Below are positions 1 through 64,000 of a stretch of DNA of 64,000 bases, piece by piece. A program made the position numbers and the translations under genes. Source of the DNA: a virus; IMG/VR virus record IMGVR_UViG_3300037069_000805, positions 40,241 to 104,240 of that record; one strand, written 5' to 3'. Under the pieces are notes generated by a model. It searched no databases, had not been told where the DNA came from, and saw only the letters and a list, made by a program, of their open reading frames with translations. Within the stretch, counting starts at the first letter, position 1; the number at the start of each line of letters is the position of its first letter.

Positions 1-3000
1 TCATAAATAATTTACCCCACCAATGTCTTAATGCTTCTGGTTGAGTATTTGGATCATAATTACCAAAACAATCCATTATTTTCTTTTTAATTAACAGATT
101 AATTTTTGCCTTACCACCTTCATTAACTTTAGAAGTTAGTGATTGTGTAGTATAAATAACTTTATCGTTAATTTTAAGAATACCATCTTCTTTATCAATG
201 TATAACATGTCTAATAAAGATGCAGATTTAGATTTATCTACAACATTACCATTCTTATCAATATAATTATTATCAGCATCCATTACTTTAATACTGTCTA
301 ATACAGAAGCAGTAAGTACAGATTGTACCCAGTGTTCACCACCAGAATGCATAAATTGTAATGATTCAGCATTTACATAAGATTTTAAAACACCTTTTTT
401 AATAAAAGCTTCCATACTATTTCTATCAAATCCAAATGTATCAAACATTCTATTCATTTGATTTATAAATGATTTTTCAACAGGTTGACCTAAATCTTTC
501 ATAGTATTTGCAAATTCTTTAAAATATAAAGCTTCTGCTTTAGCAAGATTTGTTTTATTAATTACATTCTTACTTAACCCTTCTAAAAACATCATTGCTT
601 TAGCATTTAATATATTCTGAGTAGCTGCAAACTTATTTAAACTTAATCCAATAGTAGCAAGTGAACCATTCATAAATCCAATAGCTTTATTAACGTCTAC
701 AGGACCTAATTTACCAGCATAATGATGTCCAATATCATAAATGTTTTTTTCCATTAGAGATTGTAATCTTTTATAAGTATTACTATTCTCACCAGTATCT
801 AACATTTGTGGATTGTTTTTATTAAATATAGATTTAAGAACTTCTTTACCACTTTGAGTTTTATAATATTTTTTAGATTTAGCAATATCTGTAATAGTAT
901 TTAATTCTCTTTCTCTTTTAGACTTTTCTTTATAATTAATACCATTTAGATATTGTAGTCTAAATACTGTCATTAAATCTAATGATTGATCTTTAGGATC
1001 TATTTGACCACTATATCTAACAGGAATATTATAAAGAATATTATTATCATTATCAGTCCTATAATTAAAATCTATATCATCAGCTTTAATTGTAGTTAAA
1101 TCTGTCCATTTATCTTTTATAATACCTTTAATATCACCACCTAATACTCTTTCTAAGTCAGATTTAGTAATAGAAGGTAATTCATAATAATAAGCATTAT
1201 TCTTTTTATTACCTACAAATTTCTTTTTAGATTGTTTACCAAATGTTACATCTGTAACTAAATCTTGAATTTCTGTAAAAGTTTTTAATACATCTTTTTC
1301 AATATCAGATAAATTAACTTTATTTTCATATTTATCTATATTTTTTAAAAGTGTATATTTTTCTTTAGCTTTAGTTCCAAATTCTATAGAATTAGTTGTA
1401 TGAGTTTTTAATATTTCATCTATTTCAGAATCAATTTTATTTAATTTATCTTTAAATTCTAAATTATGTGTACCAAGTAAATAATAATTACCAGCTTTAT
1501 CTTGTTGAATAATATTTTTATAAAGTTTAGTTACATCTTCTGTACCTTTCTCTTTAACTAATTTATCAAACAAACCACTTAATTCAAATTCTTTTTGTCT
1601 AACTTGATCATTAATAGCCTCCTTAACCTCATTTAATATCTGATTAAATATTTGTATTAGATGAGAATTAGTATTAATAGAATCATTAAAGAATTTAGTG
1701 CCAGATGATATATCATATGCAGGACTATCTATTAAATTATTTACATAAGATTCAGCATCATTTTGAATATCTTCTTTATATGTAGTATTCATTTGTCTAG
1801 CAATCCATACATCTTCAGATTCAGTTCTAGGAATAACTTTATAATCAATTTTTAACTGATCTTTCCATTTAGTTTCTAATTCTGGTAAATATTGAATATT
1901 AGATATTGTTAATTTTAAAGCTTTTTTAAGATAAGAATTATATTCAGTTTTTAAACTATCATATGTTCCTATAATATGTTTTAATGCATCATCCATTTCA
2001 TTAATATCATCATTAGATAAACCAAATTTATTTTCTACTTTAATATCAGCTAATAAATCTTGAATATCTTTAGCAATAGTAAATGAATCTAAATATTTAC
2101 TATAATGACCAATAGTTTTTAATATTTCTTCTTCAGTAAAAGATTTTCTATCAAAACTTCTTTCTAGTGAATTAATATCTTCAAATAATGATTTAGTATA
2201 AAATGATACAGCTTCTAATTGTTTAGCAGCATCAAAGTTTTCTAAAGCTTTTAATGTTTCTTTAAATTTATCTGAAAATTTTATAAATTTATCTTGTTGT
2301 TCACCTTTAGTAGTTCTATTACCAATTGCATTATAAAAGTTAATATTTTGATCTAATATATCTTTAGCTTTATTAATTACATGAGTAATCTTCTTATCAA
2401 TAGTATTTAAGTCATAATAACCTTCTTTCTTGTCTTTTAAGACAGTTTTAAACATTGCTGGACTATATATATCACCTTCAAAAGAAAAGCCTTTAAAATC
2501 ACTATTATCATTATTCTCAACAAAGTCATTTACTTTATTAATTAATAATGCAGCATCTATAAGTTCATTATTAGATAATGTTCTAGGTAATCCAAATAAT
2601 CTTCTAATAATATCTTTTAATTCATTCCAGAAAGATTTATTTTGTCTTAATTCAGCTTGAAATTCTGGATTACTAAATATCTCAGCTACAAATTCATCAG
2701 TATTAGTAAAACCATACTTAGAATTTATATCACCTCTTTCATTTGCTACAAACTTATGTTGTTCAAATGCTTTTTCAATAAATTTTTTAAATTCTCTTTC
2801 TTCAAAAGTTTGAGGATTTTTTAATGCTTTATGAGTAATAGCGTGAACAACTTCATGTATAAATGATTCAATAGTTTGTTCTTTAGATAAAGATTCTAAC
2901 GACTCTTTAGCTATAATTATTTTATTAAGATTAGCATCGTAAGCCATAGCTACAGAACTATCTACATAATCATATCTTTTAGACATGTTTTCTAAAGTAT

Positions 3001-4396
3001 CTATTTCTACAGTAGCTTTAGTATTATTAATAATCTTTTGACCTTTTTCTAATAAAGTTATAAAATTAGGTTGTAAATTCTCTTTATTTTGATTAATGAT
3101 ATTAGTTAAAACTTCTTCTACAGTATAACTATATTTTTCTTCAGAATTAAATAATAATTGTTTATTAGATTGAGTATTATCTGTTTTAATATTTGTAGTT
3201 GATGTATTTTCACCAGTAGTAAATATTTCTTCTTTTTTATTTTCATCTAATAATTTATTAAATAATATAGTAGAATTATCTCTTTCATTATCTAAAATAA
3301 CTTCATTCCAAGTATTATCATATTCGTCAGTAATTTGATTAGAATTATAATAATTTTGTAAATTTTTTCTAATTTTATCTTGACTTAATTTTTTAAATGA
3401 TTCCAAACTTTCAATTTGTTTTTCTAAATCATCAATTTTATCTGTAATGTTAAATAATTGATTATCATAAATTTCTTTAGTTATTTCATATTCTAAAGGA
3501 CCAACTCCTTCTGGAGTATTATTATCTATTTTAATATCTCCAATTTTAGAAGTAGTTTTAAAATTTAATAATTGTTTTCTTGCTAATATTAATTTTTTAT
3601 TTAATTCTTCAATTTTATTTTCAAAATATTTATTTATATTTTCAAGTTCTCTTTTAGCTATTTTGTCAGTAATTTTATTATTTAATTTTACAACTTTATT
3701 TGAAATTATAAGTTGGTATAAATCTTTAATTGTAGAATCTTCAGGTATTTTTATATTATCGTTAATTCCAAAAAATTCTTTAATAAAATCTAAAATTTTA
3801 CTTAATATAGAACGTTTAACTTTTAAATCTTCATTTTTAAATTCTTTTTCAATTGCTCTTACAATATATTCTTCTTGTTGCCAAGATTTTGGCATATCGG
3901 AATATGTTTTATTATTTAAAAATGAAGATATTTCTGGATATAATCTTTTAGAATCATTATAAATTTTATTAAATAATTCAGGATTTGAAGAATTTAAATA
4001 AGTTACAAAAGGATGTGATATTTCATGTAAAAATGTACTAGCATTTACTTTGTTTTTATTTAAATTTACAGTATTTGTATTTTTATCATATTCACCATAT
4101 GTTATAAAACCATCTTCTTTATCTTTAAATTCAACAAGGTTTAAATTTACTTTTTTATCTTTTGCAAAATAATTTAAACTTTTAATTATTTTTTCATCAT
4201 TATCTTCATTAATTAAATTTAAATTATTTTGATAATTTATTTCATTAGATTGTTGTAATTCATCAATAGTAGGAAAACTATCTACACCATTTTTATCCTG
4301 AAAGATAGAAATTTTAGCTTTCAGGATAATTGGATTTAAATCTGTTTGTTCTAATAGCTCTTTGTATTGAGCATCATTTATATTTATACAATTCAT
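1..4396 (-). CDS. Giant virion cargo protein with two zincin-like (HExxH) domains; 3' end lies outside the window (>1465 aa)
   Basis: Not in the ORF track because it is truncated. ATG at 4396-4394 overlaps the upstream TGA (ATGA); translation starts MNCININDAQYKELLEQ; motifs FLHEISHP (~4010-4035) and FIHEVVHA...TDEFVAE (~2685-2870); open in the segments I translated by hand; downstream of the vRNAP as in crAss-like cargo cassettes. Confidence 0.8.
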   Translation of the reverse strand, partial: MNCININDAQYKELLEQTDLNPIILKAKISIFQDKNGVDSFPTIDELQQSNEINYQNNLNLINEDNDEKIIKSLNYFAKDKKVNLNLVEFKDKEDGFITYGEYDKNTNTVNLNKNKVNASTFLHEISHPFVTYLNSSNPELFNKIYNDSKRLYPEISSFLNNKTYSDMPKSWQQEEYIVRAIEKEFKNEDLKVKRSILSKILDFIKEFFGINDNIKIPEDSTIKDLYQLIISNKVVKLNNKITDKIAKRELENINKYFENKIEELNKKLILARKQLLNFKTTSKIGDIKIDNNTPEGVGPLEYEITKEIYDNQLFNITDKIDDLEKQIESLESFKKLSQDKIRKNLQNYYNSNQITDEYDNTWNEVILDNERDNSTILFNKLLDENKKEEIFTTGENTSTTNIKTDNTQSNKQLLFNSEEKYSYTVEEVLTNIINQNKENLQPNFITLLEKGQKIINNTKATVEIDTLENMSKRYDYVDSSVAMAYDANLNKIIIAKESLESLSKEQTIESFIHEVVHAITHKALKNPQTFEEREFKKFIEKAFEQHKFVANERGDINSKYGFTNTDEFVAEIFSNPEFQAELRQNKSFWNELKDIIRRLFGLPRTLSNNELIDAALLINKVNDFVENNDNSDFKGFSFEGDIYSPAMFKTVLKDKKEGYYDLNTIDKKITHVINKAKDILDQNINFYNAIGNRTTKGEQQDKFIKFSDKFKETLKALENFDAAKQLEAVSFYTKSLFEDINSLERSFDRKSFTEEEILKTIGHYSKYLDSFTIAKDIQDLLADIKVENKFGLSNDDINEMDDALKHIIGTYDSLKTEYNSYLKKALKLTISNIQYLPELETKWKDQLKIDYKVIPRTESEDVWIARQMNTTYKEDIQNDAESYVNNLIDSPAYDISSGTKFFNDSINTNSHLIQIFNQILNEVKEAINDQVRQKEFELSGLFDKLVKEKGTEDVTKLYKNIIQQDKAGNYYLLGTHNLEFKDKLNKIDSEIDEILKTHTTNSIEFGTKAKEKYTLLKNIDKYENKVNLSDIEKDVLKTFTEIQDLVTDVTFGKQSKKKFVGNKKNNAYYYELPSITKSDLERVLGGDIKGIIKDKWTDLTTIKADDIDFNYRTDNDNNILYNIPVRYSGQIDPKDQSLDLMTVFRLQYLNGINYKEKSKRERELNTITDIAKSKKYYKTQSGKEVLKSIFNKNNPQMLDTGENSNTYKRLQSLMEKNIYDIGHHYAGKLGPVDVNKAIGFMNGSLATIGLSLNKFAATQNILNAKAMMFLEGLSKNVINKTNLAKAEALYFKEFANTMKDLGQPVEKSFINQMNRMFDTFGFDRNSMEAFIKKGVLKSYVNAESLQFMHSGGEHWVQSVLTASVLDSIKVMDADNNYIDKNGNVVDKSKSASLLDMLYIDKEDGILKINDKVIYTTQSLTSKVNEGGKAKINLLIKKKIMDCFGNYDPNTQPEALRHWWGKLFM

Positions 4397-5109
4397 ATTT
4401 TTTCTATTTTAAAACACTCTGTTGAACTACCTAAAAATTTGTTATTAGGAATGTAGTGAAAATTTTTTAGATATTTTATTAATAATTTTTCAGAAGTCCA
4501 AATATTTTCTGGAGTATCTTCTATTTGAGATAACATTTCTAACTTATAACCTGTTTTAGAAAAACCACTATATCTTCTATTTATATTTTTATGTTTAGTT
4601 ATACCTATTTTAAAAAAAGACTCATTTTCATTGTATATATTTAATAAATATAAATAAGCTTTATTATTAATACATATAGCTTTCCAGTTTTTAAATTTGA
4701 AATTATTATAATCTCTTGGATAACATTCTGGACATCCTTTACCTCTTAGAACATTTCTAGCTATCGTTTTAAAATGTCCATGATGATTACAAGTTAAAAT
4801 AACTTCATTCAGAATTCCTCTAAATTCAAGTTTATCAAATGAATATAAATCATTGTAAGCTTCTTTAACATCAAATATATATTTTTCTCTTCCTATTTTT
4901 AATTTAGTCTTTGATTTATTAATATCTCCACATTTTTTACAATTTCTAGAATGTGTTAAAAAATTATTAACAATAATTTCAAAATCACCATGTTTTTTAC
5001 ATGTAATTGTTACTTTATCATTATAAGATATAAAGATACTTTTTGAATAATCATATTTATTTCCATGAGTGTCCTTACATCTTTTAATAAATTCTTCTTG
5101 TGTTATCAT
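4393..5109 (-). CDS. Free-standing putative homing endonuclease (CxxHG/CxxC Zn-binding repeats plus GIY-YIG-like C-terminal domain)
   Basis: Two repeats ITCKKHGDF..CKKC and LTCNHHGHF..CPEC; C-terminal YLY..FFKIGIT..R..TECF; likely start ATG 5109 (MITQEEFIK) just after the RNAP stop, rather than 5190. Confidence 0.75.
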   Translation of the reverse strand: MITQEEFIKRCKDTHGNKYDYSKSIFISYNDKVTITCKKHGDFEIIVNNFLTHSRNCKKCGDINKSKTKLKIGREKYIFDVKEAYNDLYSFDKLEFRGILNEVILTCNHHGHFKTIARNVLRGKGCPECYPRDYNNFKFKNWKAICINNKAYLYLLNIYNENESFFKIGITKHKNINRRYSGFSKTGYKLEMLSQIEDTPENIWTSEKLLIKYLKNFHYIPNNKFLGSSTECFKIEKI

Positions 5110-5110
5110 A

Positions 5111-8100
5111 TTAACAAGATTTTTTCTGCCATAATATTGTAGCTTTTTCTTCTTCAGATAGATTATTATATTCTTGTTCAGATAATTCATTAAAAGTATT
5201 ATCTTTAGGTTCTATTGAAGTTTTTTCATTACTAGGTAATATACTTCTTTCTGTTTCATTCATATCTATATCATAAGCTACTTCAGGTAGCAATGTTTCA
5301 TTATAATATTTTAACAATCCTTCTTTATTAGCAATATCATTTTGAGCTAATAATGATCTATTGTTTTCATCAAATGAATATTCAAAATATTTATTACCTT
5401 GTTTATCTTTAAAACCTTTAGTATAAGTTCTTACATAAATTGGATCATGATGTTGGTCATATCCTATAAGTTTAAATAAATTATCATTCTGTTTAATATA
5501 TCTTCTAACCTTATTAACAAGTTGAGAATCTAATACAAATCCAAAATCTTTACTACCTCTTAATATTTGATTAGTAAATACGTTAGGAACATATAAAGAA
5601 TTATCATAATTATTCTGATAAAGCTGTTCTATAAAATTAGTATCAATATGTTTAAGTTCTCTTGAATTTAAATAACCATTAATATCTTTTTCAATAAAGA
5701 ATTCATTAGGTATTAATGTAAAAAATTGTCCTTTATTCATATTAAATCCTGATGTAATATAAGAATATTTAACTAAGTTTTCAGCCATTTCTTTATCATT
5801 ATTTAACATATCTAACCAAGACTTAGTAAGTTCTTGTTGAATATCAGCACTTTTTCTTCTATTACTTAATGTAATAAATAATTTATCATCTTTATTTTTA
5901 GATAAATCTAATTCTTTAAGAATAGCATATCTATTAGACTTACTATCTTTAAAAGCACTAAATTCTTTAACAAAATCATTAGATGTTAAATGTGTATATT
6001 CTGGAGAAGATGTTTTAATACCTTCAAATCCAGATAGTACATATGATAAGTATTTCTGTTCTAAGTCTTTACCAAAATCTTCATCCATTAACTTAGTACC
6101 TTTAACATCATTACTAATGATATCAAAGTTATTTATAATACTAGATTGAGTCATAAAGAATAATTTAGGATTTTTAACAACCATATTTATCATATCAAAT
6201 ATAGAATTATTTGTATAATGACCCAATAAAGTAGGTTTACCATTTCTTTCTAACTTGGTTTCAAATCCTAATAATTGACCTTTATCTTTATTATTTAATA
6301 AATCATTAATAATATTATTTCTAGCAACTAATGAAGTTACTGTTGAACCTATACCAGATACATCTTGTGTAGAACCATCAATATTTTTCTTCATTTTTTT
6401 AGCATCTTCTTTTAATTTAAAGAATGTAGATAATACTTTCATCTGAAATTCAGGAGTATCATTTAATAATAATGAATTAAACTCTGGAAAATAGCTCGGT
6501 TCTATCTGTTGTGATTTAACAAATGAAGCCTGTCTAGTACTAACTATATTAATAAATCTATCAAAACTTTCTTTATATTGTATAAGTTGTTCTTTAGTAA
6601 ATAAGGCTTTTTTAGTTCTTTCACCATCTTCAGTTACAAACTTTTTAGCTGATTGTAACTTAGTATTAATTTCATTATATGTTAATTTCTTATAATCAGT
6701 TTCAAAACTATTTTTAAATACTAATTTATGTAAATCTGCAACAGATATATTTCTATCACCAAATGGTAATTGTAATTGGAAATCTTTAGAATTTCTTAAT
6801 ACATCTAGTTTAAATTTATTTTCAATGTTACCAGTATCATTATTAATTTTAGATTCTTTATTGTTTTGAAATTGTATAAAACTTTTAAGAATTGGTTGTT
6901 TTAAGAAAGCATTTACTTGAAATGGATGTGCTCCAGCTCTTAATAACATATTACCAACATTTGTAGTAGCTGTATTCCAGTTACCTCTAGTAATATAAGG
7001 ATCTTTAGCTATATCTACAAAAGCATTAAGAATAGCTGATAATGAATTAGCTATCTTGATTTTTTTTAGACTTTCTAAATCAGAAGCACTTATTTTAGAA
7101 TCAGATAATTCATTATATTTTTTAGAATATAATTTTAAATCTTCATCTGATAATTCTTCTGAAAACTCTTCATCAAATTTAGTTTCACCTAATTCATTTT
7201 TAAAACCAACACCTAAATAATAACCATTAAATCTAAGATTAGCCATAGTACCTCTAACATGATCTACTAATGAATTAGCTTCCATTCCAACTCCAGCTTT
7301 ACCAGCTTTATATTGAGCTTTAATATATATATCTTTAAGTCCATCAAAATGATATGTATCACTAGTTTCATCTTCTTTATTAAAAGCTAAAATATCATTT
7401 TTAATAAAGTCAAAATCAATAGGTGTCATTAAATCATTTAATACATCTGGACTAGTAAATACAGCTTTATAAGCTTCAATAAGATCATTTTCTAATGAAT
7501 CTTTATATACTAACTTACCATCTACCTTATTAAATGAAGGTATCATCATATACATTTTATCAATATCGTAGTCACTACCAGTCTTAGTAGTAATACCTGT
7601 ATAAGCAACAATAGTATCACCCATTCCTTCTGGTAATATACCAGCTATTTGAAATGCATCATTTGAAGAAATTCCTTGATTAGGTATTCTATATCCAATA
7701 ATATTATTTAGTATCTTATAATCAATTAAACCACCTTCATATTCATTAGTTTCAGGATTTAATGTACCAAATAATATTTCTGGTTTATTAGTATAATCTC
7801 TATAATTAGGAATATGTTGTGCTATTAATGAACCTGGTATTAATATACCTGCTGGTCTAATCAATGGTTTACCATTAGGACCTTTTAATATATTACCAAT
7901 ACCATCTTTTTGTACTGTATAAGGTTGTACTTTATTTTCTGACCAAGGTGTCCATAAAACTCCTTTTTCATTTGCTTCAGTTTTATTTAAACCAAAATCA
8001 GACATTTGAATAAAAGAACCACCATTAGTTTTAATCTTAACAACTCTATCTAATACAATAGATGCAAACATATTCATAATCTTACCATATGCTTGTGGTA

Positions 8101-11100
8101 TACCTACTGGATTAATTTGAGCTTTTAAACCGTTAATAATATTTTTATTACCTTCTTGTTCAATTAATTGATTGGCTAAACTATCATAAAATAAAGATAC
8201 ATTATTAATTTTACCATTCTCATCAATACCTAATTCTTTATATAGTTGTTTAACACCTTTATTAGATAATTGTCCAACTATATTATTAATTTTATCAATT
8301 AATTGACTACCAGTTATATCTTCACCTTTATAATGAAACATTTTATCTAAATTAAAAGATAATCCTTGAAATACATTCTTTTGTATCTGAGAACCTGTAT
8401 CAGTATCATGTACACCCTTAGTAGGTAAATCTTGTTGAAGTTTCCAACCTGAATTTAAAAGTTCTTGTTTATTTAAAGTAAAATCTTTTTCTAATTCAGT
8501 TTCATTACCATCTTTATGTAATCTAGTAGTATTTAAAGAACCTACTTTAATACCATCTAATGTAATAACCTCATGTATCTGATCATTATAATGACTAGCT
8601 TCAGTCATTTTATTATACATATTCTCTAAAGATGTTCCTCTAATTAAAGAGGGAATAAGTACAGCTTGTGAATATTTAAGCATTGTAGGAACTCCATCTT
8701 TTACTTCAAAATATACACCTTTTAAAGGTTGCATTACAAATTTTAACTCTTTTTCAGTAAGAGTTTCTTCATTCTTTGTAATTTTATTATATACATGTTC
8801 ATAATTATCATTCCATTTACCCAAACCATTCATAATAAACTTCCATCTTGTAGGAGTTATCCATGCTTGAGCATCTGCAATATTAATATTATTACCCTTA
8901 TATTCTTTACCTTTATATGTAATACTATTAGTAGAACCAATATAATGTGCAGCAATTTCTGGTTTTAATATTTTATTATCAACTAATTCTTGAAAATAAT
9001 CTGTAAATGGTGAGCCACCTTCTACTGAAGCAATTGAAGCAATATTAAAATATTTATCATTAGTATTAAGATATTGACCATCTGTATAAGTAGCAGGTAC
9101 TCTTTTCTTATAATCAACCATATTTTTATAATATGCATAATCACCTGAAAAAGCTTTAGAATATTCTATTTGAGAAATTAAACCATTAATATATACATCT
9201 GCAGCAATTTGCTCTCTTATTTTATAAGATGATAATTGATTTTTATCTGCATATTTTTGATATATAGCACTATCAATAGCATAATTTTCAGTATCTAATT
9301 TATCAGTACCTTTAAATAATTCAATATCTAACATGGTATTTAATGTACCATTAATATTTTCTTTAATATTTTGTTTAATATGTTCTTTAATTGCAATTTT
9401 TATTCTACTTGGAAATGTATTCATTACAGGAAATCCAGTTACAGAATCATATAATATAACATCATTACCTTCTAAATCTTTAATTTTAGGTAATGTGGAT
9501 AACTTTCCTTTATTAAAGTCAACAGATAATGAAGGAAATAAAGCTGATTTAAGACCATTTTTATTACCAAGATGATAATGAATATATAACTTACTATTAT
9601 CTTTGTTTAAATCAGCTTGTTTTATCTCATAAGCTACTTTATTCATCCTATCATACTCATCTATAAAGTAATTATACAATACTTCAATAGCTTCATCATT
9701 AATAATATCGTTTTCAGAATCATAATTTGATTCAATAAATATTTCTTTAGGATATTCTATTAGTTTTTGTTGAGATTTATCTGCTGGAGTAACTGTTCTA
9801 ATAATAGGATTATTATTTTTAACAAAAGATAATAAATTATTAATATAACTAGCAATTTCATCATTAGTAGTTATTTCTTTATTATCTACAGCATTTTTAA
9901 AATCTTCAGTTTCCTGTAAATTATTAAATATACCTACATTAAAATTTTCTAATCTATCTTTTATTACATTATCTTTTTCAGCTGGAGTTAAATATTCTAA
10001 ATCTGAAGCTAATAAATAATTTAATAATTTAGATCTTTTATTAAATGGTGTTGATTCTAAATGTTGTCTAATTAATTCAGGATGTTTTTTCCATTTTTCA
10101 ACCTTAATAGTTAAATAATCTGGTTTACTAAAAACCCATTTGGTAGTTCCTGCAGAAAATATAGTTGATTCAGAACCTTCTGTAAAATATTTTGCTTCAG
10201 CATTAGCTAATTGTTTAAATATATTTTCATATTTTAAAGCATTACCTTCTGAAGGTTTAATATTTTTGTTAAGTATATTTTTGGAAAAGTATTGTAATTT
10301 ATTTATTAAACTATTTGTAGCAAGTTTTATAGAATCTGTATCATATATATCTTCTAGATTATTTCTAAGAAAATAATTCATACCTTCTTCTGTAGTAACT
10401 AAACCTAAATCAGACAATATTTTAACTAAAGGATTTAATTTATGTAATAATTCAGTAGATATTAAATCTTCTTTAACTATTTTAGTATTAAATTCTTGTT
10501 TAAAATCATTAATTTTATCTGAAACTATTTTAAATTTTTCATATTTAAAATTATCGTTATTAAGATATATTTCATTAAATTTAATACCCCATTCTTCCAA
10601 TATTCTAGAAGCTTTGGAATTAGTTTCAGTAACAGGTAATACTCTTTGTGAATAATTAGTTAATAAATTATCTTTAGTATATTGCTTATCTACTTCAAAT
10701 GTATAAAATTCATTTTTTGACAAATCAAATGCTTGTACAAATTTATTCTTAGTATTTAAACTTAAAGGTTTGTTAGTACTTTCTAATATATTAAGTACAT
10801 CTTTAATGAAAGGTTGAAATTCTTTCTCTTTTTCTAGTATACTTATAAATTCATTAAACTTATTTTCATCATCTTTAACTACAACATTATTTAATACTTG
10901 TAATAGATGTCCATATACTTGTTCAAATGTATAAAATGAATTACTATCTAATACATCATCTACCTCATTAACATTTGGTATTAAAGATAACATAAGTTTA
11001 ACATCAGAATTAATATTTTCTTTATATGATCTTTCATATGATGATACATTAAAAGAATGTTCTCTTGTATCATCTTGAACAGTATTCATATCATCAATAT

Positions 11101-11713
11101 TATTTTCATTTTCATTATACTTAATCTTAATAGATTTAAAATAATCTATAACCTCATCTTTAATCTCATCAATATTATCTAATAATTTAGTGATACGTTG
11201 TGATTTGATTTTAGCTATAGGTGTACTAATTGTAGATAATTCTTTAAGTTTATTATGTAAAGTATCTTCTATAAATTTACTAATATTAGTATTACTAGTT
11301 TGATTAAAATCTAAATCTTCAAATTGTTCAACTAATCTAAAATTATTTTTAATATATTGAGCACCTAAAGTTTTCTTAAGTTTATTAATACTATTAGATG
11401 TTAATACTTTAGTTAAACCTTTTTCAGGGAAAAATACTCTTTCATTATTTTTATTTAAATAATAATGTCTATTATAGTTTTCATCTTTAAATAACTTAGG
11501 TTCACCATTATCATCAACTCTGTCTTGATTAATTTCCTTAACTTCATTCTGATAATCTTCTTCATAATTACCAAATTGATTTATAAAACTTTCAGATTTA
11601 AATTGTGTATAATAACGATTAGCTAACAATTCATCATTACTAGTTAATTTAAGTAAACTATTAAATAAAATAGATTCATTATCATTTGTATTTGTTTGTC
11701 TTTTACAACTCAT
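5111..11713 (-). CDS. Virion-packaged single-chain DNA-dependent RNA polymerase (phi14:2 gp66-like)
   Basis: 2200 aa; GYRIPNQG and GSDYDIDK catalytic motif (7559-7573), AFVDIAKDP; size and position match the crAss-like vRNAP. Confidence 0.92.
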   Translation of the reverse strand: MSCKRQTNTNDNESILFNSLLKLTSNDELLANRYYTQFKSESFINQFGNYEEDYQNEVKEINQDRVDDNGEPKLFKDENYNRHYYLNKNNERVFFPEKGLTKVLTSNSINKLKKTLGAQYIKNNFRLVEQFEDLDFNQTSNTNISKFIEDTLHNKLKELSTISTPIAKIKSQRITKLLDNIDEIKDEVIDYFKSIKIKYNENENNIDDMNTVQDDTREHSFNVSSYERSYKENINSDVKLMLSLIPNVNEVDDVLDSNSFYTFEQVYGHLLQVLNNVVVKDDENKFNEFISILEKEKEFQPFIKDVLNILESTNKPLSLNTKNKFVQAFDLSKNEFYTFEVDKQYTKDNLLTNYSQRVLPVTETNSKASRILEEWGIKFNEIYLNNDNFKYEKFKIVSDKINDFKQEFNTKIVKEDLISTELLHKLNPLVKILSDLGLVTTEEGMNYFLRNNLEDIYDTDSIKLATNSLINKLQYFSKNILNKNIKPSEGNALKYENIFKQLANAEAKYFTEGSESTIFSAGTTKWVFSKPDYLTIKVEKWKKHPELIRQHLESTPFNKRSKLLNYLLASDLEYLTPAEKDNVIKDRLENFNVGIFNNLQETEDFKNAVDNKEITTNDEIASYINNLLSFVKNNNPIIRTVTPADKSQQKLIEYPKEIFIESNYDSENDIINDEAIEVLYNYFIDEYDRMNKVAYEIKQADLNKDNSKLYIHYHLGNKNGLKSALFPSLSVDFNKGKLSTLPKIKDLEGNDVILYDSVTGFPVMNTFPSRIKIAIKEHIKQNIKENINGTLNTMLDIELFKGTDKLDTENYAIDSAIYQKYADKNQLSSYKIREQIAADVYINGLISQIEYSKAFSGDYAYYKNMVDYKKRVPATYTDGQYLNTNDKYFNIASIASVEGGSPFTDYFQELVDNKILKPEIAAHYIGSTNSITYKGKEYKGNNINIADAQAWITPTRWKFIMNGLGKWNDNYEHVYNKITKNEETLTEKELKFVMQPLKGVYFEVKDGVPTMLKYSQAVLIPSLIRGTSLENMYNKMTEASHYNDQIHEVITLDGIKVGSLNTTRLHKDGNETELEKDFTLNKQELLNSGWKLQQDLPTKGVHDTDTGSQIQKNVFQGLSFNLDKMFHYKGEDITGSQLIDKINNIVGQLSNKGVKQLYKELGIDENGKINNVSLFYDSLANQLIEQEGNKNIINGLKAQINPVGIPQAYGKIMNMFASIVLDRVVKIKTNGGSFIQMSDFGLNKTEANEKGVLWTPWSENKVQPYTVQKDGIGNILKGPNGKPLIRPAGILIPGSLIAQHIPNYRDYTNKPEILFGTLNPETNEYEGGLIDYKILNNIIGYRIPNQGISSNDAFQIAGILPEGMGDTIVAYTGITTKTGSDYDIDKMYMMIPSFNKVDGKLVYKDSLENDLIEAYKAVFTSPDVLNDLMTPIDFDFIKNDILAFNKEDETSDTYHFDGLKDIYIKAQYKAGKAGVGMEANSLVDHVRGTMANLRFNGYYLGVGFKNELGETKFDEEFSEELSDEDLKLYSKKYNELSDSKISASDLESLKKIKIANSLSAILNAFVDIAKDPYITRGNWNTATTNVGNMLLRAGAHPFQVNAFLKQPILKSFIQFQNNKESKINNDTGNIENKFKLDVLRNSKDFQLQLPFGDRNISVADLHKLVFKNSFETDYKKLTYNEINTKLQSAKKFVTEDGERTKKALFTKEQLIQYKESFDRFINIVSTRQASFVKSQQIEPSYFPEFNSLLLNDTPEFQMKVLSTFFKLKEDAKKMKKNIDGSTQDVSGIGSTVTSLVARNNIINDLLNNKDKGQLLGFETKLERNGKPTLLGHYTNNSIFDMINMVVKNPKLFFMTQSSIINNFDIISNDVKGTKLMDEDFGKDLEQKYLSYVLSGFEGIKTSSPEYTHLTSNDFVKEFSAFKDSKSNRYAILKELDLSKNKDDKLFITLSNRRKSADIQQELTKSWLDMLNNDKEMAENLVKYSYITSGFNMNKGQFFTLIPNEFFIEKDINGYLNSRELKHIDTNFIEQLYQNNYDNSLYVPNVFTNQILRGSKDFGFVLDSQLVNKVRRYIKQNDNLFKLIGYDQHHDPIYVRTYTKGFKDKQGNKYFEYSFDENNRSLLAQNDIANKEGLLKYYNETLLPEVAYDIDMNETERSILPSNEKTSIEPKDNTFNELSEQEYNNLSEEEKATILWQKKSC

Positions 11714-11714
11714 A

Positions 11715-14700
11715 TTAATTTCCTTTACAAATTTTCTTAATTTCTTCTGGTTTGTAGTTTAACTCTATAATTTTTTCAAAATCTACATAAGTTAAATCAT
11801 TATCAGATTTATTATTTTCATCTTTATATATATCCATTCCTTTTAAGAATGTTTCATCTTCAAGAAATAAATCTATTTGTGGTTCAGATAATTTAGTATT
11901 ATCTTTTTTAACATCTTCAGTTAATTTTTGTGCCTCTTTATTTTCCACTGTACCAGGTATTTCACTTTGTGATTGCAAAGATAGTGATTTTTTTTCAGAA
12001 TTCCTAGTATTTTCTACTTTATTTTCATTACCAGTAGCAACATTAAAGAAATCAGTAGCTAAATTCATTTCTTCTTCTGGACTTAAATTAGCATCTTTAC
12101 CTACATATTTATCTAAGTAATCATTTTGTGCTTTAGTAAATTTAGTTGTACTAGGATTTTTTATAATAGGTTTAGTTTCTAAGTAAATGTTAGTATAACC
12201 TCCAAATGTTGGTTTTAAATTACCATTTTCATCAGTTCCTACGACAGCATTTGTATTTAATACATTATTTTGAATAAGATAGTTTAAATAATCTATATTA
12301 TGTGTATTTAAAGCTTTAGTTCCAATATTTTTAGGATTACCAAAGTTTATACCTCTTCTTTTTTGAGTAGTTAAAAACTCTATTAAATCACCCTCAACAG
12401 CTTCTAATTCATCTAAACTATTAACACTTACATTTCTAAATTTAAATGCCCCTGTTTTATAATCAAATCTAAATTGTGATTTTTCATTTTCAGAACCATC
12501 GTAAATTAATAAATCAATTATATCTTTTAATGAAATTTCATTTTCATTTTTAACAGATTTAATCAAATCATATTCTATTGGTATAGTTAATTTAATTTTA
12601 TTTACTAAATCAGGTGCGTCTTTTTCAATATCTTTTAATAAAGTAGCTTTATTTAAGGTTGTAGGTCTATTATTATTTTTAAATCTATATCTAGTAATAT
12701 CAAATAATAAATCAGCCTGATTAAAATCTAATTTTAAAGTATTTAATTTTAAATGAAACAACTCACCATTAGTCATTGGTATTTTTAAATAAAATTCTCC
12801 AGAAGATAAAGTTTCTCCATTAACATTATATTTAGTTTCAATATCTCCTTTAGGATTAATTAAAGTACCAAAATCTTGCACATTAAATAAATTCTCTCTA
12901 ATATATTGATAACCTTTTTTAGTTAAATTACCATTTTCATCTACTAATTTTAATGTTTGAAATGCTTGTAATTGAGAAATAGTATTCTCTTTTACATTTC
13001 CATTTTCATCTGTATCTGTAATTAGCGTACCAGGCATTTGTCCTGCAATTTTAATAGACATATTATTTAAAGAATTACCATCTAATATAGAATTAACTAT
13101 CAGTAATCTACTATCTCTATCTTTGCTATTAAATATTTCAGCACTAACTTTAGTAGAAGGTAGTGTTTCCATTGGCGCAACTACATTAGAGTCCTTTATA
13201 CCTACATTTAAAGGAAGATAATTAGTTAAGAACTCTCTAAGTTCATCTATAGATTTAATGTTGTTCTTAGGACTGTTAATTATGTATTGTATTGTTTCTT
13301 TAATACTATTACTTTGTAAATATGTAGCAATTTCTGAAGCAAGTTTTAAATTAGCATTATCTCCAGGATTAGTGTTTATACTAAAATTTAATACTCTTCC
13401 TGTTTTATCTTCAGGAGTATTTTCATAATCAATCCAATCTTGATTTATAAATTCAAATTTTACTCCAGTCTTTTGATTTTTACTTATTAGTTTTAATTTA
13501 TTTTGTTGTAAAGTTTTATACTTAGTATCACCTGCTATTTTTTTACTTTCATTAATATTATCTTCTAAATTTACATCATCTACTTGTTCAAATGAATTAT
13601 CTGGATTATCAGTTAAAGTTCCACTAGGAGTTGTTGAAGTATTACCTTCATTTTCAACTTCATCTTTTTGGTTTGATATAGTAGCATCTTCTTCTTGTTT
13701 TAAAGACTCTTTAGAATCTTCTATTGCTTTGCTAATAATTGGATTATCTTTTTGTTCTTTAGATAATTTATCTGTAAAATCTTGTAAATCTTTACTAGTA
13801 GGTTGTTTTCTTATGTTATCTATAACTTCTTGATGTTTTTCTGTATTTTCGTCAGAAGTTTCTTTTTCTAGATTTTCTCTTTGGTTTATTAAACTATCAA
13901 AATAATTCTGATTAGCCTTTTTATCCCAAATAACATCATTAACTAATTCAGATATTTCTTTTAGATTATTTTTAGATTTTTCTATCTGCTTATCTAAATG
14001 TTCTATTACATTACCTTTATTTTCTTTTTTGTATTTATAGATTTCTTCAGTAACACCTTCTTTGTAATCAGGATTTAATTCTAATTCTTTTTTAGGCAAA
14101 TAATCTAAATTCTTTTCAAATTCAATTTTTTGTTTCTCTAATTTATCTAATTTTTTACGCTCATGATATTCATCTGACTTTTCACCTATATAAGTGTTTA
14201 ATAAATTCATATAGTATGATTTATAGTCATTATCATTAGCTTTTACATTTTTAGGTTGTATTTTTAATGCTTTTTGAAAGTCATTAAAAGCTTGAACATG
14301 TTTTTGTAAATATTTAGCTTTATCTATAACTCTTTCAATAGATTCTCTATTTTCTTTATTTTTATTTTTACGTTCTTTTTCTTCTAATGTATTATCAGAC
14401 TCTTGTGTATCTTCTGAGAACAATTGTTTTAAATGTTCATGTAAAGCGTCAATACCCATCTCGTCCTCACCTATAAAATTATTAATTAATTGAGTTTCTG
14501 CAGAATGTTTTAAATCTTCAATAAGTTGTTCATTACCATTTTTAACAGCTAAGTCGAATAATTCAGACTTACCTTCCATTATATTTAAAGCATCATGTAC
14601 TTTTTTAACATTTTCTGGAATTATAATTTTATTACCTTTTTTATCCTTATCAAATACTCTTTCTTCTTTACCAGTTTCTTTATTTAGTTCTACATGGCTT

Positions 14701-16352
14701 TTATAAATATCTGTATTTAATATTGTATTATAATCAGATGAATGAAGATTTATTTTGTCTATTAATTTATTTGTTTTTTCTCTATCTTGTGCATCATGTT
14801 TCATTCCTCCATATACACCAAAAGCACCACCTTGTACAGCTCCTAATAATACTGAAACCTGCCCTTCAGTTGTTCCTAATGTTTTTATATAATCAGATCC
14901 TAATGATATTAAATCTAAATTTAATTCGCCATCATCTGTAATTAAATTATTAGAATCTTTTTTACCATATAATCCTCTTTTTACAATTCTATTTTCTAAA
15001 GTAGTTTGAATACCTTCTTCCCATAAACCTTCAGATGCAGCATTTTTAACAAAATGTCCTAATACATCTTTAACTACATTTTTACCACTTCTTTGCGCTA
15101 CATTCTCTAATTTAGGTATTTCTTTTTCAGTAGTTGATGTTATAGCTTTACCTAATTTCTGTAGTGGTTTATATTCTGAATTTGCAATTTTACCACCAAC
15201 TTGATCAACTAAGTTAGTTAAAGTTTTATTTTCAGCTGTTTTAACTAAAGACTTAGCTCCTTTACCATATAATAGTCTTGTCTGAATATAATCTGGACCA
15301 GCCAATACAGCTACATTATCCCAAAATGATGTAGACATTGCATTAGCAACTCTTTCTTTAAATTCATTTTCAGCTACATCATCTGATACTGTTGCTGATT
15401 TTTGATTATATTCTTCGTCAGTTATTTGATGAGTTCTTCTTTTTATATCTAAATCAGCTAATTCATTTAGAACTTTTTGTTGATAATCTGGTTGTGCTTT
15501 TCTATTTTTAATCCATTTAGGTTTTTCTTTCATCATATCATCAGAAACACCTTTTGATTCTGCTCCAGCTTCAAAAAATACATTTGCAGCAGTTATACCT
15601 ATCTCATTAACTTTTTCAGCAGTAAAACCTAATTTTGTTAATTTTGAAATTGTATCTCCAGTATCTTTAGCGTAACCAACTCTATTTAACGCTTTAGCTG
15701 ATAAACCTAATAATTCTTCACTTATTCCCATAGCTTTAAATGCAGCTCCAGGAGCCATAGCTGATAACATATAACCTAAACCATCTGCACCATCAGTAGC
15801 AAAAAATGAAGTAGATTTCATTTTATCAATAACATTACCATCCTGGACTGCTCTTGATATATATACTGGTAATAAATCACTATTAATTTTTGCATTTAGA
15901 TTATCCAATGCTTTTACACCAACATTATTAAATGTTGTATCTAAAAAATTATGTTCATCCTTACCTGTTGTAAGATCACCAATATTTTCAACAGTTCCAG
16001 CTATAGCACCACCTAAGTAAGCTACTGTTTTAGCCATTTCTATACCTGCTTTATCAGCAGTTCTAATAAGACCTAAACCAGCTTGTGCTAAACCAGATTG
16101 TTCATTAGCTCTATGTTCATTAATAGAACCTTGAACATCATCTTTTCTAATATCAGTTGCCCAGTTTAAACCTTCGTCATATTTAGAATCACCGTATCCA
16201 GTATTTACACCAAGTAATGAAGTGTTTATTTTACTATAAACTTGCTTCATTTTATTTGGAGTATCTTGTTTTAGTCCTAATTGATCAGCTAAACCCTTTT
16301 TTGGAGGATCTGTAAACTCATTATCATAAGGATTGTTTTGTAATAAACTCAT
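11715..16352 (-). CDS. Large virion cargo/ejection protein (1545 aa)
   Basis: Gly/Ala-rich N-terminal segments, EGLWEEGIQ motif, coiled-coil middle; directly upstream of the vRNAP. Confidence 0.7.
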   Translation of the reverse strand: MSLLQNNPYDNEFTDPPKKGLADQLGLKQDTPNKMKQVYSKINTSLLGVNTGYGDSKYDEGLNWATDIRKDDVQGSINEHRANEQSGLAQAGLGLIRTADKAGIEMAKTVAYLGGAIAGTVENIGDLTTGKDEHNFLDTTFNNVGVKALDNLNAKINSDLLPVYISRAVQDGNVIDKMKSTSFFATDGADGLGYMLSAMAPGAAFKAMGISEELLGLSAKALNRVGYAKDTGDTISKLTKLGFTAEKVNEIGITAANVFFEAGAESKGVSDDMMKEKPKWIKNRKAQPDYQQKVLNELADLDIKRRTHQITDEEYNQKSATVSDDVAENEFKERVANAMSTSFWDNVAVLAGPDYIQTRLLYGKGAKSLVKTAENKTLTNLVDQVGGKIANSEYKPLQKLGKAITSTTEKEIPKLENVAQRSGKNVVKDVLGHFVKNAASEGLWEEGIQTTLENRIVKRGLYGKKDSNNLITDDGELNLDLISLGSDYIKTLGTTEGQVSVLLGAVQGGAFGVYGGMKHDAQDREKTNKLIDKINLHSSDYNTILNTDIYKSHVELNKETGKEERVFDKDKKGNKIIIPENVKKVHDALNIMEGKSELFDLAVKNGNEQLIEDLKHSAETQLINNFIGEDEMGIDALHEHLKQLFSEDTQESDNTLEEKERKNKNKENRESIERVIDKAKYLQKHVQAFNDFQKALKIQPKNVKANDNDYKSYYMNLLNTYIGEKSDEYHERKKLDKLEKQKIEFEKNLDYLPKKELELNPDYKEGVTEEIYKYKKENKGNVIEHLDKQIEKSKNNLKEISELVNDVIWDKKANQNYFDSLINQRENLEKETSDENTEKHQEVIDNIRKQPTSKDLQDFTDKLSKEQKDNPIISKAIEDSKESLKQEEDATISNQKDEVENEGNTSTTPSGTLTDNPDNSFEQVDDVNLEDNINESKKIAGDTKYKTLQQNKLKLISKNQKTGVKFEFINQDWIDYENTPEDKTGRVLNFSINTNPGDNANLKLASEIATYLQSNSIKETIQYIINSPKNNIKSIDELREFLTNYLPLNVGIKDSNVVAPMETLPSTKVSAEIFNSKDRDSRLLIVNSILDGNSLNNMSIKIAGQMPGTLITDTDENGNVKENTISQLQAFQTLKLVDENGNLTKKGYQYIRENLFNVQDFGTLINPKGDIETKYNVNGETLSSGEFYLKIPMTNGELFHLKLNTLKLDFNQADLLFDITRYRFKNNNRPTTLNKATLLKDIEKDAPDLVNKIKLTIPIEYDLIKSVKNENEISLKDIIDLLIYDGSENEKSQFRFDYKTGAFKFRNVSVNSLDELEAVEGDLIEFLTTQKRRGINFGNPKNIGTKALNTHNIDYLNYLIQNNVLNTNAVVGTDENGNLKPTFGGYTNIYLETKPIIKNPSTTKFTKAQNDYLDKYVGKDANLSPEEEMNLATDFFNVATGNENKVENTRNSEKKSLSLQSQSEIPGTVENKEAQKLTEDVKKDNTKLSEPQIDLFLEDETFLKGMDIYKDENNKSDNDLTYVDFEKIIELNYKPEEIKKICKGN

Positions 16353-16361
16353 ATTTTATAT

Positions 16362-18173
16362 TTATTTACCTGTCATTAAATCTTCCATTTCAGTAGAAAA
16401 TTCAGCAGGTGATAATTTTTCAGCTTTAGCGTTTCCTTTTCTCATATCTATAGTACCATCTTCATTATATCTAATTTGAGTACCTTTTAAGTTTTCATTT
16501 CCAGAATATCTACCTGTAGCCGTAACCCAATCACCAAATTTCTGAACTGCATTTTTATAAACTTGATTTATTTCATACGCTCTTTTGAATTCTGGTTTTG
16601 CAATTTCATTTAATGTTCTTCCAATTGCAACTTTATGAACTGGATTACCATCTTTGTCAACTACTAATGCTCTATGAGCCATTACACTTTGTTCTTTATT
16701 ATTTTCAAATTTATAATTGTTATAATTAACAGGTGAATCATATCCAATATATTGAACTTTTTCACCATCTCCTAGTGTAATTTTTTCACCAGTTTTTATA
16801 TCAATCATTGGTCTAAGACCAGCTTTAGTATCTAAAGTAAGTTGTTGATCTCTATCTGCTGGAGCTTTACCTGATAATTCTCCCATAAATAATTGATCTT
16901 CTCCTGTTGTATCAGGTCTTAATATATCATTACCTATAGTTAATTTATCCATATATTTTTTCATATATTCACTAGCAGCAGCTGCAGTTTTTGGATCATT
17001 TAAATCAGCATTAGATGGTAATTTATGAGAACTTTTTAATTTATTAACTGCTACTTCATAAGCTCTTTGAGATAATTTATCATCAAATATATCTTTATAA
17101 GTATACTTATTAGGATTTTCACCTGGTTTATATGGAGTATTTCTACCTTGTAATCCAGTATGAGAATTAGCTAATGCATAAGAAAATCCAACTTTACTTT
17201 TACCTATTTGACTAACATCAACATCATTTATTCTTCCTGTTAAAGTATGAGTACTATCTGGATCAAATATACCAGATGGTTCTGCTTTATCTTCTTTTTT
17301 CTTAGCATTTGGATCACCTATAAATTGTGCATTTTCTCCTCTGTTATCAACTACTCCAGTTTTTAACATTGAATTAACTCCATTTACTAATTGAGATTGA
17401 ACATTTGCATCATTAGCACCTTCAAATTTTCTTGAATCACTCCATTCTTTTTCACCAAATTGATTTTGTAACAGTCCTAATGCACTTTGTAAATTAGGTT
17501 TATTAGATGTTTCTATTCTTCTTCCAGAACGATCAACCATTATCATTCCACCAAATGGTCCTTGTGCAAAACTGTATCCATTAGCTCTCATTTCACCAGT
17601 AACTTGTTCTCCTAATAAATCATGAACACTTTTAAGTTTATCTAAAGTTTCAATTTTCTTAGGTGCTCCAAGTAAACCAATGTTTGATATATTATTTTGA
17701 CTATCAAAGCCAGTATATTTATCTTTTGAACTAAAATCATTCCATGCATTTAATGCACGTTCCATTGACCAACCTTTTGTTTTAGTAGCATCTTCTAGAA
17801 AATCTTTACGATTTTCCATATATACTTTCTTAGCATTATTTATTTGTCCAATCCTTCCAGTTGGTGCAACTAAATTTTGATATTCTCTATTTAAAGCTAT
17901 AGTTTTACCAACCATATCATTATTAAAACCATTTGTTGCTAAATCAGATGCTTGTTGATCTATTTTTGATTCAATATTATTTTTTAATTTAGCTGCTTCT
18001 TCCAAATGTACATCTAATGGATCTACTTTTGCAAGTCCACCAATAATTTCTTGTTGTTGTGCTAGTAATGCATCATGCTTTTGTCTTTTTAACATAGGAA
18101 CAAAAGCTAATTCTTGCATGGTCTGAGGAGTATATGCTGAAGGTGAAATCTCTGTGTAACGGTTAGTTGCCAT
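16362..18173 (-). CDS. Virion cargo/ejection protein (603 aa)
   Basis: Position in the cargo cassette; helical N-terminus; no Cys. Confidence 0.6.
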   Translation of the reverse strand: MATNRYTEISPSAYTPQTMQELAFVPMLKRQKHDALLAQQQEIIGGLAKVDPLDVHLEEAAKLKNNIESKIDQQASDLATNGFNNDMVGKTIALNREYQNLVAPTGRIGQINNAKKVYMENRKDFLEDATKTKGWSMERALNAWNDFSSKDKYTGFDSQNNISNIGLLGAPKKIETLDKLKSVHDLLGEQVTGEMRANGYSFAQGPFGGMIMVDRSGRRIETSNKPNLQSALGLLQNQFGEKEWSDSRKFEGANDANVQSQLVNGVNSMLKTGVVDNRGENAQFIGDPNAKKKEDKAEPSGIFDPDSTHTLTGRINDVDVSQIGKSKVGFSYALANSHTGLQGRNTPYKPGENPNKYTYKDIFDDKLSQRAYEVAVNKLKSSHKLPSNADLNDPKTAAAASEYMKKYMDKLTIGNDILRPDTTGEDQLFMGELSGKAPADRDQQLTLDTKAGLRPMIDIKTGEKITLGDGEKVQYIGYDSPVNYNNYKFENNKEQSVMAHRALVVDKDGNPVHKVAIGRTLNEIAKPEFKRAYEINQVYKNAVQKFGDWVTATGRYSGNENLKGTQIRYNEDGTIDMRKGNAKAEKLSPAEFSTEMEDLMTGK

Positions 18174-18726
18174 ATTCTATTTGTTTAAATATTGTTTTAT
18201 TATTACGAGTACCATTTATGTTTTGTGATAATGTAACATAATTAATATTATTAATTCTTGCACATTCGGCAGCAGATGAGTAAATTTCTCCTGTTTCTGT
18301 GTTTATAATTTCTTTAGCCATTCCACTATTCTTTTTTAAATTTTCTTTATGAGAATTAGAATGTTTTAATCCTTTATTCCAAGCTAATTGACCTTTATGA
18401 CTAATTGATAATTTAAGACGTTGTTCTTTTGTAGCAATCCTACCAAAAGCTCCTTCTCCACCTAATGAAATATTACAAAGAGTTCCTGTTTTATTACATT
18501 TTCTTCCGTAGTAATCTATTAAAATTATTTCTAATTCTTTAGCTTCTTCGATTGTAATATTTTTTTTTAAAATATCAATTTCATAATTAGGATATTTTTT
18601 AATTGTTTTAGACCATATATTATTACGATGTCTTCTTTCAAAAGGTCTTTTTATATTTCCAATACCAATATAGAATACCTCACCGTTTGGTTTAATATGT
18701 CTATATATACAATAATTATTGTTCAT
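18163..18726 (-). CDS. GIY-YIG family homing endonuclease with NUMOD-type DNA-binding repeats
   Basis: CIYRH..VFYIGIG, NISLGGEG, LSISHKGQLAWNKG, TGEIYSSAAECAR. Confidence 0.8.
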   Translation of the reverse strand: MNNNYCIYRHIKPNGEVFYIGIGNIKRPFERRHRNNIWSKTIKKYPNYEIDILKKNITIEEAKELEIILIDYYGRKCNKTGTLCNISLGGEGAFGRIATKEQRLKLSISHKGQLAWNKGLKHSNSHKENLKKNSGMAKEIINTETGEIYSSAAECARINNINYVTLSQNINGTRNNKTIFKQIEYGN

Positions 18727-18728
18727 TA

Positions 18729-20426
18729 TTAATATCCTTTATTATTTTTACGTAAATAACCTCCATACATATTACTTGTAATAGAAGTTCCTACAAATTT
18801 ATTTGGATCACCAAAAGATGGTGTACTATTTTTTTCAGCTAGTACTTGTTCATATGTTTTTTTAACACCAGTTTTCTTATTTACCATATACTTTCCATCC
18901 CACGAATATCCTAAGGCTTCAGCAATTTGATTTTTTTCAACTTCTTCTTTACCAATAGCTCCTAAATCAGTACCTATACTACCAAGTAATTTAGATTTTT
19001 GAGTATCATAATTAGCTGTATTTCTATCATTAATATCTAATTCAGCATTAGATTGACTCATATTAGCTTGATTAACTCCTAAATCAAATTGTTGTTTATA
19101 TTGTTTTTGTGCATTATTTAATTCGTTTGCTTTTAGATATGCATCTGACATACCTTTAGTATAATTAAGATTAGCTCCTAATATATTACTTCTTAAAGCT
19201 CCTTCTGAACCATTAGTAGCATTTGTAAGTGCATTAATAGTATTATCATTTTCATTAGATACTGTATTTTGTAAATTTCTTTCATCAACATATGAAGGAT
19301 TATATGTATTAGATAATCTATCTAATCTTTCAGCTTTTGGTTTTTTTAATTGAGATAACTGAAATGCATTCATAGCTACTGGAGCATATTTTAAAAACTT
19401 ACCACCATTTTTATCTAAATAATCACCAATACCTGAATTAGAATTAACTGGTAAAGTAGATTTAACTAGTGAATTAGATGGTTGTAATAGTGATGTTGTA
19501 GGTTGTAAATTATTACTAACTAAACCTTGCTTTAAACCTGTTGTATCTATTGAAGATACTGGATTTCTTGCCGATGTAAAAGCATATTGTCCATTTGGAA
19601 AACCTAAATTACTAGAATCATATATTCCTTTAGGAAAAGTATCTTCTTCTAATGGACCTCCATATGCAAAATCATTACTAAATTGATTACTAGCTTTAAA
19701 AGCTTGTCTATTTGCTTCACGTTTAGCTTCTTTTTTAGCACTAATTCCAGTTATAAATCCACTTGCTAATTTACCTACTTGACTACCAATCATTCCACCA
19801 ATAGGACCACCAATAGCAGTTCCTGCCAATGTTGTACCTGTTTCAATTCCAGCACTTAATGCACCATCATTATCTCCAGCTATAAGTGAATTTATTCCAG
19901 CCATAGCAGGTTGTATTGCAGCAGTATATCCACTACCTTCAGCACCTTCTGCATTATCTAAATCACCACCTAAAAACATTTGTTTTTGTTGTGGTTGTAC
20001 AAATTGTTCCATACCTTCTGGTATATCTCCACTATCTTGATTAGAAACTTGTTGAGAATTAGCTTGCATAGATTGATTAATTTGTTCTGCTTCAGCTTGT
20101 CTTTTAGCTTTTTCAGCTTCTTGAGCTTGTGTTAATCTACCTAATAGAGTCTTTCTAGTTTCCATTGAAGGTTTATCATTCCTATCTTTAAATTTCTTAT
20201 CTATTATTTTTGAAGCATCTGCATAAGTTTTACCTTTAACATAAGATGGTAAGTTCATATCTTTAGCAGTATTTTCATCAATAGATAATCTATTTGAATA
20301 AATATAATTACCAATCTTGGATTCACCTTGTTCTACTGTATTATTTTTACCCTGTGGTATTCCGCCTCTTGGGTTTTCACTATGTGTTTCACCTACATTA
20401 AATTCCGTTAGTTTATTATTCTCCAT
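18729..20426 (-). CDS. Cargo protein 1-like ejection protein (crAss001 gp45-like)
   Basis: HSENPRGGIPQG..VEQGE N-terminus, Gly-rich hydrophobic segment GTAIGGPIGGMIG; first cargo gene downstream of the muzzle gene; likely start ATG 20426 (MENNK). Confidence 0.65.
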   Translation of the reverse strand: MENNKLTEFNVGETHSENPRGGIPQGKNNTVEQGESKIGNYIYSNRLSIDENTAKDMNLPSYVKGKTYADASKIIDKKFKDRNDKPSMETRKTLLGRLTQAQEAEKAKRQAEAEQINQSMQANSQQVSNQDSGDIPEGMEQFVQPQQKQMFLGGDLDNAEGAEGSGYTAAIQPAMAGINSLIAGDNDGALSAGIETGTTLAGTAIGGPIGGMIGSQVGKLASGFITGISAKKEAKREANRQAFKASNQFSNDFAYGGPLEEDTFPKGIYDSSNLGFPNGQYAFTSARNPVSSIDTTGLKQGLVSNNLQPTTSLLQPSNSLVKSTLPVNSNSGIGDYLDKNGGKFLKYAPVAMNAFQLSQLKKPKAERLDRLSNTYNPSYVDERNLQNTVSNENDNTINALTNATNGSEGALRSNILGANLNYTKGMSDAYLKANELNNAQKQYKQQFDLGVNQANMSQSNAELDINDRNTANYDTQKSKLLGSIGTDLGAIGKEEVEKNQIAEALGYSWDGKYMVNKKTGVKKTYEQVLAEKNSTPSFGDPNKFVGTSITSNMYGGYLRKNNKGY

Positions 20427-20946
20427 AATATTTATAAGTTGTTTTATTATTCCTACTACCATTCAACCAACGTGACATGTATTTAGGATTTAAGTTATTT
20501 TCTTCACAACATTCTGTTAGTGAATTATATATTTTATTTGTTAAGGTACAAATTACTTTTTTAGAATTATGATGTTTTTCTCCTTTAATTCCATACATAG
20601 GATTATTTTTACCAGTATTTCTAATTTTAGAATTAAGCAAGTACTCTTTAGTATATATTCTTGGTAAAATATTAGTTTCTACTAAAACACAATTTAATCC
20701 ATTTTCAGATAATACATCATAATAATCTTGCCAATATCTTTCTCTAATATTTAGTTCTTCAAATTTACATTCTTCAATAAATTCTATGATATGATTTTCA
20801 AAACTATATTTATCAAAACTATTAAATAATCTAACTTGTTTATTATGACATTTATATTTATAATAAGATATTCTTTTCTTGTAATTTCTTGTCTGCCCAA
20901 TATATATTCTACCTTTTGGATTTGTTATTTTATATATTCCAATCAT
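20416..20946 (-). CDS. GIY-YIG homing endonuclease
   Basis: MIGIYKITNPKGRIYIGQ; GKNNPMYG; NUMOD1-like C-terminus. Confidence 0.85.
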   Translation of the reverse strand: MIGIYKITNPKGRIYIGQTRNYKKRISYYKYKCHNKQVRLFNSFDKYSFENHIIEFIEECKFEELNIRERYWQDYYDVLSENGLNCVLVETNILPRIYTKEYLLNSKIRNTGKNNPMYGIKGEKHHNSKKVICTLTNKIYNSLTECCEENNLNPKYMSRWLNGSRNNKTTYKYYGE

Positions 20947-20958
20947 ATTTAATATTAT

Positions 20959-20986
20959 AAAAAAAAGGAGAGCGTTAACTCTCCTT
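20959..20986 (-). terminator. Intrinsic terminator
   Basis: AAGGAGAG-TTAACG-CTCTCCTT followed by T-tract on the minus strand. Confidence 0.8.
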
Positions 20987-20994
20987 GATTGGTT

Positions 20995-21291
20995 TTACTT
21001 AAATGTTAAATTCTTAAACGTCTTTCCACTGTCGGTAACAATGTAGTAATAATTAGATTTTGTTAAACAAATCAATTTTTTACCTCCTTCTGTAGCGACA
21101 ATACAATGAATATTTGGATTAATGTTTTCCAAAGTAAACATCTTATCGTCAGGCTTGTTGTAAAAGGCATTGTAAGCCGTTTCAAATTTTGAAGGTGAAT
21201 TTTCTCTTTCAATAATTGAAAAAGATTCTCCTAATCCCTGATTATAGACCACGTTATCTTGGTCTATGCTAATCTCTGTTAATGTGTACAT
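20995..21291 (-). CDS. Hypothetical 98-aa protein in a moron-like cassette
   Basis: ORF track; own promoter upstream and terminator downstream. Confidence 0.75.
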   Translation of the reverse strand: MYTLTEISIDQDNVVYNQGLGESFSIIERENSPSKFETAYNAFYNKPDDKMFTLENINPNIHCIVATEGGKKLICLTKSNYYYIVTDSGKTFKNLTFK

Positions 21292-21363
21292 AATTTGTGT
21301 GTATTTATATATTGCCTACTCTTTAGCTTTTCGGCTTCCGCTATGATTTTAAATATGTCAATA

Positions 21364-21395
21364 CAAATATAAGGAATTTTTATTAGAATTCCAAA
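21364..21395 (-). promoter_or_regulatory. Bacteroidota sigma70-type promoter
   Basis: TTTGGA-N18-TATATTTG on the minus strand; matches the -33 TTTG / -7 TAnnTTTG consensus. Confidence 0.8.
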
Positions 21396-21426
21396 TTTTT
21401 AAATACATATTTTATAATATTTTTTA

Positions 21427-24400
21427 TTATGTAGTATAATAAATAGATGGTGAATAGAAAATTAATTTATAGTTATTTTCATTTTGAAACTGAAGTTTCA
21501 ATTTAATATATGGAGCACGAATTCTATTTCTATTTTGACGAGGAATCAACACATTCCAGTCACGAAATTTTCTTCTTGCATTTTCATTTCTTCCAACAAC
21601 TATTGGAACCAGTCCACTATCTTGATAATCATTATAAGCTTGTATTTTATTTAAAGTTATTTCAGGTTGATCTACATTATTTAATGTAACATCAGATTTA
21701 AAATTAATATTATCAAATACACAATCTAAATTTGGTTCTGGGTTAACATTAAATGTAATATAAGAAGGAAATATTTCACCATAAAATGAATTATAATCTC
21801 CAGCATATTGTTTCCATATTTGAGATATATCAGGTGAAGTAGTAATAAAATTATCACCTTTACTCATATACATAGACGGAATATAATCATAGAAACTAAT
21901 AAAGTTCTGCTTATTCTCATTATAAGATAATGTAAATGATTGATCATTTTGATGTAATGTTATAAATATATCATTATTAATATAATCAAAAGATACTACC
22001 ACACCTTGTTTAATTAACGGATTATCTATTTTAAGCTCTTGTAAGGAACTATTATTATAAAAGTATGTATGCATACCTTTTGTATCAGATTGTCCTTCTA
22101 TTTGTCCTCTAAATGAGTTAAATGATCTATTTAAAGCATCATAGTAATATATAGCAGATGATGAACTTGCAATAGCCCATTTATTTATACTTCCAGATTC
22201 AGTAGTAATATAATTATAATCTTGTAATACTGAACCTAAACCTAATTCTAATGATAATCCATCACTAGCTTGTGTTTGAACTCTTGGTAATATAGATATA
22301 AATGCAATACCTGTATCTTGAAATGAAAATATATTATCTTTGAAACTATATAATGAATTTATTGGTCCATATTCACCTTTTAAATGTAATATATTATTTA
22401 CTTGAATATCAGTCCAGCTATCTATAATCTCACCAGGAACTTTAATTTTAGTTGATATTATAGTAGTGTCAAAATTATTTGTTTTTTTAAATTTATAATC
22501 AACATCTCTAGTTTTAATTAAATTAGATTGTTGAGAATAAACTGTATTATATTTTTGATATTCATTATATTGTGGTTGAAATCTATTATCCCAAGGAGTA
22601 AGGCTTAAATCATTTCTGTTTTGTAAATCTATAGATGTTTCCAATCTTACAGATACTATTTCAGTATGTTGTTGTGAATTTTTACTATATACTTCAGTTT
22701 CGGTTTTAACTAATTTTGTAAACTGAAACTTTTGAACAAATGTATCTCCTGGATGTTTACAGTAATAAATATTTGTATTTATTTCTTGGTATTCACCTAT
22801 TTCAATATAATTAGTTCTTTTCTTAGATTCATAACTATTACCTTTGTATAAATTACCAACATATATTAATATATTAGGTATTTTAAATTCTCCAATAACA
22901 GCGATATCATCATCCATTCCTAATGATGCATGTATATCTTCAAGTTTAGTTCTATCTTCTGTTGCAAGTGAAGAATCACCTAATGCAAATGTAATATTTT
23001 TAGAACCAAAAGTATTTACTGAATATAAATATCTACCACCATCAGCAGTTAATTGTTCTAATGAATTATAAAATACTAGTTCAGAATTATTTGCATATAT
23101 AGTTCTACCTTGACCTTTTTCAACAAGTAATGGTGTACTATAAGTATCATATGTAGTTATAATAGATGGATTAAATGTTCCCATATAACTTCTATACGTT
23201 TGCACAAATTCCATATTATCATCACCATGTGCTACTTCAAAAAATCCTTTATCAACTAAATCCATCCAATTTCCTATAGTTTCTTGTAGATTTACTCCAA
23301 CAGCTTTAACATCATATGGTGATATTGCACCTATAACTTTAGTTTCACTAATTACTTGTTTAGTTTCAATTTTTCTAAGTTGTCCCCAAAAATAATTATT
23401 ATCATTTTTAGCTCCACCTATCACATTAAGTTGTACATTTGACATATTTTGAATTAAATCAAATGTTGCTTCTGGAGAATACATTTGCATAAGTTGATTA
23501 AACTGAAATGTTTCAGATAATCTATCATCTGCATTTGAAGTATTAAATACTTCTGTACCTGCACCATATGTAAATGGTGAAATTGGATTAGGTTTTAAAT
23601 TTGGATGTATAGTAGGATCTTGACTATCAACTCTATCATATGTTGACATTCTATATTGAGGGCATAAATAATTATCATATCTACGCATTAATGATGGTAA
23701 TTTATCTCCAGCATTTGCAAAATCTATTGCTTCAGGACTAAATGGTGCTGTATTAACATTTCCATTTTTATTATTAGAAATCATTCCATTAATTAATCCT
23801 TGACATATAATAGATCTATCTAACAGAGTTCTTTCACCTATAATTAATTTATATCCAACTGGTTTTAAAAATTCATCATAATTTCCATTATCATCTAAAA
23901 AATTAGATTGATCATTCAACCATATATAAAATTCTGCTTTTAATGTAATTTCTAAAGATGCAAACTTATCATTTAAATTTATTCCATCATCTGTAGCTAC
24001 TATAAAATCAGCAATCCATTTAGGTAATGCATCAGCGCCATATTTATTATAAAATTTAATACCTAATCTATATAATTCATTATCTTTAAAAAACCTACCA
24101 TTTATGTCTTCATTAGTAAATCCATTAATACCTACTTCACTTCTTACAATTTTATATTTTAAATACATACCCTCACCTCCTAAAATGGAAGAATTATATT
24201 GGTATTTATTTATCATATAATTTTTGTTTATAGATGAAAATTTTTCAGGAACTGTATACGTATTATATACAGTAATAGAAGGTTCGTTACTAATTGGATT
24301 ACCAGATCCATCATCTATTAAAGAATTATATATTTCTGTAGTTAAAGCATTCATTGGAAACGAATAAGCTCTTGTATCTAAATTAATTTCAAGATTCTTT

Positions 24401-25470
24401 TCTTTATAATTAGCTAAGAACATAATATTTTTCTTAGTATTTATATGTTTTGGTATAATTATATCCGAACCTAAAAATAAAAATTCTTCTAAAGAAACTG
24501 TTTCTATAATATTACCATCATCATAATAAGTTACTTCTGTTAATCCAACTATATTTTTATCTAATATAAGACTAACAGATGGTATTTGATTAAAAGACGT
24601 ATATTTTATAGCATACAATCTAATATTAGTATAATCATTATCTAATACATCTATATTAATAACAGGTAATGTTTTTACTATTTCATTAATATCTCCTCCA
24701 CCTTCTATATTATTATCTAATGATATTAATTCTGATAATGGACTTATTTTTGTTTGAGAACCATTTAACTTGTAAAGATTATAAGCATATTGAATCATTC
24801 CTGCAGTATGTATACCACCTGACAATATATCTATAATTTTAGGTTGTGTAAATGTATAATCTCCAACTATATTTAATATATTAGAACTTACATCAATTAG
24901 TTCTTCTAAATCACCATTTAATATAGAATGTTCTAAATTTAAAAATCTCATTTGATTCTTACCATCTACCCAATATATTTTATCAATAATATCATTTTCA
25001 AAATTATTAATACACTGAATTGGATTAGTTATATTAAATTGTAAATCTCTCATATATAATAATGTTATATCATATGTAATATCATTTACTTTCCAGACAC
25101 AATCAAATCCATTATTATCAGTTGTAAGTAAAATTAAACTATCTCTTGAAAATGTATGTCCTATAATTAATTGATCACCTGATGTTCTATATGTAGTACC
25201 ACTTATAAGATATATATCATTTATTTCATTAGTTGTATAAATTAATTTTTTATTATTATAAAGTATTTTTTTATTAACACCATCAATTATTGGTGTTGGT
25301 ACTGTTAAAATTAAACTATTACCTTTTTCATTAGTTACAGCTCCAGTACTTTGTGTATCTGTAGCAATTACTCTAATATTTCTAGCATTAAAATAAAATT
25401 TATTACTATAATTTGACTTGTTAATGTCTTGGACAAGACCTTCAAAACCTTGTTGTACATTTTTATTCAT
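21427..25470 (-). CDS. Tail muzzle/stabilization protein (crAss001 gp44-like)
   Basis: 1347 aa, beta-rich; KIYWVDG..RFLN, FISFYDYIP, RRKFRDW; position between ring protein and cargo genes. Confidence 0.75.
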   Translation of the reverse strand: MNKNVQQGFEGLVQDINKSNYSNKFYFNARNIRVIATDTQSTGAVTNEKGNSLILTVPTPIIDGVNKKILYNNKKLIYTTNEINDIYLISGTTYRTSGDQLIIGHTFSRDSLILLTTDNNGFDCVWKVNDITYDITLLYMRDLQFNITNPIQCINNFENDIIDKIYWVDGKNQMRFLNLEHSILNGDLEELIDVSSNILNIVGDYTFTQPKIIDILSGGIHTAGMIQYAYNLYKLNGSQTKISPLSELISLDNNIEGGGDINEIVKTLPVINIDVLDNDYTNIRLYAIKYTSFNQIPSVSLILDKNIVGLTEVTYYDDGNIIETVSLEEFLFLGSDIIIPKHINTKKNIMFLANYKEKNLEINLDTRAYSFPMNALTTEIYNSLIDDGSGNPISNEPSITVYNTYTVPEKFSSINKNYMINKYQYNSSILGGEGMYLKYKIVRSEVGINGFTNEDINGRFFKDNELYRLGIKFYNKYGADALPKWIADFIVATDDGINLNDKFASLEITLKAEFYIWLNDQSNFLDDNGNYDEFLKPVGYKLIIGERTLLDRSIICQGLINGMISNNKNGNVNTAPFSPEAIDFANAGDKLPSLMRRYDNYLCPQYRMSTYDRVDSQDPTIHPNLKPNPISPFTYGAGTEVFNTSNADDRLSETFQFNQLMQMYSPEATFDLIQNMSNVQLNVIGGAKNDNNYFWGQLRKIETKQVISETKVIGAISPYDVKAVGVNLQETIGNWMDLVDKGFFEVAHGDDNMEFVQTYRSYMGTFNPSIITTYDTYSTPLLVEKGQGRTIYANNSELVFYNSLEQLTADGGRYLYSVNTFGSKNITFALGDSSLATEDRTKLEDIHASLGMDDDIAVIGEFKIPNILIYVGNLYKGNSYESKKRTNYIEIGEYQEINTNIYYCKHPGDTFVQKFQFTKLVKTETEVYSKNSQQHTEIVSVRLETSIDLQNRNDLSLTPWDNRFQPQYNEYQKYNTVYSQQSNLIKTRDVDYKFKKTNNFDTTIISTKIKVPGEIIDSWTDIQVNNILHLKGEYGPINSLYSFKDNIFSFQDTGIAFISILPRVQTQASDGLSLELGLGSVLQDYNYITTESGSINKWAIASSSSAIYYYDALNRSFNSFRGQIEGQSDTKGMHTYFYNNSSLQELKIDNPLIKQGVVVSFDYINNDIFITLHQNDQSFTLSYNENKQNFISFYDYIPSMYMSKGDNFITTSPDISQIWKQYAGDYNSFYGEIFPSYITFNVNPEPNLDCVFDNINFKSDVTLNNVDQPEITLNKIQAYNDYQDSGLVPIVVGRNENARRKFRDWNVLIPRQNRNRIRAPYIKLKLQFQNENNYKLIFYSPSIYYTT

Positions 25471-26213
25471 TATCTATGTTGTTTTATAATTTCTTTTTCT
25501 CCGAATTTTTTAAATCCATTTTTATGCGCTGAAGTATTTATAATTAATCTATTAATTCCATTCATAAGTGTTTCCATTTTATCTACACTTGGCATTTGTA
25601 ATGCTGTAAATGCAGAAGGCATATAAAAATATCTTTTTTGTTGTATATATTCAAATGCTTTATCAGTTATTTTACCCATTATCCACAATGGTTCTAAATA
25701 TCTACTAAGTATATAATATTCCATACCAATCATAACTTTTTCATTATCTGGTATTAAAGGATAACCTTCTTCATCTGTAGCAATTCCTTGATATGATAAT
25801 TGTATACATCCATCACATATTGATGTAAAAATAATACCTTTTTGAATTTTATAAGTAAATTCATTATTATTACTATAAATATTTGTATTTGTATTTTCTA
25901 AATCAGTAAATTGTGAAGGATCTAAATGAAATATATCTGATGCTTCTCTCATAGAAATACTTGATATATTACCAGATGGACCAGTTATATATCTAACACC
26001 ATTTAAATAAAGTAAATCACAAGGTAATTCTGCTTTATATGATGTTAAATCTAATACTACTAATTTGTTTTCATAAGCTACAGGAGCACCTAATAATCGT
26101 AAAAATTCAAGAATATATTCAGCAGCTTCTTCATATGTTAATTCAGAGGCTAAAGGGTTCTTCATTATTTTCCACATCACTGAGCCAAGTGATTTATAAT
26201 TTGTATTTGTCAT
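25470..26213 (-). CDS. Tail ring/adaptor protein
   Basis: 247 aa; AELPCDL and DEEGYPLIPD motifs; immediately upstream of the muzzle gene. Confidence 0.7.
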   Translation of the reverse strand: MTNTNYKSLGSVMWKIMKNPLASELTYEEAAEYILEFLRLLGAPVAYENKLVVLDLTSYKAELPCDLLYLNGVRYITGPSGNISSISMREASDIFHLDPSQFTDLENTNTNIYSNNNEFTYKIQKGIIFTSICDGCIQLSYQGIATDEEGYPLIPDNEKVMIGMEYYILSRYLEPLWIMGKITDKAFEYIQQKRYFYMPSAFTALQMPSVDKMETLMNGINRLIINTSAHKNGFKKFGEKEIIKQHR

Positions 26214-26220
26214 AATTTAT

Positions 26221-26748
26221 TTAGTATAAAAGATACGCATCGTATCTATCTTTATCTTCATCCTTTATTCTTTTACCTAATAATCTTTTAAATGTTCTAT
26301 TTGATTCAAAAGAATATATATTTTTATTTAAAAAATAGTTATTATATTTTCGAAATTGTATTTTAAATACAAATTTTGATGTATGATTATTTAAATATCT
26401 AACTAATAATCTTTTTTCATAAGCTTCATCGTCTTCATCCCATAATTTATTAGTTGCTACCCAATCAACAGGTGATGTATTATATAATTTACCATTTACA
26501 ATTCTAGGTATTCTTTTATCTTTTTTAATACTTAAAGAAGAACCTATATAAGGTATGTTGTATTCTAAATTTTCTTCAATAATTAAGTTAATAATTTCTT
26601 TATTAAAATCAGATATTATATTAGAAAAAGTTTTAGCTGTTATTTTTAATTCAGGATTATTTTGTTTAAAAAACTTATAATAATCTTTCTTACCATAATG
26701 TGTTTTTATTTTAGCCTTACCTCTTTTATTCTTTATCATTTGAATCAT
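26221..26748 (-). CDS. IHF/HU-like basic protein of the crAss tail module
   Basis: Very basic; IPYIGSSLSIKK, PVDWVAT; position between ring genes. Confidence 0.55.
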   Translation of the reverse strand: MIQMIKNKRGKAKIKTHYGKKDYYKFFKQNNPELKITAKTFSNIISDFNKEIINLIIEENLEYNIPYIGSSLSIKKDKRIPRIVNGKLYNTSPVDWVATNKLWDEDDEAYEKRLLVRYLNNHTSKFVFKIQFRKYNNYFLNKNIYSFESNRTFKRLLGKRIKDEDKDRYDAYLLY

Positions 26749-27409
26749 TTTTTTTATCTTCAGGTATATTAGATTCTTTAATTAATTCATTAATTATCTC
26801 TAATTTAATTAAATCAATTAAATGAGGTTGTAATGGATAATTACTAGTATCAATGTTATAACAAGGAATTATATCTTCACAATTACAACAATTACTATAA
26901 TTTAATAAATCTAAAGGATCTTCAAATACACCAGTAATAGTTATACAATCTAGTAAATTTAAAGTATTAATTTTACTTACTAAGTAGATGTATTTATCAT
27001 TATCTAAATATGCAAATATTCCATTGAATGGAGAATCTTCAAAGTAAGTTGCTTTTTCTTTATTTACAAAACTAAATGGTATAACTAATTTTTTACTAGG
27101 TTTAACAGATGTTATTGCTGATTTAATATGTAATTCTAAAGGTTGTGGTATTGGTTTAGTAGTTCTTAATATAGTTTCACAATCTATATTTAAACCACAT
27201 TGATTAGCAGATATTTGTTCAAGAGGTAAACATAATGTTTGTGTTACTGATATATCTGTAGTTCTTTGATAGTTATTTAAATCTTGTCTTAAATATTTAG
27301 CTCGTTTAAGACCATATAAATATATAATATATCTATCTGATACTTCACTATCATCAGTATATTGTCTTAATACCTCACGAACATCATAAATCATTTTATT
27401 TAATATCAT
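26726..27409 (-). CDS. Tail ring protein paralog
   Basis: 227 aa; QTLCLPLE, ITGVFEDP, YPLQPHLI; synteny. Confidence 0.65.
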   Translation of the reverse strand: MILNKMIYDVREVLRQYTDDSEVSDRYIIYLYGLKRAKYLRQDLNNYQRTTDISVTQTLCLPLEQISANQCGLNIDCETILRTTKPIPQPLELHIKSAITSVKPSKKLVIPFSFVNKEKATYFEDSPFNGIFAYLDNDKYIYLVSKINTLNLLDCITITGVFEDPLDLLNYSNCCNCEDIIPCYNIDTSNYPLQPHLIDLIKLEIINELIKESNIPEDKKNDSNDKE

Positions 27410-27422
27410 TCTTTTTTAAATT

Positions 27423-27449
27423 AAAAAGCCCCTCACATTGGAGAGGCTT
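27423..27449 (-). terminator. Intrinsic terminator
   Basis: AAGCCTCTC-CAATGT-GAGGGGCTT + T-tract, just downstream of the phosphoesterase gene. Confidence 0.7.
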
Positions 27450-27457
27450 ATATTATT

Positions 27458-28408
27458 TTATAATTCCATTAAGCAATTTATAGGAGTTTTACCTTTTAAA
27501 ACTACACCACAAGCTATTGCTGGTTTTTTATTTTCTTTTGCGTATGCCATAGCATATGACTTATGATTTATTCCACAACCTACCTGCATTCCAAATAGTT
27601 TAAACTTAGCTCCTACATACCATTCAACGTAACATTGTGTGTGTAAATGACCTTGTACAATTGATTGTAAATCTGATTTAACTCTATTTCTAGCTGTACC
27701 ACCTTCTCCATGTATATATAATACATCATCAATTTCAATAGATTCTGTAAAATTCCATCCTGGAACACCTAATACTTCTGAATAATCTTTAATCCATAAT
27801 TTAGAAACACCTGCAGAATATGCTTTTCTCATAATTAATCTATCGTGATTACCTATAATTACAGTTGCTTTTGGAAAATGTTGATACCATTTTCTTATTT
27901 CTGAAATTGCCATTGCTAATTCTTGTCCTGCACTATGTCCATCTGGATCAGTTTCATGATATGATGTAGCATGATTATCAATTATATCTCCTATAAAAAT
28001 TACTTCATCGCATTTATATTCATTGTAAATATTTATACAATGTTCTAAATAACCATCTAATGTAAATGGTAAATGTAAATCACCTATTACTAATACATTT
28101 TTACCAGATTTTAATTTTTTAACTTGTTCTTTAAAAGAATCAATTGGAAGTATTCCCATTTTAAAAGCTGATTTAAATACATCTTTAGATGTTTTATATT
28201 CTTTATTTGATATATCTGAACTTTTTAATCCGTTATAATTATTACTTAAAGAATATTTTTCTTTTTTAATTATATTTATTGCAGTTCTACATAAAGATAT
28301 ATTATCTTCTGAATTTTTAAGTCCTAGTTTATCACATAATCTATAACCACCTTCTTTTAAATAACCAGGTTTACTTCTTAAGAATTCTTTTATTTCTTCT
28401 AAACTCAT
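27458..28408 (-). CDS. Calcineurin-like metallophosphoesterase
   Basis: GDLH, GDIID, GNHD, HGE, GHLH motifs in canonical order. Confidence 0.9.
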   Translation of the reverse strand: MSLEEIKEFLRSKPGYLKEGGYRLCDKLGLKNSEDNISLCRTAINIIKKEKYSLSNNYNGLKSSDISNKEYKTSKDVFKSAFKMGILPIDSFKEQVKKLKSGKNVLVIGDLHLPFTLDGYLEHCINIYNEYKCDEVIFIGDIIDNHATSYHETDPDGHSAGQELAMAISEIRKWYQHFPKATVIIGNHDRLIMRKAYSAGVSKLWIKDYSEVLGVPGWNFTESIEIDDVLYIHGEGGTARNRVKSDLQSIVQGHLHTQCYVEWYVGAKFKLFGMQVGCGINHKSYAMAYAKENKKPAIACGVVLKGKTPINCLMEL

Positions 28409-28435
28409 ATATTAATTTTTATAAAATTATTTATA

Positions 28436-28467
28436 CAAAGGTAATGAATATATTTGACATATCCTAA
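28436..28467 (-). promoter_or_regulatory. Bacteroidota sigma70-type promoter
   Basis: TTAGGA-N18-TACCTTTG. Confidence 0.8.
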
Positions 28468-28490
28468 TAAAATCGTATTTATTTTCTAAT

Positions 28491-29120
28491 TTATTTTTTA
28501 ATATTGATAATTCTAACATCATATTCAGCAAATATAATTTTATTTAATAGGTCATATGAAGCTGAAAATAAATCACCTTTCTTATTTTGAAATCTAAGAT
28601 TTACTTTAAAACCTGTTTTAGTAGCATCAGGTGAAGAGTATAATCCTGCACCTCCATATATAGCAAAAGTAGTTTCTTTTACTTTAATAGAATCAACTTG
28701 AGGTTTAATTGTATACTCAGGAGCTATTTCAAGTAGTTCTCCACGTACTTTAGAAAACATTGATATCTTTATATACTTATCTTCAAAATCGTTCTTATAT
28801 GGTCTTATTTGAACTTGTTCTACAAACATATTAGTTTTAGTAGAATCTGTAGCTTTTTCATAACTTTTAACTAACATACTATCAGTTGGATAATTTGTTA
28901 TAAGTTTACCACCTTTTTTAAGTTTAGTTATATATTGTTTATTAGATGGAATAGGTTTAGGTTTAATAAGTGGTTCAAATTTACCTACAATTTCTTTAGT
29001 TTGAAACTTTTGATAATTATTTTTACTAGGTGAACTGTTATAACTTCTATTAATAAATATATATATTAATAATCCTAATATTATTAAAGGTTGTATTAAT
29101 TTTGTTAAATTAAATTTCAT
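28491..29120 (-). CDS. Membrane-anchored protein, spanin candidate
   Basis: N-terminal TM helix (LIQPLIILGLLIYIFI), C-terminal amphipathic beta strands; last gene of the lysis cluster. Confidence 0.45.
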   Translation of the reverse strand: MKFNLTKLIQPLIILGLLIYIFINRSYNSSPSKNNYQKFQTKEIVGKFEPLIKPKPIPSNKQYITKLKKGGKLITNYPTDSMLVKSYEKATDSTKTNMFVEQVQIRPYKNDFEDKYIKISMFSKVRGELLEIAPEYTIKPQVDSIKVKETTFAIYGGAGLYSSPDATKTGFKVNLRFQNKKGDLFSASYDLLNKIIFAEYDVRIINIKK

Positions 29121-30133
29121 TTTTTAAATATTTTTAACCATTGTTTTTCAGATCTTTTAGAATCTATAATTAAAAGATATTTATTAATATGTGTTAATAA
29201 TTCTTTATTTAATAATGCAATATCTATTTTTTCAGAAATTTCTTCAGCATCACCAGTATCTTTAACAATATTTAAATGATTTACAAATGGAATTTCATTA
29301 GATGTAACTACCGGAACCAATTGATTAACACAATCTGCGGAAACAATATTATATGTTTCACTTAAACTTACTTGTAATGCTAAATTCATTTTAGATACAA
29401 GTTTTACAAATTCAGAATGTTTTAACCATTTATGTTCAACTAGTTTATGAGGAGTTCCTTTAAATAAATCTCTAATATTCTTTAATGCATTTTCACCTTT
29501 CTGCTCTATTCTTTCAACATTAATATGTAAATTAAGTATTTTATTATTTCTATCTGCATATATCATCGCACCAATAGCTTGAGTTAATGAATTTTTCATT
29601 GGTCTAATAGCACCAAATAAACCTACATTTAATATTTTATTAAAATCTGAATCATCTGTATTTTTAACAATATGTTTTAATGTTGGATAATAATTTGGTA
29701 AATAAACTATATCTTGATGAATAATTGGTTCAAAAGATTTTATAAATGTTTTTGAATTTGCTGTTATAAATACATTATCATAAGTTGAATATTTCTTTAA
29801 CCAATCTATTGCATTTCCTTCATTAGCTAAGAATGGAAGTTCAGAGTGTAATCTAACTATCCATTTAACTTTAGGATGAAGTTTTTGTAATAGTTCAAAT
29901 TTTTCAGGTACTACCCAAATAGCTTCAATAATTACATGTTTAGGTTTATAGTGAGTTACATATTTATCAATCTCATTATTATCAACTACTTCAACTAAAT
30001 GAGATTTAACTCCATTTTTAACAAGCATATCATTTACAAATATAGCACTGTTATATAATCCGCTATTTACAGTTGAATACGATTGTTCACTATATAATAG
30101 TCTTTTCTTTAATATAAATAATATATCTATCAT
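29117..30133 (-). CDS. Glycosyltransferase (GT-B / GT4-like)
   Basis: GAIRPMKN, SLSETYNIVSADC..VPVVTS (donor-binding region), YLPNYYP. Confidence 0.75.
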   Translation of the reverse strand: MIDILFILKKRLLYSEQSYSTVNSGLYNSAIFVNDMLVKNGVKSHLVEVVDNNEIDKYVTHYKPKHVIIEAIWVVPEKFELLQKLHPKVKWIVRLHSELPFLANEGNAIDWLKKYSTYDNVFITANSKTFIKSFEPIIHQDIVYLPNYYPTLKHIVKNTDDSDFNKILNVGLFGAIRPMKNSLTQAIGAMIYADRNNKILNLHINVERIEQKGENALKNIRDLFKGTPHKLVEHKWLKHSEFVKLVSKMNLALQVSLSETYNIVSADCVNQLVPVVTSNEIPFVNHLNIVKDTGDAEEISEKIDIALLNKELLTHINKYLLIIDSKRSEKQWLKIFKK

Positions 30134-30144
30134 TTTTTTAATTT

Positions 30145-30405
30145 TTATTGTTGATCGTCTTTAGGAGTAGTTAAAGTATTAGCTAACTTATTTCCTATAG
30201 CTATACCACTTAATCCAAATACAAGCCATGCAAATGTTTTAAATACTTCAAGCACAGTTTCAAGTTTATTATCGGGTTGCAAATAAGTAATAACTGTTAA
30301 AGATATTCCTATACCCACCATCATTAAAACAGCAACAAACCATGTTAAGTTTAATCTACTAAATTTACCATCAATCATTAATGTATCTTGGAATAATTTA
30401 CTCAT
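30145..30405 (-). CDS. Two-TM small membrane protein, holin candidate
   Basis: Two hydrophobic helices, 86 aa, in the lysis region. Confidence 0.55.
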   Translation of the reverse strand: MSKLFQDTLMIDGKFSRLNLTWFVAVLMMVGIGISLTVITYLQPDNKLETVLEVFKTFAWLVFGLSGIAIGNKLANTLTTPKDDQQ

Positions 30406-30411
30406 TTTTTT

Positions 30412-31641
30412 TTATTTTATTTCTAACACAATACTTGTTGTATTATATCCTTCAGTATTACCTGCAGTAATTGTATAAACTTTTACTGGAGTTTTTTGAA
30501 TTGGTGTCCCAGATATAACTCCTGTTGTTGGATTTAAATTTAATCCATCTGGAAGTTCTGGTGATATATTATAATTAGCTAAATCAGTTTTTCTAAATTT
30601 CATAGAATTTTTGTCAGCTATATAAATATTTCTTTTATTATCAATTGTTAATCCTTCTGGTGCATATAATGCAGCACTATGATAGCCTCTTGAATCAAAT
30701 CCATCTCTAAATTCACCAACACCTGAACCAGCATATATATTAACTGTCATTCCAGATTTAGTAACACTTTTAATTTGATTAGATAAATAATCAGCTACAT
30801 AAATCATACCTTGAAAATATACAATTCCTGTAGGACTAATTCCAGATAAAAAAGTAGTAACATTATTATTATTATCAATTCTACGTATTGAATTATTATC
30901 TGTATCAGATACATAAATATTACCTGTATTATCACCTGTAATACCTCTCATAGATTTAAATAGTGCATTTGTTCCATTACCGTTTAAATTACCTTTAATT
31001 AAACCTCCTGCAATTGTAGATACATTACCATTTGGTGTAATTTTTCTAACTCTGTAATTATCTGTTACAAATATATTATCTTGATTATCTATCCATAAAG
31101 ATGTAAGTAGAGTAAATTGTGCATTAGATGAAATACCATCAGATAGACCTTTAACACCAGATCCAGATAAAGTAGAAACTAATCCTGTAGGTGAAATTTT
31201 TCTAATTCTATAATTATAAGTATCTAGTACAATTATATTTCCTAATGAATCAAAAGCTGCTGCTTTAGGTGTATTAAATCTAGCATTAGTTCCTTGCCCA
31301 TCTATATAACCTGTTTGTACAACTCCGTTAATTACTTCAAATTTACCTGCTAAAGTAGAACTAATTCCATTAGGATTAATTAATCTAATTGTTTGACTCC
31401 AATCATCAACTACAACTAATGTACCATCTGATTTTACTGCTACTGAATTTGGAAATTTATAAGTAGCTACATTTGGAACGCCATCTTTAGGATATTCCAT
31501 ATTATTAGAATTTCCAGAAACTGTAGTAATTCTTAAATTTGGAGAAACTTGTCCTCCGGTGTTAGTAGGAGTTAATGTAGATATTGGGACATTTACATTG
31601 TAAACAGGTTGAACACCTGTATAATTAATAATTGGTTTCAT
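30412..31641 (-). CDS. NHL-repeat beta-propeller with putative Ig (He_PIG-like) domain
   Basis: Repeated DGxGTNAxF..P..I..D..GNIYVxD..N..IRKI units; LPDGLNLNPTTGVISGTP. Confidence 0.85.
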   Translation of the reverse strand: MKPIINYTGVQPVYNVNVPISTLTPTNTGGQVSPNLRITTVSGNSNNMEYPKDGVPNVATYKFPNSVAVKSDGTLVVVDDWSQTIRLINPNGISSTLAGKFEVINGVVQTGYIDGQGTNARFNTPKAAAFDSLGNIIVLDTYNYRIRKISPTGLVSTLSGSGVKGLSDGISSNAQFTLLTSLWIDNQDNIFVTDNYRVRKITPNGNVSTIAGGLIKGNLNGNGTNALFKSMRGITGDNTGNIYVSDTDNNSIRRIDNNNNVTTFLSGISPTGIVYFQGMIYVADYLSNQIKSVTKSGMTVNIYAGSGVGEFRDGFDSRGYHSAALYAPEGLTIDNKRNIYIADKNSMKFRKTDLANYNISPELPDGLNLNPTTGVISGTPIQKTPVKVYTITAGNTEGYNTTSIVLEIK

Positions 31642-31652
31642 ATATATTATTT

Positions 31653-32237
31653 TTAGATTTTAATTAGATAATAATTTCCAAGTTCAGTAGTTTTTTCGTC
31701 TAATTTTTTAAAATTCTTAGATTTATAATTTATAGATTTGCAGAATTCTTGTTGTGAATTAAATATACCAAAATCTTCTTTAGTAATCTTATTAATAACT
31801 TGAATTTTTATTCTTCTACTACTTTTCTGTAATCCTTTTTTACCAGAATTCCAACTTGGTTTGTTTGTTTTTATTCCTTTTCTAGGACTTATTTTTCCTT
31901 TATGAGAATCTGATAATTTCTGTCGTAATTCATCTGATATTATTTTTTCAATTGTTCCACCAAATTCCATATTATAACCATTATATACTGAATTATACTC
32001 TTTAATATAATTAATTTCTTTAATATTTAATTCATTTATATTACAAAATTCTAAAATTTCAAAAGTAAAATAATTTAAAGTATATTTATTATAAGAGTTT
32101 TGTAATTTAATATTATAATGTATGTTATTTTTTAACATTCTTTTATGAGCATTTAGTCTTAAATTAATATTATTAGATTGTCCAATATAAACTTTATTAT
32201 TAGTTATATTTTTTATAATATAAATTCCTGATTTCAT
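31653..32237 (-). CDS. GIY-YIG homing endonuclease
   Basis: SGIYIIKN..VYIGQS, GYNMEFGG, KLSDSHKG, PSWNSG. Confidence 0.85.
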   Translation of the reverse strand: MKSGIYIIKNITNNKVYIGQSNNINLRLNAHKRMLKNNIHYNIKLQNSYNKYTLNYFTFEILEFCNINELNIKEINYIKEYNSVYNGYNMEFGGTIEKIISDELRQKLSDSHKGKISPRKGIKTNKPSWNSGKKGLQKSSRRIKIQVINKITKEDFGIFNSQQEFCKSINYKSKNFKKLDEKTTELGNYYLIKI

Positions 32238-32692
32238 ATCTTACTTATTTGAAAATGCATACGATCAGGACGTCCTTGCCAGTCACCACCACAATCAAAA
32301 CCTGCATCTCTGAAACATTTAAGAAATCCTTCAGTAAATGGTTTTTTACCAAGTTTAATTAATTCATTATAAGATTTTCCTAATATATTATCTGAACTAT
32401 TCATATCTATAGCATAACCCCAACTATGTAATGACTGTGAATTTAATCCTTTTTTCTTTCTAATATTAAAACAACCATCCCATGTTTTTAATTCTTTTAC
32501 ATACCCTGTAGATATTAAATTTTTAAAAGCTTGAGTTAATGGTAATATCATTTCCTTATTACAATAAAGTTTTTTAGGTATTACACCTATTTCAAGTTCA
32601 GTAGGTATATCCCACATTATCATATAATTTCCTTCATCATTAGTTGTTAATGGATCTCCCCATTTATCAAAACATTGTTTACTTGTTACCAT
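32234..32692 (-). CDS. Endolysin, peptidase M15 family
   Basis: R..S.HSWGYAID and D.MHFQ zinc-peptidase motifs. Confidence 0.85.
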   Translation of the reverse strand: MVTSKQCFDKWGDPLTTNDEGNYMIMWDIPTELEIGVIPKKLYCNKEMILPLTQAFKNLISTGYVKELKTWDGCFNIRKKKGLNSQSLHSWGYAIDMNSSDNILGKSYNELIKLGKKPFTEGFLKCFRDAGFDCGGDWQGRPDRMHFQISKI

Positions 32693-32693
32693 T

Positions 32694-32987
32694 TTAACTC
32701 TTAATTAATGATGTTACTATTATTGTTACTATAACACCTATTGCTATAGAAACTACATATTTTAGTTGATTTATATATATTTTCTTTTCTATTAATTGAT
32801 CTTCTACATCATTTAATTTAATTTTAAGCTCAGTTACTTCTTGTTTAACATCTTTAAGTTCATGTATAAATCCTCTATTTCCATTTTCTTTATTTCCAAT
32901 TAATGCTGTAGATATATTAGATATATCTTTTTGTATTTCTTTTAAATGTTGTTCCACTAGATAAATTCTTTTATATGCTTCTTCCAT
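32694..32987 (-). CDS. Coiled-coil protein with C-terminal TM helix (holin/antiholin candidate)
   Basis: C-terminal VVSIAIGVIVTIIVTSLI; directly upstream of the endolysin. Confidence 0.5.
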   Translation of the reverse strand: MEEAYKRIYLVEQHLKEIQKDISNISTALIGNKENGNRGFIHELKDVKQEVTELKIKLNDVEDQLIEKKIYINQLKYVVSIAIGVIVTIIVTSLIKS

Positions 32988-33015
32988 TATTTATTTTATA
33001 TTGTTTTTCTTTTAT

Positions 33016-36000
33016 TTAAGGAATTACTACAAAATCAAATGCGACTGTTCCAGTTAATCCTGTTAAAAATACAACATCAAATGTTGTAGTTGTTTTATTT
33101 GTTATATAACATGGGGCAGCGGATAATACATTTAATGCTCCTGGTTGAGGAACTCTATAATTTGTATTAGCCATTGTAGTTCCAATAGTTACTGTGAATG
33201 TAGTAGTTGCAGTTCCAACTTGTGAAAAAGTTCCTCCTATTACTTGCTGGTCTAATTGTCTTTCAGTACCACCATTAGTTGCTGTATAAAATAAATGTGT
33301 TCCACTATTTCTAATACTTCCTGCTTCTGTGGTTGCTAAGGGTGAAGATGCATCTAATTTTAATTGTCCTGTTCCAGCTGTTGTTGAACCTGACGTTATA
33401 TGAACTATTGCTGTAGGAGTTGTAGTAGAACCAAACATAGCTTTACCACCTGTTTCATTTAAAAATAAATTAGATGCATAAATACTAAGGTCAGAACTGC
33501 TGTAGATTCTTGGGGCTCTTGCTCTTCTTGTATCTAATGTTAATGTATTACCTAAAGCAGTAGTTAATAATATAGAGGCATCAATAGATGCTGCCGATGT
33601 TTGTGAACCTCCTATAGTTAACTGAGAAATTCCTGTCAATGGATTTTTTATTGTTGTAGCACCTATTTTATCAATTTTAAAAGTAGATACTCCCCCAACT
33701 TGTAAATCCATTAATAAAGCAGCTGCTCCAGAGGCAGTATTGGTTACATTAAGTTTAATTCCTGTTGGGACTCCTGTAGTATTCCATGTCTGATTAAGTT
33801 CTAGTACAGAACCTGCAAGTGAACCTGAATTTGCATTTACAGTATCTGTAATAACCATCTTGGAAGAAGCTGTAGTTTGCCCTATAGCAATATTACCACT
33901 CGCTAACATTCTCATTATTTCAGTAGCTGAACTAGCTCCTCCAGCATTAAATGTAATAAAGCCACTGGCTCCAATTGCAGCTAATGCTAATTGTCCTGAT
34001 GTAGCCTCTGCATATAATGCAACACTATTTGCAGATAAATTAGTTGCAGCATTAACATAATTAGATGCTGTTGCTAAAAATTGTCCCATCAATCCAGTTG
34101 TAGGTACTCTGAAATCAATAGAAGCATAAGATGTTGTAGCTGTTCCATTAGAGGTTTGCTCTAATGTTAAACCTTTTCCAGAGCCACCATTACTTAATCC
34201 AAAGTGATGTCTATATAATGGAGTTATATTATATCCTGTATTAGTACCATCATCTTGAATAAGTGAATTAACTAATAAACCACTAGCAAATTTAACATGA
34301 AAATTGTTTGTACCACTATCAGCAATAGCGTTAATATTACCTGCAAGTTTTTGTATTGCACCTAATATACTATCACTCGAAACAATAGTACCTACACCAA
34401 TAGTATAACCAGTTAATGTAGAAGCAATTGTTCTTGCATTAGTATAATACAAATTACCTGATTCAGGAACTACAGAAGTATTAAGGGTTTGAAATGTTTT
34501 ATCTCCTCTCCAATATTGTAAAGTAGTTCCAGATGTAATTAAATTCTCTTTAAGAGCTAAATCAGTATCATCAGCTAATATACCATTTCTATCTTGTAAA
34601 GTATATAATCTATCAGCAGTTAATGTTGAGCTTCTAAATGTTCTTGTGAATCCAAGATTTGTTATCCAGGATAATCTTCCAGTTGTATCAGCAAATACTT
34701 TCATTAAACCTGTTGCTGGAGTACTTGGGGTTACACTTTGTGAAGGTAATCCAATATATCCTGCTCCAGCTAAACCAGTAATACTACCTCCTATTAATGG
34801 AAAATATCTTGTATCTCCAGTGGTTGTAGTTAAAAATCCACTAGGATTTCCAGTTAAAGGATAAGCATCTGTTATACCATATCCTGATAATGTAGTTGGT
34901 GTTCCTGTTATTTTAGTCCATGCAACATCATTAATCATTGAATTAACAACTTGTAAGGAACCTATACTAAACACATTACCAGTAAGAGTTAAACCTGTAC
35001 CATTTGTATAAGTCCCTGCTCCTGAAATTTGTACATAAGATACTGGATCTGTCCCTAAAGTATTTATACTATTAGATTGAGTCCATTGGGTATTTTTAAG
35101 AGTAGTACCATTTTGTATTAATACTGTGCTTGCTTCTACTTCAGCAGCACTATCTGCATCAACTACTCTAGTCCATGCACCTGCATTTACCTGATAAATA
35201 CCATTATTTTGTGATAATATTTGATTTTTTACAAGTACTCTATTACCTACTACTAATACTATTCCATCAATTGTTTGAGTTCCTGATAAAGTTATATTTG
35301 TAGTTGTACCTGCTCTAACAGCATTTTTCCAAGTAATGCCTGTAATAATATTATCAAAGTAAGTTTTATTAATTAAATCAAATGCACCAACTGGAGTAAT
35401 AGGTTGCACTATAGCTCCACTCATAGTTCCTCCTGATAATGGAAGATAAGTTGTTGAAATTCCAGCTAACTGTATATGTTCTGCTGGACTTAATAAACCT
35501 GCATTTGTATTTGTAGAAAGTGGCAGTATTGCATCAGTTCCTGTATCGCTGTTTACTATACCATTAGTTGGACTAGCAGTATAAGTAAGATTTGTAACAC
35601 CTGTAGTTGAAATATTTAAATTACCATTATTATCAAATAAATTACCATTTATAGATAATCCTAGATTATAATCTCCATCTAATAATGGAGTTGGAACTAA
35701 TATTTCAGAATTAGATATTGGGGATTGAAATCTAAAAATTGTTCCTTTTGTTGTTGTAATATTTGCAGTTGATATTATTATTTCTCCAGAATTAATAGTA
35801 AAAGAACTTTGTATATTAACTTCATTATCATTTCTTTCTCCAAATAATTCAACAAAATTTGGAATTAAAAGAATACTTGTTATATTTAAATCTAATCCTG
35901 CATCTCCAAATTCTGTATGTCTTTGATATTGTCCAAATCCATCAATATAACTATCAAATAAAGTACTTTTACCGTCTATACTTGTAACTTCTCCATAAGG

Positions 36001-36546
36001 ATATATTTCACCACCATTATTATATACTGATTGTAAATTTTGTGGTATAGGTAAATCTGAAATCATAGCAAAAGTTCCACCAATACCTAATTTATTTGGT
36101 AAATGAAACAATTCATCGTTTACTCCTAAATTCTCAGCATCAATAATAGCTTTCCCTAAATTATTTCCAACATCTTGTATAAATAAAGTACCATCAGTAA
36201 GTCCTATATTTTTTCCAGTAATTTGACTTAATTGAAATCCACTATTTCCATCTAAACTTATAAAACCAGCTATTGAACCTGTAATAAGAAAACCTCCTGC
36301 ATTTAATGTAAATATATCAGATAGATCTTCAAAAGTATTACCTTGTTCACATACATTTTGTAAATTTTGTAATGCTGGTAAATCAGATGATGTTAAATAT
36401 CCTGCAGGATTGGTTGTTAATGGATAAAAATTATTATCTAAATAATCTATTAGATCTATTTGATTTAATATATTTCCAGTTATTGAACCCCAAATAGAGG
36501 AACCTGATCCGTTATTTCGACCTAAAAAATTATCTATATATGCCAT
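33016..36546 (-). CDS. Tail fibre / receptor-binding protein (1176 aa)
   Basis: Thr/Gly-rich; YLPLSGGTMSG, LSGTQTIDG..RVLVKNQ, PTTLSGYGITDA, NLYYTNAR fibre motifs. Confidence 0.8.
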   Translation of the reverse strand: MAYIDNFLGRNNGSGSSIWGSITGNILNQIDLIDYLDNNFYPLTTNPAGYLTSSDLPALQNLQNVCEQGNTFEDLSDIFTLNAGGFLITGSIAGFISLDGNSGFQLSQITGKNIGLTDGTLFIQDVGNNLGKAIIDAENLGVNDELFHLPNKLGIGGTFAMISDLPIPQNLQSVYNNGGEIYPYGEVTSIDGKSTLFDSYIDGFGQYQRHTEFGDAGLDLNITSILLIPNFVELFGERNDNEVNIQSSFTINSGEIIISTANITTTKGTIFRFQSPISNSEILVPTPLLDGDYNLGLSINGNLFDNNGNLNISTTGVTNLTYTASPTNGIVNSDTGTDAILPLSTNTNAGLLSPAEHIQLAGISTTYLPLSGGTMSGAIVQPITPVGAFDLINKTYFDNIITGITWKNAVRAGTTTNITLSGTQTIDGIVLVVGNRVLVKNQILSQNNGIYQVNAGAWTRVVDADSAAEVEASTVLIQNGTTLKNTQWTQSNSINTLGTDPVSYVQISGAGTYTNGTGLTLTGNVFSIGSLQVVNSMINDVAWTKITGTPTTLSGYGITDAYPLTGNPSGFLTTTTGDTRYFPLIGGSITGLAGAGYIGLPSQSVTPSTPATGLMKVFADTTGRLSWITNLGFTRTFRSSTLTADRLYTLQDRNGILADDTDLALKENLITSGTTLQYWRGDKTFQTLNTSVVPESGNLYYTNARTIASTLTGYTIGVGTIVSSDSILGAIQKLAGNINAIADSGTNNFHVKFASGLLVNSLIQDDGTNTGYNITPLYRHHFGLSNGGSGKGLTLEQTSNGTATTSYASIDFRVPTTGLMGQFLATASNYVNAATNLSANSVALYAEATSGQLALAAIGASGFITFNAGGASSATEIMRMLASGNIAIGQTTASSKMVITDTVNANSGSLAGSVLELNQTWNTTGVPTGIKLNVTNTASGAAALLMDLQVGGVSTFKIDKIGATTIKNPLTGISQLTIGGSQTSAASIDASILLTTALGNTLTLDTRRARAPRIYSSSDLSIYASNLFLNETGGKAMFGSTTTPTAIVHITSGSTTAGTGQLKLDASSPLATTEAGSIRNSGTHLFYTATNGGTERQLDQQVIGGTFSQVGTATTTFTVTIGTTMANTNYRVPQPGALNVLSAAPCYITNKTTTTFDVVFLTGLTGTVAFDFVVIP

Positions 36547-36547
36547 A

Positions 36548-36952
36548 TTATGGGTTTTCTATTAAGTATTCTACTACTACTGTACTACCTGCTTTAGCAG
36601 TAAATACAACAGATGTTTGATTTAATGTAGTATATTCTGTATTTAATACAGTACCTGTTGGATAAGTTACTATAGTTGAAGATATTTGTTGTGTTATATT
36701 TCCATTAATTACCATTATTGATATTGAATGAAATGAATTTACTGGATATGATACAATAGTATCTGATACTGGCTCATATACTTCTTGTATAAGTGTATCA
36801 TAATGAGCACCTCCATTTGCACAACTATTAACTGCAGCAACTAATTCTACAAGTAATCTTAAATCACTATTTTTTATTTTATTACAATCTTGAAAAGCTA
36901 TTAAAAGCTCATTAATTGTTTGAGAAATTTCATTACATTGTATTGTTGCCAT
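36548..36952 (-). CDS. Hypothetical tail-associated protein
   Basis: ORF track; position in the fibre cluster. Confidence 0.55.
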   Translation of the reverse strand: MATIQCNEISQTINELLIAFQDCNKIKNSDLRLLVELVAAVNSCANGGAHYDTLIQEVYEPVSDTIVSYPVNSFHSISIMVINGNITQQISSTIVTYPTGTVLNTEYTTLNQTSVVFTAKAGSTVVVEYLIENP

Positions 36953-36965
36953 ATTTATATTTTAA

Positions 36966-37934
36966 TTATAATTTCATTATTCTCACTCTAACCACGGATG
37001 GTTGCATATTATTAATTGCTGTAGGAGAAGAATTTCCAATTGAATTAGCAAATGTAGCATTACCATTAGGACTAGAATCACCTGCTACTACATAAGTAGG
37101 AGTTGGAGTTCCTCCACCTGCTTGAGAAACTGGAACTGTAAGATTTAATTTTGGTATATTAGCTGCAGCTAATGTAATATTTTCTACTCCAACAACTGCG
37201 CCTATAGTAGGAAAACTATCACCATAAGCTATAACAGCTAATCCAGTATCATTTGGAGTTCCATTATTACCATTCATAATTGCCCACCCAAGTCTTAGAT
37301 TTTTACCCAATCCTGTTGTAGGACCAGTAGTTACAAAATTTGCTGCAAGATAAGTATTATCTATTACTATTTCTTTTGTATCATATTGTAATGATTCTAA
37401 ATCTGTACCAGGATTACCTTGAGGTCCTTTAATATTTGTTTGAACTATATATGAACCTGATAATTTTTTATAAACATCTCCATTCGTGTTATTTAAATAA
37501 TAATCATTATCTACACCTAATCCATTACTAGGTGCACCAGCTCCATTTCTCCATGTTGCTCCATTTTCCCCAGCTGGTCCAGGTGGTAATGTACCTATTT
37601 CATCTGCTAAATTATCAGTTGTAATTTGAGTTACTTGAAAGAAATTATATCTTTTAAGAGAATAATCTACTCCAAATACTATTATATTATCTGGATATAT
37701 AAAATCGGTAGGAACTAATCCTGTATTTTCTTCACCAGATGCAACTTCTCTCCATACATAATTAGTTTTTTCTTTAAAACAATATACATTTAAATTATTA
37801 TAGTATGTATATGCAAAATTATTGTCTATCCCTAAATCAGCTAATATAGATTCTTCAAAACAATAAGTTTTTGTATCTAAAGGTATTTGTGCAGGTATTT
37901 TTAATCCTGTTGGTATATTTGTAAAATTAGCCAT
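36966..37934 (-). CDS. Fibre protein with short collagen-like segments and collar-like C-terminus
   Basis: GPAGENG, GPQGNPG, DYYLNNTNGDVYKK, GWAIMNG..NNMQPS. Confidence 0.7.
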   Translation of the reverse strand: MANFTNIPTGLKIPAQIPLDTKTYCFEESILADLGIDNNFAYTYYNNLNVYCFKEKTNYVWREVASGEENTGLVPTDFIYPDNIIVFGVDYSLKRYNFFQVTQITTDNLADEIGTLPPGPAGENGATWRNGAGAPSNGLGVDNDYYLNNTNGDVYKKLSGSYIVQTNIKGPQGNPGTDLESLQYDTKEIVIDNTYLAANFVTTGPTTGLGKNLRLGWAIMNGNNGTPNDTGLAVIAYGDSFPTIGAVVGVENITLAAANIPKLNLTVPVSQAGGGTPTPTYVVAGDSSPNGNATFANSIGNSSPTAINNMQPSVVRVRIMKL

Positions 37935-37936
37935 AA

Positions 37937-38404
37937 TTAATTGTATACTCTAAATTCAACGAAAAGATTATATATAATTTCATCTGTTCCAATATCATCT
38001 ACATATGTAAATAATCTAATACGTGTTGCATCAAATCTATCTGTATATGCTTGCCAAAATTGACCTGCGGGTCCATGATTAATAATATGTCTTTCAGGTA
38101 AACATAATGTTTTATTTACTATAAAGGTATTACCACCACTAATTGTTGCAAAATAATCTCCTGCAAAATTACGAGTCCAAGTTATTGTACCTAATGTATT
38201 TTCAAAAACTGTAGCTACTGGTGCTGCAGTTCCTGTTTGTGTTAAGAATGCAGTATATACTTTATATGGACGTTTTTCTTGATCAACATAATCAACTACA
38301 TCTTTCATTCTTGTTCCTACATTAGTAGGTGAGATACTAGATGCTGTTACTTTATCTGTAATATCTGTATCAATATTTGTTTTTATTTCTGTACTAGTTT
38401 CCAT
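37937..38404 (-). CDS. Hypothetical fibre-associated protein
   Basis: PYKVYTAFLTQTGTAAP..ENTLG..EFRVYN; fibre cluster. Confidence 0.55.
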   Translation of the reverse strand: METSTEIKTNIDTDITDKVTASSISPTNVGTRMKDVVDYVDQEKRPYKVYTAFLTQTGTAAPVATVFENTLGTITWTRNFAGDYFATISGGNTFIVNKTLCLPERHIINHGPAGQFWQAYTDRFDATRIRLFTYVDDIGTDEIIYNLFVEFRVYN

Positions 38405-39108
38405 TAGTTAAATATATTATTAAAGATACTATTAAATATTCCATTATCAAATATATCTGTTGTTTTTTTAATTTTAAATTCCATAGTTCCATGACTATAA
38501 AAATTTTGAGATACAAATAATATTGTATTAATTGAATCTATATATACTCTATCAAAAGTATGTGTAACATCATTATTCATTGAATCATATATTTTATATG
38601 TATCTGTATCAATAGCTTCTATTATAGCAAAACATATTCTACCAATATTAATATAATTAATATCTTTTCCAATTTCCAATATTTCTTTAGTATAAAAAGG
38701 TTTATTTGAAAAATATCCCTGATTATCTATAAGAGAAATAATATTTTCTATAGTAGTATTAATACTTTCTTCTTGCCAATAATATATCTTATCAGTTACT
38801 GGATAATCATTACAATCTACTGAATCAGCCTGAAAGAATGGTGTTTTATATACATTCTCATATACTTCAATAGGAGTAGTGTGACAAATATTAACAGAAT
38901 GAAAATACATAGTTCTATATAAACTCATTAATTGTTTTCTTTCAATATCATTTAAGTCAAGACAACAGCCAGCTAAAAGTTTATAGATTGTATTAAAAAG
39001 ATATAAATCTGTAGATTCAAGTCTTCCTGTCATTCTACCAGTATTATATACTTTATTCAATGAACTAATGATTATAGAAGTATGATTTTTTTCATTTATT
39101 TCTATCAT
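38404..39108 (-). CDS. Tail hub-like protein
   Basis: Synteny after the auxiliary capsid and Cys-rich gene; translationally coupled. Confidence 0.45.
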   Translation of the reverse strand: MIEINEKNHTSIIISSLNKVYNTGRMTGRLESTDLYLFNTIYKLLAGCCLDLNDIERKQLMSLYRTMYFHSVNICHTTPIEVYENVYKTPFFQADSVDCNDYPVTDKIYYWQEESINTTIENIISLIDNQGYFSNKPFYTKEILEIGKDINYINIGRICFAIIEAIDTDTYKIYDSMNNDVTHTFDRVYIDSINTILFVSQNFYSHGTMEFKIKKTTDIFDNGIFNSIFNNIFN

Positions 39109-39686
39109 TATAGTATTTGTTTAAATTGACTACATGTGTTACATATTACTGGTTTACATCCTGTACAATTTTCTAATCCACATAATTTTTTTAATTGTTT
39201 TATATTATCAATTGCTTGTAGATAATATCCCAAATCTAAAGATTTTTCAATTGAATCTATTAGGAGGTTAATTGTAATTAATAAATTTTTAGATTGTAAA
39301 TTATTACATGTTATACAGTCTGTTATTTCAGCTTTTAATAAATAATTTAACATACATTGATAATATGGTAAAATATTATAAGTTATTCCTAATGCAGGAA
39401 TTAAACATGTACTACATTCTTCAGAAGGTTGATCTGTTTCTAATTCAATGAAATAAATATCCTCAAATTTAAGAATCCCTAATTCATTAGCTGAAACAAT
39501 AAATACTTCTTTATTATTAACATTTTCTAATTTATAATTTAAATTAGTTGCTAAAGTATAATCTTTAAAAGTATCTATATTCCAAAGTAGTATAGATGTT
39601 ATACTATAACCAACACCAGTTTCAACATCTATTGCTAATTGTTGTCCACTATTAATTATTTGAAAATTGTTTATATTTATAGCCAT
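39108..39686 (-). CDS. Tail hub-like protein with Cys-rich tail
   Basis: Multiple CxxC, C-terminal LCGLENCTGCKPVICNTC; synteny. Confidence 0.5.
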   Translation of the reverse strand: MAININNFQIINSGQQLAIDVETGVGYSITSILLWNIDTFKDYTLATNLNYKLENVNNKEVFIVSANELGILKFEDIYFIELETDQPSEECSTCLIPALGITYNILPYYQCMLNYLLKAEITDCITCNNLQSKNLLITINLLIDSIEKSLDLGYYLQAIDNIKQLKKLCGLENCTGCKPVICNTCSQFKQIL

Positions 39687-39702
39687 TATTAATTTTTTGG
39701 AT

Positions 39703-39735
39703 AAAAAAAAGAGGAAAGGAAAATCCCCTCCTCTT
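39703..39735 (-). terminator. Intrinsic terminator
   Basis: AAGAGGAGGGGA-TTT-TCCTTTCCTCTT + T-tract after the auxiliary capsid gene. Confidence 0.75.
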
Positions 39736-39756
39736 CTTTGAGTTTAATTTATTTTA

Positions 39757-40761
39757 TTAAGTTGTAGCTAAATTAGCTGGTACTGTAGCATTTGTTCCAA
39801 CTGCAGTTCTAATTCTTGTTAGAATTGTATTTGTAGCTGCATTATTTGCTGGTAAATCAGTTCCTTTATCAATTGCAATTGTAAGTACTTTATATTGTCT
39901 TTCAACTGATGTTTCTACTCTTGGAGTATAATATCTAATATGTATAACATTATTAAGACTTGTTGCAGATGCATAATACGGTGTTGCAAAATCCGCAGGA
40001 TAACCTACTTGTCTTGCTGGATCATATTTATAACCTTTACAGAACCATTCATAATTAAGAAGCCATTTAGCTGTTCCACTACCAGGATTGTTTCCAACAG
40101 TAGTAGTTGCAGTTAATAAACCTGTATTTTGAGTAATAGTAGTTAAATCAAATGCATTAGGGAAAGTTTTCACTATTACATCAAATTGAATTTGTCTACC
40201 ATCAATTTTTCCAGGAACAACATTTTGTGCTTTACCTGTAATAGTAAACCCAACAGGAGAAGAAGTAGTTGCAGTTACAAATTCTGAATCACCTCTTTTA
40301 ATTAATTGCTTTCTTAATGAACTTAAAAGTCCATCTCTGATAGCTGTATCAGTTTCTGCAGAAGCTCCTGTTACATAAAATCCTTGAATAGTATCAAAGT
40401 TTTCAGGAGATAAACCACTACCACTATACAATCTAATAGCTACTTCATAAGTAGTATTAGCTAATGCATTTCCTGTAAATCCTGCAACTGCTACAGATTT
40501 TTGTACTTCAGCTGCATATGTAGATAAAGTAATCTTTTCAACATATTTAGGGTCTACAATATCAGAGAATTCATATCCTCCAATTGCTGCAGCTGCTTTC
40601 TGTAGTACTTTAAAAGGTACATTAGCTGCTACTGCAGCCCCATTTCCAGATACAACTGTAAGTTCTTTATCATCGGCTGTTGCAACGAATGTTTGTGCAG
40701 TTGTTTCTGTTGCTGCAGCATTACCAATCATTACTTCACCTACTTGGTTTGGTCCAAACAT
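39757..40761 (-). CDS. Auxiliary capsid protein (crAss001 gp36-like)
   Basis: 334 aa, Ala/Thr-rich; EWFCKG..GYP motif; position after ring gene, followed by terminator. Confidence 0.65.
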   Translation of the reverse strand: MFGPNQVGEVMIGNAAATETTAQTFVATADDKELTVVSGNGAAVAANVPFKVLQKAAAAIGGYEFSDIVDPKYVEKITLSTYAAEVQKSVAVAGFTGNALANTTYEVAIRLYSGSGLSPENFDTIQGFYVTGASAETDTAIRDGLLSSLRKQLIKRGDSEFVTATTSSPVGFTITGKAQNVVPGKIDGRQIQFDVIVKTFPNAFDLTTITQNTGLLTATTTVGNNPGSGTAKWLLNYEWFCKGYKYDPARQVGYPADFATPYYASATSLNNVIHIRYYTPRVETSVERQYKVLTIAIDKGTDLPANNAATNTILTRIRTAVGTNATVPANLATT

Positions 40762-40787
40762 AATTTATTTATTTTTTATTTATATTA

Positions 40788-41519
40788 TTATTCATTTCTT
40801 TGATCAAGCTGGATTTTACTTTCCAGTCCAGATGGTTTATAATCTCTTAAAGCGAGCTCTACAGCTCTATCTAATATTTCTTCATGTATTCCTTGATACA
40901 ATTCACAATTTGTTGGTGTAGATAAACCATCAATGGTTAAATTTTCACCTGGAAATAATGAATTTAAATCTGAAAGAATAATTGGTTTTGGATATTTTAT
41001 ATATCTAATCTTATAATCAATTATATTGATTGGAGATATTAATTCAACTACATTTTTATTTTCAATCTTAGATATATTTAATCTCCAAATGGTTGAATAA
41101 TCTGGATTTTTAAAAGGATTATCTGATTGAATATTAAATTCATCGTGTGTTTTTGGAACAACATTTGGTTGTTTAGTAATACAGGTATTATCTAATGTAA
41201 CAGTTTCATATACTATTAAAAAAACATCATCCGGAATAATAAAAAATTTAGAATTATTAGATAAACCATTAAAAGAAACTATTTGTGTGTTAGAAGTATA
41301 AGTTTTTATTAATTCTTTTAAATCTACACGTCTTTTTTCTGAATCTTCAAATCCTTCTTTATATTTATTTCCACCTGGATTATAATAATTTTTTATTATT
41401 TCTTGTTGTGCTTTAGTTAGATATATACTAATTTCGTAATCATCAAACCCTGGAGCACTCTGAGAAGCAATTGCATTATAATAAATATTAAATTTATTTT
41501 TAAATTCAGACAAATTCAT
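40788..41519 (-). CDS. Tail ring protein paralog
   Basis: APGFDDYEISIYLTKAQ, GFEDSEKRRVDL, RYIKYPKPIIL, HEEILDRAVELA. Confidence 0.7.
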   Translation of the reverse strand: MNLSEFKNKFNIYYNAIASQSAPGFDDYEISIYLTKAQQEIIKNYYNPGGNKYKEGFEDSEKRRVDLKELIKTYTSNTQIVSFNGLSNNSKFFIIPDDVFLIVYETVTLDNTCITKQPNVVPKTHDEFNIQSDNPFKNPDYSTIWRLNISKIENKNVVELISPINIIDYKIRYIKYPKPIILSDLNSLFPGENLTIDGLSTPTNCELYQGIHEEILDRAVELALRDYKPSGLESKIQLDQRNE

Positions 41520-41521
41520 AA

Positions 41522-42370
41522 TTATTTACTTTTTGAAAGCTTAGCTTCTATTAATGACCTTACATCTTGATGTTTAGGATTATCTAAGTATTTAACAGCA
41601 TTATCAAAAGATGGAGATTGTCCACCTTCACACAAATCTAATCCATCTATTGTTGAATATTTATTACCTTTTCTAGTAATAATTTTATTATCTACTCCAA
41701 ATTGAATTAATAATTTAGTATCTAATGAATCATCTTTAACTAAATCTAAAAAAGCTTTTGGTTTAGAATCAAGAAATTCTCCAACTTGTCTTTGTACCCA
41801 TCCTAATGTAGAATCTTCAGAAATTGGTTTGTTAGTAAGTAAACTTAAAATTGCAGTTAATTTTTCTTTATTATCTTTAATTTTACTATAAAGTTTAAAA
41901 GCTTCTTCTTTATTATCAAATTTATTATTTTGTTCTATTACTTCTTCATCTTCACTAGTTATAACAAATTGATAAGTTTGTTTTTTATCTCTGTCTTTCC
42001 AACTTGGTGCAACATCATCTTTTAAACATAAAAGAATTTTGTAGGATATATAATCTATAGGATTTCTTAAATCTAATAAATTATCATCTTTATATAGTGA
42101 AACAAAATGGTCATACCAGAAGTCACCATAAACAGATAAATTTAAACCTGTTTCATTTTCTAAAAATTTCTTTTCATCATTAGTTAAAATATTTGCTAAA
42201 GAACCATTTTTTAATAATGGTAATTGAAATTTTTTAACTGCTCCAGAAAGCATTCCTCCTGAAATAACATGGTCTTCTCCTACATTTGAAGCCATTCCTT
42301 TTTTTCTTTTAATATATTTTACTACTACAGTTTTATTTGGTAGTGTAAAACCTTTTATTGTATCTTCCAT
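41522..42370 (-). CDS. Conserved crAss-like protein downstream of the MCP
   Basis: LDLRNPIDYI motif; synteny directly after MCP. Confidence 0.6.
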   Translation of the reverse strand: MEDTIKGFTLPNKTVVVKYIKRKKGMASNVGEDHVISGGMLSGAVKKFQLPLLKNGSLANILTNDEKKFLENETGLNLSVYGDFWYDHFVSLYKDDNLLDLRNPIDYISYKILLCLKDDVAPSWKDRDKKQTYQFVITSEDEEVIEQNNKFDNKEEAFKLYSKIKDNKEKLTAILSLLTNKPISEDSTLGWVQRQVGEFLDSKPKAFLDLVKDDSLDTKLLIQFGVDNKIITRKGNKYSTIDGLDLCEGGQSPSFDNAVKYLDNPKHQDVRSLIEAKLSKSK

Positions 42371-42406
42371 TTTTTATTTAATTTCTCCCGTATTAATATT
42401 TTTATT

Positions 42407-42425
42407 AAAAGGGGCTTTCGCCCCT
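42407..42425 (-). terminator. Intrinsic terminator after MCP
   Basis: AGGGGC-GAAA-GCCCCT-TTT with a short U-tract. Confidence 0.8.
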
Positions 42426-42441
42426 AATAAGTATTTTTGTT

Positions 42442-43950
42442 TTAATCTAGTATTGCTGGTTTAAGTGTTAATGTTCTTGATGAGTCTTTAACCATTGCTC
42501 CAGTACCACACATTGCAGTCATTGTAGCAGAGTCTTCCATCAATTGCATAATTCCACCTCTACGTCCAGAGAAAGGATCTCTAATACCTGCCATATAACC
42601 ACGTAATTCATCATCACCACGTACTTTAATTTTTTGGATATTAGGCTCTTCCATTGAACCAATATATAGAATATCATAACGATATGATTCAGCAACTCCT
42701 CCATCTGGATGTAAAATTTTATTACGAACTTTATCATCATACATTGGATCTACTTCAAGCATAATGTGAATATTATTAGGAGCTCTCCATTCTGTGAATT
42801 GGAAACCACCTTCAAAAGCATTATCATTAAATTTAGAAGTTACTTTATTGATAGCATTCATGTTTGTATTATCAAACAATGATTTCCATCCTGAAGCAGC
42901 AGCTGTTGCTGCTCTATTAAATTGTGCAGCACCTCTTTCACCAGTTCTCAACATGAACTTTCTTTCACCCCAATCCAGTTTACCTTCAGATAACTCAGAA
43001 AGAGCATCTTCTAATAGACGCATAGAGAATCTATTATAAGTAATTGTATTTGAAACTTCCATTTGTTCACGAATACCTGAACCAGCTTTAATTTCAATAT
43101 TAGATTGACCTTTATTTAAGAAACGTCCATTTTCATCTCTGTTTGTTTTACCAAACATTAATGTTTTAGATTTAATTTTTGAGAATTGACGTTCAAATTG
43201 CCACATTACTTCCTGCATCCAAGTTACTGACTTATGAACACCACCTGTATTCGGATCTCTAGTTTCAATACCAGCAAAATATACAGGTTCAACTTTCATA
43301 TCAATCATTGCACCAGATACTTTAACCTCCATACGTAATGTAGAAACAGAGTTTCTCATTAACCAAGGTGAAGTAAACTGAATACCGGCACCACGAGTAG
43401 ATAATTCATCTTCAACGTATGCAGATTCAATACTAAATCTATTTCCTGCAACTAATTCATCTCCAGGAATACCTGCTAATGATTCTTGACCACCCCATAC
43501 TTCACAAGTATAAACATAGTTAGAACCTTCTTCCATTGGTTCATCTGAAACAATTCTAATTTGGTATACATCTGGTCTAGGACCTGCAATTACCATTTGT
43601 TTAGTAAACCATTTTTCAGCGAATACTAAATCGAAAGTTGTTCTTGCAACACCAATACCTGTATCACTACCAGCAACAACAGCACCTTGGAATCTTGCTT
43701 CAACAAGAGGTATATTTCTCTCATCACTTCCAACTACTTTCCATACAAAATCATCTGAACTATTTAATACTTTTTCAGGGAATAAAGCTAGAGTTGTATC
43801 TAAATTTTTCATTCCTGAATTTTGTAGTAATACAGTTGTCAAAGGAGAAACTAATTGTGGTTGTGTTCCAAAGATAGCACCGATGTGATTTTTTAATGTT
43901 AATCCTGACCAGGCTTTACCCTTAGTCATTACAAACTTACCTACTGACAT
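42442..43950 (-). CDS. Major capsid protein
   Basis: 502 aa; follows portal and scaffold; GSGIREQ, TGERGA..F, DPMYDD motifs. Confidence 0.85.
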   Translation of the reverse strand: MSVGKFVMTKGKAWSGLTLKNHIGAIFGTQPQLVSPLTTVLLQNSGMKNLDTTLALFPEKVLNSSDDFVWKVVGSDERNIPLVEARFQGAVVAGSDTGIGVARTTFDLVFAEKWFTKQMVIAGPRPDVYQIRIVSDEPMEEGSNYVYTCEVWGGQESLAGIPGDELVAGNRFSIESAYVEDELSTRGAGIQFTSPWLMRNSVSTLRMEVKVSGAMIDMKVEPVYFAGIETRDPNTGGVHKSVTWMQEVMWQFERQFSKIKSKTLMFGKTNRDENGRFLNKGQSNIEIKAGSGIREQMEVSNTITYNRFSMRLLEDALSELSEGKLDWGERKFMLRTGERGAAQFNRAATAAASGWKSLFDNTNMNAINKVTSKFNDNAFEGGFQFTEWRAPNNIHIMLEVDPMYDDKVRNKILHPDGGVAESYRYDILYIGSMEEPNIQKIKVRGDDELRGYMAGIRDPFSGRRGGIMQLMEDSATMTAMCGTGAMVKDSSRTLTLKPAILD

Positions 43951-43982
43951 ATTTATTTATTTTAATTTATTTATATTTATTT

Positions 43983-45050
43983 TTATAATACTAATTCAGC
44001 ACCTATACCTCCATAACTTTGAGAGTCATTTAAATAATCAGGTGTTCCATTATCTTCAAAGCTAGTTTTTCTTAAAACATTTTCTAAATTTTTAACAGAT
44101 TTAGAAGTTATTGTTTTTTGAATATTACCTAAATTAGCAAAACCATTTGTAAGTTCATATAAATAATACATTTTAGTATCAAATTCAATAGGATTTTTAG
44201 ACCTATCTGTCATAAACTTATTCATCATTTCACCTGTTTCAGTATTTTTAGAAACAACTTCTGTCATACTCTTATATACTTTATCTTGTAAAGCTTTTGT
44301 ATTTGGTATTCCCTGAATTACTTCTTTAGAATTAAATACAAAATTTTTAATAGTATTATTTATTTCTTCTTGTTCTTTAGCTTCATCTAAAAGTCTTTGT
44401 TTAGAATTTTCAACTTCAGCTAATTCAGCTCTTTTATTAAATTCTTTTAAACTTCCTGTAGATTCTAGTGCTTCTTCAATTACAACATCCTCACCTAAAT
44501 CAATAGCTTTCTTAAGTTGTTTTTTAGCTCTATCTTCAGATAAACCTTGATTCATATAATCTTTTAGAATTATATTTTTTGCTACTTCTAAATTTTCTTT
44601 TAAGTAATCTTCAGTAATTGATTCTAATTCTAAATTTTCTTTTCTAGATTGACCTATTTTTTCTAAATCTAAATTATCTAATTTACTAATTGCTTTTCTT
44701 TCAGCTTCAATTTCAATTTGTTTAGAAATAGCATTACCTAAATCATTAATTGTTTTAATTTTTTCTGAAGATTCCAATGAAGGTATAATTCCATGTTCAA
44801 TAAGAACATCTGAGAAGGAAGTATACAAATTGGGAGAAGCATCATCATCTTTAGAATCACCTTCATCTTTATCTTCGTCTTCCTCATCTACGTTCTCCTG
44901 AAGTTCATCATCTGTATCTTCATCGATAAGGTCTTTTTTATCTTTATCAGGATTTTCATCCTGTAATTCTTCTTCATTATAATTTATATCAAAGTTTAAT
45001 TCTAAGTTATCAGAATTAAATAATGACATATCATTTTCATTTTCTTCCAT
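43983..45050 (-). CDS. Acidic scaffolding-like protein
   Basis: D/E-rich N-terminus, coiled-coil; between portal and MCP. Confidence 0.65.
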   Translation of the reverse strand: MEENENDMSLFNSDNLELNFDINYNEEELQDENPDKDKKDLIDEDTDDELQENVDEEDEDKDEGDSKDDDASPNLYTSFSDVLIEHGIIPSLESSEKIKTINDLGNAISKQIEIEAERKAISKLDNLDLEKIGQSRKENLELESITEDYLKENLEVAKNIILKDYMNQGLSEDRAKKQLKKAIDLGEDVVIEEALESTGSLKEFNKRAELAEVENSKQRLLDEAKEQEEINNTIKNFVFNSKEVIQGIPNTKALQDKVYKSMTEVVSKNTETGEMMNKFMTDRSKNPIEFDTKMYYLYELTNGFANLGNIQKTITSKSVKNLENVLRKTSFEDNGTPDYLNDSQSYGGIGAELVL

Positions 45051-45077
45051 AATATTCTCCCTGTTTTATAAAGTTTG

Positions 45078-45109
45078 CAAATATAACACATTTTAAAAGG
45101 GAATCCAAA
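45078..45109 (-). promoter_or_regulatory. Bacteroidota sigma70-type promoter (scaffold/MCP operon)
   Basis: TTTGGA-N18-TATATTTG. Confidence 0.8.
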
Positions 45110-45151
45110 TAAAATTTAAATTATTTCACTTTTTTCTCCTTTTAATAATAG

Positions 45152-47551
45152 CTAATTTATTCTTTTCTTTTGTATTCTAGCTATTTTTTGATCTTCAACT
45201 TTAGCTGCCATCTGATCATTATGTTTAATCATATCTTGATCCAATGTTCTCATTTTAGTTATATAATCATCTTTTCTTTTTTGCTTATCTAAATTTAATT
45301 TCTCAATATCTAAAGGATCTACTATTCCATCTTCAGAATCATTAGTATTTTTAACATTTTCTTTTCCTAATTCTGCAATATATACTTTAGTTTCATTATC
45401 TCTTTGATTTTTTAAATCTTCTAATTCAAGTTTTCTATTTTCAAGATCAATAGTTGCTTGGTTATGTGCTTCTTGAATTTTATTAGCTTGATCTGATTGT
45501 TCAGATTGTCTTTGATGTAATTGATCTTCTGCCTCTTCAAATTTTCTTCTCATATCACTTAATGATGGACTAAAATAAATATCCATAATTGTAGAGAATG
45601 AACCTCCATTTTGTAAAAATGCTTGAGCATTAGATTTAATCATTTGTTCAAGTTCTTGAGTTTTCTGATTAGATGTTAATACTAAACCATAATCATTTTC
45701 AGTAAAATCTTCACCTTCAATATTAAGAATTTGAATTGATTGATCATCAAGTATATTTTGTACTTTCTTATTTTTACCTTTTAGAGCTATTTTAGCAGTT
45801 TCTAAAAAGCAATCTAATACTCTTAATTTACACTGATCATGAATACTAAACCACCATTCAGTAATATGAGATGATTGATTAACAGATCTTTCTACTCCAC
45901 CAACAGTTTCTCTATTTTCAATTTGACCCTGTCTTTGTGCAGTTACTCCTGCAATTTCACCCATCTCCATTTTAATGAATTCAAGTAATTGTATATGTTG
46001 TTGAATATATGCTCCAGTTTCCATATCCATTACTCTACCACCTTGAGTATTCATTGAACCTGCTAATTTACCAGTTGCAGCACCTTGATTACCTTCTTTA
46101 AATGAATCAATTACAGCAATCTTATTAACAACTGCGAAGTGCATCCATTTTTCTATTTCCCAATTTTCTGGTATTTTAGCAATATCTAATTCAAATATTT
46201 TACCATAATTAGTAGAAATAGCTTTATTAAGTCTATCCCAAATAACATCATACATATATTGATAGTTTTTACATCTATCAATTAATGATACTGCTTTAGA
46301 TTGATTAGTATTATATATTTGACCTATAATACCTGGATGGCAAATAGAAGGATTATATATTTTATTATATTGTACTTTTCTAGGTTTAATATTAAGAAAT
46401 ATATCTTTACCTAGTTTAACACCTTCCCACCATTCATTAACCCACATAGAAGTAATTTCTTCTCCAAGTGAAGCATCTGGTATATATTCTTCAGAAGCAA
46501 TTTTATATTGTTCTTCTCCTAATTCATCATAGTATTTAACCTTTTTAACTTCTTTAATAGATTTCCAAAACACTTTTAATACTCTAATATTACCTGTTTC
46601 ATCAGTATAATTAGCACCAAAGAAATGTCCATTTAATTCAGCTAAATCAAATACACTATTATAAATACCTTCAATACCAGTATTTAAACCATCTCTTAAT
46701 AAAGTATGATTATTTTGATCATCAGAATAAGTTCCACTTGAACTAACTGTACTATAATCTAAAATATAATCAATATCTTCTGGTTTTAATTCATCATGGA
46801 ATACATCAATAATTTTATGTGGACTCCAATGATCTTGTATAATTATAATAGAAGAATCTTCTATTTTATCTGAATTACCAGAACGAACAGAATGTACTTT
46901 TAATGGATTTAATTTAGTTAATATTGGTTCATCATGAACAATATCACATAAATATATTTCTTCTGCAAATATTAGAGCATCTTTAAATCCAGCATTAAAT
47001 ATATTTTCAAATCTTTGTTCTTGTGAATAATGTTTTAATATCTGATTAGCCATTTTTTCACGAAGATCTTTCCAAGTATATTTCATATGCTTAGATAAAT
47101 CATCCATTTTTACTTTTAATTCTTCTTCACTATAGTTAGCTTGGAAAAATTCAGTAAGTCTTTGATTTAGATAAGCTTTTTTATCTTCTTCTTTTTTAGT
47201 AATTGCATCTGGATTAGTTACAATAACTGAATAATCAAATCTTCTTTTAATTTCTTCACCTACTAATAAATCTATCTTAGGTATAAGAATTGGATGATGT
47301 GGTATATTATCTGGAACAAATGAAGCATCTATTTGATGAGGATTAACTACATTAGTTAAATCTCTAATATCAACAATACCATTGTATAAATTTAAATTTA
47401 TAATTTTGTTTCTTAAACTTTTTCTAACAATCTCATTATTGTAAAATGAATGTTTATCTGCATAATTTATACAGTCAATTCTCCATTGTTTATCTTTTTG
47501 AGAATAAGGTAGACGCTGTCTAGGTAAAATTAAATTATTTATTCTTTCCAT
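45152..47551 (-). CDS. Portal protein
   Basis: 799 aa; PKIDLLVGEE, WVNEWWEG, GVTAQRQG; follows TerL. Confidence 0.88.
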   Translation of the reverse strand: MERINNLILPRQRLPYSQKDKQWRIDCINYADKHSFYNNEIVRKSLRNKIINLNLYNGIVDIRDLTNVVNPHQIDASFVPDNIPHHPILIPKIDLLVGEEIKRRFDYSVIVTNPDAITKKEEDKKAYLNQRLTEFFQANYSEEELKVKMDDLSKHMKYTWKDLREKMANQILKHYSQEQRFENIFNAGFKDALIFAEEIYLCDIVHDEPILTKLNPLKVHSVRSGNSDKIEDSSIIIIQDHWSPHKIIDVFHDELKPEDIDYILDYSTVSSSGTYSDDQNNHTLLRDGLNTGIEGIYNSVFDLAELNGHFFGANYTDETGNIRVLKVFWKSIKEVKKVKYYDELGEEQYKIASEEYIPDASLGEEITSMWVNEWWEGVKLGKDIFLNIKPRKVQYNKIYNPSICHPGIIGQIYNTNQSKAVSLIDRCKNYQYMYDVIWDRLNKAISTNYGKIFELDIAKIPENWEIEKWMHFAVVNKIAVIDSFKEGNQGAATGKLAGSMNTQGGRVMDMETGAYIQQHIQLLEFIKMEMGEIAGVTAQRQGQIENRETVGGVERSVNQSSHITEWWFSIHDQCKLRVLDCFLETAKIALKGKNKKVQNILDDQSIQILNIEGEDFTENDYGLVLTSNQKTQELEQMIKSNAQAFLQNGGSFSTIMDIYFSPSLSDMRRKFEEAEDQLHQRQSEQSDQANKIQEAHNQATIDLENRKLELEDLKNQRDNETKVYIAELGKENVKNTNDSEDGIVDPLDIEKLNLDKQKRKDDYITKMRTLDQDMIKHNDQMAAKVEDQKIARIQKKRIN

Positions 47552-47569
47552 TATTTTTCTTTTAACTTG

Positions 47570-47601
47570 CTAATATAAACAATAAAGTAACTAATTCCAA
47601 A
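47570..47601 (-). promoter_or_regulatory. Bacteroidota sigma70-type promoter (variant)
   Basis: TTTGGA-N18-TATATTAG (one mismatch in the -7 box). Confidence 0.65.
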
Positions 47602-47651
47602 TAAAAATGTATTTATTTTAGAAAAAGTTACTTTAAATAATAGCTAATTTG

Positions 47652-49868
47652 TTATTTATAATTTTTTGTAAAAAAAGGATCGTTAGTTAATTTCTTAATT
47701 TGTTTCTCCTGATTTTCTTTTGCTGAGTTAGTTCTTTTAACTCTATCTTCTCTTAATAAGAATAACATACCTGCAGCAGATACTCTATCAAAGTTACCAT
47801 CACTATTCCAAGCAATACATTCTTCTAAATAAGGTATAGTTCTAATATGATGTAATTTAAGACTTGTATCATCTTCATCACCTTCATTATATCTAGTTAA
47901 CATATATTGTGCTTGAAGCAATCTACCCCATTTATTTATCTCTTTATTAGCGTGTGTACCCTTAGCTTTATTACCATATAGATTAGTTGCTTTAACCATA
48001 TCCATATCTTTAAGTATTTGAGGTACATCAGATAAATAATGTAAACAATTTCTAGCATCAAAATAACTAAATAAACCTTTTAAGTTACTTTCATAATTAG
48101 CTTCACCATTATAAAACTTAAGTACTCTTAATGCTATTTCATATGCATCATTTGCTAATCTAGGTCTACCAGTATATTCACAAATAATTCTATCTGTAAA
48201 TGTATCTAATCCGATTATACTAAATAATGAACTACCTGTATCAGCATCAATAGGGTCAATACCAAATATATATCTTCCTCTTGGTATTTCTCCATTAGCA
48301 TTTTTACGAGGCATTTCAAATATTTCAAGACAACCAGTTCTATCTGTATCAGAACTATCATAAGCTCTTAAAGGAAACTTATCCGTACTAGGTTTCCATT
48401 CAACATCTCCAGTACTATTATATATTAAATCACCAATATAATGCTCAGCTAAAAAAGATTCTTTCTTAGGACCAATAGTTTCAAGATAATCTTTTATATC
48501 AGCAACAGGAAATACTGTACCCTCAGTACGCATAATAGCTTCCTGTGGTGTAATAGGTTCCTCTGCTTTCTTTTGTGTAATAGCTCGAGCATCAGATGAA
48601 TTATATTTTACTTGATGTCTATCTAATAGAATTTCTACTAAAGCTTTAATAACATCGGGTTCTCCTACACTTTCATCATAACATTCATTTCTATTAAGAT
48701 ATGCTCCCCAAAAGAATCCACATTCAGTTTCTCCAGTTGCAGATTTATCAAATACATTTGGAATACCTAAAATATTATAAGCACCAGGTTTATAAAATAA
48801 TTTCTCAGAACCACTAAATGAAGCTCCTTCAACTCCACCTGTACCACCAGATAACATAAATCCAGAAGATACACCCCCATCTTCAACAGCTTTTCTATTA
48901 ACATTCCAAGCTTTTTCAAGATTTGGAAAAAGACCATCTTCTTCATAGTGAATTAAAGGTCCTCTAATACCCCTAGCTTTATCAGGATTATCTTTTAATG
49001 ATATACCATAGACAGAAGATAATAATCCCTTACGTGTACCATATTCATCTTTAAATCCTAACTGAATATTCATCTCTTTAGTAGCATCAATAGTTCTCAT
49101 TCTAGGTAATGGAGTATTCTCTGCTATCCAGTCAAGAGTATCTATAACTTTACCCCATATTCCCTTATCTCCAGATAAAAATCCTTTATCAGATGCTAAA
49201 TGGAAATTAGGATTACCAGAACCAGGTAATACATACATATTTCTAGGTGATTCAGATGCATTTTTGAAACTAAATCCAATACCCCTAGTCTTTAATACTT
49301 TACCATGTTTACCTAATCTCTTTGCTCTACAAGTATAATGAAAATATAAATAATCACCTAACCAAGGTTTAGCAAACTTTCGTACACGTTCACCTTGACT
49401 TCTTTCACCTTTACCACTAGTAGCAATAGTTTCAACTAACCAAATAGGACTATAGTTCCAATAGAAATATAATTCACCAGGAATCCATTCTCCATCAGAT
49501 TCTCTAATCATGCCATATTTCCATCTTTTAAGTTCTTCTTTCCAGAATTCAGCGTATTCAGATTTAGGATTGCTATTAGGTGATATATTAGTATACTTAC
49601 CATTCTTTTGAAAGAATATAGCAGCTTCTCTAAAATAATCCATATCCTCTAATATATGAGGATTAGTTAAATCTACATCAATTCTATCATCATCATATAG
49701 TTCACTCTTAGGTCTATCTTTAGCAAAGCCTCTGATAGATTCTGGTGCTATAAGGTTTTTAATAAATCTAATTGTAGATATATATTCTATTAAATTTTCA
49801 TATACTTCTTTTGGTAGTGATTCTCTTAACTCATCATCTATTTTACTTTGGTATTTATTTAATTCCAT
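47652..49868 (-). CDS. terL: Terminase large subunit
   Basis: LKTRGIGFS Walker A-like, YEEDG Walker B-like, GGTGG coupling motif, FGIDPID and GNFDRVSA nuclease motifs. Confidence 0.92.
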   Translation of the reverse strand: MELNKYQSKIDDELRESLPKEVYENLIEYISTIRFIKNLIAPESIRGFAKDRPKSELYDDDRIDVDLTNPHILEDMDYFREAAIFFQKNGKYTNISPNSNPKSEYAEFWKEELKRWKYGMIRESDGEWIPGELYFYWNYSPIWLVETIATSGKGERSQGERVRKFAKPWLGDYLYFHYTCRAKRLGKHGKVLKTRGIGFSFKNASESPRNMYVLPGSGNPNFHLASDKGFLSGDKGIWGKVIDTLDWIAENTPLPRMRTIDATKEMNIQLGFKDEYGTRKGLLSSVYGISLKDNPDKARGIRGPLIHYEEDGLFPNLEKAWNVNRKAVEDGGVSSGFMLSGGTGGVEGASFSGSEKLFYKPGAYNILGIPNVFDKSATGETECGFFWGAYLNRNECYDESVGEPDVIKALVEILLDRHQVKYNSSDARAITQKKAEEPITPQEAIMRTEGTVFPVADIKDYLETIGPKKESFLAEHYIGDLIYNSTGDVEWKPSTDKFPLRAYDSSDTDRTGCLEIFEMPRKNANGEIPRGRYIFGIDPIDADTGSSLFSIIGLDTFTDRIICEYTGRPRLANDAYEIALRVLKFYNGEANYESNLKGLFSYFDARNCLHYLSDVPQILKDMDMVKATNLYGNKAKGTHANKEINKWGRLLQAQYMLTRYNEGDEDDTSLKLHHIRTIPYLEECIAWNSDGNFDRVSAAGMLFLLREDRVKRTNSAKENQEKQIKKLTNDPFFTKNYK

Positions 49869-51346
49869 TGTTGAGGACTTAATATAATTGTTTCAGTTGA
49901 TAATATTGTTTTAGCTATAGAAGCCGCATTTTCTAAAGCACATCTAGCAACTTTAAAAGGATCAATAATATTTTTATTAAACATATTTTCAATATTATTC
50001 AAATTAGTTCCATTTTCTTTTATTTTATAAAAAGGTTTAGATAAACAATTATAAACTTCCATTATAAATACCTGTTTTGCGTTTAATGGTTCTAATCTTA
50101 CACTCCCATCTTCATCAAATTGTAAAGAGTCCATAAAATTATGATATATTTTATATAAAGCAACACCTCCACCTTCAATAATACCTTCTTCTAATGCACA
50201 TGCTACAGCTAATACAGCATCATCATATCTATCTTTACGCTCTTTCATTTCTAATTCAGAACCACCACCTACTTTAATTACAGCAGCTTTACCATTTAGA
50301 TTTTCATAACGTATTTTACTTAAAGGATCTTTATCCTTAGTAAGTTCTTTTAATTCACTAATATATTCTTCAATATTAACATCATTTGATTTAATTAATA
50401 AAGAAGAATTCTTACCTATCTTAACTGAATCTAATATACCTAATACATTATTATTAATAAGATTAGTAAAATCATTTACTATTTTAGCACCTGTAAAGAA
50501 AGATAAATCTTTTATTAGATCTTTTCTATGTTGTGCAAATCCAGGTGTTCTAATCGCACATAATTTAATATTACCACTTAATACATTGCTTTCTAATAAT
50601 CTTAATACATTATCTGAAATATGTTCTGTGATAATTAATATATTTCTACCTTCACTAGATGCTTTTTCTAATGGATTTTTAAATACTTTTAAATCTTCTA
50701 TTTTACCATCTAATAGTAATACATAAGGATTATCCATATTACACAAACCTTTTCTTTCATCTGTAATAAAGTGTTTAGAAAAGTAAGATACATCTAATTT
50801 CATACCAGTAATTAATTCAATAATATCTTCATTATTATTAGATTCTTCTACTTTAACTATATCAGAATGGTTATAAGCTTGTTGAATAATATCACCAATC
50901 TGTACATCGTTATTAGCAGATATACTAGCAACATGTTTAATGTCTTCATGTTTTAATTCTCTTGAATTAAGTTTTAATTGTTCTATAACTTTAGGTATAA
51001 TTTCATCAAATGCTTTTATAACCTCTTTAGAATTAAAATCTTTAAGATTGTTAATAAAAGCAGAAGCTAATACAATAGCTGTAGTAGTACCATCACCAGC
51101 TTCATCTGCAGTCTTTTCAGCTACTTCTTTAATCATAATAGCTGCAGCATTTTCAATTGGATCTTTAAAAGATATAGCTTTAGCTACAGATACACCATCT
51201 TTAGTAATATATGGTTTACCATATTCATCTGTTATAATAACAGTTTTACCTTCTGGTCCCATAGTAGAAGCTACAGCATCTCTTAATTTATTTATTCCAC
51301 TAATAAGTTTATCTTTAAATTCTTCTTTAAAATATATTTCTTGCAT
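49859..51346 (-). CDS. groEL: GroEL-like chaperonin
   Basis: TMGPEG, TKDGVSVAK, AGDGTTTA, VGGGSELEMKERKDRYDDA, EEGIIEGGG, IIDPFKVARCALENAAS. Confidence 0.95.
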   Translation of the reverse strand: MQEIYFKEEFKDKLISGINKLRDAVASTMGPEGKTVIITDEYGKPYITKDGVSVAKAISFKDPIENAAAIMIKEVAEKTADEAGDGTTTAIVLASAFINNLKDFNSKEVIKAFDEIIPKVIEQLKLNSRELKHEDIKHVASISANNDVQIGDIIQQAYNHSDIVKVEESNNNEDIIELITGMKLDVSYFSKHFITDERKGLCNMDNPYVLLLDGKIEDLKVFKNPLEKASSEGRNILIITEHISDNVLRLLESNVLSGNIKLCAIRTPGFAQHRKDLIKDLSFFTGAKIVNDFTNLINNNVLGILDSVKIGKNSSLLIKSNDVNIEEYISELKELTKDKDPLSKIRYENLNGKAAVIKVGGGSELEMKERKDRYDDAVLAVACALEEGIIEGGGVALYKIYHNFMDSLQFDEDGSVRLEPLNAKQVFIMEVYNCLSKPFYKIKENGTNLNNIENMFNKNIIDPFKVARCALENAASIAKTILSTETIILSPQQWN

Positions 51347-51888
51347 TATAAATATTTATAGTTAAAATTAATTTTATGTTTTATAGCCCACTTAAATGTT
51401 CCATAATTCATATTCTCATAAATAGAAGCTTCTTTTAAAGTATTAAATATTAAATTCTTATCTACATTTAAAACCTTTTTAGAATTTGGATTTTTATCTA
51501 ATAAAAACAATCCTTCTTTAGCTATTGACATTTTTAATCTAGATTCTTTAGATACTACTCTATTTCTATGAAAATCTGCAATCTTCCTTCTTGTTTCAAT
51601 AGAAGGAGATTTTCCTTCAGATCCATCACCACCAAATGTCATATTACAAAGAGTTTTAAAATCATATTGACTAATTATAAAACATTCTAATTCACAAGCA
51701 TCGTTCCAAGATAGATTTTCAGCAAGTATTCTTACAATATAATTTGTTTTATTAATTACTCTTTTCCAATGTAAATTTCTATTAGAATTTTTATATGCTC
51801 TTTTAATATAACCCATTCCTATATAAAACACTTTGTTTGTATCTAATCTAATGTGTTGATAGACACATTTGTTATTTTCTTTTCTCAT
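51346..51888 (-). CDS. GIY-YIG family homing endonuclease
   Basis: CVYQH..VFYIGMG, NMTFGGDG; same subfamily pattern as 18163-18726; likely start ATG 51888. Confidence 0.8.
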   Translation of the reverse strand: MRKENNKCVYQHIRLDTNKVFYIGMGYIKRAYKNSNRNLHWKRVINKTNYIVRILAENLSWNDACELECFIISQYDFKTLCNMTFGGDGSEGKSPSIETRRKIADFHRNRVVSKESRLKMSIAKEGLFLLDKNPNSKKVLNVDKNLIFNTLKEASIYENMNYGTFKWAIKHKINFNYKYL

Positions 51889-51889
51889 C

Positions 51890-52456
51890 TTATTCAAATT
51901 CCAAACCTTGTTCAAAAAATCCCATCGTTTTACTACCTTTAGTTCTTCCTTCCATTTCTTTTTGTTCTGCAAGCACTTCTTTGTATGCTGCTTTTAAGTC
52001 TTTCATAATACCTGGTACAGCTTTTAAAGCAGATGTAACTGTAGATAATTGTGTAACTACACCACCAGATGTAGTTCTTTCAGCTAATATTACATCTGCA
52101 TTTTCTAAATATTTAGATATATCATCAGCAGCTTTTAATGATGATTTATATAATCTAGCAATAGGTGTAATAGACATTGATTCATAATATTTAATTGCAT
52201 TTCTAACAATATCATCTATTTTCCAATCTTCCGGTAATCCAATATCTTTTATTATTTCTATTTCTCTTTCTTTATTATCTACTTTATATAAATAATCTGA
52301 ACGAATATCTGTATAATAATAAATAAATAACATTTCTTTAAATGCTAATTCTTTATTTCTAGATTTATCTTTTTTAAGAATAGCTTTAAAAGGCAACAAC
52401 CCCCATGTTTCGTCGGAAACATAGAGGATGTATTCTTTAATTTCAAATAATTTCAT
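51890..52456 (-). CDS. Conserved protein upstream of TerL; terminase small subunit candidate
   Basis: 188 aa, helical, C-terminal coiled-coil ending RTKGSK; position only. Confidence 0.45.
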   Translation of the reverse strand: MKLFEIKEYILYVSDETWGLLPFKAILKKDKSRNKELAFKEMLFIYYYTDIRSDYLYKVDNKEREIEIIKDIGLPEDWKIDDIVRNAIKYYESMSITPIARLYKSSLKAADDISKYLENADVILAERTTSGGVVTQLSTVTSALKAVPGIMKDLKAAYKEVLAEQKEMEGRTKGSKTMGFFEQGLEFE

Positions 52457-52749
52457 TATTTACTTTTCTTTGATTTAGATTTTGGTGTTGCCACAACTTC
52501 AGTGTCTGGTTCACATACACATTCTTTATCACAAACTTCTGTTTTAAATGTTTCAATTTGTGCATAAACATCTTTTAGTTCAGATTTTAAGTCTTTAATT
52601 ACTTTCTCTTTACGAGCAACTTCATCTTCTGTTACTAGAACTTTAGTATTTAATTTACTAACTTCTTTCTTTAATGTATAAGCTACATATGCTCTATTAA
52701 TTAATAATAAACTGATTGCTCCCGCTACTAATTCTACTACTCCTACCAT
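52456..52749 (-). CDS. Small membrane-anchored coiled-coil protein
   Basis: N-terminal hydrophobic helix, basic tail. Confidence 0.6.
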   Translation of the reverse strand: MVGVVELVAGAISLLLINRAYVAYTLKKEVSKLNTKVLVTEDEVARKEKVIKDLKSELKDVYAQIETFKTEVCDKECVCEPDTEVVATPKSKSKKSK

Positions 52750-52919
52750 TATTTACTTTTTTTATATTCAACTTGTTTAACGTCTTCTTTTGGTGTTAAT
52801 TCATTTACAATATTTGTGAATGCTTGTACAATGATTGCAGATTCTTGTAACTCATATACACCTGCTTTATTTGCTCTACCTAGAGCTTGTTCAATTACTT
52901 TTAATGATTGTTCTAACAT
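52749..52919 (-). CDS. Hypothetical 56-aa protein (not in ORF track)
   Basis: MLEQSLKVIEQALGRANKAG...KKSK*; fills the gap; TAATG coupling to the next gene. Confidence 0.7.
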   Translation of the reverse strand: MLEQSLKVIEQALGRANKAGVYELQESAIIVQAFTNIVNELTPKEDVKQVEYKKSK

Positions 52920-52924
52920 ATTTA

Positions 52925-53308
52925 TTATAATTTAACTTTAATTACTTCTTCTAGTCTTTCATCTTTTGCTTTGACTAATCTATCATCTAAAAATGCAAAT
53001 GTATCTTCTCCAACATCTATAGTATCTACTTTTACTTGCATAATTGTATCTACACTATTTCCATTATCTACTCTTGTTGGAACCATCATTTTTTCAATAT
53101 TGATAATTACTTTATCACCAACATTTAAATCTGTTACCATTGCACCTTTAGCTAATATATATTGTACATCAGATAAAATGTTATTTGATAATACTACATT
53201 ACCATCTTCTTCAAGACTATTTAAAGTAATGATTACACTACTATATCTTGGTTTTAAAGGAAAATCTTTTATTAATTCCTTTACTTCTTCACTGTTAAAG
53301 TTTCTCAT
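52925..53308 (-). CDS. groES: GroES-like co-chaperonin
   Basis: LKPRYSSVII, ILAKG..VTDLNVGDKVII, FAFLDDRLV resemble Cpn10 motifs; GroEL 1.6 kb downstream. Confidence 0.65.
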   Translation of the reverse strand: MRNFNSEEVKELIKDFPLKPRYSSVIITLNSLEEDGNVVLSNNILSDVQYILAKGAMVTDLNVGDKVIINIEKMMVPTRVDNGNSVDTIMQVKVDTIDVGEDTFAFLDDRLVKAKDERLEEVIKVKL

Positions 53309-53597
53309 TCTTATTTTTATTATATTTAATTAATCCTTCTTTAATTTTCTTATTCTTTTCATACTTATCAAAGTTAGTATATAACTTTCCAAGATATAAA
53401 TAAATAAAATTTGTTTTTAATTTGTTAAATTCTTCTTCTGAATTTATATTATCTAATTCTAAAGCTTTCATTATTTCTCTTGTAAATTGATAAGGTGAAT
53501 TAATAATTTTATTTATAATATTATCTTGTAGATTATATTTTAAACCTATTCTATGAATTAGAATCTTTATCTTATCTTCATCTACTTTATTTTTCAT
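53295..53597 (-). CDS. HU/IHF-like DNA-binding protein
   Basis: Two N-terminal helices then NFIYLYLGKLY (HU-like strand pattern). Confidence 0.5.
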   Translation of the reverse strand: MKNKVDEDKIKILIHRIGLKYNLQDNIINKIINSPYQFTREIMKALELDNINSEEEFNKLKTNFIYLYLGKLYTNFDKYEKNKKIKEGLIKYNKNKNEKL

Positions 53598-53970
53598 CTA
53601 CAATATTGAAATTAAATATTACTTTAAAATTCTTACTATTTAAATCTAATTCGGGTATAAACATATTTGATATTTCACCATTTACTATAATACCTTTCTT
53701 TCTTAGATTTGTCATTATATTCTGAAATGAATTATCATTCATATTCAATTCATCTTTTATTTTCATTTTAGTATCATAATCAAATACTATAGTCCATAAA
53801 ATCTTATTATTAGTTGTTTCTTTTTTATACACATAATGATAATATAATAATAGAGCTAACACTTGTTGTTGTTGATTATTTAACTTATGAAAACTCTTTG
53901 TTATATCTAACCATCTAAAAAAAAGATTCTTTAATGTAACATTTAGTGTTGCTGTTTTACTATTATTCAT
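53587..53970 (-). CDS. Winged HTH-like DNA-binding protein
   Basis: IKDELNMNDNSFQNIMTNLRKKGII. Confidence 0.55.
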   Translation of the reverse strand: MNNSKTATLNVTLKNLFFRWLDITKSFHKLNNQQQQVLALLLYYHYVYKKETTNNKILWTIVFDYDTKMKIKDELNMNDNSFQNIMTNLRKKGIIVNGEISNMFIPELDLNSKNFKVIFNFNIVDEK

Positions 53971-54175
53971 TTACAAATTTATTAATTTCATTAATTGTTT
54001 TTACAAAATCTATAAATTCTTTACTATAAGCATCAAAAAAAATATGTTGATTTGATTTACCAATAATGCTACCAGATTGATCAAATTCATCTTCATTCAT
54101 TTCAATATAAATAGTATTAGATACACCTATAAATTCTCCATAAATATTTCCATTTGTTACTTTATATTTACTCAT
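53963..54175 (-). CDS. Hypothetical protein
   Basis: ORF track; coupled to neighbours. Confidence 0.6.
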   Translation of the reverse strand: MSKYKVTNGNIYGEFIGVSNTIYIEMNEDEFDQSGSIIGKSNQHIFFDAYSKEFIDFVKTINEINKFVNE

Positions 54176-54825
54176 TATTTCCCATATACATAATCTAAAA
54201 TTCTTCCTACTAATCCACTTCTATGATTTTCTTTTAATTTAATATGAACAATACCTTCTATATTTTTAGATAGTTCAATTGCAAAATCTAAACCTGTATA
54301 TGTTTCAGATATATCTCTTTGAGATTGATCACCATTAATTACAATTTTACCTGTAGTACCTAATCTTGTAAGAACTGCTTCCATTTCTTTTGCAGTAAGA
54401 TTTTGTGCTTCTTCTATAATAAGAATATCGTCTATTGTTTTACCACGTATAAATTGAATTGGTAAAGCTAATATTTTACCATTTTTAATATATTCATCAA
54501 CTTTTAATCTATCAGTGCATTTATAAAGATTTTCAACTAAAGCTTCCATATATGGATTAAACTTTTCTTTTAAATCTCCTGGTAAGAAACCTAATGATTT
54601 ACCTACTTCAATAGCACTTCTAGCAACTAAAATCTTATCACATTGTTTTCTATTTAAAAAATCTAATGCTGTAATAGAACCTACTAATGATTTACCAGAA
54701 CCTGCCCTACCAGTTATAATAACAATTTGATTATCTATAATTAATTGTTTAGCTAGTTTTTGTTCTTCATTAAGAGCTATATTATATTTTATTTCAGACT
54801 TTCTTTCTCTATTAGTTTCTTTCAT
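54175..54825 (-). CDS. phoH: PhoH-like ATPase
   Basis: GRAGSGKS, LGFLPGDLKEK, FIRGKT, IEEAQN, TRLG, GDQSQRD, HRSGLV. Confidence 0.93.
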   Translation of the reverse strand: MKETNRERKSEIKYNIALNEEQKLAKQLIIDNQIVIITGRAGSGKSLVGSITALDFLNRKQCDKILVARSAIEVGKSLGFLPGDLKEKFNPYMEALVENLYKCTDRLKVDEYIKNGKILALPIQFIRGKTIDDILIIEEAQNLTAKEMEAVLTRLGTTGKIVINGDQSQRDISETYTGLDFAIELSKNIEGIVHIKLKENHRSGLVGRILDYVYGK

Positions 54826-55156
54826 TTTTGAATTTTAAATATTCATTAATATTTTCAAATGTTTCTAGTTCATTTATAGAACCACATTTAAAACATATAT
54901 TATTATCTAATTCATCTGACATGATATGTAGACTTTTACAATATTTGCAAGCAACTACTGATTCTTTATCATATTCTATTTTTTTATTATCTTCCATTGT
55001 TTTTATTAAATTATCTACATCTTTTACATAATCAGTATCATAAGGTGGAAATGGTGCTAAGTTATTGTAATAATGTAAGTGACTAGATAGCCGTTTCAGT
55101 TCTTTTAATTTTTTCTGTTTCATTATTAATTGTGATTTCAGCATTCCATAAATCAT
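54812..55156 (-). CDS. Zn-ribbon protein
   Basis: CKYC...CFKC; true start may be downstream of 55156. Confidence 0.6.
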   Translation of the reverse strand: MIYGMLKSQLIMKQKKLKELKRLSSHLHYYNNLAPFPPYDTDYVKDVDNLIKTMEDNKKIEYDKESVVACKYCKSLHIMSDELDNNICFKCGSINELETFENINEYLKFKNERN

Positions 55157-55295
55157 CTTCCGATTTATTAATATTAATAGAATATGAATAATCTTTATGT
55201 TTAGAACTGAATCTATTTATATCAGTCATAAAATTATCAATATTATCTAATATCTCTTTTATAGATTGCTGTTCTAATGTATAAGTATTATTCAT
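55083..55295 (-). CDS. Hypothetical protein
   Basis: ORF track; tiles with neighbours. Confidence 0.55.
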   Translation of the reverse strand: MNNTYTLEQQSIKEILDNIDNFMTDINRFSSKHKDYSYSININKSEDDLWNAEITINNETEKIKRTETAI

Positions 55296-55578
55296 TTATA
55301 TTATTCTTTTGTTTATATTCTTGCCATTCTATATTACTCATTAAATCTGGAAATCTTTCTAAATTACAACTCTTTTTAATTGAAGTTATACCTTTGAATA
55401 CACAACCACATTTAATACACTTACCAGTCTTTGCACAATCGTCACGACATATTAATCTACGATATGCTATCTGTTCTTTTATATGTTGTGGTTGTACTTC
55501 AAGCTCTTCTAGTATTCTTTGAGAGTTTCCCTCTAGAAAAGATAATATATTTTTATATGTTATCTTCTTCTTTTCCAT
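55288..55578 (-). CDS. Cys-rich (Zn-binding) protein
   Basis: CRDDC..KCIKCGC..KSC..FPDLM. Confidence 0.65.
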   Translation of the reverse strand: MEKKKITYKNILSFLEGNSQRILEELEVQPQHIKEQIAYRRLICRDDCAKTGKCIKCGCVFKGITSIKKSCNLERFPDLMSNIEWQEYKQKNNINE

Positions 55579-55828
55579 TTGTCATTTCTTTAGCTTGATG
55601 TACTTTACCTAGTACTAAAAACTTCTCCATATTATCTAACTCTCTTCCATAAATAGGAAGTACATATTCATTTATATTATCTTCTGTATATTCAAGTGTC
55701 GGATCTAATTGTTTAGCTACTATGTCCATTTCACCAATTATCTTATAAAAAGATTTAATATGTTGTTTAGTTTTTTTATCTTTTAATAAATTGTTTTGTC
55801 TTAATCCTTGTTTCATGTAATTACTCAT
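55553..55828 (-). CDS. Hypothetical protein
   Basis: ORF track; tiling. Confidence 0.6.
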   Translation of the reverse strand: MSNYMKQGLRQNNLLKDKKTKQHIKSFYKIIGEMDIVAKQLDPTLEYTEDNINEYVLPIYGRELDNMEKFLVLGKVHQAKEMTNGKEEDNI

Positions 55829-56120
55829 TGTTTTCTAATTTAGGAAATTTTAAATATTGTATATTTGGTTCTTCTATTTGATTTTCAATAAGTTTATCAT
55901 ATCGATTTCTATTGACTATAACAAAATCTACTTCCATATCTACATCTGATATATCATTAACTGGATAATGTTGTTTAATTTTTACTAACTCTGTATTTTC
56001 TTTCATTGCTGAATATAAAAACGTAGTAATTGCAAATTTTAAATTTTCCTTATTTAATATACCATTATTAGTATTTAATGAATGTGTTAATTTTTTATAC
56101 ACGTGAATATCTTTATTCAT
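55821..56120 (-). CDS. Hypothetical protein
   Basis: ORF track; tiling. Confidence 0.6.
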   Translation of the reverse strand: MNKDIHVYKKLTHSLNTNNGILNKENLKFAITTFLYSAMKENTELVKIKQHYPVNDISDVDMEVDFVIVNRNRYDKLIENQIEEPNIQYLKFPKLENNE

Positions 56121-56436
56121 ATCTTTTAATTATTATATCACTATCAACTATATTATAATTTTCATCTAGTAATAATTGTTCTCTTATCTTTGTATTCTTA
56201 TTAGCAACGTATATTTGTGCTGTTAATTGTTGTCTATCATTTCTAAATAAACCTACATTAACATCTATTAATCTACAGTTACTTCTCCATTTATGTGTAT
56301 AGTAATGTTTAAGTTTAAATAAATCATTATGATTACTAATTAAATCTTCTCTTATTATATCATGTATTTGTTCTATCATATTAAAATAATTTATCTTCTG
56401 ATAATTCATGTTCAGCACATTCATGTTGTACTCCAA
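56113..56436 (-). CDS. Hypothetical protein
   Basis: ORF track; start uncertain. Confidence 0.55.
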   Translation of the reverse strand: MEYNMNVLNMNYQKINYFNMIEQIHDIIREDLISNHNDLFKLKHYYTHKWRSNCRLIDVNVGLFRNDRQQLTAQIYVANKNTKIREQLLLDENYNIVDSDIIIKRYE

Positions 56437-56566
56437 ATCCTAAACTTACTAAATAAGTATTAGTATCAAATACATATGAATAATTTACTTCTATTACTAT
56501 TCCTTTTTCTGATTCAGGAGTTATATGATAAACTTCATCTCCTATATTAAATTTTGGTCTTTTCAT
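56381..56566 (-). CDS. Small SH3/Tudor-like beta protein
   Basis: KFNIGDEVY..GIVIEV..YLV..EHEL pattern. Confidence 0.55.
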   Translation of the reverse strand: MKRPKFNIGDEVYHITPESEKGIVIEVNYSYVFDTNTYLVSLGFGVQHECAEHELSEDKLF

Positions 56567-56628
56567 TAAATATTTGTTTTAAAAATGTATATAAATCTAT
56601 TTGTCCTGTTTGTAATAGTTGTAACCAT

Positions 56629-56838
56629 TTATTTTTTGTATCTTCTTCCATCTTGTACTGGATATAACATATTATATGTTTGAAATAGAAACTTATTAAA
56701 TCTATCTATATCAAATCCTGTCTTAGTTACATATTCTTTCTTATTGATACTTTTACCATCGGGTAATATAATCTTATCTTGTAACCATCTTATTCCATTA
56801 AACCACTCTGTATATGTCTTATATTCCATCATCTGCAT
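56629..56838 (-). CDS. Hypothetical protein
   Basis: ORF track; shares IILPDGKSIN with 56970-57206 (VILPDGSKIN). Confidence 0.55.
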   Translation of the reverse strand: MQMMEYKTYTEWFNGIRWLQDKIILPDGKSINKKEYVTKTGFDIDRFNKFLFQTYNMLYPVQDGRRYKK

Positions 56839-56986
56839 ATATCCAATTATAATCTTTATAAAATATTACTTCATCTTTATCTCCATATTTCCATGGACCA
56901 TCATATAGTTCATCCCATTGTTGAGATATTGTTGTACCATCTTTATATTTAAATACTAAAAATTTACATTTATATTCCTTTTTCAT
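56819..56986 (-). CDS. Hypothetical 55-aa protein (not in ORF track)
   Basis: MKKEYKCKFLVFKYKDG...YADDGI*; fills the gap and overlaps both neighbours. Confidence 0.6.
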   Translation of the reverse strand: MKKEYKCKFLVFKYKDGTTISQQWDELYDGPWKYGDKDEVIFYKDYNWIYADDGI

Positions 56987-57206
56987 CTTTATACCTATCT
57001 ACTAACATTGTAGTGTAACTACCACTATCAAATGTTCCATTAATATCTATATACATTCTAACATTTATTTTAGAACCATCTGGTAATATAACTTTATATT
57101 TATATTGTGTTATATCTTCAGCCCAATCTAAAAAACCAACTGGTAAATCATCTCTTATAACTATAGATGGTGTAAACCAATCATCATATTTACATATTTC
57201 TTCCAT
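56970..57206 (-). CDS. Hypothetical protein
   Basis: ORF track. Confidence 0.55.
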   Translation of the reverse strand: MEEICKYDDWFTPSIVIRDDLPVGFLDWAEDITQYKYKVILPDGSKINVRMYIDINGTFDSGSYTTMLVDRYKDEKGI

Positions 57207-57918
57207 TTCTTAATTCTGGATATTTATAATTAATATTAAATTTCTTTTTATTATTTTCTTCAAGAATTTGTCTAACTCTTTCTCTACTAATATTTAAGTA
57301 TTTTGATAATGTAACTGAATTATCAAATTCTAAAGTTTTATTATTCTCTATTAAAATTATTTTCTTTTTTAGTTTATTTAATCTATTTTTTTCTTTTATT
57401 TCACTATTATAATTTTTCCATGATAATATAGTTTCTAGATTTTCATAGTAAAATTTTTTTGAAACTAATCTATATTTACCACATATTATACAATTATTAT
57501 TACATCTTTGAGATAATAATTTTCTTTTTAAAAATCTACTTGTTTCAGAAATAGATGGTAACTCTATAATTATTTTACCATTTAAATCAAGTAAGTATAC
57601 TTCTATTGATAAAACATCTGCGCCACCACCATTTGTAATATATGTTAAATTGTAAAGTTCATTGCGATTAAATGAATTAATATATTCTTGTTCTTTTTCT
57701 AAAAGTTCATATTTATTTAATTGTTCACAAATTTCTAATATTTCAAATTTAAAATTTAATATACCATATTTGTTATAAGATGCTTGTAAATGACTATTTC
57801 TATGAGTATTGTTTTTTAAATCTGAAAAATGTTGTTTACATCTTTTTAACATATCATTACTAGAACCAATATAAATTTTATTTGTTTCTAAATTTACTAT
57901 TTTATATATACCTTTCAT
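57190..57918 (-). CDS. GIY-YIG homing endonuclease with C-terminal HTH
   Basis: MKGIYKIVN..IYIGSS; LNISRERVRQI. Confidence 0.85.
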   Translation of the reverse strand: MKGIYKIVNLETNKIYIGSSNDMLKRCKQHFSDLKNNTHRNSHLQASYNKYGILNFKFEILEICEQLNKYELLEKEQEYINSFNRNELYNLTYITNGGGADVLSIEVYLLDLNGKIIIELPSISETSRFLKRKLLSQRCNNNCIICGKYRLVSKKFYYENLETILSWKNYNSEIKEKNRLNKLKKKIILIENNKTLEFDNSVTLSKYLNISRERVRQILEENNKKKFNINYKYPELRNGRNM

Positions 57919-57941
57919 AATAATACTTTCAAATTATAATA

Positions 57942-57973
57942 CAAAGATAAGGAATAAAAATGACAATTCCTAA
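57942..57973 (-). promoter_or_regulatory. Bacteroidota sigma70-type promoter
   Basis: TTAGGA-N18-TATCTTTG. Confidence 0.8.
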
Positions 57974-58022
57974 TTTTTTTGCAATTATTTTTCATAAATA
58001 GTGAAAATAATTTAAAAAACAT

Positions 58023-58057
58023 AAAAAAACCCACTAATCAATTAAGAAAAGTGGGTT
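58023..58057 (-). terminator. Intrinsic terminator
   Basis: AACCCACT...AGTGGGTT + T-tract after the T5orf172-like gene. Confidence 0.7.
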
Positions 58058-58065
58058 GTAATAGA

Positions 58066-58608
58066 TTATATATTGTTATTATGTTTGGCAACTAATTTAT
58101 TTAATCTTGCAGATTTAACAAAGAAAGATACTTGATCTTTAGTAAATCCATAATCTACAATATATTTATGATATGATATTCTTTTATCTTTTTTATTTTT
58201 TAAACAATATTCAATATCTTCTAAAATTAATTTTACTTTACTTTTATTACAGTTTTCAGTATTTGGTATTGATTTATTTTGTCTAAACTCTTGATTTGAT
58301 TTTGAATTAAGTTGTATAGCTTTAAATTCAGCTAATTTAATATCAATAAATTGAGGAATATTTCTAAGAGAACCAATTATAATAGATTCTATATTAATAT
58401 TTCTTAAATCAAACCATTCATTATTTGAATTTGTTTTTACTTCTTTAAATAACTTATGTAATACTTTTTCATATTTATCTTTTACGTCAAATAAATGAGT
58501 GAAGGATAATTTATTAGGATTACTAGTTTGTAATTCTTTAATCCTATTATAAGGATTTTTACTTTTACCTATTTTAGTATAGGTACCATCTGATATAAAA
58601 TACACCAT
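58066..58608 (-). CDS. T5orf172/GIY-YIG-superfamily nuclease-domain protein
   Basis: VYFI..TKIGKS..RIKELQTSNP..EKVLH..NEWF. Confidence 0.8.
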   Translation of the reverse strand: MVYFISDGTYTKIGKSKNPYNRIKELQTSNPNKLSFTHLFDVKDKYEKVLHKLFKEVKTNSNNEWFDLRNINIESIIIGSLRNIPQFIDIKLAEFKAIQLNSKSNQEFRQNKSIPNTENCNKSKVKLILEDIEYCLKNKKDKRISYHKYIVDYGFTKDQVSFFVKSARLNKLVAKHNNNI

Positions 58609-58619
58609 TATATATAATA

Positions 58620-58910
58620 TTTAATTAATACTTAATATCTAATTTTAGTTATTAGATATAAGAATCCCTATATGCAAACTGGTGTGTATTGCATAAACCG
58701 TCATATTTTAACTTCTTCTTGATTATAGACAGTGCATTATCCAAGATTTAACTGTTATTTAATAACATTTTTAGTTCGTGACACTTTTTGTTAAATCAAT
58801 CTATAAACTTGAATTGTTGGGAACGATTGGATTCCAACTTCTTACTTAACCCTTAGATACTGGAGCCAATTTAGGGTGTCCAGCAGAGCATCTTTCAAAG
58901 TAAGATATTT
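58620..58910 (-). ncRNA. Candidate structured RNA / 5' leader (~290 nt)
   Basis: No ORF; directly after a promoter; several stems and a possible pseudoknot found by eye. Confidence 0.45.
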
Positions 58911-58918
58911 TAATAGTA

Positions 58919-58950
58919 CAAAGATAAACAATTTAATTGACAATTCCTAA
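58919..58950 (-). promoter_or_regulatory. Bacteroidota sigma70-type promoter
   Basis: TTAGGA-N18-TATCTTTG. Confidence 0.8.
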
Positions 58951-58986
58951 TAAAAAGTGAATTATTTTCAATTTATTTCCTTTTAG

Positions 58987-59328
58987 TTATAGCATATTTG
59001 TGTTTTTAATAAACCTTTCAACTTGTTCAAATACCCATTCTGTAAAATAAGCTTGTGGTTCATCATTATCAAAATCTGGTTTCATACAAATATATTTAAA
59101 TAACATATTGGTTATATGTACTGACTCATGACATATTAAAGAATTCGATATTTCTTCATTTGGAAAGGCTATATAGAATTTACTATTCTCTTGAAAGGTA
59201 AAAGCTCCATAATTACAACCTTTATCTACTTTTAAACTATATTTACCATCTAATTCTTCTAAATTATCTACTTGTATAAGTACTAATGTTCCAACATATA
59301 TAGGTATTTTAATTTCTTCTATTCTCAT
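58987..59328 (-). CDS. Small HExxH metallopeptidase-like protein
   Basis: ICHESVH...NDEPQAY. Confidence 0.65.
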   Translation of the reverse strand: MRIEEIKIPIYVGTLVLIQVDNLEELDGKYSLKVDKGCNYGAFTFQENSKFYIAFPNEEISNSLICHESVHITNMLFKYICMKPDFDNDEPQAYFTEWVFEQVERFIKNTNML

Positions 59329-59343
59329 AATATTAAATTTTTA

Positions 59344-59375
59344 CAAAGATAATGAATTTATTCCATATATCCTAA
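59344..59375 (-). promoter_or_regulatory. Bacteroidota sigma70-type promoter
   Basis: TTAGGA-N18-TATCTTTG. Confidence 0.8.
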
Positions 59376-59525
59376 TTTTTAATGGATTATTTTTAAATTT
59401 TTTATAAAATTTTTTCAGAAAGTTTTTTATTGATGTGTATACTGACTAATCTAACTTCAACCCCTACCCTCTTTAAGGTTTGGGGATATACCCGTACACA
59501 AATTGTTAAATTAAAACACAAGATT

Positions 59526-59975
59526 ATGTCATTTAAACCTAGAAAAGTCGAGTACAATGGTACAGAAAAAATTGTTTTAGTAGGTAATGCTAAATTGAAA
59601 TCACAATTACCAACATCTGAAAAGTCAGTACTATCTTATGATAATGCTGAGGGTGTTACTAAGAATTACAAGTTAGCTAATATAGCTGTTGACTTTGGTA
59701 ATGGTCAGACTACTGATATGTTAGCATCAGTACCTGAGAAAATCTATGCTAATAATGAATTTAAAGCTGGAGAGTCTTATCTTACTACTATTGAGAAAGT
59801 AGAAGATAGAAAGAATCCAGGTAAATACATCTTATTGGCACGTATGTCTGCTTTATCAGCTCTTGAGGTTAATGAAGTAGCTATTAACCATGCTATCAAC
59901 AACTTGTTTGAAATGGAAGCTGTAGAAGATCCTATTGCTGAAGTTAAATTAGCTGGTGCTGAAGTAGAAGAGTAA
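59526..59975 (+). CDS. First plus-strand gene; beta-rich protein with acidic tail
   Basis: In-frame ATG at 59526 (MSFKPRK) preferred over the TTG at 59430. Confidence 0.75.
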   Translation: MSFKPRKVEYNGTEKIVLVGNAKLKSQLPTSEKSVLSYDNAEGVTKNYKLANIAVDFGNGQTTDMLASVPEKIYANNEFKAGESYLTTIEKVEDRKNPGKYILLARMSALSALEVNEVAINHAINNLFEMEAVEDPIAEVKLAGAEVEE

Positions 59976-59987
59976 TTAAAGGATTAA

Positions 59988-60410
59988 ACCACACAAAAAA
60001 TCTAAGGAAGGATAGTGATATCAGAGTTTAAGAAACTAGTTTAGATTGAGTGTGGTCTTTCTTTTTATAACATGTGATACTTATGTATTAGGTGTTAGTT
60101 TGTAGTTTTACCAATTAGTAATATATAGATTATGATTTCATTTCATCATTTCATTGCATTAATTAACAACTATAATCTTTTACTAGTTGGTCAGCTACTT
60201 ATTTTAAACTTATAAACTCTCATCCAGCGTTACCAGCAATAAGTTGCTATCTGTTGTAAGTCAGATGTGAGAGTTTTTATATATTATGTGATAGTTAAAG
60301 TATTGATTATGTGATAGTTATGTTTGTTTTATAGGTATGATTATTGATGTAATTACTTGATTATCATCATCTCAATCAATAAAAACACTATCATTAATCA
60401 CCAAATCACA
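59988..60410 (+). ncRNA. Tandem stem-loop array, part 1 (four hairpins)
   Basis: Inverted repeats 59988-60056, 60110-60191, 60214-60276, 60287-60410; strand assumed from flanking genes. Confidence 0.5.
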
Positions 60411-60449
60411 CAATTATTATTTTAATATAGCACATTTAAACAAAGTATT

Positions 60450-60662
60450 ATGACATCAACTGATAAAAAAGAATACAATATATTACAAAGAAAATGTCAA
60501 GAAGCTTACATTAAACACTTCGATAGAGGTAATTTTGGAAGAATTCATGGTAAATCTGTCAATTCATTTAATAATAGATTAGCTAAAATGCATCAATTTT
60601 GTATTGAAAAGCAATTAAATAATAGTCGATGGTTACGAATACAACCATTACAACTGTATTAA
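60450..60662 (+). CDS. Hypothetical 70-aa protein
   Basis: ORF track; AT-rich ATT-ATG start context. Confidence 0.6.
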   Translation: MTSTDKKEYNILQRKCQEAYIKHFDRGNFGRIHGKSVNSFNNRLAKMHQFCIEKQLNNSRWLRIQPLQLY

Positions 60663-60700
60663 TTTACAAAAACAAAACTAACTGACAAAAACAAAATATT

Positions 60701-60880
60701 ATGAAATACGCAATTATAATTGATGTAAGAAATAGAAAATATCTTACTGGATTCACAAATATTAGAATTGAAAAAGAAACTATGCTTACAGGTGGAACTA
60801 AATATACTGTTGAATTAAGAGAAATGACAGGTATATTCTTAACACTTGAAGGTGATGCTAAAGAATATTTTAGCAATTAA
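60701..60880 (+). CDS. Hypothetical 59-aa protein (not in ORF track)
   Basis: MKYAIIIDVRNRKYLTG...KEYFSN*; A-rich leader; same strand as neighbours. Confidence 0.65.
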   Translation: MKYAIIIDVRNRKYLTGFTNIRIEKETMLTGGTKYTVELREMTGIFLTLEGDAKEYFSN

Positions 60881-60888
60881 CAACATTT

Positions 60889-61690
60889 TAGTCAGTCAAT
60901 TACAGATAATGCTGGGTTGACTGATTATAAAATATCATGGTAATTCATCATCTAACAACTTGTCAATAGCTCTGTTAGATGATTAGCCATATCTTATAAA
61001 ACTAATACATTAATACTGCATAAATTAGAGAGAGGTGACATATGAGAGTCTAACTCATCCTTTCGATGGACATAATTTATAGCATTAGTATTAGTTTTTA
61101 AAATACATGTTGAGAACAAGTTGATTAATTAGTAGGATGTTACAAGAAAATTGTATACAGCATCATACGTGCACAATCAACTTGTTTAACAATATAAAAG
61201 AATTAAATTTTAATGATGGTAGAATTACCTTCACGCAAGTCTTACTCATAAGTGACAGGTCTTCCTAGGAATAAGAAACTGTATCTTGAGGGAAATCTAT
61301 AACTAATAAGGATTAAAAATCTAATTAGAAAAAAGAAAGTACAGAACATATTATATAACAATAATATGTATAAGAGAAATTTAATTCTTTTTTAACAAAA
61401 TGTCACTGACGCATTATAAGATCAGGTGAGTTATACTATTCGTAGTTTAACAAAAAGGTAAGACGTTGCCTAAATAGATGAATTTGTTGTATGTATACTC
61501 TTGTAGGAACATTCTAAGTAAAACTCAGCCATACGATAGTATGAGAAAATGTCCACTGTAGGTGCTGATCGACAAGGCAAATATCAATTAGACAAGAATA
61601 GAATTTATTTAGTTAAATTCTATATCTACTAGCATTGATGAAATAAGGTAAAAAGCATCCCTTATATTTTTAATCGAAATTGTTAAATCT
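60889..61690 (+). ncRNA. Tandem stem-loop array, part 2
   Basis: Inverted repeats 60889-60927, 60937-60990, 60998-61098, 61108-61191, 61196-61391 (perfect 15 bp closing stem), more hairpins to ~61690. Confidence 0.55.
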
Positions 61691-61704
61691 AAAGATAAAT
61701 AGTT

Positions 61705-61899
61705 ATGAAAAGTTTAGAAATTCTTCAACAGCAATTAATTGAGGCTCAAGAAGAATTAAAACCTCTTCTTAAATATAATATGGATAGATATTTGAATAAA
61801 TGTACAGGTGATTTAACATTATTAAGTAGAATAAATCCATTAATAACAAGAATTTATAATCTTAAAATAAATATTAATCAATTAAAACAGAGATTATGA
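61705..61899 (+). CDS. Hypothetical coiled-coil protein
   Basis: ORF track; ATGA coupling to the next gene. Confidence 0.6.
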   Translation: MKSLEILQQQLIEAQEELKPLLKYNMDRYLNKCTGDLTLLSRINPLITRIYNLKININQLKQRL

Positions 61900-62123
61900 A
61901 AACAATACAAAAACAACATCAGATTGTATTAGTTCCTACTGATAAACCTGTAATAGGTGGATTAAATAAAAGAGGAAATAGTATATCTGGACCCATTAAT
62001 TGCCAAGGCTCAGTTCATTGTATAACCGAGAATATAGTTAAAAGAAAAGGTTATACCGTTGATTTAGATATACCTCAACATTTATATATTGTTGACAGTA
62101 GTGAGATTAAAGAATTAACATAA
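61896..62123 (+). CDS. Hypothetical protein; possible N-terminal half of a split gene
   Basis: Ends QHLYIVDSSEIKELT*; TAATG overlap with the HNH gene. Confidence 0.6.
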   Translation: MKTIQKQHQIVLVPTDKPVIGGLNKRGNSISGPINCQGSVHCITENIVKRKGYTVDLDIPQHLYIVDSSEIKELT

Positions 62124-62608
62124 TGGAAGAATGGAAACAAATTGAAGATTATCCTAATTATGAAGTCAATAATGCAGGAGTTATTAGAACTACCAAAAAT
62201 GAATTTACAAGAAAGGAAAGAATCTTAAAGATAAAGAAATCCAATAATGGTTATGTAAGAGTTGGTCTTTGGAAAAATAATAGAGTAAGCTTTAAATCTG
62301 TTCACAGATTAGTAGCTATATATTTTATTCCAAATCCTGACAATCTTCCTGAAGTTAATCATTTAGATGGTGACAAAGAAAATTGTAATGATTGGAATTT
62401 AGAATGGTCAAGCCATATTGATAACTCTAAACACGCTTCTGAAACAGGTTTAATTGCTTCAAGAGAAAGACACGGAAAAACAAATCTAACATCACAAGAT
62501 GTGAAAGATATTAGAGCCTCTGAGCTAAAAGTAACAGAACTTTGTGAAAAGTATAATTTACATAATACAACTATTTATTCAATTAAAAGAGGAGAAACAT
62601 GGAAGTAA
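62123..62608 (+). CDS. NUMOD4-HNH homing endonuclease
   Basis: EEWKQIEDYPNYEVNNAG (NUMOD4); VHRLVA..FIPNP..VNHLDGDKENC..NLEW (HNH). Confidence 0.92.
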   Translation: MEEWKQIEDYPNYEVNNAGVIRTTKNEFTRKERILKIKKSNNGYVRVGLWKNNRVSFKSVHRLVAIYFIPNPDNLPEVNHLDGDKENCNDWNLEWSSHIDNSKHASETGLIASRERHGKTNLTSQDVKDIRASELKVTELCEKYNLHNTTIYSIKRGETWK

Positions 62609-63069
62609 TACAACACAAAGGTAAATGGTATCTTAAATCTAATACAGGTTATAGAGAGATTGTCGCAACAACTAATCCTAAACTTAATAAAGATATAATT
62701 TTCGATAAGAACTATTTTGACGATGGATTTATAAAAGGTTTACCAAAACCAACAGACCAATTCATTCAACAATGGATAGATAAAGGTTATCCTAAGTTTA
62801 TTAATGTGGAATGCGAAGAAACTAAAGTTTATAGATATTTAACTAAAGAAGAACAAATTAAAAGGTATGGTTATAAAGCATCATCTACTCCCTATATGAA
62901 TAATGTTTATTCTAATGAACTTAAAATCTCAAAAAATAATACAATCACTTGTAGTTTTATTGAAGATGATTGGGATAGTATTTTAAATCCTATAAGTGAG
63001 GCTAATAAAGATGATTTAATTAAATATCTTAAAAGATATTTTAACTCACCAACAAAGAAAACTGTGTGA
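62599..63069 (+). CDS. Hypothetical protein; possible C-terminal half of a split gene
   Basis: EIVATTNPKL..LPKPTDQFIQQW..LKISKNNTIT. Confidence 0.6.
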   Translation: MEVIQHKGKWYLKSNTGYREIVATTNPKLNKDIIFDKNYFDDGFIKGLPKPTDQFIQQWIDKGYPKFINVECEETKVYRYLTKEEQIKRYGYKASSTPYMNNVYSNELKISKNNTITCSFIEDDWDSILNPISEANKDDLIKYLKRYFNSPTKKTV

Positions 63070-63898
63070 TATTCAGTTACCCTAATATCAATAATTAACT
63101 TTAAATGTTAATATATAAACTTCTAACTATTGTGGTGAATTAGTCAAAGCCTGTAAAGGACAAGAGTTTGAATCCTCTTATAATTACAATAGTTATGCTT
63201 TAAACTTCTAATACAGGTGATGCTGCACAGCCCTGAATAAAAGAATTCGCTATGGGAGAGCTATTAGAAGTTTATCCTTTAAAACTCTTATAATAATTGG
63301 TCATTATGTTATATCCTGAAAGTGTCGACTTTATTAGGATATGTAATGTGAATTAACACACTGATTTAAAGATAAGAGTTTTATTAATATAGGCTAAACA
63401 TTGATCCTATACAGTATATCAAAATATAGTTCGATTAAGTTCTTGAATTATTATTATTTTGATTAGTATGAAGATATATACAGTAATGTATAATGTGTTG
63501 TTCTCTTGAGAAAGGAATATTAATAAAAGCTGACGGTAAGTAGACAGGAAACTGTAAAAGCTATAAAAACAAGGAAGTACTACTTACAGGCAATAGAGTG
63601 TCAGTTATTTGAAGCTCTACAACACAAATGAGTTCTCAGCATGACCCTATATTATCTTTTAAGGGCTGGCTATACCCCGAAATATAGCGACAAGTAATAA
63701 TATAGGGTGCTAAAAAATAATATAATTTATTTACTTGCTTGAAAATAAATACTAATTCCTGATAACAACTTTTGAACAAAAGAGTTAGAAGCTATTCAGA
63801 GCTGTTGTTTATTAGAGAGATATATACTCATTAAGACTGCCTTGAAATAGTTGGATGAAAGCAGTACCAACAATATATTCCAACACTGAATTGTTGGA
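63067..63898 (+). ncRNA. Second tandem structured-RNA array
   Basis: Perfect 10-13 bp closing stems at 63124-63195, 63201-63274, 63280-63383, 63644-63708, plus multi-stem modules at 63528-63619 and 63836-63898. Confidence 0.55.
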
Positions 63899-63927
63899 CA
63901 AGTAAATTTTTTATTAACTAAATTATT

Positions 63928-64000
63928 ATGAAGAAACTATTATTTATACTATTTATAGTATTAACAACATCATGTGCATCCAAAGGAGGCAACATACATC
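63928..64000 (+). CDS. Lipoprotein, 5' end only
   Basis: MKKLLFILFIVLTTSCASKGG: basic N-terminus, hydrophobic core, lipobox TSC. Confidence 0.65.
   Translation, partial: MKKLLFILFIVLTTSCASKGGNIH

What the first reader, a model, noticed from the sequence alone, without database searches (positions are those of the whole stretch)
4388..16352. Terminal cysteines pair up the giant ejection proteins head-to-tail in gene order
Seen: the 2200-aa vRNAP has exactly two Cys, residue 3 (11705-11707, MSCK) and the very last residue (5114-5116, KKSC*). The upstream 1545-aa cargo protein has one Cys, fourth from the C-terminus (11727-11729, KKICKGN*). The downstream zincin giant starts MNC (4388-4390). 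The 577- and 603-aa cargo proteins have no Cys, whereas portal, muzzle and TerL have scattered Cys. So across ~3700 residues all three Cys sit at ends that face the neighbouring gene product, and both C-termini look like short amphipathic helices. Inference: C- and N-terminal docking modules, locked by disulfide or shared metal, chain the proteins 1545aa -> RNAP -> zincin protein so they are packaged stoichiometrically and threaded through the tail in order, with release in the reducing cytoplasm. Caveat: the zincin protein has at least one internal Cys (68-70) and I did not translate all of it. I do not know of a published description, but could not search.
Basis: partly seen in the sequence, partly recalled or inferred. 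Interest (0 to 1): 0.85.

Follow-up and report, generated by a model that had tools for sequence, protein, structure and literature searches.

The report
Terminal cysteines chain crassvirus cargo proteins
Three giant proteins that this crAss-like phage probably packs in its head and injects, its RNA polymerase in the middle, have cysteine almost only at the ends that face the next protein, and hundreds of relatives follow the same rule, which suggests the proteins are tied end to end by disulfide bonds into one thread, though nobody has shown the bond in a crassvirus.

Summary
Here the 1545-aa protein (A) has one Cys, fourth from its C-end. The 2200-aa virion RNA polymerase (B) has two, residue 3 and the last residue. 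The 1689-aa zincin protein (C) has Cys3 plus one internal Cys. The five cargo proteins hold 5 Cys in 6614 aa, against 1.26% in the rest of the genome.

- **Relatives:** 114 of 120 free-standing RNAP orthologs have Cys at both ends, and 104 have no other Cys. All 45 complete related loci show A (C-end only), B (both ends), C (N-end only), as do phi14:2 and crAss001. crAss002 and a p-crAssphage-type phage, built differently, keep the facing pair at their one junction.
- **Fusion and fission:** fused junctions lack both cysteines. Two of three triple fusions (4714 and 4744 aa) have no Cys at all, and a split RNAP has a new pair.
- **Precedent:** cyanophage A4, where cryo-EM shows a gp27 Cys1715–gp26 Cys5 disulfide, has the same signature.

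The best reading is a head-to-tail disulfide chain A-B-C. The bond and its role are inferred, and docking prediction gave only weak support. I found no paper describing this in crassviruses. This scan has noted the same pattern on at least 18 other crassvirus genomes.

The parts
11715..16352 (-). Protein A: 1545-aa cargo protein, ortholog of phi14:2 g067 and crAss001 gp47. Its single Cys is C1542, fourth from the C-end (codon 11727-11729).
   Evidence: Orthologs in 45 loci have no N-terminal Cys and a near-C-terminal Cys, the sole Cys in 43 of them.
5111..11713 (-). Protein B: 2200-aa virion RNA polymerase (phi14:2 gp66 type). It has two Cys only: C3 (11705-11707) and C2200, the last residue (5114-5116). 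The catalytic DYDID motif is at residues 1381-1385 (7559-7573).
   Evidence: 31% identity over 90% to phi14:2 g066; C3, C2200 and the three Asp invariant in a 25-sequence alignment.
5114..5179 (-). RNAP C-terminal tail: predicted helices at residues 2179-2183 and 2187-2199, ending in Cys2200, preceded by about 48 low-confidence residues. Candidate plug.
   Evidence: AF2 on alignment A2; alignment of tails, Cys the only invariant column.
1..4396 (-). Protein C: zincin-like RNAP-associated protein. It is 1689 aa in the whole genome, of which the window holds the first 1465. Ortholog of phi14:2 g065 and crAss001 gp49. Cys3 (4388-4390) plus one internal Cys1443 (68-70). HExxH motifs at residues 124 and 514.
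   Evidence: (SprT-like, E = 1e-4, below Pfam's cut-off).
4247..4396 (-). Zincin N-terminal head: conserved module of about 50 aa, predicted as a small three-helix domain (helices 9-18, 22-36, 44-49, pLDDT 76-83). Cys3 sits in the free N-terminal stub, and a low-confidence linker follows. Candidate socket.
   Evidence: (51% identity to distant loci over residues 2-54).
4393..5109 (-). Homing-endonuclease-like ORF (238 aa from the ATG at 5109) inserted between the RNAP and zincin genes. Cys-rich, so it is not part of the chain.
   Evidence: T5orf172, DUF723; phrog_681 endonuclease, E = 3e-38.
16362..18173 (-). 603-aa cargo protein (by position the counterpart of crAss001 cargo protein 2), no Cys.
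18729..20462 (-). 577-aa cargo protein 1 (crAss_CARG1 domain), no Cys.
18163..18726 (-). GIY-YIG homing endonuclease gene between the two small cargo genes (4 Cys).
20416..20946 (-). GIY-YIG homing endonuclease gene between the muzzle gene and cargo protein 1 (6 Cys).
21427..25470 (-). Muzzle protein, 1347 aa with 6 scattered Cys. It marks the start of the cargo block and serves as an in-genome control for Cys content.
   Evidence: (crAss_MUZ, E = 5e-192).

Best explanation
The three giant cargo proteins are made separately. Inside the virion they are joined head to tail into one nearly linear thread: A(C-end)-S-S-(N-end)RNAP(C-end)-S-S-(N-end)zincin protein.

**Proposed steps (all inferred)**
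1. The C-terminal tail helix of one protein docks on the N-terminal module of the next. This happens non-covalently in the reducing cytoplasm during assembly.
2. Once the particle is outside the cell, the two facing cysteines oxidise to a disulfide.
3. Each Cys sits within a few residues of a chain end, and internal Cys have been purged. The product therefore has no loops or branches and is topologically like one polypeptide of about 5400 residues.
4. Such a thread could pass, partly unfolded, through the narrow tail in a fixed order at 1:1:1.
5. In the host cytoplasm the bonds are reduced and the RNA polymerase and its partners separate.

**What is shown**
- The Cys pattern and its conservation.
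- The counting rule: terminal Cys = 2 x (number of proteins - 1).
- Cys absent at fused junctions and present at a split one.
- An experimentally seen disulfide with the same sequence signature in phage A4.
For: 1. **Window.** 5 Cys in 6614 aa of cargo proteins against 1.26% elsewhere in the genome. Four of the five lie within 4 residues of an end, and only at ends that face the next protein.
2. **Free-standing RNAP orthologs.** 114 of 120 have Cys at both ends and 104 of 120 have exactly two Cys. There are 10 internal Cys in 288,477 residues. The N-terminal Cys is at residue 3 in 100 of them, and the C-terminal Cys is 0-6 residues from the end.
3. **Related loci.** In 45 non-redundant IMG/VR loci with three separate genes:
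 - B has both terminal Cys in 45 of 45.
 - A never has an N-terminal Cys. Its near-C-terminal Cys (sole in 43 loci) lies 0-11 residues from the C-end in 43, 31 from the end in L050, and in a frameshifted continuation ORF in L048.
 - C has an N-terminal Cys in 44 of 45 (at residue 13 in L084, where a later start MVC is likely) and never a C-terminal one.
4. **Cultured phages.**
 - phi14:2: g067 C1797 (last residue), g066 C3 and C2179 of 2180, g065 C3.
 - crAss001: gp47 sole Cys 2339 of 2341, gp50 C5 and C2404 of 2412, gp49 sole Cys 5.
 - In crAss001 gp47 lies on the opposite strand from gp50-gp49, so the pattern is not a by-product of abutting genes.
 - crAss002 and CrAssphage ZA keep a C-terminal Cys on the upstream giant and an in-frame MSC at the likely true start of the next.
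5. **Natural experiments.**
 - A+B fusions: among 120 proteins of 3858-4816 aa, most of them fusions, 114 have a C-terminal Cys and no N-terminal Cys. Where domains could be mapped, many have no Cys at all inside and none shows a junction pair.
 - B+C fusions (L041, L045, L080; 3516-3525 aa): only the N-terminal Cys remains.
 - Triple fusions: P0121 (4714 aa) and P0124 (4744 aa) have zero Cys, and P0138 has none at its ends.
 - A true split of the RNAP (L088) has a new C-end/N-end pair.
 - This pairs A(C) with B(N) and B(C) with C(N).
6. **Protein-level selection.** Both codons (TGT and TGC) are used, flanking residues vary, and the loci span 23-36% G+C.
7. **Precedent.** Cryo-EM of cyanopodophage A4 shows the C-terminal helix of gp27 in a cleft of gp26, fixed by a Cys1715-Cys5 disulfide (PMC12002296). 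In A-4L, gp27 (1717 aa) and gp26 (1114 aa) each have that single Cys only.
8. **Disulfides exist in crassvirus virions.** They stabilise the crAss001 tail (PMC10172136).
9. **Docking prediction.** RNAP tail (35 aa) with zincin head (62 aa) scored ipSAE 0.48, best of 3 controls 0.02: weak support.
 - The mark was reached by 58 of 80 solved complexes and 2 of 110 mismatched pairs.
 - At 0.60 or under, only 7 of those 80 solved complexes reached it, and so did both mismatches that passed.
 - The runs agree in at least 88% of contacts and the partner's pLDDT is at least 65. My own alignments were used, so the counts hold only roughly.
10. **Co-variation.** Tail and head segments at cognate junctions co-vary more than non-cognate pairs: partial Mantel r 0.66 and 0.46-0.51 against 0.18-0.26.
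Against: - No disulfide between cargo proteins has been observed in any crassvirus. The cargo was not resolved in the crAss001 maps.
- Assembly takes place in a reducing cytoplasm, and gut phages live in anoxic surroundings. The bond would have to form after release.
- The docking score is in the weak range.
- The co-variation is confounded by physical linkage, because the tail and head codons lie next to each other in most genomes.
- The Cys purge is not absolute. The window's zincin protein has C1443, crAss001 gp50 has C1334, and the giant proteins of gut lineages carry several internal Cys each: 7 and 8 in the RNAP fusions of the Intestiviridae crAss002 and CrAssphage ZA, 3 in the CrAssphage ZA zincin fusion, and 19 in the p-crAss-like locus L095.
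- In a few relatives the Cys is 11-31 residues from the end, which would leave a longer side stub.
- The number of independent fusion events is small and was not established with a tree.
- Nothing tested here bears on the proposed purposes (ordered threading, stoichiometry).
Confidence: 0.65

Rival explanations
1. The facing cysteines do link neighbouring proteins, but the purpose is static. They lock a pre-ejection cargo complex in the head, as drawn for A4 gp27-gp26, or piggy-back proteins into the procapsid. They do not make a thread that is pulled through the tail in order.
For: In A4 the bond is described as stabilising the outer layer of an ordered pre-ejectosome. Nothing tested here concerns the order of ejection.
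Against: - A static lock does not need the Cys at the extreme ends or the purge of all other Cys.
- It does not explain why peptide-bond fusion can replace the pair.
- The crAss001 cargo gave no clear ordered density in the published maps.
Confidence: 0.15
2. The terminal cysteines join neighbours through a shared metal ion or some other chemistry, not a disulfide.
For: Sequence alone cannot tell a disulfide from a metal bridge.
Against: - Each terminus supplies a single Cys, with no conserved His, Asp or second Cys beside it. Flanking residues vary widely, and in the tail alignment the Cys is the only invariant column.
- Two thiolates alone make a poor site for the common structural metals (general knowledge).
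- The same signature in A4 is a disulfide.
Confidence: 0.07
3. The terminal cysteines bond to other virion parts (portal, ring or capsid proteins, which do have Cys), or pair differently, for example RNAP N-end with its own C-end and A with C.
For: Portal, ring and muzzle proteins carry Cys. crAss001 tail parts are disulfide-bonded.
Against: - The count of terminal Cys is always even and equals 2 x (proteins - 1): 0, 2, 4 and 6 for one to four proteins.
- A+B fusions lack exactly A(C) and B(N), and B+C fusions lack exactly B(C) and C(N). Under the alternative pairings this would leave orphan Cys.
- The outer ends of the series never carry Cys.
Confidence: 0.06
4. The pattern comes from nucleotide-level signals at gene junctions (translational coupling, promoters) or from chance in a Cys-poor protein.
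For: The genes abut closely here: stop and start are 1 nt apart at A|B, and the two junctions share a TTGTAAA word.
Against: - crAss001 gp47 is encoded on the opposite strand, away from gp50, yet keeps its C-terminal Cys.
- In this window an endonuclease gene separates B and C.
- The distance of the Cys from the end varies (0-6), both codons occur, and flanks vary.
- The chance probability is about 7e-8 for this window alone.
Confidence: 0.01

Closest known systems
Cyanopodophage A4 (Anabaena phage A-4L) ejection proteins gp27 and gp26, Cys1715-Cys5 disulfide in the cryo-EM pre-ejectosome (PNAS 2025, PMC12002296)
   Same: Adjacent genes encode large ejection proteins. The upstream one has a single Cys third from its C-end, and the downstream one has a single Cys at residue 5. 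Both are otherwise Cys-free. The C-terminal helix docks in the next protein and the two Cys are bonded.
   Different: - No detectable sequence homology to the crassvirus proteins.
- One junction, not two to three.
- No RNA polymerase in the chain.
- The paper reports the bond as a structural detail of an ordered five-fold ring. It does not draw a general rule or a threading role.
- The bond is shown in A4 and only inferred here.
RNAP-associated cargo proteins of cultured crassviruses: phi14:2 g067-g066-g065 and crAss001 gp47, gp50, gp49 (Drobysheva et al. 2020 preprint 10.1101/2020.03.07.982082; Bayfield et al. 2023, PMC10172136)
   Same: Orthologous proteins in the same order, with the same terminal Cys pattern. 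They were detected in virions by mass spectrometry, and fused polyprotein forms are noted in some phages.
   Different: Neither paper mentions cysteines or disulfides in these proteins. Bayfield et al. say only that ejection order is probably set by packing and mutual interactions. Drobysheva et al. propose proteolytic cleavage of the fused forms.
Coliphage N4 virion RNA polymerase gp50 with ejection proteins gp51 and gp52 (Schitoviridae; PMC13434306)
   Same: A giant RNA polymerase stored in the head and thought to be unfolded and threaded through a 30-45 A tail as 'beads on a string'. gp50 (3500 aa), gp51 and gp52 contain no Cys at all, like the crassvirus triple fusions.
   Different: A single chain, so no junctions and no terminal Cys. 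The polymerase family is unrelated (T7-like in N4, two-barrel here).
Docking domains of modular polyketide and non-ribosomal peptide synthases (from general knowledge, not tested here)
   Same: A short C-terminal tail of one giant protein docks on the N-terminal module of the next, fixing the order of separately translated subunits.
   Different: Non-covalent, cytoplasmic, and unrelated in sequence. It is an analogy for how the system may work, not a family assignment.

Membership tests
Crassvirales virion RNA polymerase (phi14:2 gp66 type, two-barrel) | Full-length similarity to gp66 | tested here: met
   tblastn: 31% identity over 90% of the query to phi14:2 g066, E = 2e-150.
Crassvirales virion RNA polymerase (phi14:2 gp66 type, two-barrel) | Catalytic DFDxD-type motif | tested here: met
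   DYDID at residues 1381-1385. The three Asp are invariant in the 25-sequence alignment A1.
Crassvirales virion RNA polymerase (phi14:2 gp66 type, two-barrel) | Packaged in the virion and ejected | not testable with these tools
   Shown by mass spectrometry only for phi14:2 and crAss001. Inferred here from orthology and position.
Crassvirus cargo and tail block | Muzzle, cargo protein 1, ring proteins and capsid protein by curated profiles, in the usual order | tested here: met
   crAss_MUZ E = 5e-192, crAss_CARG1 E = 2e-19, CrAss_Ring_1, CrAss_Ring_2 and Crass_capsid E = 6e-169.
Zincin-like RNAP-associated protein (phi14:2 gp65 type) | Homology to gp65 and an HExxH metalloprotease motif | tested here: met
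   BLASTP to phi14:2 g065, E = 9e-109. HExxH at residues 124 and 514. The Pfam SprT-like hit over 488-543 has E = 1e-4 but falls below the curated cut-off, so the fold assignment itself is weak.
Disulfide-linked ejection protein pair (A4 gp27-gp26 type) | Upstream protein has a lone Cys within a few residues of its C-end, the next protein has one within a few residues of its N-end, and both are otherwise nearly Cys-free | tested here: met
   The same holds in 45 loci and 120 orthologs.
Disulfide-linked ejection protein pair (A4 gp27-gp26 type) | C-terminal helix of one protein docks in the N-terminal part of the next | tested here: inconclusive
   ipSAE 0.48 against a best control of 0.02, which is weak support. 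AF2 predicts a terminal helix and a three-helix head.
Disulfide-linked ejection protein pair (A4 gp27-gp26 type) | A disulfide physically present in the virion | not testable with these tools
   Needs non-reducing gels, disulfide mapping or a structure.
Disulfide-linked ejection protein pair (A4 gp27-gp26 type) | Sequence homology to A4 gp27 and gp26 | tested here: not met
   BLASTP and phmmer of A4 gp26-gp29 against 135 crassvirus A, B and C proteins gave nothing below E = 0.4. The likeness is in design, not demonstrable descent.

The most novel reading that the evidence does not exclude
Crassviruses, including the most abundant phage group of the human gut, build a covalent but reducible protein thread. 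Separately translated giants are spliced end to end by terminal disulfides into the topological equivalent of one polypeptide of about 5000 residues. The design rule is terminal Cys = 2 x (proteins - 1). The RNA polymerase and its partners are then pulled through the tail in a fixed order and released by the reducing power of the host cytoplasm. The same solution arose independently in cyanophage A4. The Cys-free N4 polymerase and the Cys-free crassvirus triple fusions are the single-chain version of the same design.
Probability: 0.5. Interest if true: 0.85.

Novelty: new variant of a known kind. Interest (0 to 1): 0.8.

Why it matters
How podophages move megadalton amounts of protein, including a polymerase of more than 2000 residues, through a tail narrower than the folded proteins is an open question for both crassviruses and N4-like phages.

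A reducible end-to-end tether would explain several things at once:
- what sets the order and 1:1:1 stoichiometry of the cargo;
- why these proteins are almost free of cysteine;
- why gene fusion and fission are tolerated so freely in this module.

It also makes the question directly testable in cultured phages (crAss001, phi14:2) with simple gels, disulfide mapping and point mutants.

There is a practical by-product. The MxC rule locates the true start codons of giant genes that are mis-annotated in reference crAssphage records.

Tried and rejected
- **Head-to-head homology.** I asked whether the RNAP head and the zincin head are the same domain, and whether the two tails are homologous. hhalign gave probability 2.7% and 0.2%, so there is no support.
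- **Homology of A4 gp26-gp29 to the crassvirus proteins.** None found.
- **Fold of the zincin head.** VIA-align against 48,161 chains gave a best Z of 4.1, with ties among UBA, CUE and EF-Ts-like three-helix bundles. That is a common arrangement only, so no assignment.
- **Amphipathic tails.** The hydrophobic moment is unremarkable.
- **Nucleotide-signal explanation.** Rejected.
- **Genomic context of the triple fusions P0121 and P0124.** A scan of viral contigs found no close relative of P0121. I therefore know only that these proteins contain A, B and C regions in one frame, not what their neighbours are.
- **Termini in the phi14:2 gp66 structure.** The published Nature version of the gp66 paper was not held. 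The preprint does not describe the termini. The protein was purified with DTT, crystallised with TCEP and assayed with DTT.
- **Splits inside the catalytic motif.** RNAP genes split within the catalytic motif by an endonuclease-bearing insert (L002, L032/L033, L035, L073) have no Cys at the split. I read these as introns or similar inserts removed before translation, but did not test splicing.
- **L007.** The RNAP is interrupted by an unrelated 1161-aa ORF. Its first part has no C-terminal Cys, while the second part starts MGC. I did not explain this.

Full report
**What is in the window**

The window is the last 64 kb of a 104,240-bp IMG/VR virus record with about 23-30% G+C. On the minus strand lies the usual crassvirus tail and cargo block:
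- muzzle (21427-25470, crAss_MUZ E = 5e-192);
- a GIY-YIG endonuclease gene;
- cargo protein 1 (18729-20462, crAss_CARG1);
- a second GIY-YIG gene;
- a 603-aa cargo protein (16362-18173);
- a 1545-aa protein, called A here (11715-16352);
- a 2200-aa protein, B (5111-11713);
- a 238-aa endonuclease-like ORF (4393-5109);
- a giant protein, C, that runs off the window.

B is the virion RNA polymerase. It matches phi14:2 g066 over 90% of its length and carries DYDID at residues 1381-1385. In the whole genome C is 1689 aa. It is the ortholog of the zincin-like phi14:2 g065 and has HExxH at residues 124 and 514. Portal, TerL, capsid and ring proteins lie further along the window.

A has one Cys (C1542, fourth from the end). 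B has two (C3 and the last residue). C has C3 and C1443. The 603-aa and 577-aa proteins have none. Together these five proteins hold 5 Cys in 6614 aa, while the rest of the genome has 276 in 21,912 aa (Fisher p = 2.5e-25).

**Conservation**

- *Free-standing RNAPs.* A search of 5.8 billion proteins with the RNAP core listed 120 free-standing orthologs of 1371-3396 aa. 114 have Cys both within the first 8 residues and within 6 of the end. 104 have exactly these two Cys. There are 10 internal Cys in 288,477 residues. This holds even where helicase, NADAR or oxygenase domains are inserted.
- *Related loci.* In 45 non-redundant IMG/VR loci with three complete genes, B always has both terminal Cys. 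A never has an N-terminal Cys, and its Cys sits near the C-end and is the sole Cys in 43 loci (0-11 residues from the end in 43 loci, 31 in L050, and in a frameshifted continuation ORF in L048). C has an N-terminal Cys and never a C-terminal one.
- *Cultured phages.* phi14:2 follows the rule. So does crAss001: gp47 has a sole Cys at 2339 of 2341, gp50 has C5 and C2404 of 2412 plus one internal, and gp49 has a sole Cys at residue 5. In crAss001 gp47 is on the opposite strand from gp50-gp49.
- *Intestiviridae.* crAss002 and a p-crAssphage-type genome have a different domain arrangement. The upstream giant still ends in ..VCS or ..SCM. The next giant has an in-frame MSC at residues 33-35 or 22-24 of its annotated product, which is probably the true start.
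- *Level of selection.* Both Cys codons are used and the flanking residues vary, so selection acts on the protein.

**Natural experiments**

- *A+B fusions.* A search for longer relatives listed 120 proteins of 3858-4816 aa, most of them fusions. 114 have a Cys at the C-end and none at the N-end. Where A and B regions could be mapped, no Cys pair sits at the internal junction, and many of these proteins have no internal Cys at all.
- *B+C fusions.* L041, L045 and L080 have B at residues 1-2150 and C from about 2200 with HExxH. Only the N-terminal Cys remains, and their A proteins keep the C-terminal Cys. The junction still shows homology to the free zincin head from about residue 10-30 on, but without the Cys.
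- *Triple fusions.* Three proteins contain A, B and C regions in one frame. P0121 (4714 aa) and P0124 (4744 aa) have no Cys at all, and P0138 has none at its ends.
- *Fission.* In L088 the RNAP is two proteins, and each new end carries a Cys (..ECL, then MAYC..).
- *The rule.* The number of terminal Cys equals twice the number of junctions. That pairs A(C) with B(N) and B(C) with C(N), and argues against cyclisation of B or bonding to third parties.
- *Limit.* I did not build a tree, so the number of independent fusion events is unknown.

**Docking modules**

AF2 on a 19-sequence alignment predicts that the last 70 residues of B are disordered apart from a short helix (residues 2179-2183) and a terminal helix (2187-2199, pLDDT 76-81) ending at Cys2200. 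The first 50 residues of C form a small three-helix domain (pLDDT 76-83), with Cys3 in the free stub and a low-confidence linker behind.

Co-folding the tail with the head gave ipSAE 0.48 against a best control of 0.02. That passes the mark but is graded weak:
- 58 of 80 solved complexes and 2 of 110 mismatched pairs reached the mark;
- at 0.60 or under, only 7 of the solved complexes did, and so did both mismatches that passed;
- the runs agree in at least 88% of contacts and the partner's pLDDT is at least 65;
- my own alignments were used, so the counts hold only roughly.

Tail and head classes change together. L028 and L074 share A tails and B heads but differ jointly in B tail and C head. 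Partial Mantel correlations are higher for cognate junctions than for non-cognate pairs. Physical linkage of the codons could produce this on its own.

**What is known**

Neither the phi14:2 RNAP paper nor the crAss001 atlas mentions cysteines in these proteins. The atlas does report disulfides in the tail, and says that ejection order probably depends on packing and mutual interactions. A 2026 N4 paper still calls the crassvirus ejection proteins unresolved. Five full-text searches found no description.

A note from this scan pointed me to cyanopodophage A4. I read the paper, which shows a disulfide between Cys1715 of gp27 and Cys5 of gp26, with the gp27 C-terminal helix in a gp26 cleft. I checked the A-4L genome: each protein has that Cys only, and there is no sequence homology to the crassvirus proteins. 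N4 gp50, gp51 and gp52 have no Cys at all.

This scan has reported the same pattern on at least 18 other crassvirus genomes. Those are unchecked AI notes, not independent evidence.

**Reading**

The most economical explanation is a head-to-tail disulfide chain A-B-C. The extreme terminal position of the Cys and the purge of internal Cys fit a product that must stay linear to pass a narrow channel. Fusion by peptide bond is then the equivalent solution. The bond chemistry, when it forms, and its purpose (ordered threading, stoichiometry, release on reduction) are inferred. I put 0.65 on a disulfide thread with a role in ejection. Most of the rest goes to a disulfide with a static or packaging role.

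Noticed in passing
window 4393-5109, 18163-18726, 20416-20946 (all minus strand): Three homing-endonuclease-type genes (one T5orf172/DUF723, two GIY-YIG) are wedged between the cargo genes, with overlapping or abutting stops and starts. The block seems to be a hot spot for mobile endonuclease insertion.
   Followed up: partly
L002 14107-15038; L032 and L033; L035; L073: In several relatives the RNAP gene is interrupted exactly inside the catalytic motif (..TKTGSD | FDxDKM..) by about 0.9 kb. In L002 the insert carries a 217-aa Cys-rich ORF. No terminal Cys flank the split, which suggests an intron-like insert rather than two proteins.
   Followed up: partly
L089 (crAss002 gp33, locus 13247) and L090 (CrAssphage ZA RNAP fusion, locus 12887): The annotated starts lie 32 and 21 codons upstream of an in-frame MSC. 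In CrAssphage ZA the annotated start is not an ATG. By the MxC rule the true starts are probably the MSC methionines.
   Followed up: partly
window 49859-51346 (-): The phage encodes a 495-aa chaperonin of the Cpn60/TCP-1 family (Pfam E = 5e-55), next to the terminase gene.
   Followed up: no
L014, L018, L025, L027, L028, L044, L051, L074 and others, between genes A and B: One class of relatives (A tail ..ICG[FIL], B head MAC[TK]R..) has a constant spacer of 47-52 nt between A and B, where other classes have -13 to 3 nt. This may be a conserved intergenic element.
   Followed up: no
L007 7382-19376: The RNAP is interrupted by an unrelated 1161-aa ORF. Its first part has no C-terminal Cys but has a Cys 287 residues from its end, and the second part starts MGC and ends in C. 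The rule does not explain this.
   Followed up: no
L096 (coliphage N4) 10524-23524: N4 gp50 (3500 aa), gp51 (644 aa) and gp52 (150 aa) contain no cysteine at all. Avoiding Cys may be general for proteins ejected through podophage tails.
   Followed up: partly
L085, L077, L076 and the 'longer' proteins: In the A+B fusion lineages the HExxH zincin motif sits in the middle of the fused giant, and the downstream 'C' protein often lacks it. The protease domain has therefore moved between chain members.
   Followed up: no

What the first reader, a model, noticed from the sequence alone, without database searches (positions are those of the whole stretch)
59988..61690. Early-region array of back-to-back stem-loop modules (array 1)
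Seen: ~1.2 kb of non-coding DNA in an otherwise gene-packed genome, tiled by at least nine hairpins often separated by only 5-20 nt. Closing stems include AACAAGTTGATT/AATCAACTTGTT (12 bp), AAAACTAATAC/GTATTAGTTTT (11 bp) and AAAAGAATTAAATTT/AAATTTAATTCTTTT (15 bp, enclosing ~165 nt). The interiors differ and carry sub-hairpins, so this is not a sequence repeat. Inference: a polycistronic cassette of small structured RNAs cut out at their stems (decoys or anti-defence RNAs), or ssDNA hairpins read by the vRNAP.
Basis: partly seen in the sequence, partly recalled or inferred. Interest (0 to 1): 0.75.

Follow-up and report, generated by a model that had tools for sequence, protein, structure and literature searches.

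The report
Mosaic hairpin spacer in phage early region
The "array" is a real, unusually hairpin-rich pair of gene-free stretches at the start of the early genes of an uncultured crAss-like phage, but it is a patchwork: one hairpin is almost invariant in about 30 related phage contigs, and most of the others are unique to this phage and of unknown use.

Summary
The quoted stems exist, and the region folds better than shuffles. The 824-nt stretch 60881-61704 has z -5.9 on the + strand and -4.5 on the - strand. Four of the genome's 22 perfect inverted repeats of 11 bp or more lie within 450 nt.

It is not one 1.2-kb array. It is two gene-free stretches, 59976-60449 and 60881-61704, split by two small orphan ORFs, and the modules differ in kind.
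- **M1 (60877-60937)** is single-copy and near-invariant in about 30 IMG/VR contigs of phi14:2-like crAss phages. It starts at the stop codon of unrelated upstream ORFs and pairs well only on the + strand.
- **M6a (61398-61440)** is conserved in six related contigs.
- **H4 (60214-60276)** keeps only the termini of an uncatalogued RNA family that I call "X".
- **M2-M5 (60947-61394)**, four tiled perfect palindromes, form a lineage-specific 460-nt insert with no homologue found.
- **61441-61580** is not structured beyond chance.

No tRNA, Rfam family or ribozyme matches. In the cultured relative phi14:2, long early intergenic regions are the most abundant early transcripts. The sister array 2 is homologous to one of them; array 1 is not.

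Best reading: an early accessory hot spot punctuated by cis-acting RNA hairpins. The scan saw a look-alike array in another crAss-like genome, resolved there as an expanded twister ribozyme. None was found here.

The parts
59985..60062 (+). T1: long irregular hairpin followed by a U-rich run, directly after the stop of the 149-aa first rightward gene (59526-59975). Likely its terminator.
   Evidence: Inverted repeat I13. Fold z -1.9 (+) and -2.7 (-). A relative with the homologous gene has a canonical GC hairpin plus T-run at the same place (L003). The consensus terminator scan did not flag it.
60062..60320 (.). Three copies of a roughly 20-nt direct repeat (60062-60083, 60276/8-60297, 60301-60320) in AT-rich DNA upstream of the 70-aa ORF. 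Candidate operator or promoter-region repeats.
   Evidence: Direct-repeat families D1 and D2. A similar repeated word lies at the same place in L003. Function not tested.
60101..60200 (+). H3: 100-nt hairpin with a roughly 12-bp closing stem.
   Evidence: z -4.37 (+) and -3.03 (-), 0-1 of 200 shuffles as good. No homologue in relatives.
60214..60276 (+). H4: stem-closed 63-nt module. Its first 13 nt and last 11 nt equal the termini of the 'X' RNA family of related phages, but it lacks that family's conserved interior. At best a truncated or decayed copy.
   Evidence: Regex and listing. X alignment A4. The covariance model R2 does not detect H4 at E<=10. Fold z -2.7 (+) and -3.0 (-).
60450..60662 (+). 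ORF of 70 aa (orphan).
   Evidence: ORF list. No PHROG family. No tblastn hit in related loci.
60701..60880 (+). ORF of 59 aa (orphan). Its TAA stop is the first three bases of the conserved M1 element.
   Evidence: ORF list. No PHROG or tblastn hit. In 17 of 27 distinct related contexts an unrelated ORF ends at the same TAA.
60877..60937 (+). M1: conserved element made of a linear 9-nt word (TAACAAYAC, holding the stop codon), a 16-bp hairpin (11 bp, two U.G pairs, a bulged A, 3 bp) with hexaloop RURAUG, and an A/U-rich 3' tail. Single copy per genome.
   Evidence: 92-98% identity in 8 of 21 relatives by unbiased blastn, while the flanks do not align. Exact 37-nt core in 28 IMG/VR contigs, plus 2 variants. 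Model R1 finds no second copy, and none in phi14:2 or four complete relatives. Fold -17.5 (+) against -10.6 (-), z -6.0. All 16 pairs kept in 25 distinct sequences. Absent from 185,579 prokaryote genomes and from Rfam.
60947..60983 (.). M2: perfect 11-bp palindrome with a 15-nt loop.
   Evidence: I15. z -4.7 (+) and -4.4 (-). No homologue.
60998..61098 (.). M3: 101-nt module closed by a perfect 11-bp stem.
   Evidence: I17. z -3.0 (+) and -4.6 (-). No homologue.
61108..61194 (.). M4: module closed by a perfect 12-bp stem (61115-61186, 72 nt) with an imperfect outer extension and one inner hairpin.
   Evidence: I11. z -5.1 (+) and -4.0 (-). ARAGORN finds no tRNA. The arms occur nowhere else in IMG/VR.
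61193..61394 (.). M5: 202-nt multibranch module closed by a 15-18-bp stem.
   Evidence: I1. z -3.7 (+) and -3.75 (-). No homologue.
61398..61440 (+). M6a: conserved word with a weak bulged hairpin. In relatives it lies directly after M1 (3 contigs) or about 670 nt upstream of M1 (3 contigs). This shows that 60931-61394 is an insertion in this lineage.
   Evidence: blastn 82-88% identity. Listings. Alignment A3, where the next stem shows compensatory changes among relatives. The fold itself is not above chance, z 0.0.
61441..61580 (.). Spacer with no structure beyond chance.
   Evidence: z +0.8 (+) and -0.2 (-).
61582..61640 (.). M8: nested hairpin with an inner perfect 10-bp stem (61598-61623).
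   Evidence: I23. z -4.0 (+) and -3.6 (-).
61644..61672 (+). Small 6-bp hairpin followed by a U-rich run, about 35 nt before the next ORF (61705).
   Evidence: Seen in the MFE fold of the whole stretch. Not tested separately.

Best explanation
The finding covers the first 2 kb of the rightward (early) gene block of a 104-kb phi14:2-like crAss-like phage. This is an accessory hot spot: gene content differs between relatives, while a few short cis-acting elements stay fixed. The array is therefore a mosaic. It holds the terminator hairpin of the first gene, repeat-bearing AT-rich DNA, a decayed copy of a stem-closed RNA family (X), two orphan ORFs, the conserved hairpin M1, a lineage-specific 460-nt insert of four tiled perfect palindromes (M2-M5), the conserved word M6a, an unstructured spacer, and two terminal hairpins.

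Proposed working (inferred): the + strand is transcribed early as part of long rightward transcripts. M1 acts in that RNA as a sequence-specific signal at the 3' end of the preceding small ORF. It could mark RNA processing and 3'-end protection, or termination or antitermination. It also serves as the short conserved joint at which neighbouring cassettes are exchanged by recombination.

M2-M5 are then transcribed as stem-closed filler or cargo. They may block exonucleases or terminate transcription, but there is no evidence of a conserved function.

Shown: the structures, the conservation pattern, the strand asymmetry of M1, the insertion, and the absence of known families. Inferred: transcription, the RNA-level role, and the recombination-joint role.
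For: Genome context:
- The major capsid protein is 63% identical to phi14:2 and 78-93% to many IMG/VR contigs.
- The window is the right part of a 104,240-bp record.

Mosaic and hot spot:
- Only M1 aligns across complete relatives.
- ORFs upstream of M1 are unrelated but end at the same TAA in 17 of 27 contexts. Downstream lies an ORF within 8-32 nt (10 contexts) or 100-1000 nt of gene-free DNA.
- In relatives that gene-free DNA holds a tRNA gene, tmRNA-like pieces or an X element. A Hatchet ribozyme and complete tmRNA genes lie elsewhere in their early regions.
- The small ORFs here have no homologues.

M1 as RNA on the + strand.

Insertion of M2-M5: M1 and M6a are contiguous in L115, L120 and L136.

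Transcription by analogy:
- phi14:2 early intergenic regions are the most abundant early, persistent, rightward transcripts.
- Array 2 of this window shares an exact 24-nt word with that phi14:2 region. Its upstream ORF is 26% identical to phi14:2 g004.
Against: - No expression data exist for this uncultured phage, and array 1 itself has no homologue in phi14:2.
- M1 has no U-tract, so it is not a canonical intrinsic terminator. No partner protein tracks its presence or absence.
- M1 variation is too small for true covariation: 0 double changes. Most copies were found by exact-pattern search, so their invariance is partly by construction.
- Perfect Watson-Crick stems and equal folding on both strands for M2-M5 fit a DNA-level origin as well as an RNA role.
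Confidence: 0.45

Rival explanations
1. Dedicated polycistronic small-RNA cassette. M1-M5 and the later hairpins are separate stable small RNAs cut out at their closing stems, for example by RNase III, and act as decoys or anti-defence RNAs.
For: - Tiled modules are separated by 0-16 nt and have long closing stems.
- Module sizes of 37-202 nt with strong z-scores.
- Early regions of relatives carry bona fide RNA genes: tmRNA, tRNA, a Hatchet ribozyme and the X family.
- phi14:2 makes abundant early non-coding RNAs of unknown function.
Against: - M2-M5 are unique to this genome and single-copy, so there is no sign of purifying selection.
- They show no strand bias in folding.
- No ribozyme, tRNA-like or other processing signal was found.
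- M1, the conserved module, usually lies in a 60-90-nt spacer between two ORFs rather than in an RNA array.
Confidence: 0.2
2. DNA-level elements. The palindromes work as extruded or single-stranded DNA hairpins: promoters or pause sites for the injected virion RNA polymerase, a replication-origin or primosome site, or recombination crossover sites.
For: - The virion RNA polymerase of phi14:2 transcribes denatured DNA in vitro.
- The region lies where the cumulative GC skew turns (about 59-60 kb) and holds direct repeats.
- M2-M5 have perfect Watson-Crick stems that fold equally on both strands.
- M1 lies exactly at cassette boundaries.
- The word ACTGAC is clustered here: 4 of its 8 + strand copies in the genome lie at window 59120-61405, and the - strand copy at 60896 lies in M1.
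Against: - M1's three fixed G.U pairs and its G.U-creating substitutions favour RNA over DNA pairing.
- M1 is single-copy with a 16-bp stem and 6-nt loop, unlike N4 promoter hairpins.
- The phi14:2 study found no common motif upstream of early transcripts.
- The GC-skew turn coincides with the switch in gene orientation, so it does not mark an origin by itself.
- phi14:2 annotates a replisome-organizer gene about 12 kb into the early block, a likelier origin neighbourhood.
Confidence: 0.15
3. Apart from M1 and M6a, the hairpins are neutral by-products. They would be recombination scars or template-switch palindromes that build up in a hyperplastic, AT-rich spacer and have no function.
For: - The background of perfect 10-bp inverted repeats is high in this 25% G+C genome: 148 in 104 kb.
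- M2-M5 have no conservation and no strand bias.
- They form an insertion.
- Most complete relatives lack such clusters.
Against: - The local excess is large: 4 repeats of 11 bp or more in 0.45 kb against 0.21 per kb genome-wide.
- The stretch folds at z -5.85.
- A second cluster (array 2) overlaps an RNA region that is expressed in phi14:2.
Confidence: 0.15

Closest known systems
Early long non-coding RNAs of Cellulophaga phage phi14:2 (g004-g005 and g005-g006 junctions; Drobysheva et al., bioRxiv 10.1101/2020.03.07.982082)
   Same: Same phage lineage, same rightward early block, and long gene-free stretches among small early ORFs. Those of phi14:2 are transcribed rightward from the earliest time point at very high, persistent level, with function unknown.
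   Different: Array 1 shares no sequence with them. The homologue of the first phi14:2 RNA is array 2 of this window (63067-63898), shown by a 24-nt identical word plus a syntenic g004-like ORF. The second phi14:2 RNA is a tmRNA, which this phage encodes elsewhere.
Intercistronic hairpins of phage early operons: T7 RNase III sites, lambda nut (boxA + boxB), T4-type PeSL cassettes (from my own knowledge, not tested here)
   Same: M1 is a roughly 50-nt irregular hairpin in a short spacer between small early genes. A conserved linear word sits just 5' of the hairpin, as boxA sits before boxB. The neighbouring genes are shuffled at this element, as proposed for PeSLs.
   Different: M1 is single-copy per genome and far more sequence-conserved than T7 RNase III sites. 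It has no promoter consensus as in PeSLs. No N-like partner protein was identified. Cleavage and antitermination were not tested.
Self-cleaving ribozymes at phage gene-cassette joints
   Same: Stem-closed structured units in the early region of crAss-like phages. A relative carries a Hatchet ribozyme in the spacer that corresponds to 59976-60449. Genes are swapped exactly at the conserved element.
   Different: No ribozyme model matches here, even at E<=10. M1 is a plain bulged hairpin without the loops and pseudoknot partners that twister needs.
N4 virion-RNA-polymerase hairpin promoters (from my own knowledge)
   Same: A phage with an injected giant RNA polymerase that uses single-stranded templates in vitro, and a conserved hairpin in the early region.
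   Different: N4 promoters have 5-7-bp stems and 3-nt loops, occur in several copies, and lie upstream of early genes. M1 has 16 bp and a 6-nt loop, is single-copy, abuts the stop codon of an ORF, and has RNA-type G.U pairs.

Membership tests
tRNA / tmRNA | Cloverleaf or tRNA-like domain detectable by ARAGORN or Rfam RF00005/RF00023 | tested here: not met
   ARAGORN finds no gene in the window. Rfam finds nothing in 58500-64000 at E<=1 or in 59976-61704 at E<=10. The phage's tmRNA lies elsewhere in the genome.
Any Rfam 15 family (4227 models, including hammerhead, twister, twister-sister, pistol, Hatchet) | Covariance-model match near the gathering score | tested here: not met
   Only chance hits of 14-23 bits to eukaryotic snoRNA and miRNA models. 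RF03160 finds nothing in this genome or four relatives at E<=10.
Expanded twister ribozymes of crAss-like phages (lead from earlier notes of this scan) | P1-P2-P4 stems with the conserved L1 and L4 bases and two pseudoknots, as reviewed in PMC5408937 | tested here: inconclusive
   The standard model fails, as it would for expanded forms. By eye neither M1 nor the X element shows the complementary C-run/G-run and GC/GC pseudoknot partners. No expanded-twister model was available to run.
phi14:2 early lncRNA-1 | Sequence homology and synteny with the g004 homologue | tested here: not met
   Sensitive blastn of 58600-64000 against phi14:2 1-9000 hits only 63618-63641, which is array 2. The g004-like ORF (62599-63069) precedes array 2, not array 1.
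'X' stem-closed RNA family of related phages (uncatalogued) | Closing stem plus a conserved 5' word and a conserved 3' hairpin | tested here: not met
   H4 shares only the 13-nt 5' and 11-nt 3' termini. Model R2 does not report it at E<=10.
Intrinsic (rho-independent) terminator | G+C-rich stem followed by a U-tract | tested here: inconclusive
   The consensus scan finds none in 58500-62500. T1 (59985-60062) and the hairpin at 61644-61672 are followed by U-rich runs but have weak or irregular stems. M1 has no U-tract.
N4-type virion-RNAP hairpin promoter | Short 5-7-bp stem with a 3-nt loop, several copies, upstream of early genes | tested here: not met
   M1 has 16 bp and a 6-nt loop, is single-copy, and lies at the 3' end of an ORF. 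Promoter activity itself cannot be tested with these tools.
MITE / REP-BIME-like repeated palindromic elements | Many copies per genome; terminal inverted repeats with target-site duplication (MITE) | tested here: not met
   Each module is unique in the genome. No clear duplications flank M2-M4. A possible 7-8-nt direct repeat at M5 overlaps its own stem (D5).
RNase III processing site (T7-type) | Irregular helix of about two turns in an intercistronic spacer of a polycistronic early RNA, cleaved by RNase III | not testable with these tools
   The geometry is compatible for M1: 16 bp with a bulge, between ORFs. Cleavage is untested.

The most novel reading that the evidence does not exclude
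M1 is the recognition hairpin of a crAss-specific machine, for example a stop, pause or anti-pause signal for the injected virion RNA polymerase, or the crossover site of a cassette-exchange system. The tiled palindromes inserted right behind it are non-coding anti-defence cargo (decoy RNAs) delivered into an early-expressed hot spot.
Probability: 0.1. Interest if true: 0.8.

Novelty: new member of a known kind. Interest (0 to 1): 0.4.

Why it matters
crAss-like phages are among the most abundant phages known, yet how their injected RNA polymerase starts and stops early transcription is unknown. The role of their abundant early non-coding RNAs is also unknown.

M1 is a single-copy, phage-specific hairpin. 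It is nearly invariant across contigs whose capsid proteins are only 79-88% identical, and it sits exactly where early gene cassettes are swapped. That makes it a concrete, testable candidate for an early-transcript signal or recombination joint.

The result also warns that hairpin arrays in these genomes are mosaics. Only a minority of the stems are under selection.

Tried and rejected
**Homologue searches**
- tRNA/tmRNA and all Rfam families: nothing.
- Twister-P1 model in this genome and four relatives: nothing.
- Hidden coding under code 4 or TAG=Q: no long frame.
- GenBank phages by distant blastn: no match, not even M1.
- Paralogues inside the genome: none.
- M4 arms in IMG/VR: none.
- M1 in 185,579 prokaryote genomes: none.

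**Routes to relatives**
- Relatives through the upstream 149-aa gene: only three proteins and one 2.7-kb contig.

**Specific ideas tested**
- Y-RNA/Ro idea: no TROVE protein in the genome, and no RNA-related Pfam domain in nine larger early ORFs plus the 149-aa first gene.
- A protein partner of M1 by presence/absence across 7 M1-positive and 4 M1-negative complete genomes: no ORF tracks it.
- M1 as coding sequence: the variable loop triplet reads I/V/M in one frame, but the conserved TAA ends the upstream ORFs in another frame, and those ORFs are unrelated.
- The phi14:2 hit of the M1 model (24 bits) lies inside gene g025 and is chance.
- MITE, integron attC and replication-origin readings: considered and judged unsupported (see the membership table and the rival explanations).
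Full report
**Context.** The window is bases 40241-104240 of a 104,240-bp IMG/VR virus record rated complete. G+C is about 25%. The gene layout is that of a crAss-like phage: giant ORFs and structural genes on the minus strand up to about 59.3 kb, then small ORFs on the plus strand. The major capsid protein is 63% identical to Cellulophaga phage phi14:2 (Crassvirales, Steigviridae) and 78-93% identical to at least 80 IMG/VR contigs. The finding therefore lies at the very start of the rightward early block.

**Observation.** The quoted stems are all present. The span is not one non-coding stretch. ORFs of 70 and 59 aa (60450-60662, 60701-60880) split it into 474 nt and 824 nt, and no longer frame opens under TGA=W or TAG=Q.
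- The 824-nt stretch folds at z -5.85 on the plus strand and -4.50 on the minus strand. The 474-nt stretch reaches only -2.5 on both strands.
- Single modules give z from -3.0 to -6.0. The exceptions are 61398-61436 and 61436-61580, which are at chance.
- Perfect inverted repeats of 10 bp are common in this AT-rich genome, 148 in 104 kb. Those of 11 bp or more with at least two G/C number only 22. Four of them are tiled in 60947-61391 and four more lie in 63115-63708. The rate in 12 related genomes is 0.09-0.26 per kb.
- The hairpin excess is therefore real.

**Known families.** ARAGORN finds no tRNA. Rfam 15 gives nothing at E<=1 over 58500-64000, and only chance hits at E<=10 over the region itself. 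The twister-P1 model finds nothing in this genome or four relatives. Elsewhere the genome holds a tmRNA and a DUF805b motif.

**Comparative anatomy.** An unbiased blastn of 59400-62130 against 21 related records shows that almost nothing aligns. The exception is a 52-57-nt piece, 60877-60937 (M1), at 92-98% identity in eight relatives. More sensitive searches confirm this.
- An exact-pattern scan finds the 37-nt core once in each of 28 IMG/VR contigs. A scan that fixes only the apical 17 nt adds two true variants.
- A covariance model finds no second copy in any genome. It finds no copy in phi14:2 or in complete relatives G005, G008 and G009, and only a weak 22-bit hit (E 0.03) in G002. The weak phi14:2 hit lies inside a gene.
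- M1 is absent from GenBank phages and from 185,579 prokaryote genomes.

**M1 structure.** M1 is a linear word TAACAAYAC followed by a hairpin of 11 bp, two U.G pairs, a bulged A and 3 bp, with a hexaloop that varies at two positions.
- On the plus strand it folds at -17.5 kcal/mol (z -6.0), against -10.6 on the minus strand.
- All 16 pairs are kept in 25 distinct sequences. The four stem substitutions seen (G.U to G-C, G.U to A-U, A-U to G.U, U-A to U.G) all preserve plus-strand pairing.
- There are no double compensatory changes. Most copies came from pattern searches, so this is consistency rather than proof.

**M1 context.** In 17 of 27 distinct contexts an ORF of 45-176 aa ends exactly at the TAA of M1, and in seven more within 26 nt. 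These ORFs are unrelated to one another.
- Downstream, an ORF starts 8-32 nt after M1 in ten contexts.
- In others there are 100-1000 nt of gene-free DNA. This holds the M6 element, a tRNA, tmRNA-like pieces or an X element.
- In several relatives the small ORF before M1 is preceded by a conserved leader containing TTAACTGACTAAA. That word is complementary to the 5' arm of M1. The window has a weaker version at 60678-60692.
- No ORF of this genome tracks the presence of M1 across seven M1-positive and four M1-negative complete genomes.

**The other modules.**
- *M6a:* 61398-61440 is 82-88% identical to a word that follows M1 directly in L115, L120 and L136, and lies about 670 nt upstream of M1 in L119, L123 and L133. 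The next stem of that element shows compensatory changes among relatives. Hence 60931-61394, that is M2-M5, is an insertion specific to this lineage.
- *M2-M5:* these have no homologue in any related contig, in GenBank phages, in the rest of this genome or (for the M4 arms) in IMG/VR. They fold equally well on both strands.
- *H4:* 60214-60276 shares its first 13 and last 11 nt with a family I call X. X has a closing stem, a conserved 5' word and a conserved 3' hairpin around a variable insert. It occurs in 35 IMG/VR contigs and is not in Rfam. The X model does not detect H4, so H4 is at best a truncated copy.
- *T1:* this hairpin follows the first gene, where a distant relative has a canonical terminator.

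**Link to what is known.** The phi14:2 study reports that two long early intergenic regions are transcribed rightward from the earliest time point, more strongly than most genes and persistently, with function unknown. It also reports that early transcripts made by the virion polymerase share no upstream motif, and that the polymerase transcribes denatured DNA.
- I find that the second of those regions is a tmRNA.
- The first is the homologue of this window's array 2. They share an identical 24-nt word, and the ORF before array 2 is 26% identical to phi14:2 g004.
- Array 1 has no counterpart there.
- Early regions of relatives also carry a Hatchet ribozyme in the spacer that corresponds to 59976-60449, plus tmRNAs and tRNAs.

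**Earlier notes of this scan.** They describe a look-alike array of back-to-back stem-closed units in another crAss-like genome, resolved there as an expanded twister ribozyme. They also describe twisters acting as gene-cassette joints. I used these as leads. I found no twister features here, but M1 shows the same behaviour as a joint.

**Interpretation.** The best-supported reading (0.45) is an early accessory hot spot whose variable ORFs and non-coding inserts are punctuated by a few conserved cis-acting RNA elements.
- M1 most likely acts in the plus-strand transcript at the 3' end of the preceding ORF. Candidate roles are processing or protection, or termination or antitermination. It may double as a recombination joint.
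- M2-M5 are lineage-specific, stem-closed filler or cargo.
- The rivals are a dedicated small-RNA cassette (0.2), DNA-level hairpins for the virion polymerase, replication or recombination (0.15), and neutral palindromes (0.15).
- All functional statements are inferences. No expression data exist for this phage.

Noticed in passing
window 63067-63898 (array 2) and 62599-63069; L104 (phi14:2) 2905-3589: Array 2 shares an exact 24-nt word (63618-63641) with the phi14:2 g004-g005 intergenic region (3183-3206) and with three relatives. The ORF before it is 26% identical to phi14:2 g004. Array 2 is therefore the homologue of the highly expressed phi14:2 early lncRNA.
   Followed up: partly
L104 (phi14:2) 4031-4502: The second highly transcribed early 'long non-coding RNA' region of phi14:2 contains a tmRNA gene (ARAGORN; Rfam 46 bits, just under the gathering score of 47). 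The preprint text I read does not name it.
   Followed up: partly
L152-L184, L120, L125 and others; window 60214-60276 and 63282-63381 share its closing stem: 'X' is an uncatalogued stem-closed RNA family in 35 IMG/VR contigs, one exact-pattern match per contig. It has an 8-9-bp closing stem with C-G/U-A covariation, an invariant 5' word and an invariant 3' hairpin whose loop is complementary to part of the 5' word, around a 25-100-nt variable insert. It is not in Rfam. It also occurs in three MAG contigs that are probably mis-binned phage DNA.
   Followed up: partly
L110 (G011) 10180-11170: The 1-kb gene-free stretch after M1 in this relative holds a tmRNA-type T-arm and 3' acceptor end about 430 nt upstream of a tmRNA-type 5' end. 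This suggests a circularly permuted (two-piece) tmRNA gene (partial Rfam hit).
   Followed up: no
L109 (G003) 824-974, minus strand of the locus: A Hatchet self-cleaving ribozyme (75 bits) lies in the spacer between the first early gene and the small ORFs. This is the position that corresponds to window 59976-60449.
   Followed up: partly
window 59397-59497: The leader of the first rightward gene is 68-76% conserved in relatives even where the gene behind it is different. It contains a C-run/G-run hairpin (about 59456-59485) and the word ACTGACTAA.
   Followed up: no
window 58906-59011 and 59321-59410: A 70-100-nt element is repeated twice here and 2-4 times in each relative. It lies just upstream (minus strand) of leftward genes and carries a Bacteroidota-type TAnnTTTG motif. 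These are probably host-polymerase promoters of the middle/late class described for phi14:2.
   Followed up: no
window 57190-57918, 58066-58608, 62123-62608: Three homing-endonuclease-type genes (GIY-YIG, an unknown/homing type, HNH) flank the region. This fits a recombination-prone hot spot.
   Followed up: no
window 59120-61405: The hexamer ACTGAC occurs 8 times on each strand in 104 kb. Four of the + strand copies lie at window 59120-61405, and the - strand copy at 60896 lies in the 5' arm of M1. This may be an early-region regulatory word.
   Followed up: partly

Follow-up and report, generated by a model that had tools for sequence, protein, structure and literature searches.

Few known viruses are as abundant as the phages of the crAss group, whose early programme is largely uncharted. 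The locus analyzed here raises the question of what such a phage encodes in a stretch of ~860 bases that lies between two genes and holds no protein-coding gene of its own. The window, i.e. the whole 64,000-nt stretch of DNA that was analyzed, comprises bases 40241-104240 of the 104,240-nt IMG/VR record IMGVR_UViG_3300037069_000805. An earlier note, drawn up from the bare sequence, had interpreted ~830 nt close to the window end as a plus-strand array of structured RNAs, each enclosed by a perfect stem, and as the second of two such arrays.

The two ends of the record share an overlap of 126 nt (window positions 63874-64000 correspond to genome positions 1-127), in which the last base differs. 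The genome is a circular assembly of ~104,113 nt, which is classed as linear in IMG/VR, and the RNA island is located just before the junction. GC content is ~25%. The large terminase displayed ~40% identity to those of gut crAss-like phages and 65-90% identity to those of many environmental viral contigs. From ~59.4 kb to the window end every gene is encoded on the plus strand, and the island lies ~4 kb from the strand-switch/GC-skew turning point. Its rightward gene block corresponds to the early region of Cellulophaga phage phi14:2, the model phage for the crAss-like group, and the source of the DNA is an environmental crAss-like phage. No tRNA gene was predicted by ARAGORN in the whole genome. 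Outside the window, the same genome carries tRNA-like elements at genome positions 3185-3467 and 6376-6463, which have acceptor stems and canonical T arms with tetraloop-capped stems replacing the anticodon loops, and a tmRNA gene predicted by ARAGORN at 5539-5915.

Upstream, the stretch is flanked by a homologue of phi14:2 gp006 that is split by an inserted HNH endonuclease gene (Table 1). BLASTP revealed gp006 to be collinear with the split gene, residues 57-70 matching the 75-aa ORF and residues 97-214 the 156-aa ORF. Using the 156-aa protein as a synteny anchor, no relatives were recovered. No ORF of at least 60 aa (table 11) is present in positions 63070-63928, which extend from the stop codon of the 156-aa ORF (63069) up to the start codon of the following gene (63929), and none was opened by readthrough of TAG or TGA, confirming the non-coding character noted earlier. 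TAA readthrough as an alternative code was rejected, as it opened spurious frames everywhere. The sole small ORFs in the stretch (20-47 aa) start with TTG and overlap the conserved RNA described below.

All four perfect stems reported earlier (10, 13, 12, and 12 bp) were recovered from the sequence at their positions, and the inner hairpins named along with them are present in the minimum-energy folds. Throughout the genome, perfect stems of at least 10 bp (loops of 25-120 nt) occurred 72 times compared to 42-72 times in Markov shuffles. Those of at least 12 bp were ~3-fold enriched, with 15 observed versus 1-8 in the shuffles, and three of the 15 are located inside the 0.83-kb stretch, where ~0.04 are expected. 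Single-sequence folding yielded modest z-scores of -2.1 for module 1, -1.5 for module 2, and -2.0 for the fourth module as previously drawn, and a strong one of -5.0 for module 3. Decisive support for structured RNAs is comparative, not thermodynamic.

By this comparison, the stretch is arranged in the order 1-2-3-large RNA-5, with 4-5 nt between modules 1, 2, 3, and the large RNA and 11 nt from the large RNA to module 5. Each module is closed by a helix that joins its own 5' and 3' ends. The earlier note had placed modules 1-3 correctly. Its fourth module (63644-63708) is not a separate unit and corresponds to the terminal helix of a conserved RNA of 326 nt; the conserved core of this RNA (63388-63643) had not been singled out, and the last ~190 nt, which form the fifth RNA, had not been delimited.

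Table 1. Coordinates of genes, RNA modules, and helices at the locus (window positions)
Feature	Position	Strand	Description
gp006 homologue, upstream flank	61896-63069	+	Split: 75-aa ORF (61896-62123) and 156-aa ORF (62599-63069)
Inserted HNH endonuclease gene	62123-62608	+	Matches NUMOD4 and HNH_3; both ends overlap the halves of the gp006 homologue
Module 1	63124-63195	+	72 nt; 13-bp closing helix (two G-U), GUAA-capped 3-bp hairpin, T-arm-like hairpin; from folding
Module 1, perfect stem	63124-63133/63186-63195	+	10 bp, 13 including G-U
Module 2	63201-63274	+	74 nt; 13-bp closing helix, conserved first hairpin CAGG/CCUG
Module 2, perfect stem	63201-63213/63262-63274	+	13 bp
Module 3	63280-63383	+	104 nt; 12-bp closing helix, strong inner hairpin; lowest fold z-score
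Module 3, perfect stem	63280-63291/63372-63383	+	12 bp
Large non-coding RNA	63388-63713	+	326 nt; profile and covariance-model matches
Large RNA, 5' hairpin	63389-63393/63406-63410	+	Conserved 12-nt loop; loop word identical to family consensus
Large RNA, local hairpin	63418-63426/63455-63463	+	
Large RNA, GUAA-capped hairpin	63477-63481/63488-63492	+	After purine-rich joiner (feature 63470-63492)
Large RNA, three-way junction helix	63495-63500/63620-63625	+	6 bp; pairs in 100% of cells
Large RNA, junction hairpin	63501-63504/63514-63517	+	4 bp, 9-nt conserved loop; 4/4 pairs with compensatory changes
Large RNA, predicted pseudoknot	63507-63512 with 63633-63638	+	Loop UGAGAA complementary to UUCUCA
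Large RNA, variable arm	63518-63619	+	
Large RNA, short helix	63638-63640/63709-63711	+	Conserved 3' tail pairing back upstream
Large RNA, terminal helix	63644-63655/63697-63708	+	Perfect stem, 12 bp; conserved family base ACCCU/AGGGU
Module 5	63725-63912	+	~188 nt; closing helix 63730-63737/63899-63906, then U-run 63907-63912
Next gene, start only	63929-64000	+	N-terminus signal-peptide or lipoprotein-like; runs on at start of circular record

The core of the large RNA is the most conserved part of the whole stretch. When the stretch was compared to 19 related phage records by blastn, only short collinear islands of 96-100% identity were obtained, all of them between modules 3 and 4 of the earlier layout, and islands of 22-28 nt with 100% identity are common to phages whose terminases are merely 70-79% identical. 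An exact 16-nt word from one block was found in at least 119 viral stretches, nearly all of which carry the neighbouring blocks as well; at least 100 loci share every block of the large RNA, and all of its sequence blocks could be aligned with 30-60 relatives, in which the RNA is 231-511 nt long. An nhmmer profile of 30 relatives that left out this phage matched with E=6e-24 (79.6 bits), and the covariance model R1, which was built on 61 sequences including the copy of this phage, matched with 84.9 bits (E=2e-18). Both detected a single copy in the genome, on the plus strand only.

The pairing of the large RNA was examined in the 61-sequence alignment. Two variable helices displayed compensatory changes at nine of nine pairs; in the helix of the GUAA-capped hairpin, all five pairs had changed on both sides. 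Two-sided changes occurred in 112 cells compared to 31 in shuffles, none of which reached the observed covariation, and 92.7% of the cells pair versus 37-50% with the partners slid. Junction helix and pseudoknot are invariant in the alignment, in part because the word used for collecting the sequences fixes one side. The pseudoknot pairing was found in 93.7% of the cells, with its 3' side fixed by the search word so that covariation is invisible there. From direct reading of the loci, the stem of the 5' hairpin covaries among relatives while its loop, of 12-14 nt in the family, is near-invariant. The hairpin loop variants in the family are GUAA, GAGA, GUGA, and GAAA, all within the GNRA pattern, which, along with the G-U pairs, supports the earlier argument for the plus strand. 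The helices were recovered in unconstrained as well as in centroid folds, and the single-sequence fold z-score is modest. A peripheral hairpin that is located between pseudoknot strand and terminal helix in most relatives is absent here, where positions 63641-63643 join straight to the terminal helix; as it is also missing in at least one relative (L132), this hairpin is optional, not defining. Covariation in related phages, on which the earlier note had made its reading depend, was thus found in the large RNA and, as described below, in module 2 and in the module 5 family. No description of the large RNA family was found in the literature searched by motif words and topic. Based on sequence comparison, we concluded that the large RNA is a member of a widespread, phage-restricted RNA family with a predicted pseudoknot that is uncatalogued in Rfam.

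A full copy of the large RNA is present in phi14:2 (KC821624) at positions 2909-3369 (model R1, E=8e-20). Blastn of the whole stretch against cultured phages gave no match, and this copy was reached only with the large RNA of a relative as query. It begins 5 nt past gp006, lies within one of the longest ORF-free stretches of that phage, and overlaps three small ORFs called on the minus strand. Further along, 0.7 kb beyond the large RNA, lies a tmRNA gene at 4031-4502 (Rfam 46 bits, gathering score 47). As a gp006 homologue precedes the large RNA in both phages, the two loci are positionally equivalent. In phi14:2, two long intergenic regions are transcribed rightward above the level of most protein genes, early and persistently, and were termed 'long non-coding RNAs'; the early genes are transcribed by a virion RNA polymerase, and the function of these RNAs was left open by the authors (Drobysheva et al., bioRxiv 10.1101/2020.03.07.982082; later in Nature). 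The interval that holds the large RNA is probably one of these two abundant, early, and stable transcripts and may be the one published as 'g004-g005'. While those transcripts were described without sequence, structure, or family, a full copy of the large RNA directly after gp006, the gene that also precedes the island here, is what the two phages have in common. Compared to the phi14:2 copy, the RNA of the present phage has one peripheral hairpin fewer, a much longer variable arm, and four further modules around it.

To place the family among phages and cells, a 22-nt word of the large RNA was searched in one genome each of 185,579 prokaryote species and was found in three contigs, all of them from metagenome-assembled genomes. 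Two are assigned to 'Clostridium sp.' and one to Sphingobacteriales; they include L350 (NZ_JBNMNU010000001.1, 100,089 nt) and L351, and L350, as long as a crAss-like genome, could be phage sequence that was binned with a bacterium. Among 40 viral records carrying the large RNA, terminase identity ranges from 72% to undetectable, and some of the records are complete, at 66 kb or 270-373 kb. The three closest large relatives (terminase 83-85%, two of them complete) are without the large RNA, indicating that it is dispensable or replaceable; weak model matches in these three were rejected because they are inside coding sequence. Near-absence from cells and scattered presence in phages indicate a phage-restricted gene that has often been gained and lost. 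The phages that carry it seem to infect Bacteroidota. At 33 of 93 loci there is a canonical tRNA or tmRNA within 2.5 kb. The gp006-like family is the commonest neighbour (22 of 93 loci) and the only one that recurs with the large RNA. No function was named by Pfam or PHROGs for this family and for most other recurrent neighbours, one other being an SPFH/Band 7 protein, and no RNA-binding or conserved partner protein was found around the 93 loci.

Module 5 could be aligned end to end with a second family of ~170-270 nt, which is marked by a closing helix and U-run, a conserved 5' word, an inner long-range helix, and a small conserved hairpin, all of which can be placed in the alignment. The 5' word matches that of the family at 16 of 17 positions (one substitution), and 47 exact matches to the family word were found in IMG/VR. 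As a sequence match module 5 is weak: a full-length profile made without it gave E=7e-4 (15 bits), in a search with filters off only. Within the family, pairing of the closing helix is kept through changes on both sides, and inner pairs covary. That the 5' word represents a repeated promoter was rejected, as it occurs once in the genome. Judged by this alignment, module 5 probably represents a divergent branch of this second conserved family of putative RNAs. T-arm-like hairpins were observed inserted in peripheral variable arms of the large RNA in L097, L107, L122, and L181, and likewise in L196 of the module 5 family; T-loop modules seem to have been swapped into both.

Modules 1-3 were collected in other phages through their closing stems, a route that by itself accounts for part of the stem conservation; module 1 is represented by four sequences and module 3 by two. 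For module 2, eight more members were identified, in viral and metagenome contigs. Conservation covers the 5'-terminal ~35 nt and the 3'-terminal ~17 nt, the middle (25-125 nt) is hypervariable, and in one member the first hairpin has changed from CAGG/CCUG to CAAG/CUUG, a compensatory exchange. In a scan with a 16-mer of module 2, four of ~118 matches were real and the rest mostly chance. The closing helix of module 1 recurs in three phage contigs (L230, L225, and L227) with unrelated interiors. Positions forming G-U pairs here are A-U in other contigs, and one contig has G-U elsewhere, a pattern that fits a plus-strand RNA and not the opposite strand. For module 3 a single homologue was identified (L225), whose closing helix is identical while its interior differs and which is located between homologues of modules 2 and 1; a pattern of module 3 gave no match in IMG/VR within the gap range used. 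Module order differs elsewhere: L225 has 2-3-1, L309 has 2-5, and L230 has 2, an unrelated stretch, and then 1. The same cassette types in other order were observed at L225 5545-5884 (minus strand) and L309 4720-5016 (plus strand).

Homologues and covariation in related phages thus support the plus-strand array of structured RNAs that had been suggested earlier, and we consider it likely that the stretch is an island of five independently folding plus-strand non-coding RNA modules in an environmental crAss-like phage. The island would be co-transcribed with the early genes, for which phi14:2 uses its virion RNA polymerase, and the transcript may be cut at the bases of the closing helices to give discrete RNAs. 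Their paired ends could stabilize these RNAs, as might be the case for the abundant early phi14:2 transcript that does not decay. In trans, and this is a guess, the RNAs might bind or distract host RNA-handling proteins of the tRNA/translation sphere. Recurring T-arm-like hairpins, the tRNA-like elements and tmRNA of the same genome, and the tRNA neighbours of the family point weakly to a target in the tRNA, translation, or RNA-surveillance machinery of the host. A more far-reaching version appears unlikely to us, namely a modular 'RNA toolkit' in which closed-end RNAs with conserved handles and fast-changing, tRNA- or Y-RNA-mimicking interiors titrate host RNA-surveillance or tRNA-targeting defence proteins, while the 326-nt RNA forms the core of a new ribozyme or ribonucleoprotein that many unrelated Bacteroidota phages employ.

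Modules 1-3 and 5 could instead be cis-acting terminators, attenuators, or insulators of early units, in which helix and U-run stop or pause the polymerase while the interiors drift. Such a role would agree with the U-run that ends the homologues of modules 1, 2, and 5 in other phages, often ~30 nt ahead of the next ORF, and with closing stems that are conserved around hypervariable interiors. However, it would be odd to find efficient terminators as a row of three immediately ahead of an RNA that reaches very high levels in a relative. In the present phage only weak U-tracts follow modules 1-3, a simple terminator scan of the plus strand found none, and modules 2 and 5 retain conserved inner helices, so that we regard this role as rather unlikely. 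Less probable still is that the stems act as DNA, either as cruciforms or single-strand hairpins (parts of a replication origin or an N4-type polymerase entry site) or as miniature inverted-repeat mobile elements. Terminal inverted repeats, variable cargo, and shuffled order do resemble small mobile elements, the strand switch is close, and denatured DNA served as template in assays of the phi14:2 virion polymerase (10.1101/2020.03.07.982082). On the opposite strand, however, the G-U pairs would become A-C mismatches, and DNA elements do not account for the pseudoknot complementarity of the large RNA or for loop changes that stay within the GNRA pattern. No module type is repeated in the genome, and cruciforms are disfavoured by the loop lengths of 41-80 nt. 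Stems of 5-7 bp and loops of 3 nt characterize N4-type promoters, which also argues against such a role.

Still more remote is a degenerate or unusual version of a catalogued RNA, such as a tRNA or its pseudogene, a group I intron, GOLLD, ROOL, or HEARO, a Y RNA, or RNase P RNA. The lengths of modules 1-3 (72-104 nt) and the T-arm-like hairpin in module 1 recall tRNAs, some words of the large RNA resemble, by eye, core elements of group I introns, and its length is within the range of RNase P RNA. The Rfam search proposed by the earlier note gave no match in window positions 58000-64000, even at E up to 10. This includes the tRNA, Intron_gpI, and YrlA models as well as GOLLD, ROOL, HEARO, OLE, RNase P RNA, and 6S, and for the last six, phi14:2 and five relatives likewise gave no match with the cutoff at E up to 1. 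In these six phages, the only significant matches were to the adjoining tRNA and tmRNA; the sole match overlapping the large RNA, to snR82, was rejected as sub-threshold noise (18 bits, gathering score 60). ARAGORN detected no tRNA in the window, and a tRNA identity was rejected as the modules lack a cloverleaf, an anticodon arm, and any D-arm or T-loop consensus. The large RNA is free-standing between genes in many phages and has no exons, as it is not inserted in a gene, which rejects a group I intron. The phage lacks a Ro/TROVE gene, which speaks against a Y RNA, and no Ro-binding stem features were identified; a Bacteroides control genome does encode a Ro protein. Least probable of all, finally, are chance palindromes of an AT-rich intergenic region. 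Perfect 10-bp stems are indeed as frequent genome-wide as in shuffles, and the fold z-scores are about -2 or weaker for three modules; the enrichment and clustering of the stems of at least 12 bp and homologues of all five modules elsewhere argue against this reading, which for the large RNA is already refuted.

In design, the independently folding RNA modules proposed here share features with several known systems. GOLLD and ROOL are likewise structured phage RNAs, with pseudoknots such as the one predicted for the large RNA, that often adjoin tRNA genes; in contrast, the large RNA family lacks any sequence or model similarity to them and is shorter (230-510 nt), and oligomeric cages are a feature of GOLLD and ROOL. 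Phage tRNA arrays and tRNA-like mimics are comparable in that RNAs of 70-100 nt, each with a terminal helix, follow each other closely in tandem, in that T-arm-like hairpins are present in module 1 and in peripheral arms of several relatives, and in that the same genome has the anticodon-less tRNA-like elements and the tmRNA. Closing helices in the island, however, are of 10-13 bp compared to 7 in tRNA. YrlA resembles the modules in design only, with a conserved terminal stem and a variable interior that contains tRNA-like parts.

With this locus, an exact sequence, a structure, and a family can be assigned to an RNA that is probably one of the two very abundant early transcripts left unexplained in phi14:2. 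The large RNA is found in well over a hundred phage contigs and hardly at all in cellular genomes, and it travels with small RNA cassettes that are reshuffled between phages. A conserved RNA with a predicted pseudoknot that is kept by unrelated phages and made abundantly would be a strong candidate for a new function in host takeover or counter-defence.

Several minor observations concern other parts of the genome and other phages. In several phages, RNA cassettes are located just upstream of small ORFs with hydrophobic N-termini. In the late-gene region of the window (21313-21344, minus strand), the Rfam DUF805b RNA motif was detected above its gathering score (47.1 bits, E=3e-10). Array 1, the other array described in the earlier note, which took the repeated design as a sign of a general early ncRNA programme, may hold further conserved RNA families. 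For a stem-closed module of this array at 60214-60276, a look-alike of the closing helix and the 5' interior was observed in contig L127, ~120 nt upstream of the large RNA of that contig.
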